From assembly GCF_020745735.1 (NCBI RefSeq), contig NC_083409.1, positions 11,835,052-11,899,051 of the forward strand: a DNA stretch of 64,000 nt. Reading direction: 5' to 3'. The DNA is from Hemiscyllium ocellatum. Taxonomy: Eukaryota. The notes below the pieces were generated by a model. It was not told the origin of the DNA. It ran no database searches and saw only the letters and a program-made list of their open reading frames with translations. Made by a program: the position numbers and the translations under genes. Below, piece after piece: positions 1-64,000 of the stretch (the stretch's first letter is position 1; each line of letters starts with the position of its first letter).

Positions 1-705
1 GTTGAAATGTTGGGCCACAGGGCAGTGGGGTTGATTGGTGTGGTTGTCCCTGAGATGTTCCCTAAAGCGCTCTGCAAGGAGGCGTCCAGTCTCCCCAATA
101 TAGAGGAAACCGCATCGGGTGCAATGGATACAATAAATGATATTGGTTGATGTGCTGGTAACAATTTGATGGATGTGGAAGGCTCTTTTGGGGCCTTAGA
201 TGGAGATGAGGGAGGAGGTGTGGGCAGAGGCATTACAATTCATGTGGTGGCAGGGGAGGGTGCCAGGAAGGGAGGGTGGGTTGTCGGGGTACGTGGACCT
301 GACCAGGTAGTCACGGAGGAACAGTCTTTGCGGAAAGCAGGAATGGGTGGGGAGGGAAATATATCCCTGGTGGTGGAGTCCGTTTGGAGTTGGCGGAAAT
401 GTCGTCGGATGATGTGGTTAATGTGAAGGTTGGTAGGATGGAAGGTGAGCACCAGGGGGTTCTGTTCTTCTTACGGTTGGAGGGGTGGGGTTTGAGGGCA
501 GAGTGGTGGGATGTGGACAAGATGCGTTGGAGCACATCTTTGACCATGTGGGAAGGGAAATTGCGATCTCTAAAGAAGGAGGCCATCTGGTGTGTTCTGT
601 GGTGGAACTGGTCCTACCGGGAGCAAATATGGCGGAGGCGGAGGAATTGGGAATACGGGATGGCATTTTTACAAGAGGTAGGTTGGGAAGAGGTGGAATC
701 CTCGG
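1..705 (-). mobile_element. Penelope-like retroelement fragment (C-terminal RT region plus GIY-YIG endonuclease), truncated by window edge
   Basis: The minus strand of ~20-155 translates to CTSTNIIYCIHCTRCGFLYIGETGRLLAERFREHLRD, a GIY-YIG-type motif. ORFs 240-452 (LTFHPTNLHINHIIRRHFRQLQTD) and 311-586 (MASFFRDRNFP) resemble vertebrate Penelope ORFs. The frames are broken. Confidence 0.85.
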
Positions 706-1037
706 TGTCGGTGGGTTATGTAAAAAATGTCAGTGTCAAGTCGGTCATCATTAATGGAGATGGAGTGGTCCAGGAAGGGGAGAGTGGTGTCAGAGATGGT
801 CCAGGTGGTCATTAATGGAAATCTGTTTGGAATCTTGTAACCTCCAATGATTCCAGATCAAAGGGATCATTTGAAAGTGATTGATGATTGGCTGTCAGTA
901 TCCTCTACAATGGATGTGTCATTGATTGACAGGCGAATAGCCAATTGTGACAATGCCATGCTGAAATGCAGCCAATCAGCTGAATGGAGTGGCCAATCTT
1001 CAAAGCGCACAGAGACAGAGACTGAATCTTCTTCATC

Positions 1038-1043
1038 TTTATT
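1038..1043 (-). terminator. Putative polyadenylation signal AATAAA of cluster 1 kappa transcript
   Basis: AATAAA on the minus strand ~530 bp after the C stop. The homologous position in cluster 2 is ATTAAA (54203-54208). Confidence 0.5.
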
Positions 1044-1569
1044 CCCCTTTCCAGATTGACATTGACAGAAAACAGACTGCAATTAACAGCCCAGACAGAG
1101 GAAGCTGCACAAATTCACAGCCACAATGGAGCTTGAGGAAAACACTTGTGGAGATTTTCTCAATAACATGAGAATCCTGTAAATTCAAACAGTGACAAAA
1201 CCTTAAATTGGAACTGGCGGCTGAGCAGGAAGGAGATCTGGTTTACTGAGGCAGAGAATTCTGAGGTTCACATTGTTTTGTACAGCTGACAGTCTTCAGC
1301 AACTTCAATAGATTTTACTTGGCATCACAAGTCAACTCTGTCCCCATCAAACGTTCCCAGAACAGGGACAGCATGGGGTTTGACACAGCGTAAAGCTCTA
1401 TCTACAGTGTCCCAATGAACCTGCCTTAACCCCTGAACCTCAGAAATGTCTCTAACCGGTCCTGAGAAGGAAGAGAGGTGAAATTCAGTGCTGACGATGA
1501 CCTTTGTCCTGCCAGCTCAGCCCTGTTCTATTTAAAGTTGTGTCTCCTCTGTGGACTGTCTTGAACACC

Positions 1570-1898
1570 CTACACACATTCTGATCTCCTGATGCTCTTG
1601 CTGAGGGGAGAGGGGAGGGTCACGTGAGTGAGGGCACAGGAGAAGTGAGCGTCGGACTCCCAGTCAGACCCAGAGAGAGTCAGCAGGCTGCTGACACTGT
1701 AGGTGCTGTCCGAAGCTCGCAGGTAGTTGCTGGTCTGAACCCCGTCCGAAATGACTGCACCATCCTTCTTCCACTGCACCTCCAGCTCATCGGGATAGAA
1801 GTGATTGGCAAGGCACACCAGGGTGGCAGTGCCCTTGGCATTGACCTGCTCCAGGGAGGGAGGCAGCAGGGTCAGCTTGGGCTGAGAGTTCTCACGGC
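1570..1898 (-). CDS. IGKC: Immunoglobulin kappa light chain constant exon (cluster 1), intact
   Basis: Acceptor ttgtctttcag| (AG at 1899-1900), phase 1. Reads (S)RENSQPKLTLLPPSLEQVNAKGTATLVCLANHFYPDELEVQWKKDG...STYSVSSLLTLSGSDWESDAHFSCALTHVTLPSPLSKSIRRSECV*. Both C1-set Cys, the Trp and the terminal Cys are present. Confidence 0.97.
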
Positions 1899-2039
1899 CT
1901 GAAAGACAAGAGAAACAATTTTAATCCCTGTTATTCGAAGGGATTTTAACTCTCTGAACATTCACCGGTAAAACAATCCGTTTGAACATTTGTAGCCAAT
2001 ACCTAACAAACCCCATAAATAAACAGGCATTGTTCAAAT

Positions 2040-2375
2040 TGCATCTTGGGATGTGAGTGTCACTGGCAGGATCAGCATTTATTACCCATCCCTAATCACC
2101 CAGAGGGCAGTTTAGAGTCAACCACATCGCTGTGGGTCTGGAGTCACATGGTAAGGATGGCAGTTTCCTTCCCTAAAGGACATCAGGGAATCAGATGGCT
2201 TTTCCTGACAATCAACAATTGTTTCATGGTCATCATTCGACACTTAATTGCAGATTGTTTTATTGAATTCACATTCCACCATCTGCTGCGGCAGGATTCT
2301 AACCCTGTCCCCAGATCATTAATCTGGATCTCTGGATGAACAGCTCAGCAATAGTACCATTAAATCATCACCTCC
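2040..2375 (-). mobile_element. SINE-like interspersed repeat (homologous copy 51705-52040, +)
   Basis: Reverse-complement match between the two copies; ~330 bp, no ORF. Family not firmly identified. Confidence 0.5.
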
Positions 2376-2479
2376 TTTATCTGATTTTTAGTTGAGAATG
2401 AAAGCAAGAAGTTTGTTTCTGAGCAGGGTGATTAGAAAAAGCACAACTGAAAGACTCCCAGTTCATCCCAAAAAAGATT

Positions 2480-3140
2480 AGTTCCTTAAAAGTGGAGTTG
2501 CAGGTAGGTAGGGGGGTGACGAAGTCATTTGGCATGCTTTCCTTTATTGGGCAGTGCATTGAGTGTTGGAGTTGGGAGCTGATGCACCTGTACAGGACAT
2601 TAATTTGGCCCCTTTTGGAATAATGTGTGGAATTCTGGCCTCCCTGCTGTAGGAAAAATGTTGGGAACCTTAAAATGGCTCAGAAAAGATTTCCAAGGAT
2701 GTTGCCAAGTTGGAGGGTTTGTGCGATCGGGAGAGGCTGAATAGGCTGAGGCTATTTTCCCTGGATCACTGGAAGCTGAGGGATGACCATATCGAGGTTT
2801 CTAACATCATGAGGGGCATTGATCAAGTGAATAGAGAAGATATTTTGTTCAGAGTGAAGGAATCCATAACTAGAGGGCATAGGTGGAAAGTATCAGGAGA
2901 ACGATTTAAATGGGAACTAAGGCATAACTTATTCCTGCCGAGGGTGGTACATTTTTGGAATGAGCTGCCAGAGGAAGTGGTGGAGGCTGGTATGATAACA
3001 TTTAAAATGCATTTGGATGTGTATATGAATAGGAAGGGTTTGGAAGGATATGGGCCAAATGCTGACAAATGGGACTAGATTAATTTCAGTTATCTGGTCG
3101 GCATGGATGAGTTGGACAGAAGGGTCTGTTTCTGTGCAGT
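2480..3140 (+). mobile_element. CR1-type LINE 3' fragment
   Basis: ORF 2710-3078 (RERLNRLRLFSL...RGHRWKV...RVVHFWNELPEEVVEAG) is the CR1 ORF2 C-terminus, followed by the 3' UTR. Confidence 0.9.
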
Positions 3141-3589
3141 ACATCTCTCTGACTCTATGTCTCTGTGGCTGGCATGGATGAGTCAGATCGAAGAGTCTGT
3201 TTCTAATTGTGACTCTAATTGTGCTTCAATCAAGCCCTCAGCACCTCAGCCTCTCCCAAAACATTTACATTTTGTTTCAAAACCAGTCACAGTTGCAATT
3301 TCAGGAAAGGGGCAGCCAATATCTACACAGCAAGATCCCACTGGAAGCAATGAGATCAAAGAGCATTCTTCATGATTTTGGTTCAAGGATAAATATTGGC
3401 CTGAACTCAACCCAAAGAGAAAGGAATTTGGTTCAGTTGGATGGAAATTGAGAAAATGGGGAAGGTAAAGGAGAAGGTAGGATTGTGGTTAGTGATGGGG
3501 TTGATTGTTACCAGAATATAAAAGGAAGGGACAGAAGTTTTTTGAATATCAAAGGGATCATAATAGTGCAAGGAAAATCAATAATAGAT

Positions 3590-5520
3590 CAAACTTAAAG
3601 ACTTTTTATTTAAATGCACGAAGCATTCCGAGTAAGGTAGAAAAATGATGTCACAAATCCAGGTAAATTGAGTTTCCAAGGAATTTAAACTAGTTAAAGT
3701 GGAGGAGGGCTCAGGAGACAATATTCTAGTTTCTAGAAGATGTAAAAGGAAAGAGAGTGTGGAAAGGATCAGGTATCAAACGTAAAGAACAGCAGATAAG
3801 GGGACAATGATGGGAAGGAGGGCAATCAATGCAGGACTGAGGGTGTTGTACTTAAGTGCACACAGTATACACAATGAGCTTGTAGTGCAGATTGAAACTG
3901 GCAGGTACGATGTTGTGGGTATCACAGAGACATGGCTGTAAGGGGATCAGGACTGGAACTAAATATCCAAGGATACATGTCCTATCAAAAGGACAGACAG
4001 ATAGGCAGAGGGGCAAGAGTTGTGTTGTTCGTAAGAAATAGCTTTAAATCAATAGCAAGAAGTGATACAGTCAGAAGGTGTAGAATCTGTGTGGGTAGAG
4101 TTGAGGAACCCAAGAAATAAAGAATCTGATGCAAGTTATGTTCAGGTCTCCAAGCAGTAACCAGGGTGTGGGGAAGAAAATCAATCAGGAGACAGAAAAG
4201 GGTAAAAACAATGACTGCAGATGCTGGAAACCAGATTCTAGATTAGAGTGGTGCTGGAAAAGCACAGCAGTTCAGGTAGCATCCGACGAGTAGTAAAATC
4301 AACGTTTCAGGTAAAAGCCCTTCATCAGGAATAGAGGCAGACAGCCTGAAGGGTGGAGAGAAAAGTGAGAGGAGGGTGGGGGTGAGGACAAAGAATCATA
4401 GAGTACAATAATTGAGTACAATAGGGGGTGGGAGGGTGGAGTGGATAGGTTGAAAAGAAGATAGGCAGGTAGGACAAGTTATGGAGACAGTGCTGAGCTG
4501 GAAGTTTGGAACTGGAGACAGAAAAGCCAAATATAAAATATTATCGCAGACTTCAATGGATAGGTGGACTGGATAGCGCATCTCAACAAAAGGCTTTCAT
4601 GGAATGTCTATGAGATTGTTTTTGAAACAGCTTGTGGTTGATCATTTGGAACAGGCAGTTCTGGATTCAGTGATGTGTAATGAGGCAAACTTGGTTAGTG
4701 AGCTGAAGATGAAAGTATCCCTCTGGATAAGTGACCATAATACGATAGAATTCCCCCTGTAGTTTGAGAGGGAGAAGCTGCAATCAGATGGAACAAGATT
4801 TCAATTGAGTAAAGGGAACGACAAAGACATGAGGAAGGAGCTGGCCAGAGTTGATTGGAAGGGGAGCCGAGCAAGTAAGATGGTGGGGCAGCAAACAGCA
4901 GAGTTTCTGGGGGTAATTCAGGAAGCAGAGCAGGAATTTATCCAAAAAAAGAAGAAACATAATAAGGGGAGAACAGTGTAACCATGGCTGATGAGGGAGG
5001 TCAAGGACAGCATAAAAGCAAAAGGAAAAGGCAGACAATATGGTGGAAAATAGTGGGAGGCCAGAGGATTAGGAAGTCTTTAAAACCTGTAGAGGATAAC
5101 TAAAAAAATTTCAGGGTACAGAAGGTGAAATGTGGGGAAAAGCGAGCCAGTAATATAAAAGAAGATTGGAAGAGTTTCACAAGATTTATAAAAATGAAGA
5201 GGGAGGCAGAAATAGACATTTGAAAAAGAATAATAGGAAAATGAAGAAAATGCCGAGGAATTGAATACATACATTACATCAGTCTGCACAATGGAAAACA
5301 CCAGCAATGTCCCAGAACTTCAAGACTGTCAGGGGGCAGAGGTGAGTGTAGTGGCCATCACTAAGGAGGAGGTACTGGGGAAGCTGAAAGGTCTGAATGT
5401 GGATAACTCACCCAGACTGGATGAACTACACCAGTGTGTTCTGAAGGAGATCACTGAGGGGATTGTGGGGACATTGGTGATGAGCTTTCAGGAATCAATG
5501 GAGTCAGGGTGTGGAGGTAT
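3590..5520 (+). mobile_element. Decayed CR1 LINE ORF2 (endonuclease to RT start), interrupted by a Penelope insertion
   Basis: Contains a YDVVGITETW-like endonuclease start (3905-3935), GSSDHNTIEF-like and KEEVLGKLKGLNVDNSP segments, with many frameshifts. Homologous to 48100-49300 on the minus strand. Confidence 0.85.
4201..4513 (-). mobile_element. 5'-truncated Penelope-like insertion with 13-bp target-site duplication
   Basis: TSD GGAGACAGAAAAG at 4188-4200 and 4514-4526. Terminus GTAAAAACAATGACTGCAGATGCTGG is shared with 21793. The empty site is at 48955-48967 in cluster 2. Confidence 0.85.
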
Positions 5521-5579
5521 TTTCTAAATAAGGAAAGCCTTTGGAGATCTAAAGCACAAACCTCATTCAGGTTTCTCTT

Positions 5580-6240
5580 AAGGTTAACAGGCAGGTCCAG
5601 TTTGTGCTTGGGAAGGCAAATAAAATGTTCGCATTCATTTCAATAGGGCCAGAATACAAGGGCAGAGATGTACTGCTGAGGCTGTGTAAGGCTCTGGTCA
5701 GACTGCATTTGGAATATTGTGAACAGATTTGGGACCCATATTCTAAGAAAAAATGTGCTGGCATTGGAGGGGTTTACAAGAATGATCCTGGGGATGAAAG
5801 GCTTGCCATATGAGGCGTGTTTGAGAACTCTGGGTCTGTACTCAATGGCGTTTAGAAGGATGAGGAGGGATCTTATTGAAATTTGCAGAATACTGATAGG
5901 CCTGGATAGAGTGGATGGGGAGAAGATGTTTCCAAAATCAGGAGAGACTAGGTAACCAAGGCACAGCCTCAGAATGAAGGGCCAACCTTTTAAACTGAGA
6001 TGAGGAGGAATTTCTTCAGCCAGAGGGTGGTGAATCTGTGGAACTCATTGTTACAGGGGGCAGTGGAAGCCAAGTCACTGAGTGTATTTAAGACAGAGAT
6101 AGATAGGTTCGTGATTGTTAAGGGGATGGAAAGTTCCTGCGGAGCAGGCAGGAGAATGGGGTTGAGAAGCATATCTGCCAAGGTCAAATGGCAGAGCAGA
6201 TTCAGTGGGCTGAATGGCTGATTTCTGATCCTATTTCTTA
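5580..6240 (+). mobile_element. CR1 LINE 3' fragment
   Basis: Contains YKGRDVLLRLCKALVRLHLEYC and RRNFFSQRVVNLWNSL motifs. Homologous to 46650-47330. Confidence 0.9.
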
Positions 6241-6359
6241 AAGTTTTCTGGAGAGTTTCCCCAAAACTCTGGAACACTGAACCCACTGGACTGTGAGCCC
6301 TGCTGTAGCTGTTTGTCATCAGAACTCTGCAAAGAGATAATCCAAAAGTGGAAAGAGTA

Positions 6360-7260
6360 TACATCCATGTGGGAACTTCAGAATGTTTCTCAGCTCCTGG
6401 AATACCATGAGTGCAGGAAGTGTGGTCAGTGACAGCAGTTGGAACTCCGGGGTTCGGAGCTTGAGCAGCAGCTGGTGTCAGTGCGGAGCGTCCATGAGGC
6501 TGAGAGCTCTGTGGAGAGCATGTTTCTAGATGTGGTCACTCTGCAGTTTCAGAGTATGCAGGGAGAGAGGGAATGGGGGAGCAGCAGACAGTCCAAAAGG
6601 ACCAGGCAGCTAGTACAGAAATCCCCTGAGTGCATCCCACTCTACAACCAAGATTCAGTTCAGAATCCTGATGAGAATGATGGTTCATCTGGGGAGTGCA
6701 ACCAGAGGCAAGTCCATGGCACCACGGGGGGCTCAGCTGTACGGGGTGGGGGGGGGGGGGTGCACAAGGAAGACTGGAAGAGCGATAGTGAGAAGAGATT
6801 CGAGAGTGAGGGCAATCGATAGGTGTTTGTGCAGCTGCAGATGGGAATCCAGGATGGTGTGTTGTCTCCCTGGTGCCATAGTCAAGGATGTAACTGATCA
6901 TCTGCAGAGCACCCTGAGGGGAGACGAGGAACAGTCAGCAGTAGTGGTCCACATCGGTCCTAGTGACAAAAGGAGACAAGTGGTCTTGCAGTCAGAAGTT
7001 CGGGAGCTTTGGAGGGAATTAGCAGCAGGAACTCAAAATAGGAGTCTCTGGATTATTCTCAATGCCCGATGCAGGTGAGAATAGAATCAAGAGGTGAACA
7101 CAGGTGATTGTGGGGCTGGAAAGAGGATCCATGAGGGAAGGTTTTAGATTATTGTGAGGTGGTTTACTCGTGCTGTTAGAGAGGGTTTAAACTAACTTGG
7201 CAGGACTGTGGGAGCCAGGAGGGAATATCAGAGAGGAACACCAAGGTCCACAGAATCCTC
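6360..7260 (+). mobile_element. CR1 LINE ORF1 fragment (zinc-binding/coiled-coil to SGNH-esterase-like region)
   Basis: Contains ELEQQLVSVRSV, MVCCLPGA.VKDV and AVVVHIG motifs typical of CR1 ORF1. Mirror copy at 45600-46510. Confidence 0.75.
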
Positions 7261-7498
7261 AGTGCAGTCAATAAGTCACCTCCTAGTGGGAAGGATGTGG
7301 AGGAATACAAATGCAAGGAGTTTACAGAGACCTGCAAATGTGATAGAGCCGTTATAAATGGGGTCGGGGGGGGTGGTGATCTTTAGTTTCTGAATATAGT
7401 TTGGGATAGCAGCAGTGTACTGGGCAGAGAGGTGCCTGAGTTGGGAGAGTGTGTTCAGGTGAATTTTCAGGAGGCATTGATGGCTCAGTGGTGGCTCA

Positions 7499-7806
7499 GG
7501 GGGTGCACCATGGTGGCTCAATGGTTAGCACTGCAGCCTCACAGCACCAGGGTCCCAGGATCGATTCCAGCCTTGGATGACTGTCTGTGTGGAGTTTGCA
7601 CATTCTCCCTATGTGTGAGTTTCCTCCAGGTGCTCTGGTTTCCTAACACAGTCCAAAAATGTGAATTGGCCATGCTAAATTGCCCACAGTGTTAGATGCA
7701 TTACAGAGAGGGAAATGGGTCTGGGTGGGTTAACTCTTCGGAGGATCGGTGTGGACTTGTTGGGCCGAAGGGCCTGTTTCCACACTGTAGAGAATCTAAT
7801 CTAATC
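7499..7806 (+). mobile_element. tRNA-derived SINE (HE1/V-SINE-like)
   Basis: A box TGGCTCAATGG, B box GGTTCGATTCC-like, core GGAGTTTGCACATTCTCCC, and a (CTAAT)n tail. At least six copies occur in the window. Confidence 0.85.
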
Positions 7807-7809
7807 ATT

Positions 7810-10210
7810 GGCTGTGAAAAGGGCTAATAATACAATGGAATCTTGACCAACTGGGCCAGTGGGCTGAGGAATGGCAGATGGAGTTTAATACAGATAAATG
7901 TGAGTGCTATATTTTGGTAAGACACAAGAGATGGGTGAGATCCCAAACAAATATTTCATGTCAGTGTTTATTGTGGAGAATGCCGGAGAATTTGGAAAAA
8001 TAGTGATGTCTTGAAAAGAGACCACATACAAATGAGGAGACGCAAAAGATCTTAAACACATAAGGTAGATAAACCCTAGGACCTGATCATGTGTATCCCA
8101 GAACATTGTGGGAAAGTAGGGAAGAGATTGCTGGGCCCCTTGCTGAGATATGTGTATCACTGACAACCATGGGTAAGGTGCTGGAGAACCAGAGAGGTTG
8201 GCCTGCCATCATTTGAGAAAGACTGTGAGGAAAAGCCAGGGAACTATAGACCAGTGAGCCTGATGTCAGTGCTGGGTAAGACGTTGGAGTGGATTCTGTG
8301 GGATAGGATTTACATTCTTTGGATAATCAATGTGGTTTTATGCATAGGAATTCATGTCTCCTGAATTTGATTGAGGAGGTGACAAAGAAGATTGATGAAG
8401 ACAGAACAGTAGACATTGTCTATATGGACTTTAGCAAAGTGTTTGACAAGGTTCCACATGATAGACTGGTTAGTAAGGTTAGGCCGCATGGGATCTGGGG
8501 GAGTGAGCCATTGGGGTAAAAAAATTGGATTGAAGATAGGAGACAGAGTGTTGGTAAAGGGTTGTTTTTCAGACTGGAGATCTGTGAATAGCTGTGTGCC
8601 ACAAGCATTGGTGCTGGGTTCACTGCTTTTGTCATTTAAGTAAATGATTTGGATGTGAATATAGGAGTTACAGTAAGTTTGTAGATGACATCAAAATTGG
8701 TGGGAGAGTGGAGAGTGAAGTAATTCATCTCAGGGTACAGCGGGATCTTGATCAGATGGGGCAATGGGCAGAGGTGTAGCAAATGGAGTTCAGTTCAGAT
8801 AAATGTGAGATGTTGCATTTTGGAAAAGCAAACCGGGCAGGAGTTATACAGTTAATGGGAGGGCCCTGTGGAGTGTTGCTGAACAAAGAGACCTCGGGGA
8901 GAAGATGCAGGTGCATTATTCCTTGAAAGTGTGGTCACAGGTAGACAGGGTGATGAAGAAGGTGATGGGTACACTTGCCTTTATTGGTCACTGCATTGAG
9001 TACAGGAGTTGGGACATCATGTTGCAGCTGAACAGGAGATTGGTGAGGCCACTTTGGGAATAATGTGAACAATTGTGATCATCTGCAATAAGACGGATGC
9101 TGTTAAACTTCAAAAGCTGCAGAAAATATTTACAAAGACATGGCCAGGAATTGGAGTGTTTGAGCGACAGGGAAAGGCTGAAGAAACTGGGCCTATTTGT
9201 CCTGCAGCATCTAAGGCCGAGGGGTGACCTTATAATTGTTTATAAAATCATGAGGGGCATGGACAGGGTGTATATCCAAGGTCTTTTCCTTGGGAAAGGG
9301 ATTCCAAAACAAGAGGGCATAGGTTTAAGGTGAGAGGCAAAAGATTCAAAAGGGACCTGAGGGGTAACTTGTCACACAGAGGGTGGTATGTGTATGGATC
9401 GAGCTGCCAGAGAAAGTGTTGGAGGTGGATACAATTACAGCATTTAAAACACATTGGGATGGGTACAGGGATAGGAAGGGTTTTGAGGGATGTAAGCCGA
9501 ATGCTGGTTAATAGGATGAGGTCAGTTTAGGAGATCTGGTTATCATGGACAAGTTGGACTGAAAGGTCTGTTTCCACACTGTATGACTCCATGACTATGA
9601 GAGGCTGGAAAAGCTGAGACTTTTTACTCTGATGCGTAAGAGTCTGAGGAGTGACCTTATAGAGGTTTATAAGATCATGAGGGTCATAGATAATGTGAAT
9701 AATTCCGGAAGGAGGTGACATTTTGTAGAAATGGCAAAAAATATTCCCGAAGGTTATTCCAGGGATGAGGAACATCAGTTATACAGATTGATTGGAGAAT
9801 TGGGGACTGCCTTCTTTGGAGAAGACTGAGAGATTTATTTGAGGAATTAAAACCAGGAGGGGCCTGGAGAGAGTAAATTGGGAGAAAATGTTCCCAATTG
9901 AGAAAGGATTGAGACTGAGAGACCACAGATTGAAAGTAATTGGGAAAAGTAACAACGTGAGATGGGGAACAACATGTTCAGCCAGTGGGTGGTTAAGGTG
10001 TGGAATGCACTGCCTGAGAATGTGGTGGAGGCAGCTTCAATTGAAACATTCCGAAGGGAATGAGACTATTATTTGAAAAGGAACAATGTGCAGGGTGACA
10101 GGGAGAAGGCAGGAGAATGACACTCAGTGAATTGTTCATTCAGAGAGCCAGTACAGACAGGATGGGTAGAATGGTCTCCGTGTGCACTGTAACAAATCGG
10201 TGATTGTGTG
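7810..10210 (+). mobile_element. Nested CR1 LINE RT and 3' fragments
   Basis: Contains YRPVSL, VDIVYMDFSKVFDKVPH and GDLIIVYKIMRG motifs, with several 3' tails. Confidence 0.9.
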
Positions 10211-10480
10211 ATTGAGCAGAGTTAAAGCTGGGGGAGGTGGGAGCTCGGTGTCTCACTGTGCTGCTGCTGCTGCTGCTGCTGAGGTCAGTGAGACCAGAGA
10301 CTGGGACAGGGAGCCAGAGCTCACATCAAACTCTGCCTGTGTCCGTCACACTGAGACTGGCAGGAGGCTACTCACTGATTTCACTCCATGCTGCAGGAAT
10401 GGGACCACAGGCTGCAAATGGACAGAGCTCCTCCACACGGTGAGTAAAACTGACTGACTTATATCTTGTTTTTTAAAGGG
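10205..10480. other. Conserved non-repetitive J-C intron block with (CTG)7, antisense leader-like ORF and RSS-type heptamers
   Basis: ~95% identical by hand to 43590-43875 and 61472-61757, versus ~80% for the adjacent J-proximal intron. Function unknown; see findings. Confidence 0.6.
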
Positions 10481-10653
10481 AGCAATGGGATTAATGAAAT
10501 ACAGCTGGACACCCTGTTAGACACAGTGCTCCTCAATCAACCATTTCATTCACTGCAGCTCCCCATTAACACCTTCAACAATTCGGCATTTGTGTTTTAA
10601 AAGGTTGCTTCAGTACTGAAAGGGTTAATAACAGAGGATGGAGGTTTACTTAC

Positions 10654-10990
10654 TCAGTCTGAGCTTGGTTCCTTTACCGAACGTATAGAGTGGAGCTGCT
10701 ATACTTGTTGTTCTGACAGTAATAGTCAGCGACATCCTCATTCTGAACGTTGCTGATTGTCAGGGTGTAACTGGTCCCTGATCCACTGCCGGTGAATCGA
10801 TCGGAGACTCCTGTGAATCGATATGTTGCAGCATAGATCAGGAGAGAGGGTTTCTGATCTTCTCGCTGCTGGTACCAAGCAAGGTAGCTGCTAATGCTTT
10901 GACTGGCCGTACAGGTGATGGTTGCGGTCTAGCCCTGTCCCACTGACAGCACCGGGGGAGACTGGGTCATGATGATGTCCCCATTGATAC
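10654..10990 (-). pseudogene. IGKV: Germline-joined Ig kappa V-J exon, cluster 1 (pseudogene)
   Basis: Acceptor cccctcag| at 10991. Reads [88 protein letters not shown], then directly J (TATACG TTC GGT AAA GGA ACC AAG CTC AGA CTG A|gtaagt; [11 protein letters not shown]). There is a TAG at 10929-10931, and 28 nt between the Cys codon and J put J out of frame. Confidence 0.95.
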
Positions 10991-11176
10991 CTGAGGGGTC
11001 AGAGAGAAACACAGTGAAGTCAGAACTGTCACAGAAAGAGCCTGTCAAATGAGAGATTGTTGGAGACACTGAGCATTCCTCTGGTTTCAGCATTTTCCCT
11101 TCAATCACAAGTCAGTGGAATTGGAGTGAAATGGAGAGCAGCGAAAGATTCAAGGTGGAAGGAGAGAGATTTGTAC

Positions 11177-11225
11177 CTGCGACACAGAATGCCAGGGGCC
11201 AGATCAGCTGGATGTGTGTAATCAT
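11177..11225 (-). CDS. IGKV: Ig kappa V leader exon, cluster 1 (intact exon of a pseudogene)
   Basis: ATG ATT ACA CAC...GTC GCA G|gtac encodes MITHIQLIWPLAFCVA(G). It is 49 nt, has a phase-1 donor and is followed by a 186-bp intron. Confidence 0.93.
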
Positions 11226-11285
11226 GGTGTGTGCTCCTATCCCTGAGTCTGGTTCCTGATAAACTCTCCCTTCACTGGGCTCTGC

Positions 11286-11382
11286 TTTATAAAGCTGCAG
11301 CCTGTGAGAGTCTGACTGGGTGTTCCTCAGGATGTAAATGGCATCAGGCAGAGAGAGCCACGTCAGCCCCTCACACTTCCTC
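11286..11382 (-). promoter_or_regulatory. V-kappa promoter, cluster 1
   Basis: Minus strand: GAGGAAGTG (ETS/PU.1-like, 11374-11382), TGACGTGG (CRE-like), octamer variant ATTTACAT (11332-11339) and TATAAA (11286-11291), ~60 bp before the ATG. Confidence 0.75.
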
Positions 11383-11384
11383 TT

Positions 11385-12414
11385 CTCTCTCTCTTGTCCT
11401 TCATTTTCATACTTCCTTTCTCCCTTTTCCCTTTTTTCTCTTTCTCACATTTCTCTTGTATATATTCCTGTTATTCGTTGACTTTCTCCCTCTTTTTCTA
11501 TTTCCGTCTCTGACTCTGTCCTCTCCCAATTATATAACTACTTATATCTTTCCCTTTTTCCATGTATGTTTGACATTCTGTTTATCTCCATTTCCTTCTG
11601 TGTTGATTGGTCTCTCTCTCTTTCTTATAATTTATTCTTCTCCTTCACTATCTTTCTACCTAATTCCTCACTCGTTCTCTCCTTATATCCTCAATCTCTA
11701 ATTGCCTCACTCTCTCCTTGTCTGTCTCCCTCCCTCCAGTCACTATCTAACTGATCTCTATAACAGGCATTATTCCAGGACATCGGAACAGTGAGACCTG
11801 GGGCAGCAATTAAATGCCTCGCCCTCTCTCACTCAATCTCACAATGTACACTTTCTCACTTTCTCTCTCTCTCTCTCTCTCTCTCTGTCTTCTGTCTCTC
11901 TCTCAACCAGAAGCACAATGACAAGTCTGTACTGGGCATCAATGATCTAACAACACCAATCCCAGCTTGGCATTGAGGGAGAGGATCAACCATGATCATA
12001 TTGAATGACAGAGCAGCCTCACAGGGCCAATCCCTATCCCTAATCCTAACCCTACTGCTGCTCCCTGTTTCTATCTTTTTATGTCTGTGTAATCTCCAAT
12101 CTCTGCCCCAGGACATTGATCCCTCTACTCATGGAAAACATTGCCTTTCTTTCCACCCTATCTCTGCCCCTCATAATCTTATAGCCCTTCAGCAGGTTCC
12201 CTCTCAACCTTCACTGCTCCAAGAGAAACAATCCCAGCCTTTCCAATCCTTCCTCATAACTCAGACTCTCCAGGCCAGGCAGCATCCTGGGAAATCTCTG
12301 CACCCTCTTGAGTACAGTCATATCCTTCTCATAACGTGGTGACCAGAACCTGTCAGTCTGTCTCTCTATCAGTAGATTCCCTTTACTCCTAGTCTCACAC
12401 CTGCTCTGCATCTT

Positions 12415-12470
<56 letters not shown>

Positions 12471-12720
12471 CCCTCTCTCCCCTCTCTCTCTCAGTCACAC
12501 TGTCTCATACTCTATCTCGCTCTATCTCTATTCTTCAACTCCACCATCTCTACCTCTCTCTCTCCCCCCCTTTACTCATCCTACACCGCCTCAGACTCTT
12601 TATCCCACTCTCTCTCACTTTCATACCTTGTCCTTCTATGTCTCTCTCACCAACAGTCTCTCTCTCTCCCTCGCACTCACACTCTCTCCCTCTCTCTGCC
12701 TTTCCAACAATGTCCCAAGT
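11385..12720. repeat. Pyrimidine-rich low-complexity / (TC)n microsatellite region with embedded LINE fragment
   Basis: Long TC/CT runs (e.g. 11863-11902, 12420-12500); a CR1 piece lies at ~12100-12350. Confidence 0.85.
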
Positions 12721-13172
12721 GGTAAAATACAGGGAAAATCTGCTCCAGCTCTACCCCACTAATGGATGTTAACCCTTGACACCAAGAGTATGTCTACTCC
12801 TGGACAAAAGCCCCATTTCCCACATTGACCAGGATTTGTCCTCTGTCAGGAAGACGGTCAGTTTCTTGACAAATCAAGGGCAATTCTGTGCTGTTGGTCT
12901 ATTCTCCCTGGGGACTGGTTTGGTTTGGACACAAACCTCATTCCATGAAGGCCCAGCAGAGAGAGGAGATCCTCAGGCTATCAGTGTGAGCTGGAGGGAT
13001 AGGACAGGCTCTGACCCACTGACCCATCCTGTCCATTCACAACATATTCCAATCCTTTCCCCTCACCTTCCCCTTCCATGTTCAAGCTCGAGTTTCACTG
13101 GGATGAGGATTGGACCATCACACGGTTACTACTGAAAGGAAATGAGCCCCACACTCACCACGTTATCCATGT

Positions 13173-13436
13173 CCCACTGGACTGTCCAATGGACACCAGT
13201 AAGCATGGAATTCATTCCCACTGAACTCTCCAATAGAGACCATTAAACAGGTGCCTCTTTGCCACTGGAGCCTCCAATGGAAACCAGTAAAGATGGATCT
13301 ATTTCCCACTGAATACTCCAGCAGAGACTAGTTAACATGGAGCTTATTCCTGTTGGGCTCTCCAATACAGACCAGGAACGATGTGACTCTTTGTGACTGG
13401 ATCCTCCAATACAGACCAGTAAACAAGGATCTCATT
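13173..13436 (+). repeat. 44-bp degenerate tandem repeat, 6 units
   Basis: Units start at 13173, 13217, 13261, 13305, 13349 and 13393; consensus ~CCCACTGGAnCCTCCAATAGAGACCAGTAAACATGGAnCTCnTT. More decayed units lie at ~14500-14680. Confidence 0.85.
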
Positions 13437-13740
13437 GCCTTCGCAAGATTGAACTTCGGAATGAGGAGCAGGAATAGGTAAATCAACCCTTCAAGCCCCT
13501 TTCCTATTTAACATGATCATGGCTGAACTTAACCTCCTCTCCACTTTCCAGACTGCTACCTATTGCCCTCTATCCTGCTTTTCATCAGAAAGATATCTGT
13601 TTCTTTCTTGAATCTGTTGATTGATTCTGCCTCCATTGTGCTTAGGGAAGGGGGTCGGGGGGAGTGGGGAGGGGGCTGGGAGAGGTTGGTGGTGGTGTGC
13701 ACTGACATCCACAGATTCACAACCCTCTGAGAGAAGTAGT

Positions 13741-14080
13741 TGGAATGGAACAGATTCCATATAGTATGGAAACAGGCCATTCAGCCCAACAAGTCCACAC
13801 TGACCCTTCAAAGAACATTCCACCCAGAGCCATTCCCGAACCCTTTCCCTGTAAACCTACATTTCCCATGACTAATGAATCTAACCTACACTTTCCTGGA
13901 CACTATGGGTAAATTAGCATGGCCAATCCTCCGAATGTGTACATCATTAGACTGTGGGAGGAAACCGGAGCACACAGGGGGAGAATGTGCAAACTCCATA
14001 CAATTGCCCGAGGGTGGAATTGAACCTGGGTCCCTGGCACTGTGAGGCAGCAGTGCTCACCACTGCACCACTGTGCCACC
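13741..14080 (-). mobile_element. tRNA-derived SINE (HE1-like)
   Basis: Reverse complement of the SINE at 7499-7806. Confidence 0.85.
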
Positions 14081-15604
14081 TGTAGTTTCTCTTCATCTCA
14101 GTTTTAAACATACCTCCTCTCACTCTATATCTATGACCTATTGTTTGAGACTGGCCCACAAGAGAGAACATCTGTTCCATGTCCGCCCTATCAATCCCGT
14201 TGAGCATCTTATATACTTCACTCCGATCCCCCCTTCATGCGACTGAATTCCAGTGAGTACAAGCCCGAGCTATTCAACCATTCCTCATATGTCAGCCCTA
14301 TCATCCCGGGAATCAGTCTGGTGAACATCCTCTGAACTTACATCCAGTGCCACCATATCCTTCACCAAGTAAGGAGACCAAAACTGAACACAATGCTTCA
14401 GATGTGGTCTCACTAATGCCTCACAAATATTTCGTTAATTCTGTAATCCAGTCCTTTTTTTATAATAAATACCAAAATTCCAATTGCTGCAAGAAATGCC
14501 AACATTCCAATTCCATGGGACTCAATTGGAACCTCCAACAGAGATCAGGAAACATGGGCCTCCATCCCACTGGAATGTCCAATGGACAACAATAAGCCTG
14601 AGCTTCTTTCCCACTGGACCCTCCAGTATTGGAGCTTCAAACCCCACATCCACTCCATCACATAGGTCTCTTATTTCAAACTCCACAACATTGTCCTTCT
14701 CTGCTCTACATCAGCCCCTTGACTACAGACACTCTTATTCCTGCTCATCCCACCTCCAAACTCCATCATTCCGATGTCCTCTCTCAGCTTTCTCCATCTG
14801 TGCTCCATAAATTCCAAATTGTCTGGAATGAAATGGCCCCTTCCCTGTCTCACACCAAGGAGGAGATGGACAGATTTGATATTAGTAATGAGTTGCAAGA
14901 TTACGGAGAGTGGGTGTGGTCAGAATTGGTCAAATTGATGACGGCTTCTGCAGTTGAATATCCTGCTGGCTGGCTCCAGCCTTTTACACACAGAATGGAG
15001 AAGTGTGTATTGCAGGCATATATTGTAAAGTTCCATAGAATTAAACCTCAGCATCAAGTGTCCCTCAGGAGGGGAGAGAGAATGTTCAGGGTCCTGAGCT
15101 CCATTTCCCAGCCCAGGCAGTTTGACTCCCAGTGAATGAATGAGATGCCAACTTGGAGCCCAGATTAGGGGCAGTCTCTGCTGTGGACCCAAGTCGACAA
15201 GAGGCAACTGGAGATTGAACTGAAAAGGAAAGATTTGCTGGGTTATGGGGAGAGAGAGGGCAGTGGGACTAATTGGATCACTCACAGACACCATGGACCG
15301 AATGGCCTCCTCCTGTGCTGGGGGTGGGAGGGGGTGGGCAGATTTAGGACAAAATTGAGAAGGAACTTCTTCACCCAGAGGGTGGTGAATCGATGGAATT
15401 CCCTGCCCAGCGAAGTCGTTGAGGTTTCCTCAGTAAATGTTTTTAAAGCTGATATAGATAATTTTTTGAACAGTAAATGAATCAAGGGTTTTGATGAAAA
15501 GGTGGGTAGGGGGAGCTGAGGCCATGAAAAGATCAGCCATGATCTTACAGAATGGCAGAGCAGCCCAAGAGGCCAGAGAGCCTGCTCCTGCTCCTGGTTT
15601 TAAT

Positions 15605-15858
15605 GTTCTTATGTGCTGTCAGATTCCAGGGAGTGCAGACAGTTCAGTTTTCTTCCGTCTCAGTAACAAACATCCAGCTGCTCTGAGCTCCTTATTTCAC
15701 TTCCTCTCTTGGTGAAGTTTCAACCTTGCGATCTGACAGTCTTTGCAGTTATTTTTTACACTGGGGCTTTCTGCTGTGGTCAGAATTTCTAATAATAAGT
15801 GTCCAATCAGTGACAATCACAGCAGCTAAGAGCAGTCAGGACTGAGGAGCCAGGCTCA
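15605..15858 (-). promoter_or_regulatory. Candidate B-cell regulatory module (CCAAT/Y-box, EICE, E-box), cluster 1
   Basis: TTTCACTTCCTC at 15695-15706 is GAGGAAGTGAAA on the minus strand; CTGATTGG and CAGCTG are also present. ~93% identical to 36897-37146. Confidence 0.55.
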
Positions 15859-15960
15859 CTGGGAAACACATTGGGAAGATCAAAGCCATCCTCTTCAGCT
15901 CCCGGTACAACCTCCATCCCTCTCCCTGAGCACTGTCTGCTGCTCAACCAGACTCTTTAC

Positions 15961-16198
15961 AAAAACAGAATACCTCAGCAGGTCTGGCTGCATCTGGGGA
16001 AAGAAATCAGAGTTAACCTTTCAGATCGAGTGACCCTTCTTCAGAACAGTTCTGAGAAGGTTCACTTGTCCCAAAATGTTAACTCTGCTTTCCCTCCACT
16101 GATGATGTCAGACCTGCCGAGCTTTTCCAGCAATTTCTGTTTTTGCTCCTCATTTGCAGCATCTGCAGCTTTTTCAGCTTTTATTTAGTACCGGATTC
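15961..16198. mobile_element. Palindromic (inverted-arm) Penelope-terminus-derived insertion
   Basis: Arms ~15962-16045 and ~16050-16145 are reverse complements around CAGAACAGTTCTG. Imperfect TSD (T/C)TTACAA. Absent at the homologous site 36798-36805. Confidence 0.65.
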
Positions 16199-16199
16199 C

Positions 16200-16560
16200 T
16201 TACAATCTTGGCCTCATCTTTGAGGCTGATCTGAGCCCCAAATCCTCCACAGCACAGAGATCACTCACTGAAAGTGCCAGCCGTTGCTTTGGGACTCCAA
16301 ACGTGATCATTCTAATGTTGTCCTGGGCCACATCACGGTCACTGCCCTCTGTAAACTACAGCTCACCCCAAACTGTGCTGCCCGTATCCAAACTCGCAAC
16401 AAATCCCATCCACATTCCCCACCGTCCTCACTGAGCGACATTGGCTCCTGGTCCAAACCAACACCTCAATGTTCAAATTCTCGTCCTTGCTCTGAAGTCC
16501 CTCCTTGTCCATCCACCCTCCCCATCTCTGTAACCTCCTCCTAGCTGCCTCACTCAGTGT
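16200..16560 (+). mobile_element. L2-type LINE fragment (mirror copy ~36440-36790, -)
   Basis: Contains KLQLTPNCAARIQTR and a QILVL-like segment resembling the L2 ORF2 C-terminus. Confidence 0.6.
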
Positions 16561-16789
16561 GGTCAGCAATCTTGGATATATGGCTCTCTATTCCTTCATC
16601 CAAGACATTAAGAAATACTGTGAAGTGCTAAAGTCCCAGGATGGATCCCTTGGCACACCACTATTCACCTCTTGCTCATTGTCCCCTCACTCTGTCTCCT
16701 ATCTCCAAAGTAATTCCTAACTCAAGGCAAATATTTTTATCTAATTCAATATGTATCCACGTTGATGAACAATCTCTCAAACAGTGAAA

Positions 16790-19230
16790 CTCGAAGCAGG
16801 AATAGGCCATTCAGCCCTTCGAGCCTGTTCTGCCATTCAATATGATCATGGCTGATCATCCAACTCAGTTGCCTGTTCCTGCTTCATCCCCATAACCTTT
16901 GATCCCTATCATTCAAAGAATTGTATCGTGCCTTTCTGGAAAACATTCAGTGGTTTGAGCTGAGCTGCTTTCAGTGACAGAAACGTCTACAGGCTTCCTG
17001 TAGAATGAAAACATTTCTCTCCACCTCAGCCCTAAATATCCTTTCCCATATCCTTAAACCTTAATCCTTGATTCTGGACTCCCTCGTCATCAGGAACATT
17101 CTGCCTTGTCCTGTTAGGATTTTAGAGTTTTCAGTGTGACTCCCCTCAATCTTCTGACCTCCAGTGAATATAATCCTAACTGATCCAGTTTCTCATCAGA
17201 TCTAAGTCTAAGTGCTGTCATCCCAGGAATCAGTCTGGTAAACCTTTGCTGCCCTCCCTCCACAGCCAGAACATGCTTCCTCAGATAAGTAGACCAAAAC
17301 TGCACACAATATAATCATAAAATCGCACAGTACAGAAGTGGCCTTTCGACCCATTGTACCTGTACCATCCAAACTACAGTCAGCCTGCATTCATCCAACT
17401 TTCCAACACAAGGCCCATAGCTTTAAATGTTATGATATTTCAAGGGTTAATCCAAGTACTTTTTAAAGTCCTCCTCAACTACCAGCCCAGACAATGCAAA
17501 CCAGACCCCCACCACCCTCTGGGTGAAAACCTCCTCTTCAAATCCCCTCTGAAGCTCCTGTCTTTCACAGTGAATGTGTGCCAACTCCGAAGAAGAGGAA
17601 CAACTGCTTTCTATTCATTGTGTCCATTCCCCTCATACCCGTTTACACCTCTATCAGGTCCTCTCAACCTTCTCTGCTTCAAAGAAAACAACCCGAGTTT
17701 ATCCAGCCTCTCTTCATCACTGAAATGCTTCATCCCAAGCAACATCCTGGTGACTATTCTCTGCACCCCCTCCAGTACAATCCCATCCTTCCGATCACGT
17801 GGTGACCAGAACTGCACACAGTACTCCAGCTGTGGCCTAACCAAAGTTCTGTACAGCTCCAACATCTCTTCCCTGGTCTTCTCATCTGTACCTGAAATGA
17901 TAAAGGCAAGTGTCCCATATGACTTCATCAATACTTTATTCACCTGTTACATCGTCCAAAGTTCATCACCTCACATTCATCAGGGGTAAGTTCCATCTGA
18001 CTCTGATCTGCCCATCTGACCAATCCAGTTAGATCCTCGTGTAACCCAAGACCTTCTTCCTCACTGTCAACCATCTGCCAAACCTCATGTCATCTACAAA
18101 CTCAGTCATCATCCACCCACCCCCACCCCTCACCTCTCACATTTTCATCTTCATTGTTTCAATACATCCTGAACAATAAGGGACCCAGCACTGATCCCTG
18201 TGGTATCCCACTGCACACTGGGCCCAGTCACATAAACAAATTTCTGCCTCCACCCTCTGTCTCCTGTCACTGAACCAGTTTTGGTTTGAATATTCAGGTG
18301 TGGACTCACTAAGGCCCCATACAATTACAGCAAGACATCCCTGATCCTGTACTCAAATTCTCTCACTATAAAGGTAACATATCATTTACCTTCTGCACTG
18401 CCTGCTGCACCTGCACGCTGACTTTCAGTGACTGGTATACACGGACACAGGCATCCCTGCATCTTCTTCACTGCTCCCCCTTCCACCCAGCTTTGTGTCA
18501 TCTGCAAACTTGGAGATATTACTCTTAAGTTGCCTCATCTAAACCATGAACCAATATGTGACTAGCTGGATCCAGGCCTGTGGTACCTTTTCAGAAAAAG
18601 ATCTGTTTTTTTTTACTCTTTGTTTCCAGCCTGCCAACCACTTCTCTATTCATGTCAGTAGACTGCCCCCAGTCCCATGAGTCTTACTTTTATATGCTAA
18701 TTTCTACTGTGGGACTTAATAAAAGCCTTCTGAAGGTTCCAGATAAACCACATCCGTTGGCTCCCCCTTGTCAAATCTGCTCATTCCATCCTCGAACAAT
18801 TCCAGTCAATTTGTTAAGCATGATCTCCCTTTCACAAACCATGCTGACTCTGTCTAATCCTGTCACTGTCTTCCACGTGCCCAGTGATTAAATCTTTCAC
18901 AACGAACTTGACTATTTTTCCCAATACCAATGCCAGGCTGACTGGTCCAGGTTGCCCACTTTCCTTTCTCCCTCCCGTTTTAAACAGTGATGTTACATTC
19001 GCAACTCTCCAGTCACTGGGAAAGTTCCAGAATCGATAGAATCTTGAACACCAATGTTCCCCAAATTTTTGGGCAATTCCTGAAGTAATCTGAAATGTAG
19101 GTTATTGGTCCCTGCGGAGTTATCAAACTTTAATCCCATAAATTTTTGAAAACCATTTCCCGAATAAAACTAATTTTTTTCAGTTCTGCCCTCAGCCTAT
19201 ACCCTGTTGTCCCAACATGTTTCAAATGGA
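16790..19230 (-). mobile_element. Nested CR1 LINE fragments
   Basis: ORF 17611-17943 (LELYRTLVRPQLEYCVQFWSP) and other RT pieces. Confidence 0.85.
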
Positions 19231-19249
19231 TTTGAGTTTTCCTTTATGT

Positions 19250-20190
19250 ACAAAGATCCAGAATGCAACAAAGGCAGAAATTTCCTTGTTAGCTTTTGTC
19301 AGCGGTATTTAGCAATATACTTTCATCAAATCAACTTTCGATAGCAATGACACACTACCCACCATTTCAATGCAATCTTCTGACCTGGGAATAGCATACA
19401 AATCCATCTTTGTGACAACATTCACTTTCCTATAGTGTACACAGAATCGAATTGAAACATCTGGCTGAGTCACCAAACAAGAGAACTCCAATTACTCTTA
19501 ACAGTTCAATCAGGGGACCCTCTCTTGTTTGTGATCAGTAATTTGCTGATTTTTAGGTGGTTTGAATCATCCCCAGATCCCTGGTTCCACAAATGGGCTG
19601 ATTTAAAACTGTGAAATTAAGAAGGCAATAGACAGGTGTTTCAGGACAAAAGAATCTCTGTGTTTGTTCAGAACAGGCCTGTGTCTGGAAGCTCTTGTTC
19701 AGATAGCGTTTGGTTGGTGTTCCTGCTCTCGGGTGTCCTTTATTACGATGATGCTCTTGGATTGGTGTCTGGATTCAGCTTCTGTGTTTGGCCTCTGTTG
19801 TTCTTGGTTCTAAAGCTGCTTGTTGGTAGTGTGTGTTAGTAGGCCGAGGTTGTAAAAGTCAGTTTCAGTCAAGAGAATGTGTTCTGGTTGGTGTCCCTTT
19901 CAGAGTTGAGTTGTGAACTGGAATTCCAGGCAGAACAATAGTTCCAGGCAGCCATTTTTTACCAAAAATCCAAGGTTTTAGATGATAGTGACTTTTGCTC
20001 AATCCTACACAAGAGAACTCCAATTACGCTGACAATTCAATCAATTGATTCTCCAACAAGTATTGAGCTTCATTTGTTACTTTCACGTATTTCTCTGGTT
20101 TTAATCAAAATGGATTTTGTTTTATTGGGTCTGAATAACCTACATCCACATCATGTTCGATAATCTGGGACACCTAAGTGTATCTTTTAA
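19250..20190 (-). mobile_element. Gypsy-type LTR retrotransposon RT relic
   Basis: Minus strand reads PIKQNPF*LKPEK...YLLENQLIE (~20000-20125) and IRFCVHYRKVNVVTKMDLYAIPRSEDCIEMVG...SKVDL (19309-19491). A ~500-bp insert separates the two, with imperfect ~33-bp direct repeats. Confidence 0.75.
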
Positions 20191-20949
20191 AGACCATGTA
20201 TCAGTGTAGAGTTAGGCCATTCAGCCCATCACGTCTGCTCTGCCATTCGATCATAATTGATTTGTTTGTCAACCCCATACTCCTGCCTTTTCTCCATTAC
20301 CCTTGATCCCTTTACCAATCAAGAATCCATCTATCTCTGTCTTAAATACACTCAATGACTTGGCCTCCACAGCATTCTGCAGCAATGATTAATCCACAGA
20401 TTAACCACTCTCTGGATGAAAAATCTCCTCCTCATCTCAGTTCAAAAGGATGGTCCCTTCACTCTGAAGCTGTGCCCTCAGTCTCTCTGCCAAGTGGAAA
20501 CATCTTCTCCATGTCTACTCTATCCAGGCCTCTCAGGATACAGTATGTTTCACTGAGATTGCCCCTCATCCTTCCAAACTCCATCAAGTACAGACCGAAT
20601 ACAGGCTCCAACCTCTCCTCAGACAAACTTCTTTGTATTCTCTGAGCAATCTCACTCTGTCCCTCTGTTGATCTTCCTCCAGATGCAAAAATACAGTGTC
20701 TGAATTCTCTAATATCTCTGAATTTGTTCACCTCATAAGAGGAAGTTCACTTTGGAAATTGTCCAATTGCCTTTGGATCTCATGCTTTTTCTCATCCCCT
20801 CCTCCATTATACTCACTACTTGACACACCTGTACACGACTGAATGGTTCCTCAAAAACTGGGAGAGGAATTAAGGATGCTGGTTCAATCACATGTTGAGG
20901 TTTACCTATAACTTGACAAGTATTTTTTAAAAATTATTCATTTTGTGTA

Positions 20950-22300
20950 ATGTGAGCATCACTGGTTGGCCAGGATTTGTTGCTTATCCCCAGTTGCCCA
21001 AGGCCAGCTTTTATTGCTCATCCCTAATTCAACTCTTTTGTCCATGTTTGAACCAATCTGTAATGAAGCCAGGAGCTGAGTGACCCTGGTGGAACCCAAA
21101 CTGGGCATCACTGAGCAGGTTATTGCTGAGCAGGTGCTGATTGATAGCACTGTTGATGACACATTCCCTCACTTCACTAATGATCGAGAGGAGATTGATG
21201 GGGCGGTAACTGGCTGGCTTGGATTTGTCCTGCTTTTTATGTACAGGACATAGTTGGGCAATTATCCACATTGTCGGGCAGATGCTAGTGTTATAGCTTT
21301 CCTGGAACAGCTTGGCTAGGGAAGTGACAAGTTCTGCAGCACAAGTCTTCAGTATTATTACCAGAATGTTGTTAGGGTCCATAGCCTTTGCAGTACCCAG
21401 TGCCTCCACCCATTTCTTGATAACACGTGGAGTGAATCAAATTGACTGAAGATGGTTATCTTTAATGCTGAGGACCACTGGCGGAGGCCAAGATGGATCA
21501 TCCACTCAGAACTTCTGGCTGAGGATTTCTGCAAAAGCTTCAACCTTATCTTTTGCCCTGATGTGTTGGACTCTTCCATCATTGAGGGTGGGGATATTTG
21601 TGTGGAGCCCGCTCATCCAGTGAGATGTTTAATCGTCTACCAGTACTCATGACTGGATGTGACAGGGCTGCAGAGCTTAGACCTGATCCATTGGTTGTGT
21701 GTTGTCTAATACTGTCTGTCAATTGCTGCTTGTGCTGCTTGCCATGCAAGTAGTCATGTTTGGTGGTTTCACCAGGTAAATACCTCATCTTGGTAAAAAC
21801 AATGACTGCAGATGCTGGAAGCCAGAGTCTAGATTAGAGTGGTGCTGGAAAAGCACAGCAGTTCAGGCAGCATCCGAGGAGCAGTAAAATTGACCTTTCG
21901 GGCAAAAACCCTTCATCAGGAATGCAGGAATACCTCATCTTGATGAATGACTGGTGCTGCTCCTGGTACGCCCTCCTGAATTCTCCATTGAACCAGTGTT
22001 GATTCCCTGGTTTGATGATGATGGTCGTGTCAGGGCTGGAGCACAATTCTGCTGCTGTTGATGGCCCACAGTACTTCATGGATGCCCAGTCATGAGTTGT
22101 GAGATAGTCTCGTGGAAGTGCCACACAACACGATGGAGGCTATTCTCAATGTGAAGGCGGGTGTTAGTCTTCACAAGGACTGTGCGGTGGTCACCCTTAC
22201 TGGTACTTTCGTGGGGAGAAGCATCTGCAGCTGGCAGATTGGTAAAAATGAGTTCAAGTATGTTACATTTATAAAACTGTGCCACATCTTTATATAATTT
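20950..22300 (-). mobile_element. Non-LTR retrotransposon (CR1/L2 clade) endonuclease-RT fragment
   Basis: ORF 21029-21409 contains PVHKKQDKSKPASYRPINLLS...LLSDAQFGF; an LELIFTNLP...DHRTV endonuclease end lies at ~22150-22280. Confidence 0.8.
21793..21928 (-). mobile_element. Short Penelope-like terminal insertion with 14-bp TSD
   Basis: TSD AATACCTCATCTTG at 21779-21792 and 21929-21942; same terminus as 4201. Confidence 0.85.
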
Positions 22301-22759
22301 TGGCTCAATAAAACACCTGATTCTGGATGCCTGTGGACAATTGGACAATTTCCAAATCCCCATGGTCCTGTCATGGAAATCTGATGTGTTCCTCACAATA
22401 TCTCCTTGTGATAGCTGGATGGTACCACGAGCTAATATCTAACCAACCATTCTTCATCTGGGGGTCCATGGAGGGACGGTGTTGGGAGGGCGGTCTCCAC
22501 TTCCTCATCAGTGCTCCATTCTGAAGATAATAGCATTCTGAAACCCCTCCAGCCTCGACCTCAGTATGAACTGACGGTGATCATTTATTTCATTCGGGAT
22601 CTGCTTTTTGGATCTGTTGTAATTAGTGACATCATACCAAACACTCCACCTGGATTGTCTTCACCCTTTTGGAAAGTTTCAGCGATCCTTTCACTTGCTG
22701 TGATGTCACATCAACCCTTATTGATGGATTTTGTTTAACCATTGCCCTGGTTACCTCAC

Positions 22760-24060
22760 ACGAAGGAGAGAGACCAGGAACCTGTTCCTGTCATTGTTCT
22801 GTTTCTTGGCCCTCCTTTGGACATTCTGTAATTATCGGGGAAGATACTGCCTTTAATCCTGACAAACCATTCCCCAGAAGGAAATCAACTCCCTCAACAG
22901 GGAATATTTTCCCCACTCCGACAATTACTTCTCCTGATAACAAATCACATTCCAGTTGTACATTTTGATGAACACCTTAGAATCCATTGAGCTCTCTGGA
23001 GGGAAAATCGATTCTTTCTCCAGTAAAAGTGATTGTATTGCCCCTGTATCTCTCAGTTTGATTCTGGGTTTAGCTGAAGAAAAAGGAGTCACCATTCCTT
23101 TTGATAAAAATCCTGTCCACCTCTCATCTATTTGACAACTTCCTTTACTGATGACAGAATTCACCTCCAGCCTTTTTGTTATAGTTACAGCTACAACCTG
23201 CTCTGTGGGATTATCTGTTTGCATTCCCTCCTCTGACTCATTTTTACTAACTCCCATAAATCTCCTGGGTCTTACCTCACAGCTTCCAACATTCCATACG
23301 CACATGGCCCACCTTATTCCAAGAGAATCGTTTCAACTTCTGATCATCGCTTCCAGCCTCAGCAATTTCTTTCTTAATCTGAAGAGTAGTTCTCGGGCAG
23401 GTCCCTCCTGTCCATTCTCTCCCCTGTCTACCTGCCTTCCACACACACTCCCAATTTTTATTTTTCTCCCATTTCTGGGCCTGATGGGAATAAGGTTTCT
23501 GGATTGATCTCCCATCAGGTGACTTCTCCACCTCCTGATGCTGCTTGGCTTGTTGTGCTCTTCCAGCTTCCTGTTTGTCGACTTTGGATTCCAGCATCTG
23601 CAAGGTTTTGGCTTTAATGAAGACTATAATCATTAACCATTCTAGCTGCTTGTCATGCTGTTCTTCCCCTTCAGGCTTTTACATGAATTCTGATTCTAGA
23701 AGGGAAGAAAGTTTTAAATCCTTCTCAGAGAATAATTTCTCCGACAGCATTGTAAGTATTCTCAGCTGTTAATGCTCTTATCCACCTGTCAACATTATTT
23801 TGCTGAATTCTCTCAAACTCAGTAGAAGTTTGTGGAGGCTGTTTCTGTAAGTTCTGAAACATCTGTCTGTATGTTTCTGGGATCAATGCAGATGTGCTTT
23901 TCACCTTTTCACTTCCTTGTGATCCTGAGAATGTTCCTCTGGCAGGGATACAGAAACTTCTTGTGCTTCCCAAGTTCATTTTGCATGGGCAAACTCCATT
24001 GTTTTTCCTCGCCTCACTTGTTTAAATATCTTCTCAAAAGGCATGAAAAATGTCTCTTCA
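22760..24060 (-). mobile_element. Gypsy LTR retrotransposon gag-protease relic
   Basis: Degenerate zinc knuckle (RFSWNKVGHVRMECWKL, ~23277-23335) followed by the aspartic-protease motif LRDTGAIQSLLL (~23030-23060). Confidence 0.75.
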
Positions 24061-26850
24061 TAGTCATAGAGTCATAAAGCAAACAAACAGGCCCTTCTGC
24101 CCACCATGTTAGTGCTGATCAGTAAACACCAAACTGCACTAATCCCATTTACCTGCACTTGGTCCATAGCATTCCATGCCCTGGCATTTTTATGTGCTCA
24201 TCTGGATGTGTCTTAAATGTTGTGAGAGGAGCTGCCTCCATCACCTTCTCAAGCAGCACATTCCATATTTCTACCACCCTCTGGGGTAAAAAAAATCCTC
24301 AATTCCCTCTCAACCACCTTTTCATCACATTAAGCTTATTCCTTCCGGTCATAGACATGTCTGCCATGGGGAAAAGATGATCACAATTGACTTTGTTTAT
24401 GTCTCTCAGAATTTTGTATCCCTTAATCAGATTCACCACCCCCTTCCACCACGCCCCCCCCCCCCCCTCAAAGCTTCCTCTGCTCCACAGGAAACAAACT
24501 CAGTTGATCAAGTCTCTCTCCTCATAACTAACACTTTCCATCCCAAGCAACATCTTGGGGAATCTACTCTCCACCCTCTCCAGTCCAATCATGTTTTTCC
24601 AACAGTGATATGTACACAGTGTTCCAGATATGGCCTAACCAATGCTCTGTAAATTAACAATGAGACTTCCTTACTCCGATATTCTACACACTGGCTAATG
24701 ATGGCAAGCATCCCATATGCCTTCTTCACCACCCTGTCTAGCTGTGCTGATTCCTTCCGGGATTGATGGACTTGTACACCAAGATCCCTTTGTTCCTCAC
24801 TACTCCCAAGGAACATGAGAACATAAGAGCTAGGAGCAGGAGTTGGCCGTCTGGCTCTTCGAGCCTGCTCCACTGTGCAATAAGATCATGGCGGATCTTT
24901 TCCTGGACTCAACTCCACATACCTGCGCTCTCATCTTATCTCTTAATTCCTTTATTTTTCAAAAAAAAATCTGAGCTCTAAAAATATTTACTGAAGAAAC
25001 ATCAACTACTTCATAGGACAAGAAATTTCATAGATTTTGACCCTCTGGGTGAAGAAGTTCCTTCTCAATTCAATCCTAAATCTGCTCCCCTTAATTTTGA
25101 GGCGATGCCCTCTTGTCCAAGTTTCACCTGCCAGTGGAAATATTCTCTCTACTTCAGTCTTATCTATTCTCTTCATAATGTTATATGTTTCTATAAGATC
25201 CCCCCTCATTCTTCTAAGTTCCAATGAATATATGCCAGTCTACTCAGTCTCTCCTCATAAGCTAACACCCTCAACTCTGGAGTCAACCTTCTCTGCACCC
25301 CTTCTAGTGCCAGTACATCCTTTCTCAAGTAAGGAGACCAAAACTGCACAAAGTACTCCAGGTGTGGCCTCACCAGCACCCTGTTCAGCTGCAACATAAC
25401 CTCCTGCTTTTTAAACTCAATCCCTTTAGCAATGAAGGACAAAATTCCATTTGCCTTCCTAATTGCTTGTTGTACCTGTAGACCAACCCTCTGTGATTCA
25501 TGCATAAGGACACTCAAGGCACATGCCTTTCATTGTGTATATCCTTCCCTTATTAGACCTCCCAAACTGGATCACCTTACACTTGTCAGGATTAAATTCT
25601 ATCTGCCATTGTTCTGCCCAGTTACCAGCTGATCAATATCAGACTGTAGCCTGAGACCCAGTAATCCAAGATGGCAGCAGAGTAGGACTCTTCAGACCAA
25701 GTTCATCTGCTCCGTCTGTTTCCTTTTCTGCTTTTTCTTCCACTGGTTTTTATTTTCTTTTGTGTTTTTCTTTTGTCGTTCTCCCTTCTTTTCTCTCCCA
25801 GCCACGGACTCCCAGCCTCACTCGCCAGGCCTCTGACCAGTGCAGCCCCAGTGTTGCGGCCTCTTGACTTGGTGTGGCAGAGTCCTAACCTGGCAGAGAG
25901 ACCTCCCAGCTCGGTGAGGCAGACTCTCGGTCTGACGTGTTGGGCTCTCAGTTTAATGTGGTGGCCTCTCGGCTCAGAATGCTCGACTGTCACTCCAGCG
26001 TGACGAACTCTCGGCCTAGCATGGCGATCTCTCAATGGACCAACGTGGTTGTCTCTCGGCCCACAGGATGGTCTTTTGCTGTATATAGTGGTCTTTCAGC
26101 CCAGCACAGCCTCAGCTTGCCTTCCAGTCTCGAAGTGAATGATTCAAAGTATGATCCCACGGTAGCTAAGCACTTAAGAAAGACTGTAATGATTGAACTT
26201 CCAGATTTATTTCTTTATTTTCTTCTTAAAACTAAAAAGGTCAAAAAGTCTGTAACGTGTAACTTTTAAATTTATTCTTTCTTTATACCTTGTTCTTAAG
26301 ATTCTGTATCTCGGTCCTTGTACCTAAGATGGCTCCTTCCAAGGTGACATCACATACTTTTCACTGTACTCCAATACTTTTGTACTTGAGTCCATGTAAC
26401 AATAAAATAAAATAAAATCAATATCAACAACACCACCAATTTATGTGGCATCTGAAAACTTTCTAATTATACAATCACCGTCAATTCATTAAGGTACATT
26501 ACAAACAGAAAGGGTCGCAGCCCCAATTCCTGTCATACACCACTGGTCACAGGCTTCCAATTACTAAGACAACCCTTCACCAACTTGTCAACTTGCCTTG
26601 GATCCCATTGGCTCTGACCATCTGGACCAGCCTTCCATGTGGGGCCTTTGTCAAACAAATCAATACTGGCATCCCTACCTCTCCAAGTATTGCTTAATCC
26701 TGTACTTCAGGATTTTTTCTAATAATTTCCCACACACTGACATCAGACTAACTGGTCTGGAATTGCCTGGCCTATCCCTGCTGCCCTTCTTGAACAGAGG
26801 AACCACATTGACAATCCTCCAGTCTGGCACTTCACCTGTGGCCAGCGAAG
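24060..26850 (-). mobile_element. Nested CR1 LINE fragments
   Basis: ORFs 24589-24873, 25206-25517 and 26675-26860 carry CR1 RT motifs. Confidence 0.85.
25642..26416 (+). mobile_element. Non-autonomous retroposon (775 bp) with 10-bp TSD and (TAAAA)n tail
   Basis: TSD ATCAATATCA at 25632-25641 and 26417-26426. Has CAAGATGGC near the 5' end, a CpG-containing body and no credible ORF. Confidence 0.7.
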
Positions 26851-28989
26851 TATTAATCAAGGAAAAGGCAATTAAACTTTCAAGACAATGAAATGAAAAC
26901 TACAGTTAAGTTAAACCTAAAGACGCGTTAGAGAAATGAACGCCTTCTCCCTGTTATTTAAGTACAATAAAACTATAATGTTTGAATAGAAAGGATTTTA
27001 TTTTGCCGCGTTTTGAAATCTTTTGCAATTGTGTTTTCTGTCAGTATGTTTTATTTTATCTTCATTTCTTTTGTGCACTGAGGTCTATTTATTCAATCTA
27101 AATCATCAGCATTGCGTACTTATGCTCTACAGCTGCTGCAGACCAACTGCATTTCTTCAGCAGTTTTTGGGTTTGTTTCAGTCTGAGATCTGTGTTGTCC
27201 AATAATACCAGCAGTTGGGATGGGAATAGTTGGCTAGCATCATGATTGTCACTCTAATTAGAAATTGACACTTCGTATTTGATGAATCCAACAAACCCTT
27301 ACACTGTTTTCACATCTGTCAGTCACCACATCACTGCCACCGCTCTTACCTTTCCAGAATCCAGGCAAATCCTTTTGCTCTCAGTATGTGACTGATGTAC
27401 TTGGGCATCTTTAATTGCAAACTTTCTTGTTCAGCTTAATGACTCTTTCTTTCTTGTTCAGCTCCTGACAAGCTACACCCAGCAGGCCACTAGATGATGA
27501 TTGTGGTCAGCAATGCTTTGTATCTAGAATAGCCCACTTTCTCCCCATATCCTTCTCACTCACACTCTCAACTGATGACCCGGGCATCGCGGCAGCTTGC
27601 CGTGTTTGAGGAGAAATTGACTCGAAATTGAATCAACTGTTGGTATTTCATGTGGCCATTCAATTGAAAAACAAGTATATTTACACTGAAGTTAATAAAT
27701 TATAAATGTATAATAATTGGACAGAATGATATATTAAACTTTGCAGCATTTGAGGGATATAACTTTTGCCGGTTTGTCAAGAATGCCGGTTCATAAGGTA
27801 CAGGTTACAATAACATTTGCTGTGCACCTTTTATAATGGACCCCGTATTTCTCCCATTACTGATGCCAAGCTAACTGGTCGACAAAAAACACTGTGTTCT
27901 CTCTGTCTTCCTTCTTAAATAGTGGGGTTATTTTAGCCACTTTCCAATCCATAGGAACTGCTCCTGAGTCTAGATTTCTGAAAGATGACGACGAGTGCAT
28001 CTATTCTTTCTAATGCCACTTTCCTAAATAGTCTGGGGTGAAGGGATCATGCTGCCAAAGATATTTTATGGCTCCTCTTTGAACTCCTATTTTTAAGCAC
28101 CTCCCCACACTTTCTCTTCTCCTGAAGGACCTCCCCTCTTTTTGATGGTCTGTACTTGGTATGTGCTTATTCCTTTTTCTTTCACAAACTATCCATGTCC
28201 TTTGACATCCAGGATCCCAGGAGCTGCTGTCCTTGCCTTTCTTTCTGAGCTGGCCCTGAACTACATTAAAAAGATCCCCATTTTCCAAATGTAGACTGAC
28301 CTCCAAGTAACTGATCCCAGTCTATATTTGCCAGATCCTGTCTAATGAAATTGAAATTGGCCTTGCCTCACTTTAGACACTTAACTTCTGCGCTACCCTT
28401 ATTCCTTTCCATAATAGTTAGGAAACGTATGGAGTTATGTTCACTATCTCCAAAATGCTCACCCATTGACTCTTCAACATTTTGACATTACTCGGATTGA
28501 GCCCAGCACTGCCCATGTCTAGTGGGACTATCTACGTACTGGCACCAAAAGCTCTCCTGGTTGGACTTTAAAAATTCCATTCACATGAAGTCAAACATAA
28601 AGTTTATGTTAGAGAAGTTGAAATTCCTTGCTAATATAGCCCTATTCCTCTCAAGCCTCTCATTGCTTTGCCGACATATCTGCTCCTCTCTCTCCAACTG
28701 ACTATTGGGGACACTATAGAATAATCCCAGCAAAGTGATTGTCCTTTTGTCTCGCTCTACCCAGACGGCGTCATTTGAAGACCCTTCCAAGAAATGCTCC
28801 TTCAGTAGCAATACTGCAGTCATGGTTTCTTTTATCAATAATGCAACACACCCACCTCTCTTGCGCCCTGTCTATCCCACCTCAGACTTGTCTACCCTGG
28901 AATGTTGAGCAGCCAGTCCTATCTTTGTTCAATCATGTCTCAGCAATTGCAACAATATGATATTCCAAAAAGACAATGCAACAGCATAT

Positions 28990-30080
28990 GAAATAGCATC
29001 AGAGGTATGGTTAGTAAGTTTGCAGATGACACCAAAATTGGAGGTGTAGTGGACAGCAAAGAAGGTTCAGAGAAAGTGAGGACTGAAGATGCTGGAGATC
29101 AGAGCTGAAAATGTGTTGCTGGAAAAGCGCAGCAGGTCAGGCAGCATCAAAGGAGCAGGAGACGTTTTGGGCATAAGCCCTTCTTCAGGGATTTCTTTTA
29201 AGCAAAGAAGGTTACCTCAGATTACAACGGGATCTTGATCAGATGGGCCAATGGGCTGAGAAGTGGCAGATGGAGTTTAATTCAGATAAATGCGAGGTGA
29301 TACATTTTGGGAAAGCAAACCTTAGCAGGACTTATACACTTAATGATAAGGTCCTAGAGAGTGTTGCTGAACAAAGAGACCTTGGAGTGCAGGTTCATAG
29401 CTCCTTGAAAGTGGAGTCACAGGTAGATAGGATAGTGAAGAAGGTGTCTGCTATGCTTTCCTTTATTGGTCAGAGTATCGAATACAGGAGTTAGGAGGTC
29501 ATGTTGTGGCTGTATACGACATTGGTGAGGCCACTGTTGAAATATTCTGGTCTCCTTCCTATCGAAAAGATGTTGTGAAACTTGAAAGTGTTCAAAAAAG
29601 ATTTATTAGGATGTTGCCAGGGTTGGAGGATTTGAGCTAAAGTGAGAGGCTGAACAGGCTGGGGCTGTTTTCCCTGGAGCGGCAGAGGCTGAGGGTGACC
29701 TTATAGAGGTTTACAAAATTATGAGGAGCATGGATAGGATAAATAGACAAAGTCTTTTCCCTGGGGTTGGGGAGTCCAGAACTAGAGGGCATAGGTTTAG
29801 GATGAGAGGGGAAAGATATAAAAGAGACGCAAGGGGCAACTTTTTCACGCAGAGGGTGGTACATGGATGGAATGAGCTGCCAGAGGAAGTGGTGGAGGCT
29901 GGTACAATTGCAACATTTAAAAGGCATTTGGATGCACACATGAATAAAAATGGTTTGGGGGGATGTGGGCGGGTGCTGGCAGGTGGGACTAGATTGGGTT
30001 GGGACATCTGGTCGGCATGGACAGGTTGGACCAAAGGGTTTGTTTCCACGTTGTACATCTCTATGTCTCGCTGACTCTGT
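28990..30080 (+). mobile_element. CR1 LINE 3' half, comparatively well preserved
   Basis: KFADDTKIGG start; ORFs 29243-29494 and 29721-30074. Confidence 0.92.
29068..29200 (-). mobile_element. Short Penelope-like terminal insertion with 13-bp TSD
   Basis: TSD AGCAAAGAAGGTT at 29055-29067 and 29201-29213. It interrupts the CR1 RT. Confidence 0.8.
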
Positions 30081-30494
30081 ATTCCCAAGTGCCGTTCAAT
30101 GCTCTCAGTTCAACCGCATTACTGGTCAAGCTCCTTACATTGAAATATTTACAATTCAGCTTTCTGATCCTCCTGTATCCTGGATCGTGTCCTAGTGGTC
30201 ACTCAGTGGTTTTCTGCATTGCCCTTACTTTCCCATGAAGGGAAACATTGAGCATTAACTTTAGGGAATGTTAGACCAATTAGTCGGACATCAGCAGTGG
30301 AGAAAAAGCTCAAATTCATTATAAAATATTTTATAGCTTCGCACTGAGAAAACAGTGACAGAATTGGGCAGAGTCAGCATGGATTGTCAAAAGAAAAATC
30401 ATGCTTAACAAATCGACTGGACTTGTTTGAGGATGTAGTGAGTGGATTTGACAAGGGGGAGCCAGCGGATGTGGTTTATTTGGACTTTGTAAGG

Positions 30495-33400
30495 GGAATA
30501 GATAGGTGGTTCTGTGGTCAAAAACGAGACTCCTGAATAGCTCTGAAGGGGGAGGGTGAACAGCTAGCTGTGATGGTGCATGTAGGCCGCAATGATATAC
30601 GTAATAAACGGGATGAGGTCCAACATGCAGAATTTAGGGAGTTAGGAACCACATTAAAAATAAGGACCTCAGAGGTAGTAATCTCAGGATTGCAACCAGT
30701 GCCGCGTATTAGTCAGAATAGACATGGAAGAATAGGCAGGATGAATGAGTGGCTTGAGAGATGGCGCAGTGGGGGGGGGGGGGTGGGGTTCAGATTTTTG
30801 CGACATTGGGATTGGTTCTGGGGGAGGTGGGACTATTACAAATCAAGAATGCCTGCACCTGGGCAGGACTGGAACCAATGTCCTCCAGCCTACTTTTGCT
30901 CACGTTCTTGGGGACGGTTCAAAATAATGTAGCTGAGTGATGGGAACCAAATGAGGAGGTTAGTGGACAGTAAGGAGGTAGTAACTAAAGCCTGTAAGGA
31001 ACTAGGTAATGAAATGGGCGTGACTAAGGGTAAGAATAGGTAGATGATGAACACAAAGGGGCAGGTGGTCTGAGATGCATTTGTTTTAATGCAAAAAGTG
31101 TAGTAGGTAAGGCAGAGGAATTTAGGGCTTGGATTTGTACCTGGTTGTATGATGTTATTGCTATTACTGAGACTTGGTTGAGGGAAAGGCAAGATTGGCA
31201 ACTAAATATCCCAGGATACAGATGTATCTGATGGGTTCAAGACGGAGGTAAAAGGGGTAGAGGAGTAGCATTACTGGTCAGAGAGGACATCACAGCTGTG
31301 CTGAAGGAAGGCACGATGGAGGACTTGAGCAGAGGGGGAATTTGGGCAGACCTCAGAAACAGGAAGGGTACAGTAACAATGCTGGGGCTGTACTATAGTC
31401 CTCCCAACAGCCAGCACGAGATAGCGGTCAAATATGTAAACAGATTACGGAAGATGTAGGAGCAACAGGGTGGTGGCGATGGGAGATTTTAATTTTCTCA
31501 ACATTGACGGGGATTCATTTAAAGTTATAGGTTTAGACAGAGCAAAATTTGTAAGGAGCACCCAGGAGGATTTTACATAGTATGTAAATAGTTCAACTCA
31601 GGAAGGGGCCATACTGGACCTGGTGTTGGGGAATGAGCCCAGCCAGGTGGTTGAAATCTCAGTCGGGGATTACTTTGGGAACAGTGATCACAATTCCATA
31701 AGTTTTTAGAATGCTAATGGACAAAGACAAGAGTGGTCCGAAAGGAAGAGGGCTAAACTGGGGGAAGGCCAACTATAGCAAAATTCGGCAGAAGCTGGGT
31801 AATGTGGATTGGGAGCAGCTGTTTGAGGGTAAATCCACATTTGATATGTGGGAGGCTTTGTAAGAGAGGTTGATTAGAATGCAGGACAGACATGACCCTG
31901 TGACAATGAGGGATTGAAATGACAAGATTAGGGAACCCTGGATGACAGGTGAAATTGTGAGACTAGCTAAGAGGAAAAAGGATGCATACATAAGGTCTAG
32001 GTGGCTGACAACAGGCAAAGCTTTGGAAGAATATTGGGAAACTAGGACCGATCTGAAATTAGGAATTAAAAGGGCTAAAAGGGGTCACAAAACATCATTA
32101 TCAAAATGGGTTAAGGAAATCGCAAAGCCTTTTATTCATATATAAGGAGCAAGAGGGTGACTAGAGAAAGGGTTGGCCCACTCAAGGACAGAGGAAATTT
32201 ATGCATGGAGTCAGGGAAAATGGGAGAGATTCTAAATGAGTGGTTTGTTTTGGTACTCACCAAGGAGATGGAAAAGCTGGACGTTGAAGTTGGGGATAGA
32301 TGTTTGATTACTCTTGGTCAAGTTGGTTTAAGGCGGGAGAAAGTGTTGAGTATTCTAAAAGGCATTAAGGTGGACAGGTCCCCAGGTCAGGATGGAATCT
32401 ATCCCCGGGTACTGTGGGAAGCAAGAGAGGAGATAGCTGGGGCCTTAAGAGATATCTTTGTAGCAATCTTGAACATGGGTGAGGTCCCAGAGGACTGGAG
32501 AATAGCTAATGTTGTCCCCTTGTATAAAAAGAGTAGCAAAGATAATCCAGGTAATTATCAAGCGGTGAGCCTGACGTCAGTGGAAGGGAAGCTGCTGAAG
32601 CAGATACTGATTTGGAAGAAAATGGATGTATCAGTGATAGGCAACATGATTTTGTGCAGGGAATTTCATGTCTTACCTACTTCATAGAATTTTTTGAAGA
32701 AGTGACAAAGTTGATAGATTAGGGAAGAGCTGTAGATGTCATACACATGGACTTCAGTAAGGTGTTTGATAACATTCCCCATGTAGCCTGATAGAGAAAT
32801 TAAAGTCGCATGGGGTCCAGTATGTACTAGCTAGATGGATATAGAACAGGCTGGGCAACAGGAGACAGAGAGTAGTAGTGGAAGGGAATTTCTCAAAATG
32901 GAGAACAGGAATACATGCTGAGAACACTCTTGTTTATATGATATATATAAATGATCTGGAAGAAGGAATAGGTGGTCTGATTAACAAGTTTGCAGATGAC
33001 ACTAAGATTGGTGGAGTAGCAGATAGTGAAGGGGACTGTCAGAGAATGCAGCAGAATATAGATAGATTGGAGAGTTGGGCAGAGAAACAGACAGATGGAG
33101 TTCAATCCGGGCAAATGTGATCTGATGAATTTTGGAAGATCCAATTCTGGAGTAAACTAGATGCTGAATGGAAAGCCCTGGGGAAAATTGATGCACAGAG
33201 AGATCTGGATGTTCGGGTCCATTGTACCCTGAAGGTGGTAATGCAGGTTGATAGAGTGGTCAAGTGGGCAGATGGCATGCTTTCCTTCATCGGTTGGGGT
33301 ACAAGAGTAGGCAGGTCATGTTAGAATTGTATCAGAATTTGGCTTGGCCACATTTGGAATACTGCATACAGTTCTGGTCGCCACATTACCAAAAGGATGA

Positions 33401-33900
33401 GGATGCTTTGGAGATGGTGCAGAGGAGCTTAACCAGGATTGTCTCATATGGAGGGCATGAGCTATGAAGAGAGGTTGAGTAGATTAGCATCATTTTCAAT
33501 AGAAAGTTGAAGATTGAGGGAGGACCTGCTAGAGGTCTACAAAATCATGAGAGCTATAAACATGATGGATAGCAAGAAGATTTTTCCCAGAGTGAGGGGT
33601 TCAATTGCTAGGGACCATGGGTTCAAGGTGAGAGGAGAAAGGTTTAGGGGAGATATGCGTGGAACGTTCTTTACGCAGAGAGTGGTTGGTACCTGGAACA
33701 CGTTGCCAGCGGAAGTGGTAGAGGCGGGCATGATAGCATCATTAAAGATGTATCGAGATAGATGCATGAATGGGCAGGGAACAGAGGGATACAGATCCTT
33801 GGAAAATTGATGATAGGTTGAAATTGAAGCTATGGATCAGTGCAGGCTTGGAGGGCCGAAGGGCCTGTTCCTGTTTTGTAATTTTCTTTGTCCCTTGTTC
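30495..33900 (+). mobile_element. Longest CR1 LINE in window (ORF1 esterase end, ORF2 endonuclease and RT, 3' UTR), decayed
   Basis: Contains VHVGRNDI (ORF1), YDVIAITETW, DHNS, DRSPGQDGIYPRVL...NYQAVSLTS (32157-32687), INKFADDTKIGG and a 3' tail at ~33880. Frameshifted. Confidence 0.92.
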
Positions 33901-33909
33901 TTGGACCTG

Positions 33910-36250
33910 AGAAAGCTCAAAGGAACAGAATGATCTTGGGGTACTTGTCCACTGATCCCCGAATGGGGCAAGACAGGTTAACAGAGGACACTTGCCTTGG
34001 TCATGTCAGGTATTGGTTATAAAAGCAGGAGGATATGGTGCAGTTAAGCAGAACATTGGTTAGCCCACAGCTGGAGTACTGTGTGCAGTTCAGGTCACCA
34101 CACTGTAGGAAGGATGTGATTGCACTGGATGGGGTGCAGAGGGGAATCACCAGGATGTTGTGTGGGACGGAGCCTCTTAGTGATGAAGAGAAATTGGATC
34201 AGCTCGGGTTGTTTTCTTCAGAGCAGAGAAGGTGGAGGGGGACCTGATCGAGGTGTATAAGGTTATGAGAGGAATGGACAGGGAGGAGAGAAAGCAGCTG
34301 TTCTTCTTCATGGGAGGGTCAATAAAAAGTTGGTTTACATTCATTGTGAAAGATAGGAAGTTTCAAGATGTTTTGAGGAAAATGTTTTTTTATCCAGAGG
34401 GTGGTGGGTGTCTGGAACGCACAGCCTGGGAGAGCAGTTGACGTGGGAAACCTCAAAAACTTTAAAAAGTACTTGGGTGAGCAGTTGAAATGTCATAACA
34501 TTCTAGCTATGGGCTCATATTGGAAAGTGGGATTGGTGCAGGTTTAGTGTAGTTTGGCTGGTACACAGTTAATGGGCTGAAGGACCTGTTCTGTACTGTG
34601 TGATTTTATGATTGTATTGTGTACAGTTTTGGTCTCCTTATCTGAGAAAGGATGTTCTGGTTGTGGAGGGAGGACAGCGAAAGTTTACCAGACTGATTCC
34701 TGGGATGACAGCACTTAGATCTGTTGAGAAACTGGATCAGTTAGGATTATATTCACTGGAGGTTAGAAGATTGAGAGGAATCACGTTGGAACCTTTAAAA
34801 TCCTAACAGGACAAGACCGGAAAAACACAGGAAGTATGTTCCTGATCATTGGAGAATCCAGAACCAGGAATTACAGTTTAAAGAAAAGGGAAAGGTTATT
34901 TCAGACTGAGCTGAGGAGACATTTCTTTAGCCAGAGAGTGGGAAGCTGATGGAATATTCTATCACAGAAAGCAGTTGAGACCAAAACATTAAAAGTTTTC
35001 AAGAAGGAGATAGGTCTAAAGGGACTTAGGACGAAAGGGATTAAGGTTATGGGAAAAAAGTGGGAACAGGGGACTAAGTTGAATGATCAGCCATGGTCAT
35101 ATTTAATGGCAGACCCCACTCGGGCTGAATGGCCTACTCCTGCTGTTCGTTACTTTGTTTCTGCGTTTGAGAGACTGTCCGTAAACATGGAAACATATGG
35201 AATTATAGAGTCAAAGAGTCATCGAGTCCTACAGCACAGAGACAGGCTTTTTGGTCCACACTGGTCCATGCTGACCAAAATGTCCATCCATGCTAACCCC
35301 ATTTCCCTGCACTTGGCCCATATCCTTCGGAGCCTTTCCTATCCATGTATTTGTCCAAATGCCTTTTTAAAGTTGTTAATATACCCGCCTCAATCACTTC
35401 CACTGGCAGCTCATTCCATATGCGTGCCACCCTCTGTGTAAACAAGTTGTCCCTCAGGTTCCCTTTTATTCTTTCTCCTCTAACCTAAAACCCCTCTCAT
35501 CCTCAATTCCCCAACCCTGGGAAAAAGACTGAGTGCATTCACCCTATCCATGTCTCTCAAGGTCTTATACACTTCTAAAAAAAACCCTCAGTCTCCTACA
35601 CTCTCTGAAAAAAGTCCTAGCTTGTCCAACTTCTCACAAAAACTCAGATTGTTGAGTCCTAGCAACATGCTTGTACATTTCCTCTGAACTTGTTCCAGTT
35701 TAATAATGTCCTTCCTATAACAAGGTGACCAAATACTCCAAGTGCGACCTCACCAACGTTCTGTACAATGGTAACATAACTTCTCAACTTCTATACTCAA
35801 TGCCCTGACTGATGAAGGCCAGTGTGTCAAAAGCCTTCCTCACTGCCCTGTCGAACTGTGACTCAACTTCCAGAGAACTCCAAAATCTCTCTGTTTCACT
35901 ACAGTCCTTAAGGCCTTACCATTCACCATGGTACTCCCACCTCGATTAAACTTCCTAAAGTGCAAGACCTCACAATTATCTCTCTGAACTCATTTTGTCA
36001 TTTCTCTGCTCATTTCTCCAGCTGATCAAGGTCCTGCTGCAATTTCTGATAACCTCCCTCAATGTCTATTGTAATGTCATCTGCAAACTTACCAATCATG
36101 CCTTGCAGATTCTCATCCAAATTATTGATGTAGATAGCAAAGAGTAATGGACCCAGGACCGAGCCCTGAGGCGCTCCACTAGACACAGGCCTCTAGTCTG
36201 ACAAGCATCCTTCCACTGTTACCCACTGCTTTCTACCATCAGGCCAATCA
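33910..36250. mobile_element. CR1 fragments (33910-35160 on +, 35190-36250 on -)
   Basis: CR1 C-terminal motifs in both orientations. The 35190-36250 element has no counterpart in cluster 1. Confidence 0.8.
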
Positions 36251-36896
36251 AAGAAAAGTATTTGTCTTTGGTCAGGAATTAGTTTGGAGGTAGGAGGCAG
36301 AGAGGAAGAATAGTGAGTGCATCCTCCAGTGAGGAAGATGTGAATAGTGGTATCCCCAGGGATCTGTGCTGGGAGCTCAGCTTTTTATGATATTTCTCAA
36401 TGACTTGGATGAAGAAACAGAGAGCTGTACATCCAAGATTGCTGATCACACTGTCTGAGGCAGCTTGGAGGAGGTTACAGAGATAGGGAGGGTGGAGGGC
36501 AGAGAGGGTTTTGCGAACAAGGATGAGAACTTGACAATCAAGGAGTTGCTGGAGAGGAGCCAATGTAGATACAGGGTGCAGGGGGTTGGGGGAACAGGAC
36601 TTGATGCAAGTTTGGATACAGGCATCAGAATTTGGGATGAACTGAAGGTTATGGAGGGCGATTGCTGTGATGTGTGCTAGCACAACATTGGAATGGTCAT
36701 GTTTGGAGTCCCACAGACATGATTGAGATTTTCAGTGGCTGGTCTGTATAATATGGAGGATATAGGGCTCAGATCATTCTCAGAGATGTGGCCACGTTTG
36801 TAAAGAGTCTGGTTGTGCAGCAGACCCCCAGGGAGAGGGATGGAGTTTGGACCAGGAGATGAAGAGGATGGCTTTGATCTTCCCAATATGTTTCAC

Positions 36897-37146
36897 AGTG
36901 AGCCGGGCTCCTCAGTCCTGACTGCTCTTAGCTGCTGTGAATGTCACTGATTGGACACTTATTATTAGAGATTCTGACCACAGCAGAAAGCCCCAGTGTA
37001 AAAAATAGTTGCAAGACTGTCAGAGCACAAGGTTGAAACTTCACCAAAAGAGGAAGTGAAAGAAGGAGCTCGGAGCAGCTGGGTGTTTGTTACTGAGATG
37101 GGAGAAAACTGTGAACTGTCTGCTCTCCCTGGAACCTGACAGCACA
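36897..37146 (+). promoter_or_regulatory. Candidate B-cell regulatory module (CCAAT/Y-box, EICE, E-box), cluster 2
   Basis: CTGATTGG at 36947-36954, GAGGAAGTGAAA at 37050-37061 and CAGCTG at ~37076-37081; same orientation relative to V as in cluster 1. Confidence 0.55.
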
Positions 37147-39099
37147 GGAGGCTGGTTCTGGGATTTTTCTTTTCAGAAACAGCACAGTGATGGAAAAAGT
37201 GTCAGTCACTCTCTCACAAACACACACGCCTGCACTTGGAGATTAGAAACAGAATCCAGCAGCAGCTCTGTCTCCAAGCTGTGAAACCTGCACAGAATTG
37301 TTCCCTCATTCAGTTTTTAACTGGCAGGATAGACCAAGCAGGGGAGGCAACACAGTGGTGTGTACAGTCAGAAGGGAGTTGCCCTGGGAGTCCTCACCAT
37401 TAACTATGGAACCCATGAAGCCTCATGACAGCAGGTCAAACATGGGGAAGGAAACCTCCTGCTGATTACCACATAGCACCGCCCTCCCCTCCAACCTCAA
37501 CTGAGCAGTCAGTCCTCCTCCATGTTTGACAACACTTGGAGGGAGCACTGAGGGATGGAAGGATGCAGGATATACCCTGAGTAAGGGACTTCAAAGTCCA
37601 CCATCAAGAGCTGCTCAGAAGCATCACTACTGAGCAAGCTGGTCAGGTTCCACCTGATTCAGCTGCTCGACTGGACCTGGGGCAGGTGGTGAGGGAACCA
37701 ACAAGAGGGAAAAACATACTCACTATCACCCTCACCAACCTGCCTGCTGCTGGTGTATCTGTCCATGACAGTATCAGTAAGGGTGACCACCGCACAGTCC
37801 GTGTGGAGACAAAATCCCATCTTCACATTTAAGTTACCTTACATTTTGTTGGGCAAGAGATTCGGGATGTCAGGAAGAACTTTGTTTTGAACAGCAATTG
37901 GTAATGACTTGGAAATTAGTGCCATTCAGGTGAGGCAGGTGAAGACACTCAGTGATTGCAATGGCAGATTGGATGGGCTCTTGATGGAAATAAACCTGCA
38001 AGGCTCTGGGGGTCGAGTAGGGGAGGGGGTGGGACTGACTGGATTGCTCCATGAAATGACAGCATTTACCTGACAGGCTGAATGTTCTCCCCCTGTGCTG
38101 GAAATAGGTCTCACTCAATGAGGGGTTCACAATTAGAGAGTTTGGATGCAGTAAATACAGGACAAATTGTTTCTCCAGGCAGGAGGGTCAGTAACCAGAG
38201 GGCACACATTTCAGAAAGGGTCTGAAGAACAAGAGAGAAGATAGGAACATTTTTATCCAGCGAGTTTATGATGTCTGTCTGCAAGGTGAGTGGGAGTGGA
38301 TTCAACAGCAACTTTCAAAAGGGCCTTTGGAGAAATAGCTGTAAAGGAAACAATTGCAGGGTTATACAGGAAGGGCTGGGGAAATGGGACTCATTGGACT
38401 AATTTGTCTAACAGTCACAATAGGCCCAATGACCTCTGTCTGTGCTGTATAAGAACTTACACACACTTAGTCTCACCTTTACACAAAGACTGGGAGAAAC
38501 AGACAACCCAGTTTACAGAAGAATGCTTTCTCAAACACTCTTGAACCAACTCAGGGAACAGGCCCAGACTAGATTTACTAGAGTAAGTCAGCAAATCAAT
38601 GACAAGGGAACAGTAAACCAAAAGCAATGGGACTGAACAATATATTCAGTAACACAACAATTGAGAGGAGAAGGGATGAAGGGCAGGAGGTCAGAGAGCA
38701 TGCTGTAGGGGCCTGAAGGCTCTGCTGTCAATGGTGGGATGGAGGAAGCAGCAATGGACAGGAGACTAGAGACAGAAGATGGAAAGGGGAGGGAGGGAAA
38801 GTGAGTCTGCAGCAGGACACAGAGTGAGGGAGGAGGGAGGCCATGGAGGCAATTGGTTGGCAGTGAGCTCATTCTTGAACGACTTCAGATGTCAGACAAG
38901 GAAGGGACCACTCCATATCAGACAAGTTGGGGTTTATGGAATGTGACTTCAGGAAGCTGGGAGAGGACATTGGAATCAATAGTTAGGACAAGCAGGAATT
39001 AGTGTTTCTGTGGTCAGGGGACTGAAGTCGTGCAGAGACAGACAGTGTTGTTGAGACTGAAATAAGGGACCTTCATGATGGAGTGGATTTGGGGTTTGC

Positions 39100-40750
39100 A
39101 GCTCAAGTACTGGACAGTCCAGTGGGAAGGAGGCCCATGTTTACTGGTCTCTCCTGAAGCATCCAGTGAGAAGGAGGTCCATGTTTATTGGTGTCTGTTG
39201 GAGGTTCCAGTGGGACGGAGGTCCATGTTTACTGGTTCTATGGGAAGGTGGCTCATGTATACATCATCATAGAGTCATAGAGGTTTACAGCATGGCATCA
39301 GGCCCTTCAGCCCAACTCATCCATGCTTACCAAGTTTCCAAAACTGAACAAATCCCATTTGCCTGTGTTTGGCCCAAATCTCTCTGAAGCCTTCCTATCC
39401 ATGTTGCTGTAAAAATCTCCTTGAAATGTAGTAACTGTACTCCCCTCTACCACTTCCTCTGGCAGCTCATTACACATACACACCAACCTCTGTGTGAAAA
39501 GGTTGTCTCTCAGTTTCCTTTTAATCCTTTCCCCCCTCAACTTAAACCTATTCCTTCTAGTACTGGATTCTCCTACCCTGGGGAAAAGACTTTGGCTATT
39601 TACCTTATCTATGACCCTCATGATTCTATAAACCTATATAAGGTCACCCCTCAATCTCCTGCATTCCCTGGAAAAAACATCTTGGCATATCCATCCTCGC
39701 CTTATAATTCAAACCCTCCAATCTTGGTAACATCCCTGTTAATCTTTCTTTTATTCAAACCAGCGTAATGACTTCCTTCCTATAGCAGGGTGAGCAGAAA
39801 TGTACACAGTGACCAAATGTGGCCTTACCGATGCCTTATACAGCTGTAACATGATGTCCCAGCTCCTGTACTCCCTGCTTTGACCAGTGAAGGTGCGCGT
39901 GCCAAATACCTTCTTCACCACCCTGTCTACCTGTGACACCATTTTCCAGGAACTATGTACCTGTACCCCTCGGTCTCTCTGTTCAACAACACTCCCCATG
40001 GCTCTACCATTAATTGTGTAATTCCTGCCCTGGTTTGCCTTACCAAAATGTAACTCCTTCCATTTATCAGAATTTCCATCTGGATTTGTTGACCCACTGG
40101 CCCAGTTGATGAAGATGACATTGCACTCTTCGATAACCTTCTTCCCTGTCCACGATGCCAACAATTTTAATGTCAGCCACAAACTTCCTGACCATTCCTG
40201 CTATTTTCTCTCCAAATTGTTCATATAAATGATGAACAACAGTGGATCCAGGATCGATTCTTGTGACAGACGGCTGGTCACTGGCTTCCAGTCTGAAGAA
40301 CAACCCTCTCTCACCAGCCTCTGCCTCCTACCATCAGGCCAATTTTATATCCAATTGGCGAGCTCTCCTTGGATCCTATGTGATATAATCTTACTGAGCA
40401 ATCTACCATGAGGAACCTTGTCTAAGGCCTTGCTAAAGTCCAAGTAGACAGAGTGTACTGCTCTACCTTTATCTAGGTTTGTGATTACTTCTTCAAAAAC
40501 TCAGTCATCTACTTGTCTGAATCGGAAAGTCCAATGAATAGGAGGCCCATGTTTACTGATCTCTCTTGGAGGATCAAATCAGAAGTAGGCCAATGTTTAC
40601 TGGTCTCTGTTGGAGGTTCCAGCAGGAAGGAGCTCATGTTTACTGGTCTCTTCTGGGAACTTCAGTGGGAAGGAGGCCCATGTCTCTCTATCGAGCAGCC
40701 TTGTGAACTAAATTCCATGTTTAGTGGACTCTGTTGGAGAGTCCAGTACG
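39100..40750 (-). repeat. 44-bp tandem repeat array (units ~39100-39245 and ~40530-40750) split by a CR1 insertion (39265-40500, -)
   Basis: Unit CCAGTGGGAAGGAGGCCCATGTTTACTGGTCTCTCCTGAAGCAT (44 nt) is the reverse complement of the unit at 13173. Confidence 0.8.
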
Positions 40751-41199
40751 TCATGAACACATGGTGGGTATGTGGTCAGTTCCTTTCTGTTGTAACTGTG
40801 TGATGCTCCAGCCCTCATCCCAGTCAAACAGCCTGATTCAGAGACTGATCATGGAAGGGGAAGGAAAGGGAAAAGGATTGGAACATGTTGTGGATGGACA
40901 GGCTGGGTCACTGAGTCAGAAATTGTCCTGTCCCTCCAGCTCACACTGATGGCCTGAGGATCTCCTCTCTCTGCTGGGCCTTCGTGGAATGAGGTTTGTG
41001 TCCAAACCAGTCCCCAGTGAGAATAGGGCAACAGAACAGAACTCCCCTTCATTTGACAAGAATCTGTCCATCGTCCTGAATGAGGTCAAACCCTGGTCAA
41101 TGTGAGAAATGGGGAGTTACTCCAGGAAAAGACATGCTTTTGGGTCAAGGGTTAACATCCATTAGTGGGGCAGAGCAGAGGGAGATTTATCCTGAATTC

Positions 41200-41770
41200 A
41201 ACTTTCACCACCTGGGACACTGTGAGAAAGACAGAGAAACAAGACAAAGAGAGAGGTAGAGGCAAATTGTGTGTGTGATCGAGCGATAGAGGGAGGGGCA
41301 TCTGAGACAGTGTGTGATATGTGAAGGGGCCAAGAGAGAGGTAGAGGGAGGTAGACGTGGTGTGATTGAGGGATAGAGAGAGAGAGAAACAAGATGTGAC
41401 TGATCGGGATGGATAGAGAAAAAGAGATAGGATGGGTGTGATACCAAGAGTGAAGGGAATCAAGAGAGAGTGGGTAGGGTTGAGTGTGAGAGAGAGAGAG
41501 AGACATGAGTATGGTCAGAGACAGAATGACAGAGATGGAGGGAGAGAGACTGTAGATTGGGATGCAGAGAGGGAAGGAGAGACAGAGAGAGGAATAGAGA
41601 GGGGCAATTAACATTTGGAGGTTTTCAATTGAAGCGAGCAATGGAGCGAGTGATGGTGAGAGAGAAAGATGCAGAAATAGAGATTATGAGACGGAGTGAG
41701 GAAGTGTAAGTTGGAGAGAGTGGCTTTGAGACAGAGTGAGAGAGAAAGAGAGAGAGAGACAGAGACAGAG
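41200..41770. repeat. Purine-rich (GA)n low-complexity tract
   Basis: GA/AG-rich mirror counterpart of the TC-rich region upstream of V1. Confidence 0.8.
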
Positions 41771-42707
41771 GGACAAGTCCTGGTCACCACATTCTTGGAA
41801 GGATGTGATTGTACTTGAGAGGGTGCAGAGATTTACCAGGATGCTGCCTGGGATGGAGGGTCAGCTGTGGGGAAAGATTGGAATGGTTGGGGTTTTTTTC
41901 CATGCAGCAGTGAAGGCTGAGAGGGGACCTGATAGAGGGGGATAAGATTATTCAGGGCAGTGATAGGGTGAGTAGGAAGGCACTTTTTACAAGAGTCAAG
42001 GACTCAATAACCAGGGACAGAGATTGAAGGAAAAATAGACATGGACACAAAGAAAGTGCTGCAGGAGTAGGCCATTCGGCCCCTTGAGACTGTTCTGTCA
42101 TTCAGTATGATCATGGCTGATCCTCTCTCTTGAAGTCACCTTCCTACTTTCTCCCCATTCCCTTCATGCTGTTAAAATGCAAAACAAATATCTCTCTCTT
42201 TCTCTTGAATATATTCAGTTCCTTGTCCTCCATAGCCTTCAGTGGAAGATGATTCCACAGATCGACCATCCTCTGAGTGAAGAAATGTTTCCTCATCTCA
42301 GTCTGAAATGGTCTTCCCCATATCCCCCTGAGACTGTCCCCCCGGTTCCAGACTCCCCAACCAGGGGAAACCTCCTCCCTGCCCAGCCCTGTTAGAATAT
42401 TATACATTTCAATCAGATCCCCTCTTATCCTTCTGAGTCCAGGCCCAATCGAGTTGGAGAGTGAGAGAAGAGTTAGGGAGAAATGTTTTCACCCAGAGGG
42501 TGGTGGGAGTCTGGAACTCACTGCCTGAAAGGCTGGTTGAGTCACAAACTCTCATGACATTGGAGCAGTATTTAGATATTCCCTTGTGTTGCTGTAGCCT
42601 CCAGGGTAATGGGCCAAGAGCTGGAGGATCATCAGATCTTTGTTTACCAGCACAGACACAATGGGCCAAATGGCCTCATTCAGTGCTGTCCACATCAATG
42701 ATTCTCT

Positions 42708-42740
<33 letters not shown>

Positions 42741-42744
<4 letters not shown>

Positions 42745-42837
42745 AAGTGTGAGGGGCTGACGTGGCTCTCTCTGCCTGATGCCATTTACATACTGAGGAA
42801 CACCCAGTCAGACTCTCACAGGCTGCAGCTTTATAAA
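42741..42837 (+). promoter_or_regulatory. V-kappa promoter, cluster 2
   Basis: GAGGAAGTG at 42741-42749, TGACGTGG at 42758-42765, ATTTACAT at 42784-42791 and TATAAA at 42832-42837. Confidence 0.75.
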
Positions 42838-42897
42838 GCAGAGCCCAGTGAAGGGAGAGTTTATCAGGAACCAGGCACAGGGACAGGAGCACACACC

Positions 42898-42946
42898 ATG
42901 ATTTCACACATCCAGCTGATCTGGCCCCTGGCATTCTGTGTCGCAG
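42898..42946 (+). CDS. IGKV: Ig kappa V leader exon, cluster 2
   Basis: Encodes MISHIQLIWPLAFCVA(G)|gtac; 186-bp intron to 43132. Confidence 0.93.
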
Positions 42947-43132
42947 GTACAAATCTCTCTCCTTCCACCTTGAATCTTTAGCTGCTCTCCATTTCACTCC
43001 AATTCCACTGACTTGTGATTGAAGGGAAAATGCTGAAACCAGAGGAATGCTCAGTGTCTCCAACAATCTCTCATTTGACAGGCTCTTTGTGTGAAAGTTC
43101 TGACTTCACTGTGTTTCTCTCTGACCCCTCAG

Positions 43133-43429
43133 GTATCAGTGGGGACATCATCATGACCCAGTCTCCCCCGGTGCTGTCAGTGGCACTGGGCCAGACTGTA
43201 ACCATCACCTGTAGGGCCATTAGCAGCTACCTTGCTTGAAACCCTCTCTCCTGATCTATGCTGCAGCAACTCAACTCACAGGAATCTTTGATCGATTCAC
43301 CGGCAGTGGATCAGGGACCAGTTTCATCCTGACAATCAGCAACGTTCAGAATGAGGATGTCGCTGACTATTACTGTCAGCAGGATTACAGCTGGCCTTAC
43401 GTTCTGAAAAGTAACCAAGCTCAGACTGA
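43133..43429 (+). pseudogene. IGKV: Germline-joined Ig kappa V-J exon, cluster 2 (pseudogene)
   Basis: Reads DIIMTQSPPVLSVALGQTVTITCRA[9-nt deletion]ISSYLA* (22-nt deletion removes WYQQRED and creates TGA at 43237-43239), then KPSLLIY...[14 protein letters not shown] fused out of frame to J. J carries TGA at 43405-43407, and the donor is weakened to GTAAAT. Confidence 0.95.
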
Positions 43430-43589
43430 GTAAATAAACCTCATTCCTCCGTTGTTAACCCTGTCAATACTGAAACACAATTTATAAAACTCAAATACTG
43501 AATTGTTGATGTGTTGCAGTGAAGGAAATGTTTGATTGAGGAACACCGCGTCCCATATGGTGTACACCTGTATTTCTTTAGTCCTATAA

Positions 43590-43789
43590 CCCCATTAAAA
43601 AGCAAGATATAAGTCAGTCAGTTTTACTCACTGTGTAGAGGACCTCTCCCCATTTGCAGCCTGTGGTCCCATTCCTGCAGCATGGAGTGAAATCAGTGAG
43701 TAGCCTCCTGCCACTCTCAGTGTGACGGACACGGGCAGAGTTTGATGTGAGCTCTGGCTCCCTGTCCCAGTCCCTGATCTCACTGACCT

Positions 43790-43821
<32 letters not shown>

Positions 43822-43875
43822 CAGTGAGACACCGAGCTCCCACCTCCCCCAGCTTTAACTCTGCTCAATCACATA
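43590..43875. other. Conserved J-C intron block, cluster 2, with (CAG)10
   Basis: (CAG)10 at 43790-43819; CACTGTG at 43629-43635 and CACAGTG at 43820-43826; antisense ORF 43628-43843. Confidence 0.6.
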
Positions 43876-43879
43876 ATCA

Positions 43880-46800
43880 CAGAATTGTTACAGTGCACAA
43901 GGAGGCCATTCTGCCCATCCTGCCTCTCCGAATGAGCAATTCACTGAGTGTCATTCTCCTGCCTTCTCCCTGTCACCCTGAACATTGTTGCTTTTCAAAT
44001 ATCAGTCTCATTCCCTTCGGAATGTTTTAATTGAAGCTGCCTCCACCACACTCTCAGGCAGTGCATTCCACACCTTAACCACCCACTGGCCAAAATGTTG
44101 TTCCCCATCTCACTTTTGTGACTTTTCCCAATTGCCTTCAATCTGTGGTCTCTCGGTCTCAATCCTTTCTCTTGGGAACATTTTCTCCCTATTTACTGTA
44201 TCCAGGCCCCTCCTGATTTTAATTCCTCCAACAAATCTCCTCTCAGCCTTCTCCAAAGAAGTCAGTCCCAAATTGTCCAAACTATCTTAATAACTGATGT
44301 TCCTCATCCCTGGAATGATCTTTGGGAATATTTTTGCCATTTCTACAAAATTTCACCTGCTTCCTGAATGATTTACATTATCTATGTCCCTCATGATTTT
44401 ATAAACCTCTATAAGGTCACTCCTCAGACTCTTACACTTGAGGGAAAAAACTCTCAGCTTTTCCAGCTGCTCATAGTCATGGAGTCATACAGCGTGGAAA
44501 CAGACATTTCAGTCCAACTTGCCTGAGTTAACCAGATATCCTAAATGACCTCATCCCATTTGCCAGCATTTGGCTTACATCCCTCTAAACCCTTCCTATC
44601 CATGTTCCCATCCCAATGTGTTTTAAATGTTGTAATTTTAATCCGCCTCCAACGCTTTCTCTAGCAGCTCGATCCAGACACATACCACCCTCTGTGTGAC
44701 AAGTTACCACTCAGGTCCCTTTTGAATCTTTTGCCTCTCACCTTAAACCTATGCCCTCTTGTTTTGGACTCCCGTTCCCAAGGAAAAGACCTTGGATATA
44801 CACCCTGTCCATGCCCTTCATGATTTTCTGCACATCCATAAGGTCACCCGAGGCCTTAGATGCTGCAGGGAAAATAGGCCCATTTCTTCAGCCTCTCCCG
44901 ACAGCTGAAACCCTCCAATTCCTGGCCACATCCTTGTAAATCTTTTCCGCTGCCTTTTAAGTTTAACAACATCCTTCCTATCTCAGGATGATCAGAATTG
45001 TTCACATTATTCCCAAAGTGGCCTCACCAGCTGCTGTACCGCTGCAACCTGATGTCCCAACTCCTTTACTCAATGCAGTGACCAATAAAAGTAAGCATAC
45101 CCAACACCTTCTTCATCTCCCTGTCTACCTGTGACTCCACTGTCAAGGAATAATGCACCTGCACCTGCACCTTCACCACTCAGTCTCTTTGTTCAGCAAC
45201 ACTCCGCAGGGCCCTACCATTAACCATAAAAGTCCTGCCTTGGTTTGGCTTTGAAAAGTACAGCACTCACATTTATCTGAATTAAACTCCATCTGCCATT
45301 CCTCAGCCCACTGGCCCAGTTGGTCAAGATCCCATTGTACTCTTAGACAGCCTTCTTCACTGGCCACAATGCCACCTGAAAATTCACCTGAACAGACTCT
45401 CACAACTCTGGCCCCTCCCTGCCTGTTACACTGCTACTACCCCAGTCTATATTCAAAAATTAAAGAACCATTTATAATGACTCTATCACGTTTGCAGGTA
45501 TCTGTAAATTCCTTGCATTTGTATTCCTCTGCATCCTTCCCATTGGGTGGTGACTTGTTGACTGTTCTGAGGATTCTGTGGTCCTTGGTGTTCCTCTCTG
45601 TTATTCCCTCCTGGCTCCCACAGCCCTGCCAAGTTAGTTTAAACCCTCGCCAACTGCACTAGTAAATCACCCCAAAGGAACTCAGTCCCAGCTCGGTTCA
45701 GGAACAACGCTGTCTGGTCTGTCCAGGTCCCATCTCCCCCAGACCCAGTCTCAATGTCCCAAGAATCTAAAGTCCTCCAACTTGGATCCTCTTTCCAGCT
45801 TCACATTCACCTGTGTTATCCTCCTGTTCCTATTCTCACTTGGATGGGGCACTGGGAGAAATCCGGAGATTCTAACTTTTGAGATCCCAGTGCTAATTCC
45901 CTCCAGAGCCCCCTAAATTCTGACTGCAGGACCACATCCCTTTCCTCCCACTGTCACTGGGACCGATGTGGACCACGACTGCTGCCTGTTCCCCCTCTCC
46001 CCTCAGGGTGCTCTGCAGCCGCTCAGAGACATCCTTGACCCTGGCACCAGGGAGACAACACACCATCCTGGATTCCCATCTGCAACTGCAGAAACACCTA
46101 TCGATTGCCCTCACTCTCGAATCTCCTCTCGCTCTCCCTCTTCCTTGTACCCCCTGTACAGCTGAGCCCCCCGTGGTGCCATGGGCTTGGCTCTGGCTGC
46201 ACTCCCCAGATGAACCATCATTCTCATCAGGATTCTGAACTGAATCCTGGTTGGAGAGTGCGATGCACTCAGGGGATTCCTCTACTAGCTGCCTGGTCCT
46301 TTTAGACTGTCTGCTGCTCCCCCATTCCCTCTCACCCTGCATTCGCTGAAGCTGCAGAGTGACCACATCTAGAAACGTGCTCTCCACAGAGCTCTCAGCC
46401 TCACGGACGCTCCACACTGACACCAGCTGCTGCTCAAGCTCCGGAACCCGGAGTTCCAACTGCTGTCACTGACCACACTTTCTGTTCTCATGGTATTCCA
46501 GGAGCTAGGAAGCATTCTGAAGTTCCCACCTAAATGCACACTCTCTTCACCCTTTGGTCATCTCTTGGCAAAGTTCTGATGACAAACAGCTCCAGCAGGG
46601 CTCACAGTCCAGTGGGTTCAGTGTTCCAGGGTTTTGGGGAAACTCTCCAGAAGACTTTAAGAAATAGGAGCAGAAATCAGCCATTCAGCCCGTTGAATCT
46701 GCTCTGCCAGTTGATCTTGGCAGATATGCTTCTCACCCCCATTCTCTGCTTGATCCACAGGAACGTTCGATCCCCTTAACTATCACAAACTATCTACCTC

Positions 46801-49800
46801 TGTCTTAAATACACTCAGTGACTTGGCCTCCACTGCCCTCTGTAGCAATACATTCCACAGATTCACCACCCTCTGGCTGAAGAAATTCCTCCTCATCTCA
46901 GCTCGAAAGGGCCGGCCCTTCATACTGAGGGTGTGCCTTGGTTACCGACTCTCTCCTGTTTTTGGAAACATCTTTTTCACATCCACTCTATCCAGGTTGA
47001 TCAGTATTCAGTAAATTTCAATAAGATCCCTCCTCATCTTTCTAAAGTCCATTGAGTACAGACCCAGAGTCCTCAAGCACATCTGATACGATAAGTCCTT
47101 CATCACCAAGATCATTGTTGTAAACCCCTCCAATGCCAGCCCATGGTTTCTTAGAATATGGGTCTGAAATCTGCCCACAATATTCCAAATGCAGTCTGAC
47201 CAGAGCCTTACACAGCCTCAGCAGTACATCTCTGCTCTTGTATTCTGGCCCTATTGAAATGAATGCTATCATTTCATTTGCCTTCCCAAGCACAAACTGG
47301 ACCTGCCTGTTAACCTGAAGGGAAACCTGAATGAGGTTCGTGCTTTAGATTTCCAAAAGCTTTTCTTATTTAGAAAATAGTCTTTGCATCTCTTCTTCCT
47401 CCCAAAGTGCACACCCTCACACTGTCACACATTGTATTCTATCTGCCACTTCTTTGCCCACTCTCCCAGCCTATCCAGGAGCTTTTACATTCTTCCCACT
47501 TCCTCAACACTACCTGTCCCTCCACCTATCTCATGTCATCTGCAAACTTAGCAACAATGTCTTCCAGATTGTTAATGTATAATGTGAATAGTTAAGGTCC
47601 CAACATTGACCCCTACAGGACTCTACCAGTCATCAACGGCCATTTTTCCTCACTCTCTGCTTTATGCCAACCTGCCAGTCCTTAGTCCATGCCAGTGCCT
47701 CGGCCCTCACACTGAATGCTCTTATCTAATGTCAAAGGCCTTCTAGAAATCCAAATAGATTACTTCCTTTGACTCTCCTTTGTCTGACTGGCTCATTGCC
47801 TCCTCAAAGAATTCTAACAGATTTGCCAGGCATGACCTCCCCTTGATGAAGCCGTGTTGACTCAGCCCTAGTTTACAATTGCACCTCCAAGTCCTCTGCA
47901 ATTTCATCCTTAAATTGAAGTCTAAAACCTTACCAACAACTGAGTCCAGGCTAACTGGCCTATAATTTCCCATCTTCTCCCTCCTCCCTCCCTTCTTAAA
48001 CAGGGCTGTTATGTGAGCCACTTTCCAGTCCCTTGCCCCCATCAGATCCCTGCCCACCACACTGTCATACCCTGACTCCATTGATTCCTGAAAGATCATC
48101 TCCAATACCTCCATAATTTACTCAGTGATCTCCTTCAGAACACACTCATGTAGTTCATCTAGTCTGGGTGAGTTATCCACATTCAACCTTTCAGCTTCGA
48201 TTCAATTCCTCTGCTATTTCTTCACTTCCTATAATACTTTCTCCAGCCTCATTTTCCAATGTCTATTTTTGCCTTCCTCTTCCTTTTTATACATCTGATA
48301 AAACTCGTGCAATCTTCTTTTGTATTACCGGCTAACTTACCCCCACATTTCCCCTTCTCCACCTTTAATGCTTTTTTATTTATCCTCTCCAGGTTTTCAA
48401 AGGCTTCCTAACCCTCTGGCTTCCCACTTTTCTCTACCACATTGTGCATTTTTTTCTTTTGCTTTTATGCTGTCCGTGACTTCCCTCACCAGCCATGGTT
48501 GCCTTGTCCTCCCCTTAGTATGTTTCTTCTTTTTTCGGATGAATTCCTGCTCTGCTTCCTGAATTATGCCCAGAAACCCTGCTGTTTGCTGCCCCACCAT
48601 CTTACCTGCTTGGCTCCCCTTCCAACCAACTCTGGTCAACTCCTTCCTCATGTCTTTATTGTTCCCTTTACTCAACTGAAATACAGATCCATCTGATTGC
48701 AGCTTCTCCCTCTCAAACTACAGGGGGAATTCTATCATATTATGATCATTTTTCCAGAAGGATACTTTCACCTTCAGCTCATTAATCAAGTTTGCCTCAT
48801 TCCACATCACTGAATCCAGAACTGCCTGTTCCATAATGGCTCAACCGCAAGCTGCTCCAAAAACGATCTTGTAGACATCCATGAAAACCTTTTCTTGAGA
48901 CGCGCTACCCAGTCCACCTATCCATTGAGGTCTGCCCTGACATTTTGTATACGGCTTTTCTGTCTCCTGATTGATTTCCTTCTCCACACCCTGATTACTG
49001 CTTGGAGATCTGGACATAACTTGCATCATATTCTTTATTTCTTGCGGTTCCTCAACTCTACCCACACACATTCTACACCTTTTGACTCTATCTCACTTCT
49101 TGCTTTGATTTAATTTAATATCGTACTAACAAGGCAACTCTTTCCCCTCTGTCCATCTGCCTGTTCTTTTGATGGGACATATATCCTTGGATATTTAGTT
49201 CCCAGCCCGGATCCCCTTACAGCCATGTCTCTGTGATACCCACAACATCGTACCTGCCAGTTTCAATCTGCACTACCAGCTCATTGCGTATACTGTGTGC
49301 TTTTAAGTCCAACACCTTCAGTCCTGCATTGACTGCCCTCCTTCTCATCATTATCCTCTTATCTGCTGTGCTTGATGCTCGACTCTTGTTCCTTTCTGTA
49401 CTCTCTCTCCTGGTATGCCTTCTAGAAACCGAATAGCCTCTCTTGAGCCCTCCTCCACTTTAACTAGTTTAAATTCCTTGGAAACTCAATTTACCTCGAT
49501 TTATGGCATCACTTTGTCTGCCTTACTCAGAATGATTCGTGCATTTAGATACAAACCCTTTAAGTTTGTTCTATTGTTCGTTTTCCCTGCACTTTTATGG
49601 TTCCTTTAATATTCAAAAATTCTATCCCTTCCTTTTATTTTCTGGTAACAATCAATCCCATCACTAACCAGCAATCCTACCTTCTCCTTTACCTTCCATT
49701 TTCTCATTTTCCATCCAACGGAACCAAATTCCTTTCTCTTTGGGTTGAGTTCAGGACAATATTTATCCTTGGACCAACATCATGAAAAATGCTCTTTGAT

Positions 49801-50600
49801 CTCATTGCTTCTAGTGGGATCTTGCTGTGTAGAAATTGGCTGTCCCTTTCCTGACATTGCAACAGTGACTTGTTTTAAAACAAAATGTAAATGTCTTTGG
49901 GAGAGCCTGAGGTGTTAGGGGCTCGATTGAAATACAATTACAGTTATGGAGATGTACAGCAGAGAAACTGACCCTTCAGTCCAAGTCATCCATCCTGACC
50001 AGATACCCTAAATTAATCTAGTCCCATTTGCCAGTATGAGGCCCATGTCGCTCTCAACCCTTCCTATACATATACCCATCCAGATGGCTTTTTAAATATT
50101 GTAATCATACCAGCCTCCACCACTCCCTCTGGCAGCCCATTCCAAAAATGTACGACCCTCTGCATGAAAACGTTACACCTTAGGTCCTTTTTAAATCTTT
50201 CCCCTGTCACCTTCAACCTATGCCCTCTAGTTCTGGACTCCCCCACTCTGAAGAAAAGATCTACTCTATTCACCGTATCTATACCCCTCATGATTTTATA
50301 AACCACTGTGTGGTCACCCTCAGCCTCCAACAATCCAGGGAAAATAGTCTCAGTCTATTCAGCTTCCTCCGATAGCTCAAACTCTCCAACCTTGGCAACA
50401 CACTTATAAAACTTTTCTGAAGCATTTTAAGGTTCACAATATTGTTCCTACAGCAGGGAGACCAGAATTACACACCGTATTCCAAAAGTGACCAATGTCT
50501 GGCACAACCACAACAGCTCCCAACTCCAATACTCAATGCGCTGCCCAATAAAGGAAACCATACCAAGTTACTTCATCACTCCCCTACCTACCTGCAACTC
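43880..50600 (-). mobile_element. Stack of CR1 LINE fragments filling the cluster 2 J-C intron (mirror of 2480-10210)
   Basis: ORFs 45893-46459 (ORF1-like), 47042-47293, 47743-48114 (NYRPVSL...FEEA) and 50064-50333. Confidence 0.85.
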
Positions 50601-53356
50601 CACTTTCACGGAACTTTTTTTTGGTTGAACTGGGAGTCTTTCAGATGTGAAAGGTGCCATTCCATGGCACTGTTGGATGAAGAGCAGGCAGTTCCTTCTG
50701 GTGTACCTGGTCACTATTTATCCCCCAATAAAAATCACTAAAAATCTATTTCTCTGCTAATTATCATACTGTGTTTGGGATCTCACTGCACAAAGTCTGC
50801 TGGAAAGAGCCATTGGGACATCCTGAGCTGGGGACAGGTGCTACACAAATGCAGGTCTTTCTTTAAGGTTAGAGTCTCTTGATCCTGAACCTCACCCATT
50901 GTCTGCGCACTCTCACCTTCCAGGAGGCATGGGGTCATTAGGAGCAGTGACCCTGCCTGACCCCAGGTCACTGAGACTCTATGCAGCTTCACCCTTGATC
51001 TCAGCCCAGTGGTGTGCAGCAAGGTTTGAAATGTATTCAAGAGCATTCTACACAGACACGCCAATGTGACTCCTTCCCGAAATGTTTGGATCCAAGTCTG
51101 CTCCAATGTTCTCGGATAAAGTTCTCCTCATCTGTGGGTAATCCGAGGTTTGTTAAAGAGGGATCGAGCTCCATCCCACTCTCCAGCTCTTGCTCCATAG
51201 CTCTGGATGTTTCGCTGTTCCAAGTGAATATCCAAGTGTTTTTTTCAATGTGATGAGGGTTTCTGCCTCTCCCAACCTTTCAGACAGTGAGTCCCAGATC
51301 CCATCAGCCTCTGGGTGAAAACAATTACTCCTCAATTCACCTCGAACCCTGTCCCCAATTCATTTCAATCTCTCCCCATGGTTATTGCCCTCTCTGCTGA
51401 TGGAAATCAGTCCTTCCTACCAATTCTATCTTGGCCCTCATCAGTTTACACACCTTGATCAAATCTCCCCTCAGCCTTCTCTGTTCCAAAGAAAACAGTC
51501 CCAGCCAAACCAATCATTCCTCAAAACTAAAACTCCCCATTCCTGACAAAATCCTCCACTGTCCCCATCACTAGGGGGATCATATCCTTCCTGTAATGTG
51601 GTGACCAGAACTGTACACTGTTCTCTCACTGTGCTCTAACTGGGGTTTGATAAAGTTCCAGAATAAACAAATTTCTTGCTTTCACTCTCAGCCAAAAATG
51701 AGATAAGGGAGGTGATGGCCTAATAGTATTATTGTTGACCTGTTAATCCAGAGATCCAGATTAATGTTCTAGGGACCAGGGCAGAATCCTGCCACAGCAG
51801 ATGGTGGAATTTGAATTCAATTTAAAAAATCTGGAATTAAGAGTCTGATGATGACCATGAAACAATTGTTGATTGTCAGGAAAAAAAGCCATCTGATTCC
51901 CTAATGTCCTTTAGGGAAGGAAACTGCCATCCTTACCATGTGACACCAGACCCACAGCAATGTGGGTGACTCTAAAATGCCCTCTGGAGATTAGGGATGG
52001 GCAATAAATGCTGCCGATCCAGCAATGCCCTCATTCCATCAAGGGAAAAAGAAAAACAGTTTATCCCATGTGTCTTCTGAACCACCTCACTGACCTGCAT
52101 TAATCACCATGGCCACATCTTCCAGCTCCACACACATCTGACTTCCAGCCTCAAGCTGACGAGAGACATTCCTTCATTATCTGAGAAACGGACAGAAACA
52201 TAAAACACAGGAGCAGCAGTAGGCCATTCGGCCCCTCAAGCCTGCTCCACCATTCAATATGATCATGGTCAATCATCCAACACTGTCCCCTGTTCCTGCT
52301 TGCTCCCCACATTCTTTGAACTCATTAATCTTAAGAACTGTATCTAATTCCTTCTTGAACACATACCGCATCTAATTCTCTCATGCTGGTAAATTGATGA
52401 GAAGTATTGAGTTGTTTTTTGACACAATGATCCGTTGGGCCTTTTGGGTCTCTCTGACTCTGACTCTATTATTATATGTTATGAATAACTGGGTACCAAG
52501 GACTGATCCCTGTGGTACCCCAACTGGGAAATATCTGCCATTCAGAAAAAGACTCACTCTTCCTGTCCTGTCTGCCAACCAGTTCTCAATCCATGTCAGT
52601 ACATGATCCCAAATCCTCTTGTTTGTTGGGATTTCTTTGATTCAGTTGGACACAGTTAATCCTGTCTTTGCCTTCCTCAGGTCCTGTTCAATGTCACCCC
52701 TGCATTTTCGATCCTCCTCTGGGCTTTCTGCAGATAACTCCAGATAACCAACATCACCTTCCCTGTTTGGTCTTCCCTACTCTGGCTGCCTTTTGACATC
52801 CCAGGCTGAGCGTCTGGATTTGGGAGTCCCACCCTTACTCATTGTGGGAAAAGATTCTGAACAATCTCTGTCTTTTCTTTTGAGGGATCCCACTGCCCTG
52901 ACATTGATTTCACATCATGGCGTTGGTTCCAGTCCACTTTTACTAAATTATCGCACAGTTTAGTAAAATAGTTCATTCCCAAGTGAAAACGTTTACACTT
53001 GCTCCATGGTTCTCCATTTCCATCTCTACTCTCAATCTCACTGAATTCTGATCACTGTCACTAAACTGCTCCCCCATTGAGAGCTCTTCCAGCTGCCCAC
53101 ATTCATTCCCTAAACAAGAGTCCAAACCTGTTCCTTGTCTTTCCCCATCACCTTCTCGGGGCAATTAGGGATGAGAAATAAATGCTGGCCCTGCTCGTGA
53201 CACTCACTCCCAAGAAACAATTTAAACAATACCTGTTTTTTTTGTCGGGTTTGGTAGGTATTGGATACAAATGTTCAAACATTGTACCAGTGAATGTTCT
53301 GAGAGTTGAAGTTTCTTCAAAAGGCAGGGATTAAAATTGTTTCTCTTGTCTTTCAG

Positions 53357-53685
53357 GCCGTGAGAACTCTCAGCCCAAGCTGACCCTGCTGCCCCCCTCC
53401 CCGGAGCAGGTCAATGCCAAGGGCACTGCCACCCTGGTGTGCCTTGCCAATCACTTCTATCCCGATGAGCTGGAGGTGCAGTGGAAGAAGGATGGTGCAG
53501 TCATTTCGGACGGGGTTCAGACCAGCAACTACCTGCGAGCTTCGGACAGCACTGACAGTGTCAGCAGCCTGCTGACCCTCTCTGGGTCTGACTGGGAGTC
53601 CAACGCTCGCTTCTCCTGTGCCCTCACCCACGTGACCCTCCCCTCTCCCCTCAGCAAGAGCATCAGGAGATCAGAATGTGTGTAG
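53357..53685 (+). CDS. IGKC: Immunoglobulin kappa light chain constant exon (cluster 2), open
   Basis: Acceptor ttgtctttcag|53357. Reads (S)RENSQPKLTLLPPSPEQVNAKGTATLVCLANHFYPDELEVQWKKDG...STDSVSSLL...NARFSCALTHVTLPSPLSKSIRRSECV*. About 8 nt differences from the cluster 1 C exon in 329. Confidence 0.97.
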
Positions 53686-54202
53686 AGTGTTTGAGACAGT
53701 CCACAGAGGAGACACAACTTTAAACAGAACAGGGCTGAGCTGGCAGGACAAAGGTCATTGTCAGCACTGAATGTCAACGCTCCTCCTTCTCAGGACTGGT
53801 CTAGGGGACACTTTTGAGGTTCAGGAGTTCAGGCAGTTCATTGGGACAGCGTAGAGAGAGTTTTATCCTATGTAAAACCTCATGCTGTCCTTGTTCTGGG
53901 AGTGTTTGACGGGTCAGGGTTGACTTGTGATGCTAAGTAAAATCTCTTGAAGATGTTGAAAAGTGCCAGCTGTACAAAACAATGTGAACCTCAGAAGTCT
54001 CTGCTTCAGTAAAACAGATCTCCTTCCTGCTCAGCCACCAGTTCCAATTTTTGTCACTGTTTAAAGGGACAGGATTCTCATGTTACTGAGAAAACCTCCA
54101 CAAGTGTTTTCCTCAAGCACCATTGTGGCTGTGAATTTGAGCAGCTTCCTCTGTCTGGGCTGTTAATTTTAGTGTTTATTCTCCCAAAGCCAATCAAATC
54201 AG

Positions 54203-54208
54203 ATTAAA
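54203..54208 (+). terminator. Putative polyadenylation signal ATTAAA, cluster 2
   Basis: Aligned with the AATAAA at 1038-1043 of cluster 1. Confidence 0.45.
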
Positions 54209-54574
54209 GTTGAAGAAGATTCAGTCTCTGTTTCTGTGTGCTTTGGAAATGGACCACTCCCTTCAGCTGATTGGATGCATTTCAGCACAGCATTGTCACA
54301 ATTGGCTGTTTGGTCTGTCAATCAGTAAGACTTTCGTTGTAGTATGGACTGACAGCTAATCATCAATCATTTTCAAATGATCCCTTTGATCTGGAAACTG
54401 TGGAGGTTGCAAGTTTTCAAACAAAACAGAAACTGAAAGCTGTTGGGACTCTGTAATTACAATCTGAGGCATTCCCTCTTCACTCTTTTGATCCAGGTAG
54501 AGTTGCTGGGATAGTACTGTGCGCTCTCTGCTGCATGCTGGATAGTACCTGTAATGTTTTAAGGCCAGTCACTG

Positions 54575-55190
54575 AGAATGGAGGCTGTGTGTCTCTCTGA
54601 GTTGAGTGTGCGTGTTTTACATAATGCTGCCTGAGGTGTCACTGTGAGTGTGGGTGTGTTATTCAGAGACATCGACATGCAGCACTGAGTAACATGTTCA
54701 CACTCAGAGAGACACCTCCAGGCAGCATGGACTGTGAGCATGTTACTCAGTGCTCAGAGAGTGTGGTGGTGGAAAAGCATAGCAGGTCAGGCAACATCCG
54801 AGGAGCAGGAGAATCAATGCCTTCATCAGGAAAATTCCTTCATCAGGATGTCCAAAACGTTGATTTTGCTGCTGCTCAGATGCTGCCTGACCTGCTGTGC
54901 TTTTCCAGTACCACACTCTCGACTCTAAGCTCCAGCATCTGCAGTCCTCACTTTTGCCTTGTTACTCAGAGCTGCCTGGCACTCTGAGTGTGTGTTACTC
55001 AGTGCTGCCTGGAACTCTGAGTGTGTGTGTTACTCAGTGCTGCCTGGCACTCTGAGTGTGTGCGTTACTCAGTGTTGCCTGTAGATATCTCTCTGAGCGT
55101 GTGTGTTATTCTGTACTGCCTGTCAGTATCTCATTGAGTGTGAATGTGTTACTCTGTGCTGCCTGTAGGTGTCTCTGAGGTATTTGTCTC
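54575..55190. repeat. ~30-36-bp degenerate satellite (GTGTGTTACTCAGTGCTGCCTGGCACTCTGA)n
   Basis: Clear units at 54960-55190; one inverted unit at ~54680-54730; interrupted by a Penelope piece. Confidence 0.8.
54760..54957. mobile_element. Penelope-like terminus with inverted duplicate arm
   Basis: 54765-54815 is the approximate reverse complement of 54860-54915; ends CCAGCATCTGCAGTCCTCACTTT like 29068. Confidence 0.7.
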
Positions 55191-55851
55191 TGAGTGATGG
55201 ATAGAGAATGGGCTTTGTGATGGGAATTGAAGACTTGGCTTTAATCGTCTCAAATCATGAATGAAAAACAGTTCAGTCTGAAATGGTGCCTCAGTGAGAT
55301 GGCCAAAGTTAAAAATCACACAACACCAGGTTATAGTCCAACAGGTTTCTTTGGAAGTACATGCTTTCAGAGGTCCTTCATCAGGCAGCTAGTGGGGCAG
55401 GATCATAGTTGATAGAATTTACAGTGAAATTGAGATGGCAACTGAGAAAGGTGAATACTGAGAGTGTGTTCTCAGTAAGGGAGGGATTTCAGAGGCAGTG
55501 GGCACTGTGCTCCCTAATGTGTTGCCTGATTACAAGGGGATTTTCTGGATCCAGGGTCATTGCAGTTGTGGCTGCCTGCCCAGCCAGTGCTGACTACCCA
55601 TAGTCATATTTCAATGGTCAATTAGCTCTAAACTAGGTGCAGTAATATTACCTTACAGAGAGGGGAGCTGTCTGAACGAGGGTGGTTGAATTCTTGCAGC
55701 CCCAAGGGGGATTGCAGTGGATTAATGAAGGGCACTACCAACATGAAGGTGCCACCTTCTCTCCCCCTGCCTCAGCTGTGGTGACCCTTGGATTAAACTC
55801 ACCACCATTTGGCTCTGTCTGTAATGAGTGAGTGGGACTATGCTCCTCTGG

Positions 55852-56150
55852 GATTAGATTAGATTAGATTACCTACAGTGTGGAAACAGGCCTTTCGGCC
55901 CAACCAATCCACACCGACCCTCCAAACAGAAACCCACCCGACCCATTTCCCTCTGACTAATGCACCTAACACTATGGGCAATTTAACATGGCCAATTCAC
56001 CTGATTTGCACATCTTCGGACTGTGGGAGGAAACCAGGGCACCTGGAGGAAACCCAGGCAGACACAGGGAGAATGTGCAAACTCCACACAGACATTCACC
56101 CGAGGCTGGAATCGAACCTGGGACCCTGGTGCTGTGAGGCAGCAGTGCTA
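55852..56150 (-). mobile_element. tRNA-derived SINE (HE1-like)
   Basis: Same family as 7499-7806, with an (ATTAG)n tail. Confidence 0.85.
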
Positions 56151-56560
56151 GCAGGGATGATGACCACGTTCCTGGGTGATGGAGGGAAGGTCAACCTCTC
56201 CCAAAGGAAGCACAAGCTGGATTGAAGGGGTATCAAGAATAAGCATGAGGAGATTGAGGGTAACAGAAGGAGGGGGATGGTTGGCAGGTTGTTATTCAGA
56301 GTCAGGTAACAGAGTATCAGTCCTTCTGACACTCCCATTTTTATCTGTCAGCCAAGGCTCCCTGATTGGACAAGGTTAAACCCCATCAGGGAACTCATAT
56401 TTAATCAGGAAAAAAAACACTTATCGAACAAGGAGCGAAAGAGCTAAAGGACACTGAACAATATGAATGGTTTGAAAGATTCCTTTACGAACATCGCAAA
56501 TGAGATTTGGGAAAGAACCTCTTTCACTCAGAGGGTGGTGGGAATCTGGAATGGACTGTC

Positions 56561-56890
56561 ATAGAATCCCTACAGTGTGGAAACAGGCCATTTGGTGCAA
56601 CACGTCCCGACCAATCCTCCGAAGAGAAATTCACCCGAGATCCACTCCCCTTGGCTATTTCCCCTGACTAACACACCTAACTAACACATCCCTGAACACT
56701 ATGGGCAATTTTAGCATGGCCAATTCACCTAAGCTGCACATCTTTGGATTGTGGGAGGAAACTGGAGCATACAGAGGAAAAACACACAGACACGGGGAGA
56801 CTGTGCAAACTCCACACAGATACCCGGGCTGGAATCGACCCGGGTCCCTAGTGCTGTGAGGCAGCAGTACTAACCACTGAGCCACCATGC
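56561..56890 (-). mobile_element. tRNA-derived SINE (HE1-like)
   Basis: Same family, with A/B boxes at the right end. Confidence 0.85.
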
Positions 56891-57789
56891 CACTCACAAA
56901 ACAGCCCAAAGAGTTGAGATTTCATTCAGCTCCATGAGTCTGATGTGACACAAACTATAAACTCGCAACCCTCTGTCAGGGAAGGTAGTGGAGGGTAGAT
57001 ACCTTACAACCCTTGAATATCATAACATTCATGGATTTGGGACAACGGCAGGAAATTGGGATAAAAGTGCCTTCAGTTGTAATTATGGTCGTGCAGACTC
57101 AATGGGCCAAAATGCCTTTTCTATGTTGTATCTATGCTGAGAGGGCTCTGCAGGTTAATGGTGACTAGTATCGGCTGTCGAGGGTGGCAAATACATGATC
57201 AAGGGTCAGAGGAAATGGTTTAAGCTTCAATGAAGGCCCAAATAGGAGCTTGGAAGGTGGGTCAAGGCTAATGGAAGCAAGGCCAATGGAGACTGAGCAA
57301 AAGCACAGAGCGCTGGCTGACAGAATGTGGGGACAAGAGGGGAGTGTGTAGGGAGCGAGTACAGTTTCAGATGAAATGCGACCTTTGCCAGCAGCAGCAT
57401 GACCTTCAGCACCAGGGGGTGTCCCTGACTGTGTCAGGCTCACTGACTGCTCTCTGTGTGATTCCACACAGCCACTCGTCTGGTCACCACGCAAAGTCTT
57501 GCACATGTTTATACTACTGGCTACAGCACAGTCTGCACCCAGCATCTGCACCTTCTGTCGATGCGACTGTCTATACACACTGTCTGCAACCTCCGTTTAC
57601 ACCCGTGTCCAAACCCACTGTCTACACCGCTGTCTGCACCCTCCATCTACACCTCCCATCTTTCTGCTGTTGTCAGATTGTATACAATGATTCCATTGAG
57701 CTTACTGCAACAGAAGCCTGAATTTTAGAACTGGCAATGACTGTCCTCTCACCCTGACCTTCAAAGTCTGTCTTCCATAATGAGGTGAT

Positions 57790-58330
57790 TAATATTAATT
57801 ACTGAATGCCATTTGATTTCTGTGATGGCAGGACTGATGTATAAAGAGAGGTTGAGTTGGTGAGGATTGTGTTCATTGGAGTTTAGAAGAATGAAGGAAG
57901 GGAATCTTGTACAAAGGTATAAAATTGGAACAGGACGAGACATGTTAGATGGAGGAAGGATGTTCCAAATGGTGGGGAAGTCCAGAACCAGGGCTCATAG
58001 TTTAAGGTTAAGGGGTAAACTCTATAGGATAGAGATGAGGAAAAATGTTTTCACCCAGAGAGTGGTGAGCCTGTGGAATTCTCTGTCACAGAAAGTTGTT
58101 GAGGCCAAAACATTATGTTTTCAAGAAGGGGGTAGAGATAGCTCTTGTGGCTAAAGATTCAAGGGATATGGGGTAGGGAGGGATTACAGTGTAGTGCTCG
58201 ATGATCAGCCATGACCATAGATAGATTCTTGATGACTGAAGGGATGAAACATTATCAGAGAATGTAGAGTTGAGGTTAAAATCAGATCAGCCATAAGGGC
58301 CGAGTGGCCTACTTTTGTTCCTTGCCCATA
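57790..58330 (+). mobile_element. CR1 LINE 3' fragment
   Basis: ORF 57867-58154 contains RKNVFTQRVVSLWNSL. Confidence 0.85.
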
Positions 58331-58569
58331 TGTTGCCTCATACACTTTCACACAATCGAAGACTGTCATTTGTATATTCTACCTGCAGATTAAGCTGCTT
58401 GTGCAATAGGCCTCATCTGTACAGTGTTTTGTCCAGCCTTTCACCATGATATAGTTAAGATAATGGTCCCATAATCAATCCATTAACTTTGTAAGTTAGT
58501 TTAGTTAAAGCAATAAAACACATTACAAGTCGTGAAGCAGACATTACAGCAAGCAAGAATGGACTGCAC

Positions 58570-58880
58570 TGAGGCTCAGTGGTCAGCACTGCTGTCCCAC
58601 AGCGCCAGGGACCCAGGTTCGATTCCAGCCTCGGGCAACTGTCTGTTTGGAGTTTGCACATTCTCCCCGTGTCTGTGGGTTTCCTCTGGATGCTCCGGTT
58701 TCTTCCCACAGTCAAAGGATATGCAGGTTCGGTGAATTGGCCAAACTAAATTGTCCATGGTGTTCAGGGATGTGTGGGTTAGGTGCAGTAGTCAGGGAAT
58801 ATGTAGAGTAATGGGGTGGGGGAGTGGGATGCTCTTTGGAGGGTCAGTGTGGAGGCCTATTTCCACACTGTAGGGATTCA
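58570..58880 (+). mobile_element. tRNA-derived SINE (HE1-like)
   Basis: GGCTCAGTGG...GGTTCGATTCC boxes plus the family core. Confidence 0.85.
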
Positions 58881-59167
58881 GCGAATTGATCTTGGTCTGT
58901 GCAGCTTGCAGGCTCACAGATGACTAACTGGTGGGTAGAGTTCAACACCGTACATACACAGGGATGGATTTTCTTAAAGGTAATGTGTGCACACAGCACA
59001 CAGCTACTGAACATCAAGGCAAGATAGTTACATTCTCTCTTGTTGGAGACAGTCATTGCCTGGCAGCTGTGTGGCACAAATGTAACCTTATTCATGTTCC
59101 AAACCCACATCTCTATCAATAAAATGCTTTGGAACATTCTCAGGTAACAAAAAGTGCTATACATTTG

Positions 59168-59495
59168 GGGTGGCACGATGGCTCAGCGGTTGGCACTGCT
59201 GCCTCACAGCGTCAGGGACCCGCCTCAGGCAGGTCTGTGTGGAGTTTTCACGTTCTCCCTGTATCTGCGTGAGCTTCCCCCAGGTACTCTGGCTTCCTCC
59301 CACAGTCCAAAAGATCTGCAGGCTGGTAAATTGGCCATGCTAAATTGCCTACAGTGTCCAGGGATGAGCAGGCTAGGTGGATTAGCCATTGGAAAATACA
59401 GGGATAGCATCGGGGTCTGGATGGAATGCTCTTTGGAGGGGTGGTGTGTACTCGATAGGCTGAATGGCCTACTTCCACACTATAGGGATTCTGTG
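59168..59495 (+). mobile_element. tRNA-derived SINE (HE1-like, diverged)
   Basis: GGTGGCACGATGGCTCAGCGG start plus the family core. Confidence 0.8.
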
Positions 59496-60256
59496 ATACA
59501 AATGAAAGTTCCTTCTTTCCATTCTAGCCCTGAAGCATGTGGTTCTGTCTCATATCCACTCAAGAGATGGCAACCCTTTGAAAACAGGAGCAGCCTCTAT
59601 TCTTTTGGAAAGTACTTCTTCCACTCTGTGTCCTTCACAGCCTTGTAGACAGCAACAATGAGATCGGGAAATAACCCAAAGCTATAATCTTCTGGACTCT
59701 TCATTAAACTGTGGAACCTGAAAAGTACAATTAATGTCCAAGTCAATGAAGATATTTCTCAGCAATCCCTAAATGCTGAGGTTTAGTACTCAGCAGGCCC
59801 CAGGAGTCAAAATAACTGATAGATCATTGCTCTGAATTGCTCATAAATGTCACCTTCACATTTCTGGAGGCTTTGATCAAAAAGGTTGCTTACTCCTCTC
59901 CAAAATACAGCTTAAAATCAGCTCCAACTCCCAACCATCCAGCTGAGAGCGGAGCCCTGTACAAACTGGAACCTGGTCAGTGGGAGCACTGTCACCTCTG
60001 TCTCAGAAGTTTTGTCTATTTAAACCAGTGTCTTAGTCAGAGAGTCATTCAGCACGGAAACAGACCCTTCGGTTCAACTCATCCATGCCAACCAGACATC
60101 CTCATCTAGTTCCATTTGCCATGATTTAGCCCATATCCCTCTAAACCCTTCCTGTTCATGGACCCATATAAATGATGTAATTGTACCAGCTTCCACCACT
60201 TCCACTGGCAGCTCATTCCGTGCATGCACCATCCTCTGCATGAAAAGTTGCCCCTT

Positions 60257-60356
60257 NNNNNNNNNNNNNNNNNNNNNNNNNNNNNNNNNNNNNNNNNNNN
60301 NNNNNNNNNNNNNNNNNNNNNNNNNNNNNNNNNNNNNNNNNNNNNNNNNNNNNNNN
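60257..60356. other. Assembly gap (100 N, size probably unknown)
   Basis: Exactly 100 N. Confidence 0.99.
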
Positions 60357-60589
60357 AGGGAGAAATGTTTTCACCCAGAGGTTGGTGGGAGTCTGGAACT
60401 CACTGTCTGAAAGGCTGGTTGAGTCACAAACTCTCGTGACATTGGAGCAGTATTTAGATATTCCCTTGTGTTGCTGTAGCCTCCAGGGTAATGGGCCAAG
60501 AGCTGGAGGATCATCAGATCTTTGTTTACCAGCACAGACACAATGGGCCAAATGGCCTCATTCAGTGCTGTCCACATCAATGATTCTCT

Positions 60590-60622
<33 letters not shown>

Positions 60623-60626
<4 letters not shown>

Positions 60627-60719
60627 AAGTGTGAGGGGCTGACGTGGCTCTCTCTGCCTGATGCCATTTACATACTGAGGAACACCCAGTCAGACTCTCA
60701 CAGGCTGCAGCTTTATAAA
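60623..60719 (+). promoter_or_regulatory. V-kappa promoter, unit 3
   Basis: Identical to 42741-42837 (ATTTACAT at 60666-60673, TATAAA at 60714-60719). Confidence 0.75.
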
Positions 60720-60779
60720 GCAGAGCCCAGTGAAGGGAGAGTTTATCAGGAACCAGGCACAGGGACAGGAGCACACACC

Positions 60780-60828
60780 ATGATTTCACACATCCAGCTG
60801 ATCTGGCCCCTGGCATTCTGTGTCGCAG
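60780..60828 (+). CDS. IGKV: Ig kappa V leader exon, unit 3
   Basis: Encodes MISHIQLIWPLAFCVA(G)|gtac. Confidence 0.93.
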
Positions 60829-61014
60829 GTACAAATCTCTCTCCTTCCACCTTGAATCTTTAGCTGCTCTCCATTTCACTCCAATTCCACTGACTTGTGA
60901 TTGAAGGGAAAATGCTGAAACCAGAGGAATGCTCAGTGTCTCCAACAATCTCTCATTTGACAGGCTCTTTCTGTGAAAGTTCTGACTTCACTGTGTTTCT
61001 CTCTGACCCCTCAG

Positions 61015-61311
61015 GTATCAGTGGGGACATCATCATGACCCAGTCTCCCCCGGTGCTGTCAGTGGGACTGGGCCAGACTGCAACCATCACCTGTAGGGCC
61101 ATTAGCAGCTACCTTGCTTGAAACCCTCTCTCCTGATCTATGCTGCAGCAACTCAACTCACAGGAATCTTTGATCGATTCACCGGCAGTGGATCAGGGAC
61201 CAGTTTCACCCTGACAATCAGCAACATTCAGAATGAGGATGTCGCTGACTATTACTGTCAGCAGCATTACAGCTGGCCTTACTTTCTGTAAAGGAACCAA
61301 GCTCAGACTGA
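61015..61311 (+). pseudogene. IGKV: Germline-joined Ig kappa V-J exon, unit 3 (pseudogene)
   Basis: Same 9-nt and 22-nt deletions as cluster 2 (TGA at 61119-61121) and the same out-of-frame join (CAG CAG CAT TAC AGC TGG CCT T ACT TTC TGT AAA GGA ACC). The donor GTAAGT is intact. Its C exon would lie beyond the window. Confidence 0.95.
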
Positions 61312-61671
61312 GTAAGTAAACCTCAATCCTCTGTTATTAACCCTGTCAATACTGAAACACAATTTATAAAACACAAATACTGAATTGTTGAAGTGTTGCA
61401 GTGAAGGAAATGTTTGATTGAGGAACACCGCGTCCCATATGGTGTACACCTGTATTTCTTTAGTCCTATAACCCCATTAAAAAGCAAGATATAAGTCAGT
61501 CAGTTTTACTCACTGTGTAGAGGACCTCTCCCCATTTGCAGCCTGTGGTCCCATTCCTGCAGCATGGAGTGAAATCAGTGAGTAGCCTCCTGCCAGTCTC
61601 AGTGTGACGGACACGGGCAGAGTTTGATGTGAGCTCTGGCTCCCTGTCCCAGTCCCTGATCTCACTGACCT

Positions 61672-61703
<32 letters not shown>

Positions 61704-64000
61704 CAGTGAGACACCGAGCTCCCACCTCCCCCAGCTTTAACTCTGCTCAATCACATAATCACAGAATTGTTACAGTGCACAAGGAGGCCATTCTGCCCAT
61801 CCTGCCTCTCCGAATGAGCAATTCACTGAGTGTCATTCTCCTGCCTTCTCCCTGTCACCCTGAACATTGTTGCTTTTCAAATATCAGTCTCATTCCCTTC
61901 GGAATGTTTTAATTGAAGCTGCCTCCACCACACTCTCAGGCAGTGCATTCCACACCTTAACCACTCACTGGCCAAAATGTTGTTCCCCATCTCACTTTTG
62001 TGACTTTTCCCAATTGCCTTCAATCTGTGGTCTCTCGGTCTCAATCCTTTCTCAATTGGGAACATTTTCTCCCTATTTACTGTATCCAGGCCCCTCCTGA
62101 TTTTAATTCCTCCAACAAATCTCCTCTCAGCCTTCTCCAAAGAAGTCAGTCCCAAATTGTCCAAACTATCTTAATAACTGATGTTCCTCATCCCTGGAAT
62201 GATCTTTGGGAATATTTTTGCCATTTCTACAAAATTTCACCTGCTTCCTGAATGATTTACATTATCTATGTCCCTCATGATTTTATAAACCTCTATAAGG
62301 TCACTCCTCAGACTCTTACACTTGAGGGAAAAACTCTCAGCTTTTCCAGCTGCTCATAGTCATGGAGTCATACAGCGTGGAAACAGACATTTCAGTCCAA
62401 CTTGCCTGTGTTAACCAGATATCCTAAATGACCTCATCCCATTTGCCAGCATTTGGCTTACATCCCTCTAAACCCTTCCTATCCATGTTCCCATCCCAAT
62501 GTGTTTTAAATGTTGTAATTTTATCCGCCTCCAACGCTTTCTCTAGCAGCTCGATCCAGACACAAACCACCCTCTGTGTGACAAGTTACCACTCGGGTCC
62601 CTTTTGAATCTTTTGCCTCTCACCTTAAACCTATGCCCTCTTGTTTTGGACTCCCGTTCCCAAGGAAAAGACCTTGGATATACACCTTGTCCATGCCCTT
62701 CATGATTTTCTGCACATCCATAAGGTCACCCCGAGGCCTTAGATGCTGCAGGGAAAATAGGCCCATTTCTTCAGCCTCTCCCGACAGCTGAAACTCTCCA
62801 ATTCCTGGCCACATCCTTGTAAATCTTTTCCGCTGCCTTTTAAGTTTAACAACATCCTTCCTATCTCAGGATGATCAGAATTGTTCACATTATTCCCAAA
62901 GTGGCCTCACCAACTGCTGTACCACTGCAACATCATGTCCCAACTCCTTTACTCAATGCAGTGACCAATAAAAGTAAGCATACCCAACACCTTCTTCATC
63001 TCCCTGTCTACCTGTGACTCCACTGTCAAGGAATAATGCACCTGCACCTGCACCTTCACCACTCAGTCTCTTTGTTCAGCAACACTCCGCAGGGCCCTAC
63101 CATTAACCATAAAAGTCCTGCCTTGGTTTGGCTTTGAAAAGTACAGCACTCACATTTATCTGAATTAAACTCCATCTGCCATTCCTCAGCCCACTGGCCC
63201 AGTTGGTCAAGATCCCATTGTACTCTTAGACAGCCTTCTTCACTGGCCACGATGCCACCTGAAAATTCACCTGAACAGACTCTCACAACTCTGGCCCCTC
63301 CCTGCCTGTTACACTGCTACTACCCCAGTCTATATTCAAAAATTAAAGAACCATTTATAATGACTCTATCATGTTTGCAGATATCTGTAAATTCCTTGCA
63401 TTTGTATTCCTCTGCATCCTTCCCATTGGGTGGTGACTTGTTGACTGTTCTGAGGATTCTGTGGTCCTTGGTGTTCCTCTCTGTTATTCCCTCCTGGCTC
63501 CCACAGCCCTGCCAAGTTAGTTTAAACCCTCGCCAACTGCACTAGTAAATCACCCCAAAGGAACTCAGTCCCAGCTCGGTTCAGGAACAACGCTGTCTGG
63601 TCTGTCCAGGTCCCATCTCCCCCAGACCCAGTCTCAATGTCCCAAGAATCTAAAGTCCTCCAACTTGGATCGTCTTTCCAGCTTCACATTCACCTGTGTT
63701 ATCCTCCTGTTCCTATTCTCACTTGGGTGGGGCACTGGGAGAAATCCGGAGATTCTAACTTTTGAGATCCCAGTGCTAATTCCCTCCAGAGCCCCCTAAA
63801 TTCTGACTGCAGGACCACATCCCTTTCCTCCCTCTGTCACTGGGACCGATGTGGACCACGACTGCTGCCTGTTCCCCCTCTCCCCTCAGGGTGCTCTGCA
63901 GCCGCTCAGAGACATCCTTGACCCTGGCACCAGGGAGACAACACACCATCCTGGATTCCCATCTGCAACTGCAGAAACACCTATCGATTGCCCTCACTCT

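What the first reader, a model, noticed from the sequence alone, without database searches (positions are those of the whole stretch)
10654..10730. V and J are pre-joined in genomic DNA, and the two mirror-image clusters carry different junctions
Seen: V runs directly into J in all three units, with no heptamer, spacer or nonamer. The cluster 1 junction is TGT-CAGAACAACAAGTATAGCAGCTCCACTC-TATACG (28 nt, J start intact). The cluster 2 and unit 3 junction is TGT-CAGCAG(G/C)ATTACAGCTGGCCT-TAC(G/T) (21 nt, 2 nt missing from J). Established: germline-joined Ig genes occur in cartilaginous fish, including nurse-shark NS4 kappa, and are attributed to RAG activity in germ cells. Inference: clusters 1 and 2 descend from one inverted duplication yet have unrelated junctions, so this may record two independent germline V(D)J events after the duplication, both non-productive (+1 frame).
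Basis: partly seen in the sequence, partly recalled or inferred. Interest (0 to 1): 0.7.

Follow-up and report, generated by a model that had tools for sequence, protein, structure and literature searches.

The report
Two independent pre-joined dead kappa genes
Three neighbouring shark antibody light-chain genes have their V and J pieces already fused in the genome, from at least two separate fusion events, and all three are dead; this kind of gene, broken copies included, was described in nurse shark in 2000, so it is a clean but ordinary example.

Summary
In all three units V runs straight into J, with no heptamer, spacer, nonamer or V-J intervening DNA anywhere in the window.

The "28-nt" and "21-nt" strings are not junctional nucleotides. 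They are the V-encoded CDR3 of two different V-end classes, 30 nt and 24 nt after the Cys codon. Both classes exist as split, RSS-bearing genes in Chiloscyllium punctatum. The 24-nt class also appears in contigs of public runs that match the window.

The germline J read from those contigs is CACTGTG|GCTTACGTTCGG. So the J part starts at TACG in all three units, and J is not intact in unit 1. No N nucleotides are needed. Unit 1 lost 3 nt and units 2/3 lost 6 nt, with a CTT microhomology. An untrimmed join is +1 by coding-end phase, so both stay +1.

The inverted duplication is old. Each arm's upstream DNA is closer to a split C. punctatum cluster than to its partner arm. Two independent germline joins are therefore well supported. 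Units 2 and 3 share one join through a later duplication.

All three units carry further lesions. The kind is known (Lee et al. 2000). This scan has already reported several out-of-frame pre-joined kappa genes elsewhere in this genome.

The parts
11177..11225 (-). Unit 1 leader exon (ATG at 11225-11223; GT donor at 11176-11175)
10686..10990 (-). Unit 1 V part of the fused V-J exon. It has a TAG stop in FR1 at 10931-10929. The last 30 nt (10715-10686) are V-encoded CDR3 of the 30-nt class, apparently untrimmed.
10654..10685 (-). Unit 1 J part (TACGTTCGGTAAAGG...CTGA). It lacks the first 3 nt (GCT) of the germline J and is read +1 from the V frame. The GTAAGT donor follows at 10653-10648.
1570..1898 (-). 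Cluster 1 kappa-type C exon (C1-set), open reading frame intact, about 8.8 kb downstream of J
42898..42946 (+). Unit 2 leader exon
43133..43397 (+). Unit 2 V part. It has a 9-nt CDR1 deletion (after 43217) and a 22-nt FR2 deletion (after 43237) that creates a TGA. The CDR3 belongs to the 24-nt V-end class and ends ...AGCTGGCCT.
43398..43429 (+). Unit 2 J part (TACGTTCTGAAAAGT...). The FGxG motif is destroyed, the donor is mutated to GTAAAT, and J is +1 relative to the V frame. The CTT at 43396-43398 could come from V or from J (microhomology).
53357..53685 (+). Cluster 2 C exon, intact, 104/108 aa identical to the cluster 1 C exon
61015..61279 (+). Unit 3 V part, with the same two deletions and the same junction as unit 2
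61280..61311 (+). Unit 3 J part (TACTTTCTGTAAAGG...)
60257..60356 (.). A 100-N assembly gap. The unit 2/unit 3 direct repeat (42475-46117 = 60357-64000, 98.9% identical) starts exactly at its right edge, so the placement of unit 3 rests on scaffolding.
824..18921 (-). Left arm of the old inverted duplication (cluster 1 plus its upstream region)
30299..54423 (+). Right arm of the old inverted duplication (cluster 2 plus its upstream region)

Best explanation
The window holds three kappa-type (NS4/type III-like) V-J...C miniloci of an orectolobiform-like shark. Each one's V and J were fused in the germ line by an ordinary RAG-type coding join. At least two separate joins are recorded. One is in the lineage of unit 1: a 30-nt V-end class, V end apparently untrimmed, and J short by 3 nt (or by 4 nt plus one P nucleotide). 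The other is in the common ancestor of units 2 and 3: a 24-nt V-end class, with a net loss of 6 nt across a CTT microhomology. That second join was then copied by a duplication of at least 3.6 kb. No N nucleotides are needed for either join. V coding ends are in phase 0 and the germline J carries 4 nt before ACG-TTC-GGT, so a join that loses 0, 3 or 6 nt is +1 out of frame. Both genes were therefore dead on arrival. They have since picked up further lesions: a TAG in FR1 of unit 1, and CDR1/FR2 deletions plus J and donor mutations in units 2/3. Shown here: the fusion, the lesions, the V-end classes, the germline J end, and the age of the two arms. Inferred: that RAG acted in germ cells, and that each join happened in situ.
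For: Fusion without RSS or intervening DNA. Leader intron and J-C intron are kept, so these are not retrocopies of mRNA. Split relatives with canonical RSS: C. punctatum L001-L008. V-end classes: L001 has 30 nt ending TCTA|CACAGTG, which matches unit 1. L002, L003, L005-L008 have 24 nt and L004 20 nt; L003, L005 and L006 match units 2/3. Loose ends of contigs from public runs that match the window give the J heptamer CACTGTG followed by GCT and then TACG at 10685, and a split V ending AGCTGGCCTTGG|CACAGTG. Upstream tree: unit 1 groups with split L002/L003 and units 2/3 group with split L005/L007, both at 100/100. A clade of the three window units is rejected (AU p about 4e-50). A three-way upstream alignment gives unit 1 to L002 87% against unit 1 to unit 2 68%. 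Units 2 and 3 share the junction, both deletions and 98.9% identity. The unit 2 stretch is held at shares of about 0.4-0.5 by runs of four samples from two studies of one organism. Precedent and logic come from Lee et al. 2000, PMC2193156.
Against: No contig that bridges the unit 1 junction was listed for any run, and two runs have no depth there. Presence in several individuals or in non-lymphoid DNA is therefore not shown directly for unit 1. The V-exon tree alone does not reject a clade of the three units (AU p 0.09). The 750 nt downstream of J put units 1 and 2 weakly together (75/78). Unit 1 is thus a mosaic: one upstream class, with V, J and intron resembling the other class. Its fused V-J could have been acquired by conversion from a joined donor rather than joined in situ. 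The germline V end of the unit 1 lineage is known only from another species.
Confidence: 0.8

Rival explanations
1. There was one ancestral join. The two junctions then diverged by indels and substitutions, or one V end was later overwritten by gene conversion.
For: The J part begins at the same TACG in all three units and both junctions are +1. The V exon and the J-downstream trees do not separate units 1 and 2/3 with support.
Against: Turning the 30-nt end into the 21-nt end needs a 9-nt loss plus at least 8 substitutions that happen to recreate the germline 24-nt-class end AGCTGGCCTT, which is seen in split genes of two species. Conversion from a split donor cannot end exactly at the coding end, because beyond that point the donor has RSS and the recipient has J. 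In units 2/3 the shared TACG boundary is accounted for by the CTT overlap between V end and J start.
Confidence: 0.08
2. The joins happened elsewhere in the roughly 200-copy array and were pasted into these clusters by gene conversion or unequal crossing-over. There would still be at least two joins, but not in situ after the inverted duplication.
For: Unit 1 is a mosaic. Its upstream 1.3 kb groups with L002/L003, while its V (CDR1-FR3) is 92-93% identical to L005/L001 and only 78.5% to L002/L003. The family shows reticulate similarity.
Against: No donor is known. The mosaic boundary could predate the join.
Confidence: 0.12
3. The fusions are somatic (lymphocyte) rearrangements or assembly chimeras that entered the consensus.
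For: The tissue source is unknown, and no bridging contig was listed for the unit 1 junction. Unit 3 starts at an N gap.
Against: Units 1 and 2 lie on one gap-free stretch, 1-60256. Units 2 and 3 share a junction and two deletions across 1.1% divergence, which requires inheritance. All units carry old disabling lesions. Words of the unit 2 stretch are held by four samples from two studies. A single B-cell clone cannot dominate a genome consensus (inference).
Confidence: 0.03
4. These are relics of archaic V-J genes that were never split.
For: None specific to this window.
Against: The closest relatives of each part are split genes with canonical RSS. Each junction lacks nucleotides that are present at the split coding ends. 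Lee et al. reached the same conclusion for NS4.
Confidence: 0.01

Closest known systems
Germline-joined NS4 (type III, kappa-like) light-chain genes of nurse shark, R4, R7, R18, RE18, R6 and R19 (Lee, Fitch, Flajnik and Hsu, J Exp Med 2000, PMC2193156)
   Same: V-J is fused in genomic DNA, with leader intron and J-C intron kept. Split sisters carry RSS. Little or no N addition and a few nucleotides lost at the coding ends. Several independent joins occur within one family. Some joined copies are pseudogenes: R19 has a stop and one extra base in CDR3, and R6/R19 may share one join, as units 2/3 do here.
   Different: This is a different species, whose closest protein matches are Chiloscyllium punctatum at 84-87% identity. 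Here three joined dead copies sit side by side, two of them as partners of a head-to-head pair. Germline status is inferred from the assembly and from shared lesions, not from Southern blots or PCR of erythrocyte DNA.
Fully germline-joined light-chain families of skates and sharks (e.g. Raja erinacea type I/II, PMC2192082)
   Same: Fused V-J in every tissue.
   Different: Those are whole functional families that are always joined. Here the family is mostly split, and the joined members in this window are dead.
Split kappa clusters of Chiloscyllium punctatum (loci L001-L008, assembly GCA_003427335.1)
   Same: Same leader, leader intron (92-99% identical), V subfamilies, J and J-proximal intron. 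They supply the unjoined V 3' ends and J 5' ends.
   Different: They keep the 12-spacer V RSS, about 400-700 bp of intervening DNA, and the 23-spacer J RSS.

Membership tests
Germline-joined Ig light-chain gene of cartilaginous fish (NS4/type III/kappa) | V and J are contiguous in genomic DNA, with no RSS and no V-J intervening sequence | tested here: met
Germline-joined Ig light-chain gene of cartilaginous fish (NS4/type III/kappa) | Genomic gene structure is kept (leader intron, J donor, J-C intron, separate C exon), so it is not a retrocopy of rearranged mRNA | tested here: met
Germline-joined Ig light-chain gene of cartilaginous fish (NS4/type III/kappa) | Close relatives are split genes with canonical 12/23 RSS | tested here: met
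   C. punctatum loci; loose ends of contigs from public runs that match the window
Germline-joined Ig light-chain gene of cartilaginous fish (NS4/type III/kappa) | The junction looks like a coding joint: nucleotides lost from the coding ends, optional P/N nucleotides, no target-site duplication | tested here: met
   Unit 1 lost 3 nt from J. Units 2/3 lost 6 nt in total, with a CTT overlap. No N nucleotides are required.
Germline-joined Ig light-chain gene of cartilaginous fish (NS4/type III/kappa) | Present in non-lymphoid DNA and in several individuals | tested here: inconclusive
   The unit 2 stretch is held by four samples from two studies at shares of about 0.4-0.5. No bridging contig was listed for the unit 1 junction. 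Inheritance of the unit 2/3 join is shown by the duplication.
Germline-joined Ig light-chain gene of cartilaginous fish (NS4/type III/kappa) | Kappa-type V and C domains | tested here: met
   V-set and C1-set domains. Best named hits are Ig kappa V regions. Direct orthology to nurse-shark NS4 was not tested.
Independent germline joins (criterion of Lee et al. 2000: a joined gene's nearest relative is a split gene) | Joined genes group with different split genes | tested here: met
   In the upstream 1.3 kb, unit 1 groups with L002/L003 and units 2/3 with L005/L007. One clade of the three units is rejected, AU p about 4e-50. The V-end classes are 30 nt and 24 nt.
Independent germline joins (criterion of Lee et al. 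2000: a joined gene's nearest relative is a split gene) | The same result from the V-J body itself | tested here: inconclusive
   The V exon gives a polytomy, AU p 0.09. The J-downstream tree gives 75/78 for unit 1 with unit 2.
Somatic-hypermutation footprint (considered for unit 2) | Substitutions clustered over V-J and the J-proximal intron | tested here: met
   14 of the 40 unit 2/unit 3 differences fall in 431 bp (p 1.2e-4). Of these, 11 are derived in unit 2 and 2 in unit 3.
Somatic-hypermutation footprint (considered for unit 2) | Hotspot motifs (WRC/GYW, WA/TW) or the tandem substitutions typical of shark hypermutation | tested here: not met
   6 of 11 sites lie in a hotspot motif against 40% background, and none are tandem.

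The most novel reading that the evidence does not exclude
Germ-line V-J joining in this kappa array may be a low-processing reaction whose default product is +1 out of frame. V coding ends are in phase 0, often with an in-frame TGA/TGG, and J carries 3n+1 nt. Germ-cell RAG activity would then systematically kill clusters and would be a main route of pseudogene formation in the array. The one-sided cluster of substitutions over the unit 2 V-J could additionally mean that a fused, promoter-driven V-J attracts a local mutation process in the germ line.
Probability: 0.15. Interest if true: 0.5.

Novelty: new member of a known kind. Interest (0 to 1): 0.25.

Why it matters
The window adds a clean, sequence-resolved case to the evidence that RAG-type joining has acted repeatedly on shark light-chain clusters in the germ line. 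Here two separate events sit in adjacent clusters. It also shows how easily V-encoded CDR3 can be mistaken for junctional diversity when unjoined relatives are not at hand. The coding-end phase arithmetic gives a simple, testable reason why so many pre-joined kappa genes noted in this genome are one base out of frame. It does not change what is known about the phenomenon.

Tried and rejected
1. Read support for the unit 1 junction. The single read-laying run returned only short multi-copy unitigs and listed no piece bridging 10685/10686. That is neither support nor refutation. Its loose ends were still useful, because they gave the germline J and V ends.
2. Run search. No run holds more than 0.53 of the sampled words. 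For unit 1, other organisms hold as much as the likely source organism, so that share is not specific.
3. Recent gene conversion between units 1 and 2 as the cause of the 96-100% identity over promoter to FR1. Rejected, because C. punctatum clusters are just as similar there.
4. Trees of the V exon and of the J-downstream region. Too little signal, or mosaic signal, to settle independence on their own.
5. A hypermutation signature in unit 2. The clustering is real, but there is no hotspot enrichment and no tandem changes.
6. Notes search for unjoined J sequences of this genome and for the fraction of joined clusters. Nothing usable was returned.
7. Literature search for a genome-scale census of shark kappa clusters. 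None was found in the held library.

Full report
WHAT IS THERE

The window carries three light-chain units of the shark cluster type.

- Unit 1 is on the minus strand: leader 11225-11177, fused V-J exon 10990-10654, and C exon 1898-1570.
- Unit 2 is on the plus strand: leader 42898-42946, V-J 43133-43429, and C exon 53357-53685.
- Unit 3 is on the plus strand: V-J 61015-61311. It runs off the window.

The V pieces are V-set and the C exons are C1-set. The best named protein matches are Ig kappa V regions. The nearest are Chiloscyllium punctatum predictions at 84-87% identity.

THE OBSERVATION

In each unit the Cys104 codon is followed by a short CDR3 and then directly by the J motif and a splice donor. 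The J and FR3 motifs each occur three times, against 0.01 expected. Scans for 12-spacer and 23-spacer RSS give only chance-level hits. The V-J intervening DNA of four split C. punctatum clusters has no match anywhere in the window. The leader intron and the 9-10 kb J-C intron are kept, so these are not retrocopies.

All three units are dead.

- Unit 1 has a TAG in FR1 (10931-10929), and J is read +1.
- Units 2 and 3 share a 9-nt CDR1 deletion and a 22-nt FR2 deletion that creates a TGA. J is read +1 in both, and each has a damaged FGxG motif. Unit 2 also has a mutated donor.
- The C exons of clusters 1 and 2 are still open and are 104/108 aa identical.

UNJOINED RELATIVES AND THE ANATOMY OF THE JUNCTIONS

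Eight C. punctatum contigs were fetched through their predicted V proteins. They give split genes with canonical RSS.

Their V coding ends fall into length classes counted from the Cys codon. L001 has 30 nt, ending ...AGCAGCTCCAATCTA before CACAGTG. L002, L003 and L005-L008 have 24 nt, for example ...AGCTGGCCTTGG or ...CCTTGA. L004 has 20 nt.

Unit 1's 30 nt match L001 position for position: 24/30 identical, with the same final TCTA. The 21-22 nt of units 2/3 match the 24-nt class: CAGGATTACAGCT as in L005 and AGCTGGCCTT as in L003/L006.

The germline J starts seen in C. punctatum are GGACACG, GTTCACG, GCTTACG and GCATACG, always 4 nt before ACG-TTC-GGT.

The single read-laying run used contigs of four runs of the organism that best holds the window. 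It gave two useful loose ends. At 10685, contigs that match the J side continue into GCT and then the heptamer CACTGTG. At 10713, a contig that matches FR3 continues into a split V ending AGCTGGCCTTGG|CACAGTG.

So the J part starts at TACG in all three units. J is not intact in unit 1, and the two 'junction strings' are V-encoded.

- Unit 1 reads as V untrimmed plus J minus 3 nt. Equally, it could be J minus 4 nt plus one P nucleotide, T.
- Units 2/3 read as V ...GGCCTTGG joined to J GCTTACG across a shared CTT, a net loss of 6 nt.
- No N nucleotides are needed. This agrees with the low TdT signature that Lee et al. reported for germline joins.

Phase arithmetic explains the shared frame. V ends are multiples of 3 after the Cys codon, and J has 3n+1 nt. 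A join that loses 0, 3 or 6 nt is therefore +1. Both junctions keep that default frame.

HOW OLD IS THE MIRROR IMAGE?

Self-comparison shows an inverted duplication from about 824-18921 to 54423-30299. Identity is 76-81% between the clusters and 83-88% in the cluster bodies. There is a 91.5% island 4.5-5.9 kb upstream of each V. Identity reaches 96-100% only from promoter to FR1.

That last stretch is not evidence of recency. Unit 1 is 98.3% identical to C. punctatum L002 over leader plus intron, the same as to unit 2.

- In a three-way alignment of the upstream regions, unit 1 is 87% identical to L002 but 68% to unit 2 on the same columns.
- A tree of the 1.3 kb upstream of the leader puts unit 1 with split L002/L003 and units 2/3 with split L005/L007, both at 100/100. 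It rejects a clade of the three window units (AU p about 4e-50).

The two arms therefore belong to cluster classes older than the split from C. punctatum, and both classes have split members.

INDEPENDENT JOINS?

Lee et al. argued that a joined gene whose relatives are split must have joined on its own. By that logic, the upstream tree and the V-end classes call for at least two joins.

There are caveats.

- Unit 1 is a mosaic. Its V (CDR1-FR3) is 92-93% identical to L005/L001 but 78.5% to L002/L003.
- The V-exon tree is a polytomy that does not reject one clade (AU p 0.09).
- The 750 nt after J put units 1 and 2 weakly together.

The decisive argument is thus the V ends. Deriving one junction from the other would need a 9-nt loss plus at least 8 changes that happen to recreate the germline end of the other class. 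A conversion from a split donor cannot stop exactly at the coding end. A copy from a joined donor elsewhere in the array is not excluded.

Units 2 and 3 share one join. They have the same junction and the same deletions, and are 98.9% identical over 3.6 kb.

GERMLINE OR SOMATIC?

- Units 1 and 2 lie on one gap-free stretch.
- The unit 2/3 join has been inherited through a duplication.
- All units carry old lesions.
- Words of the unit 2 stretch are held at shares of 0.4-0.5 by four samples from two studies of one organism, against at most 0.16 in other organisms.

A junction-bridging contig for unit 1 was not listed, and two runs show no depth there. Direct proof in several animals is therefore lacking for unit 1.

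WHAT IS KNOWN

Lee et al. 2000 (PMC2193156) described about 50 nurse-shark NS4 genes, of which about 10% are germline-joined. They inferred at least five independent joins and found little N addition. They confirmed presence in erythrocyte DNA of unrelated animals. They also described joined pseudogenes, among them R19 with a stop and one extra base in CDR3.

Earlier notes of this scan list many other pre-joined kappa genes in this genome. Several are one base out of frame, and some sit beside split sisters.

VERDICT

The sequence observation is confirmed. The central inference, more than one germline join, is supported. The junction parse and the premise of a recent duplication are not. This is a new member of a known kind and of modest interest.

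Noticed in passing
window 43184-43510 (unit 2) against 61066-61392 (unit 3): 14 of the 40 differences between units 2 and 3 fall in 431 bp covering V-J and the first 80 nt of the intron (binomial p 1.2e-4). Polarised with unit 1, 11 are derived in unit 2 and 2 in unit 3. There is no enrichment at WRC/GYW/WA motifs (6/11 against 40% background) and there are no tandem changes. The cause is open: a short conversion tract from an unseen cluster, a local mutation process, or consensus error.
   Followed up: partly
window 60257-60356: A 100-N gap. The unit 2/unit 3 repeat begins exactly at its right edge, and nothing left of the gap matches the upstream of unit 2. Unit 3 could be a true tandem copy or a misplaced allelic contig.
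   Followed up: partly
window 11225-10991, 42898-43132, 60780-61014: Leader plus leader intron is 92-99% identical among all paralogues and across species (unit 1 to C. punctatum L002 is 98.3%). This is far above the neighbouring upstream DNA and J-proximal intron (73-93%). It suggests constraint or strong homogenisation on a non-coding intron.
   Followed up: partly
window 15612-15963 and 36797-37146; L002:3268-3615: An island of 91-96% identity between the two arms and a C. punctatum cluster, inside otherwise 73-85% identical upstream DNA, 4.5-5.9 kb 5' of each V. It is a candidate regulatory module, and another reader noted an ETS-IRF element here.
   Followed up: partly
window 11395-12400 against 41700-42728: There are two structural classes of V-upstream DNA. 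Unit 1 shares its class with C. punctatum L002/L003/L006, and units 2/3 share theirs with L005/L007. Yet unit 1's V, J and intron resemble the L005/L007/L001 type, so unit 1 is a recombinant mosaic.
   Followed up: partly
L005:2355-2360, L006:3247-3252, L007:937-942 (C. punctatum): Several split V genes end in an in-frame TGA directly before the heptamer. All seen J segments carry 4 nt before ACG-TTC-GGT. An untrimmed join is therefore both stopped and +1 out of frame, so trimming is obligatory for a productive gene.
   Followed up: partly
window 1570-1898 and 53357-53685: Both C exons are still open reading frames (4 aa differences in 108), although their V-J exons are dead. At about 6% DNA divergence this is not by itself evidence of selection.
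   Followed up: no
window 10259-10283, 43780-43812, 61662-61694: A CAG/CTG triplet run in the J-C intron differs in length between units: three more repeats in units 2/3. It lies inside the antisense reading frame that another reader noted.
   Followed up: no
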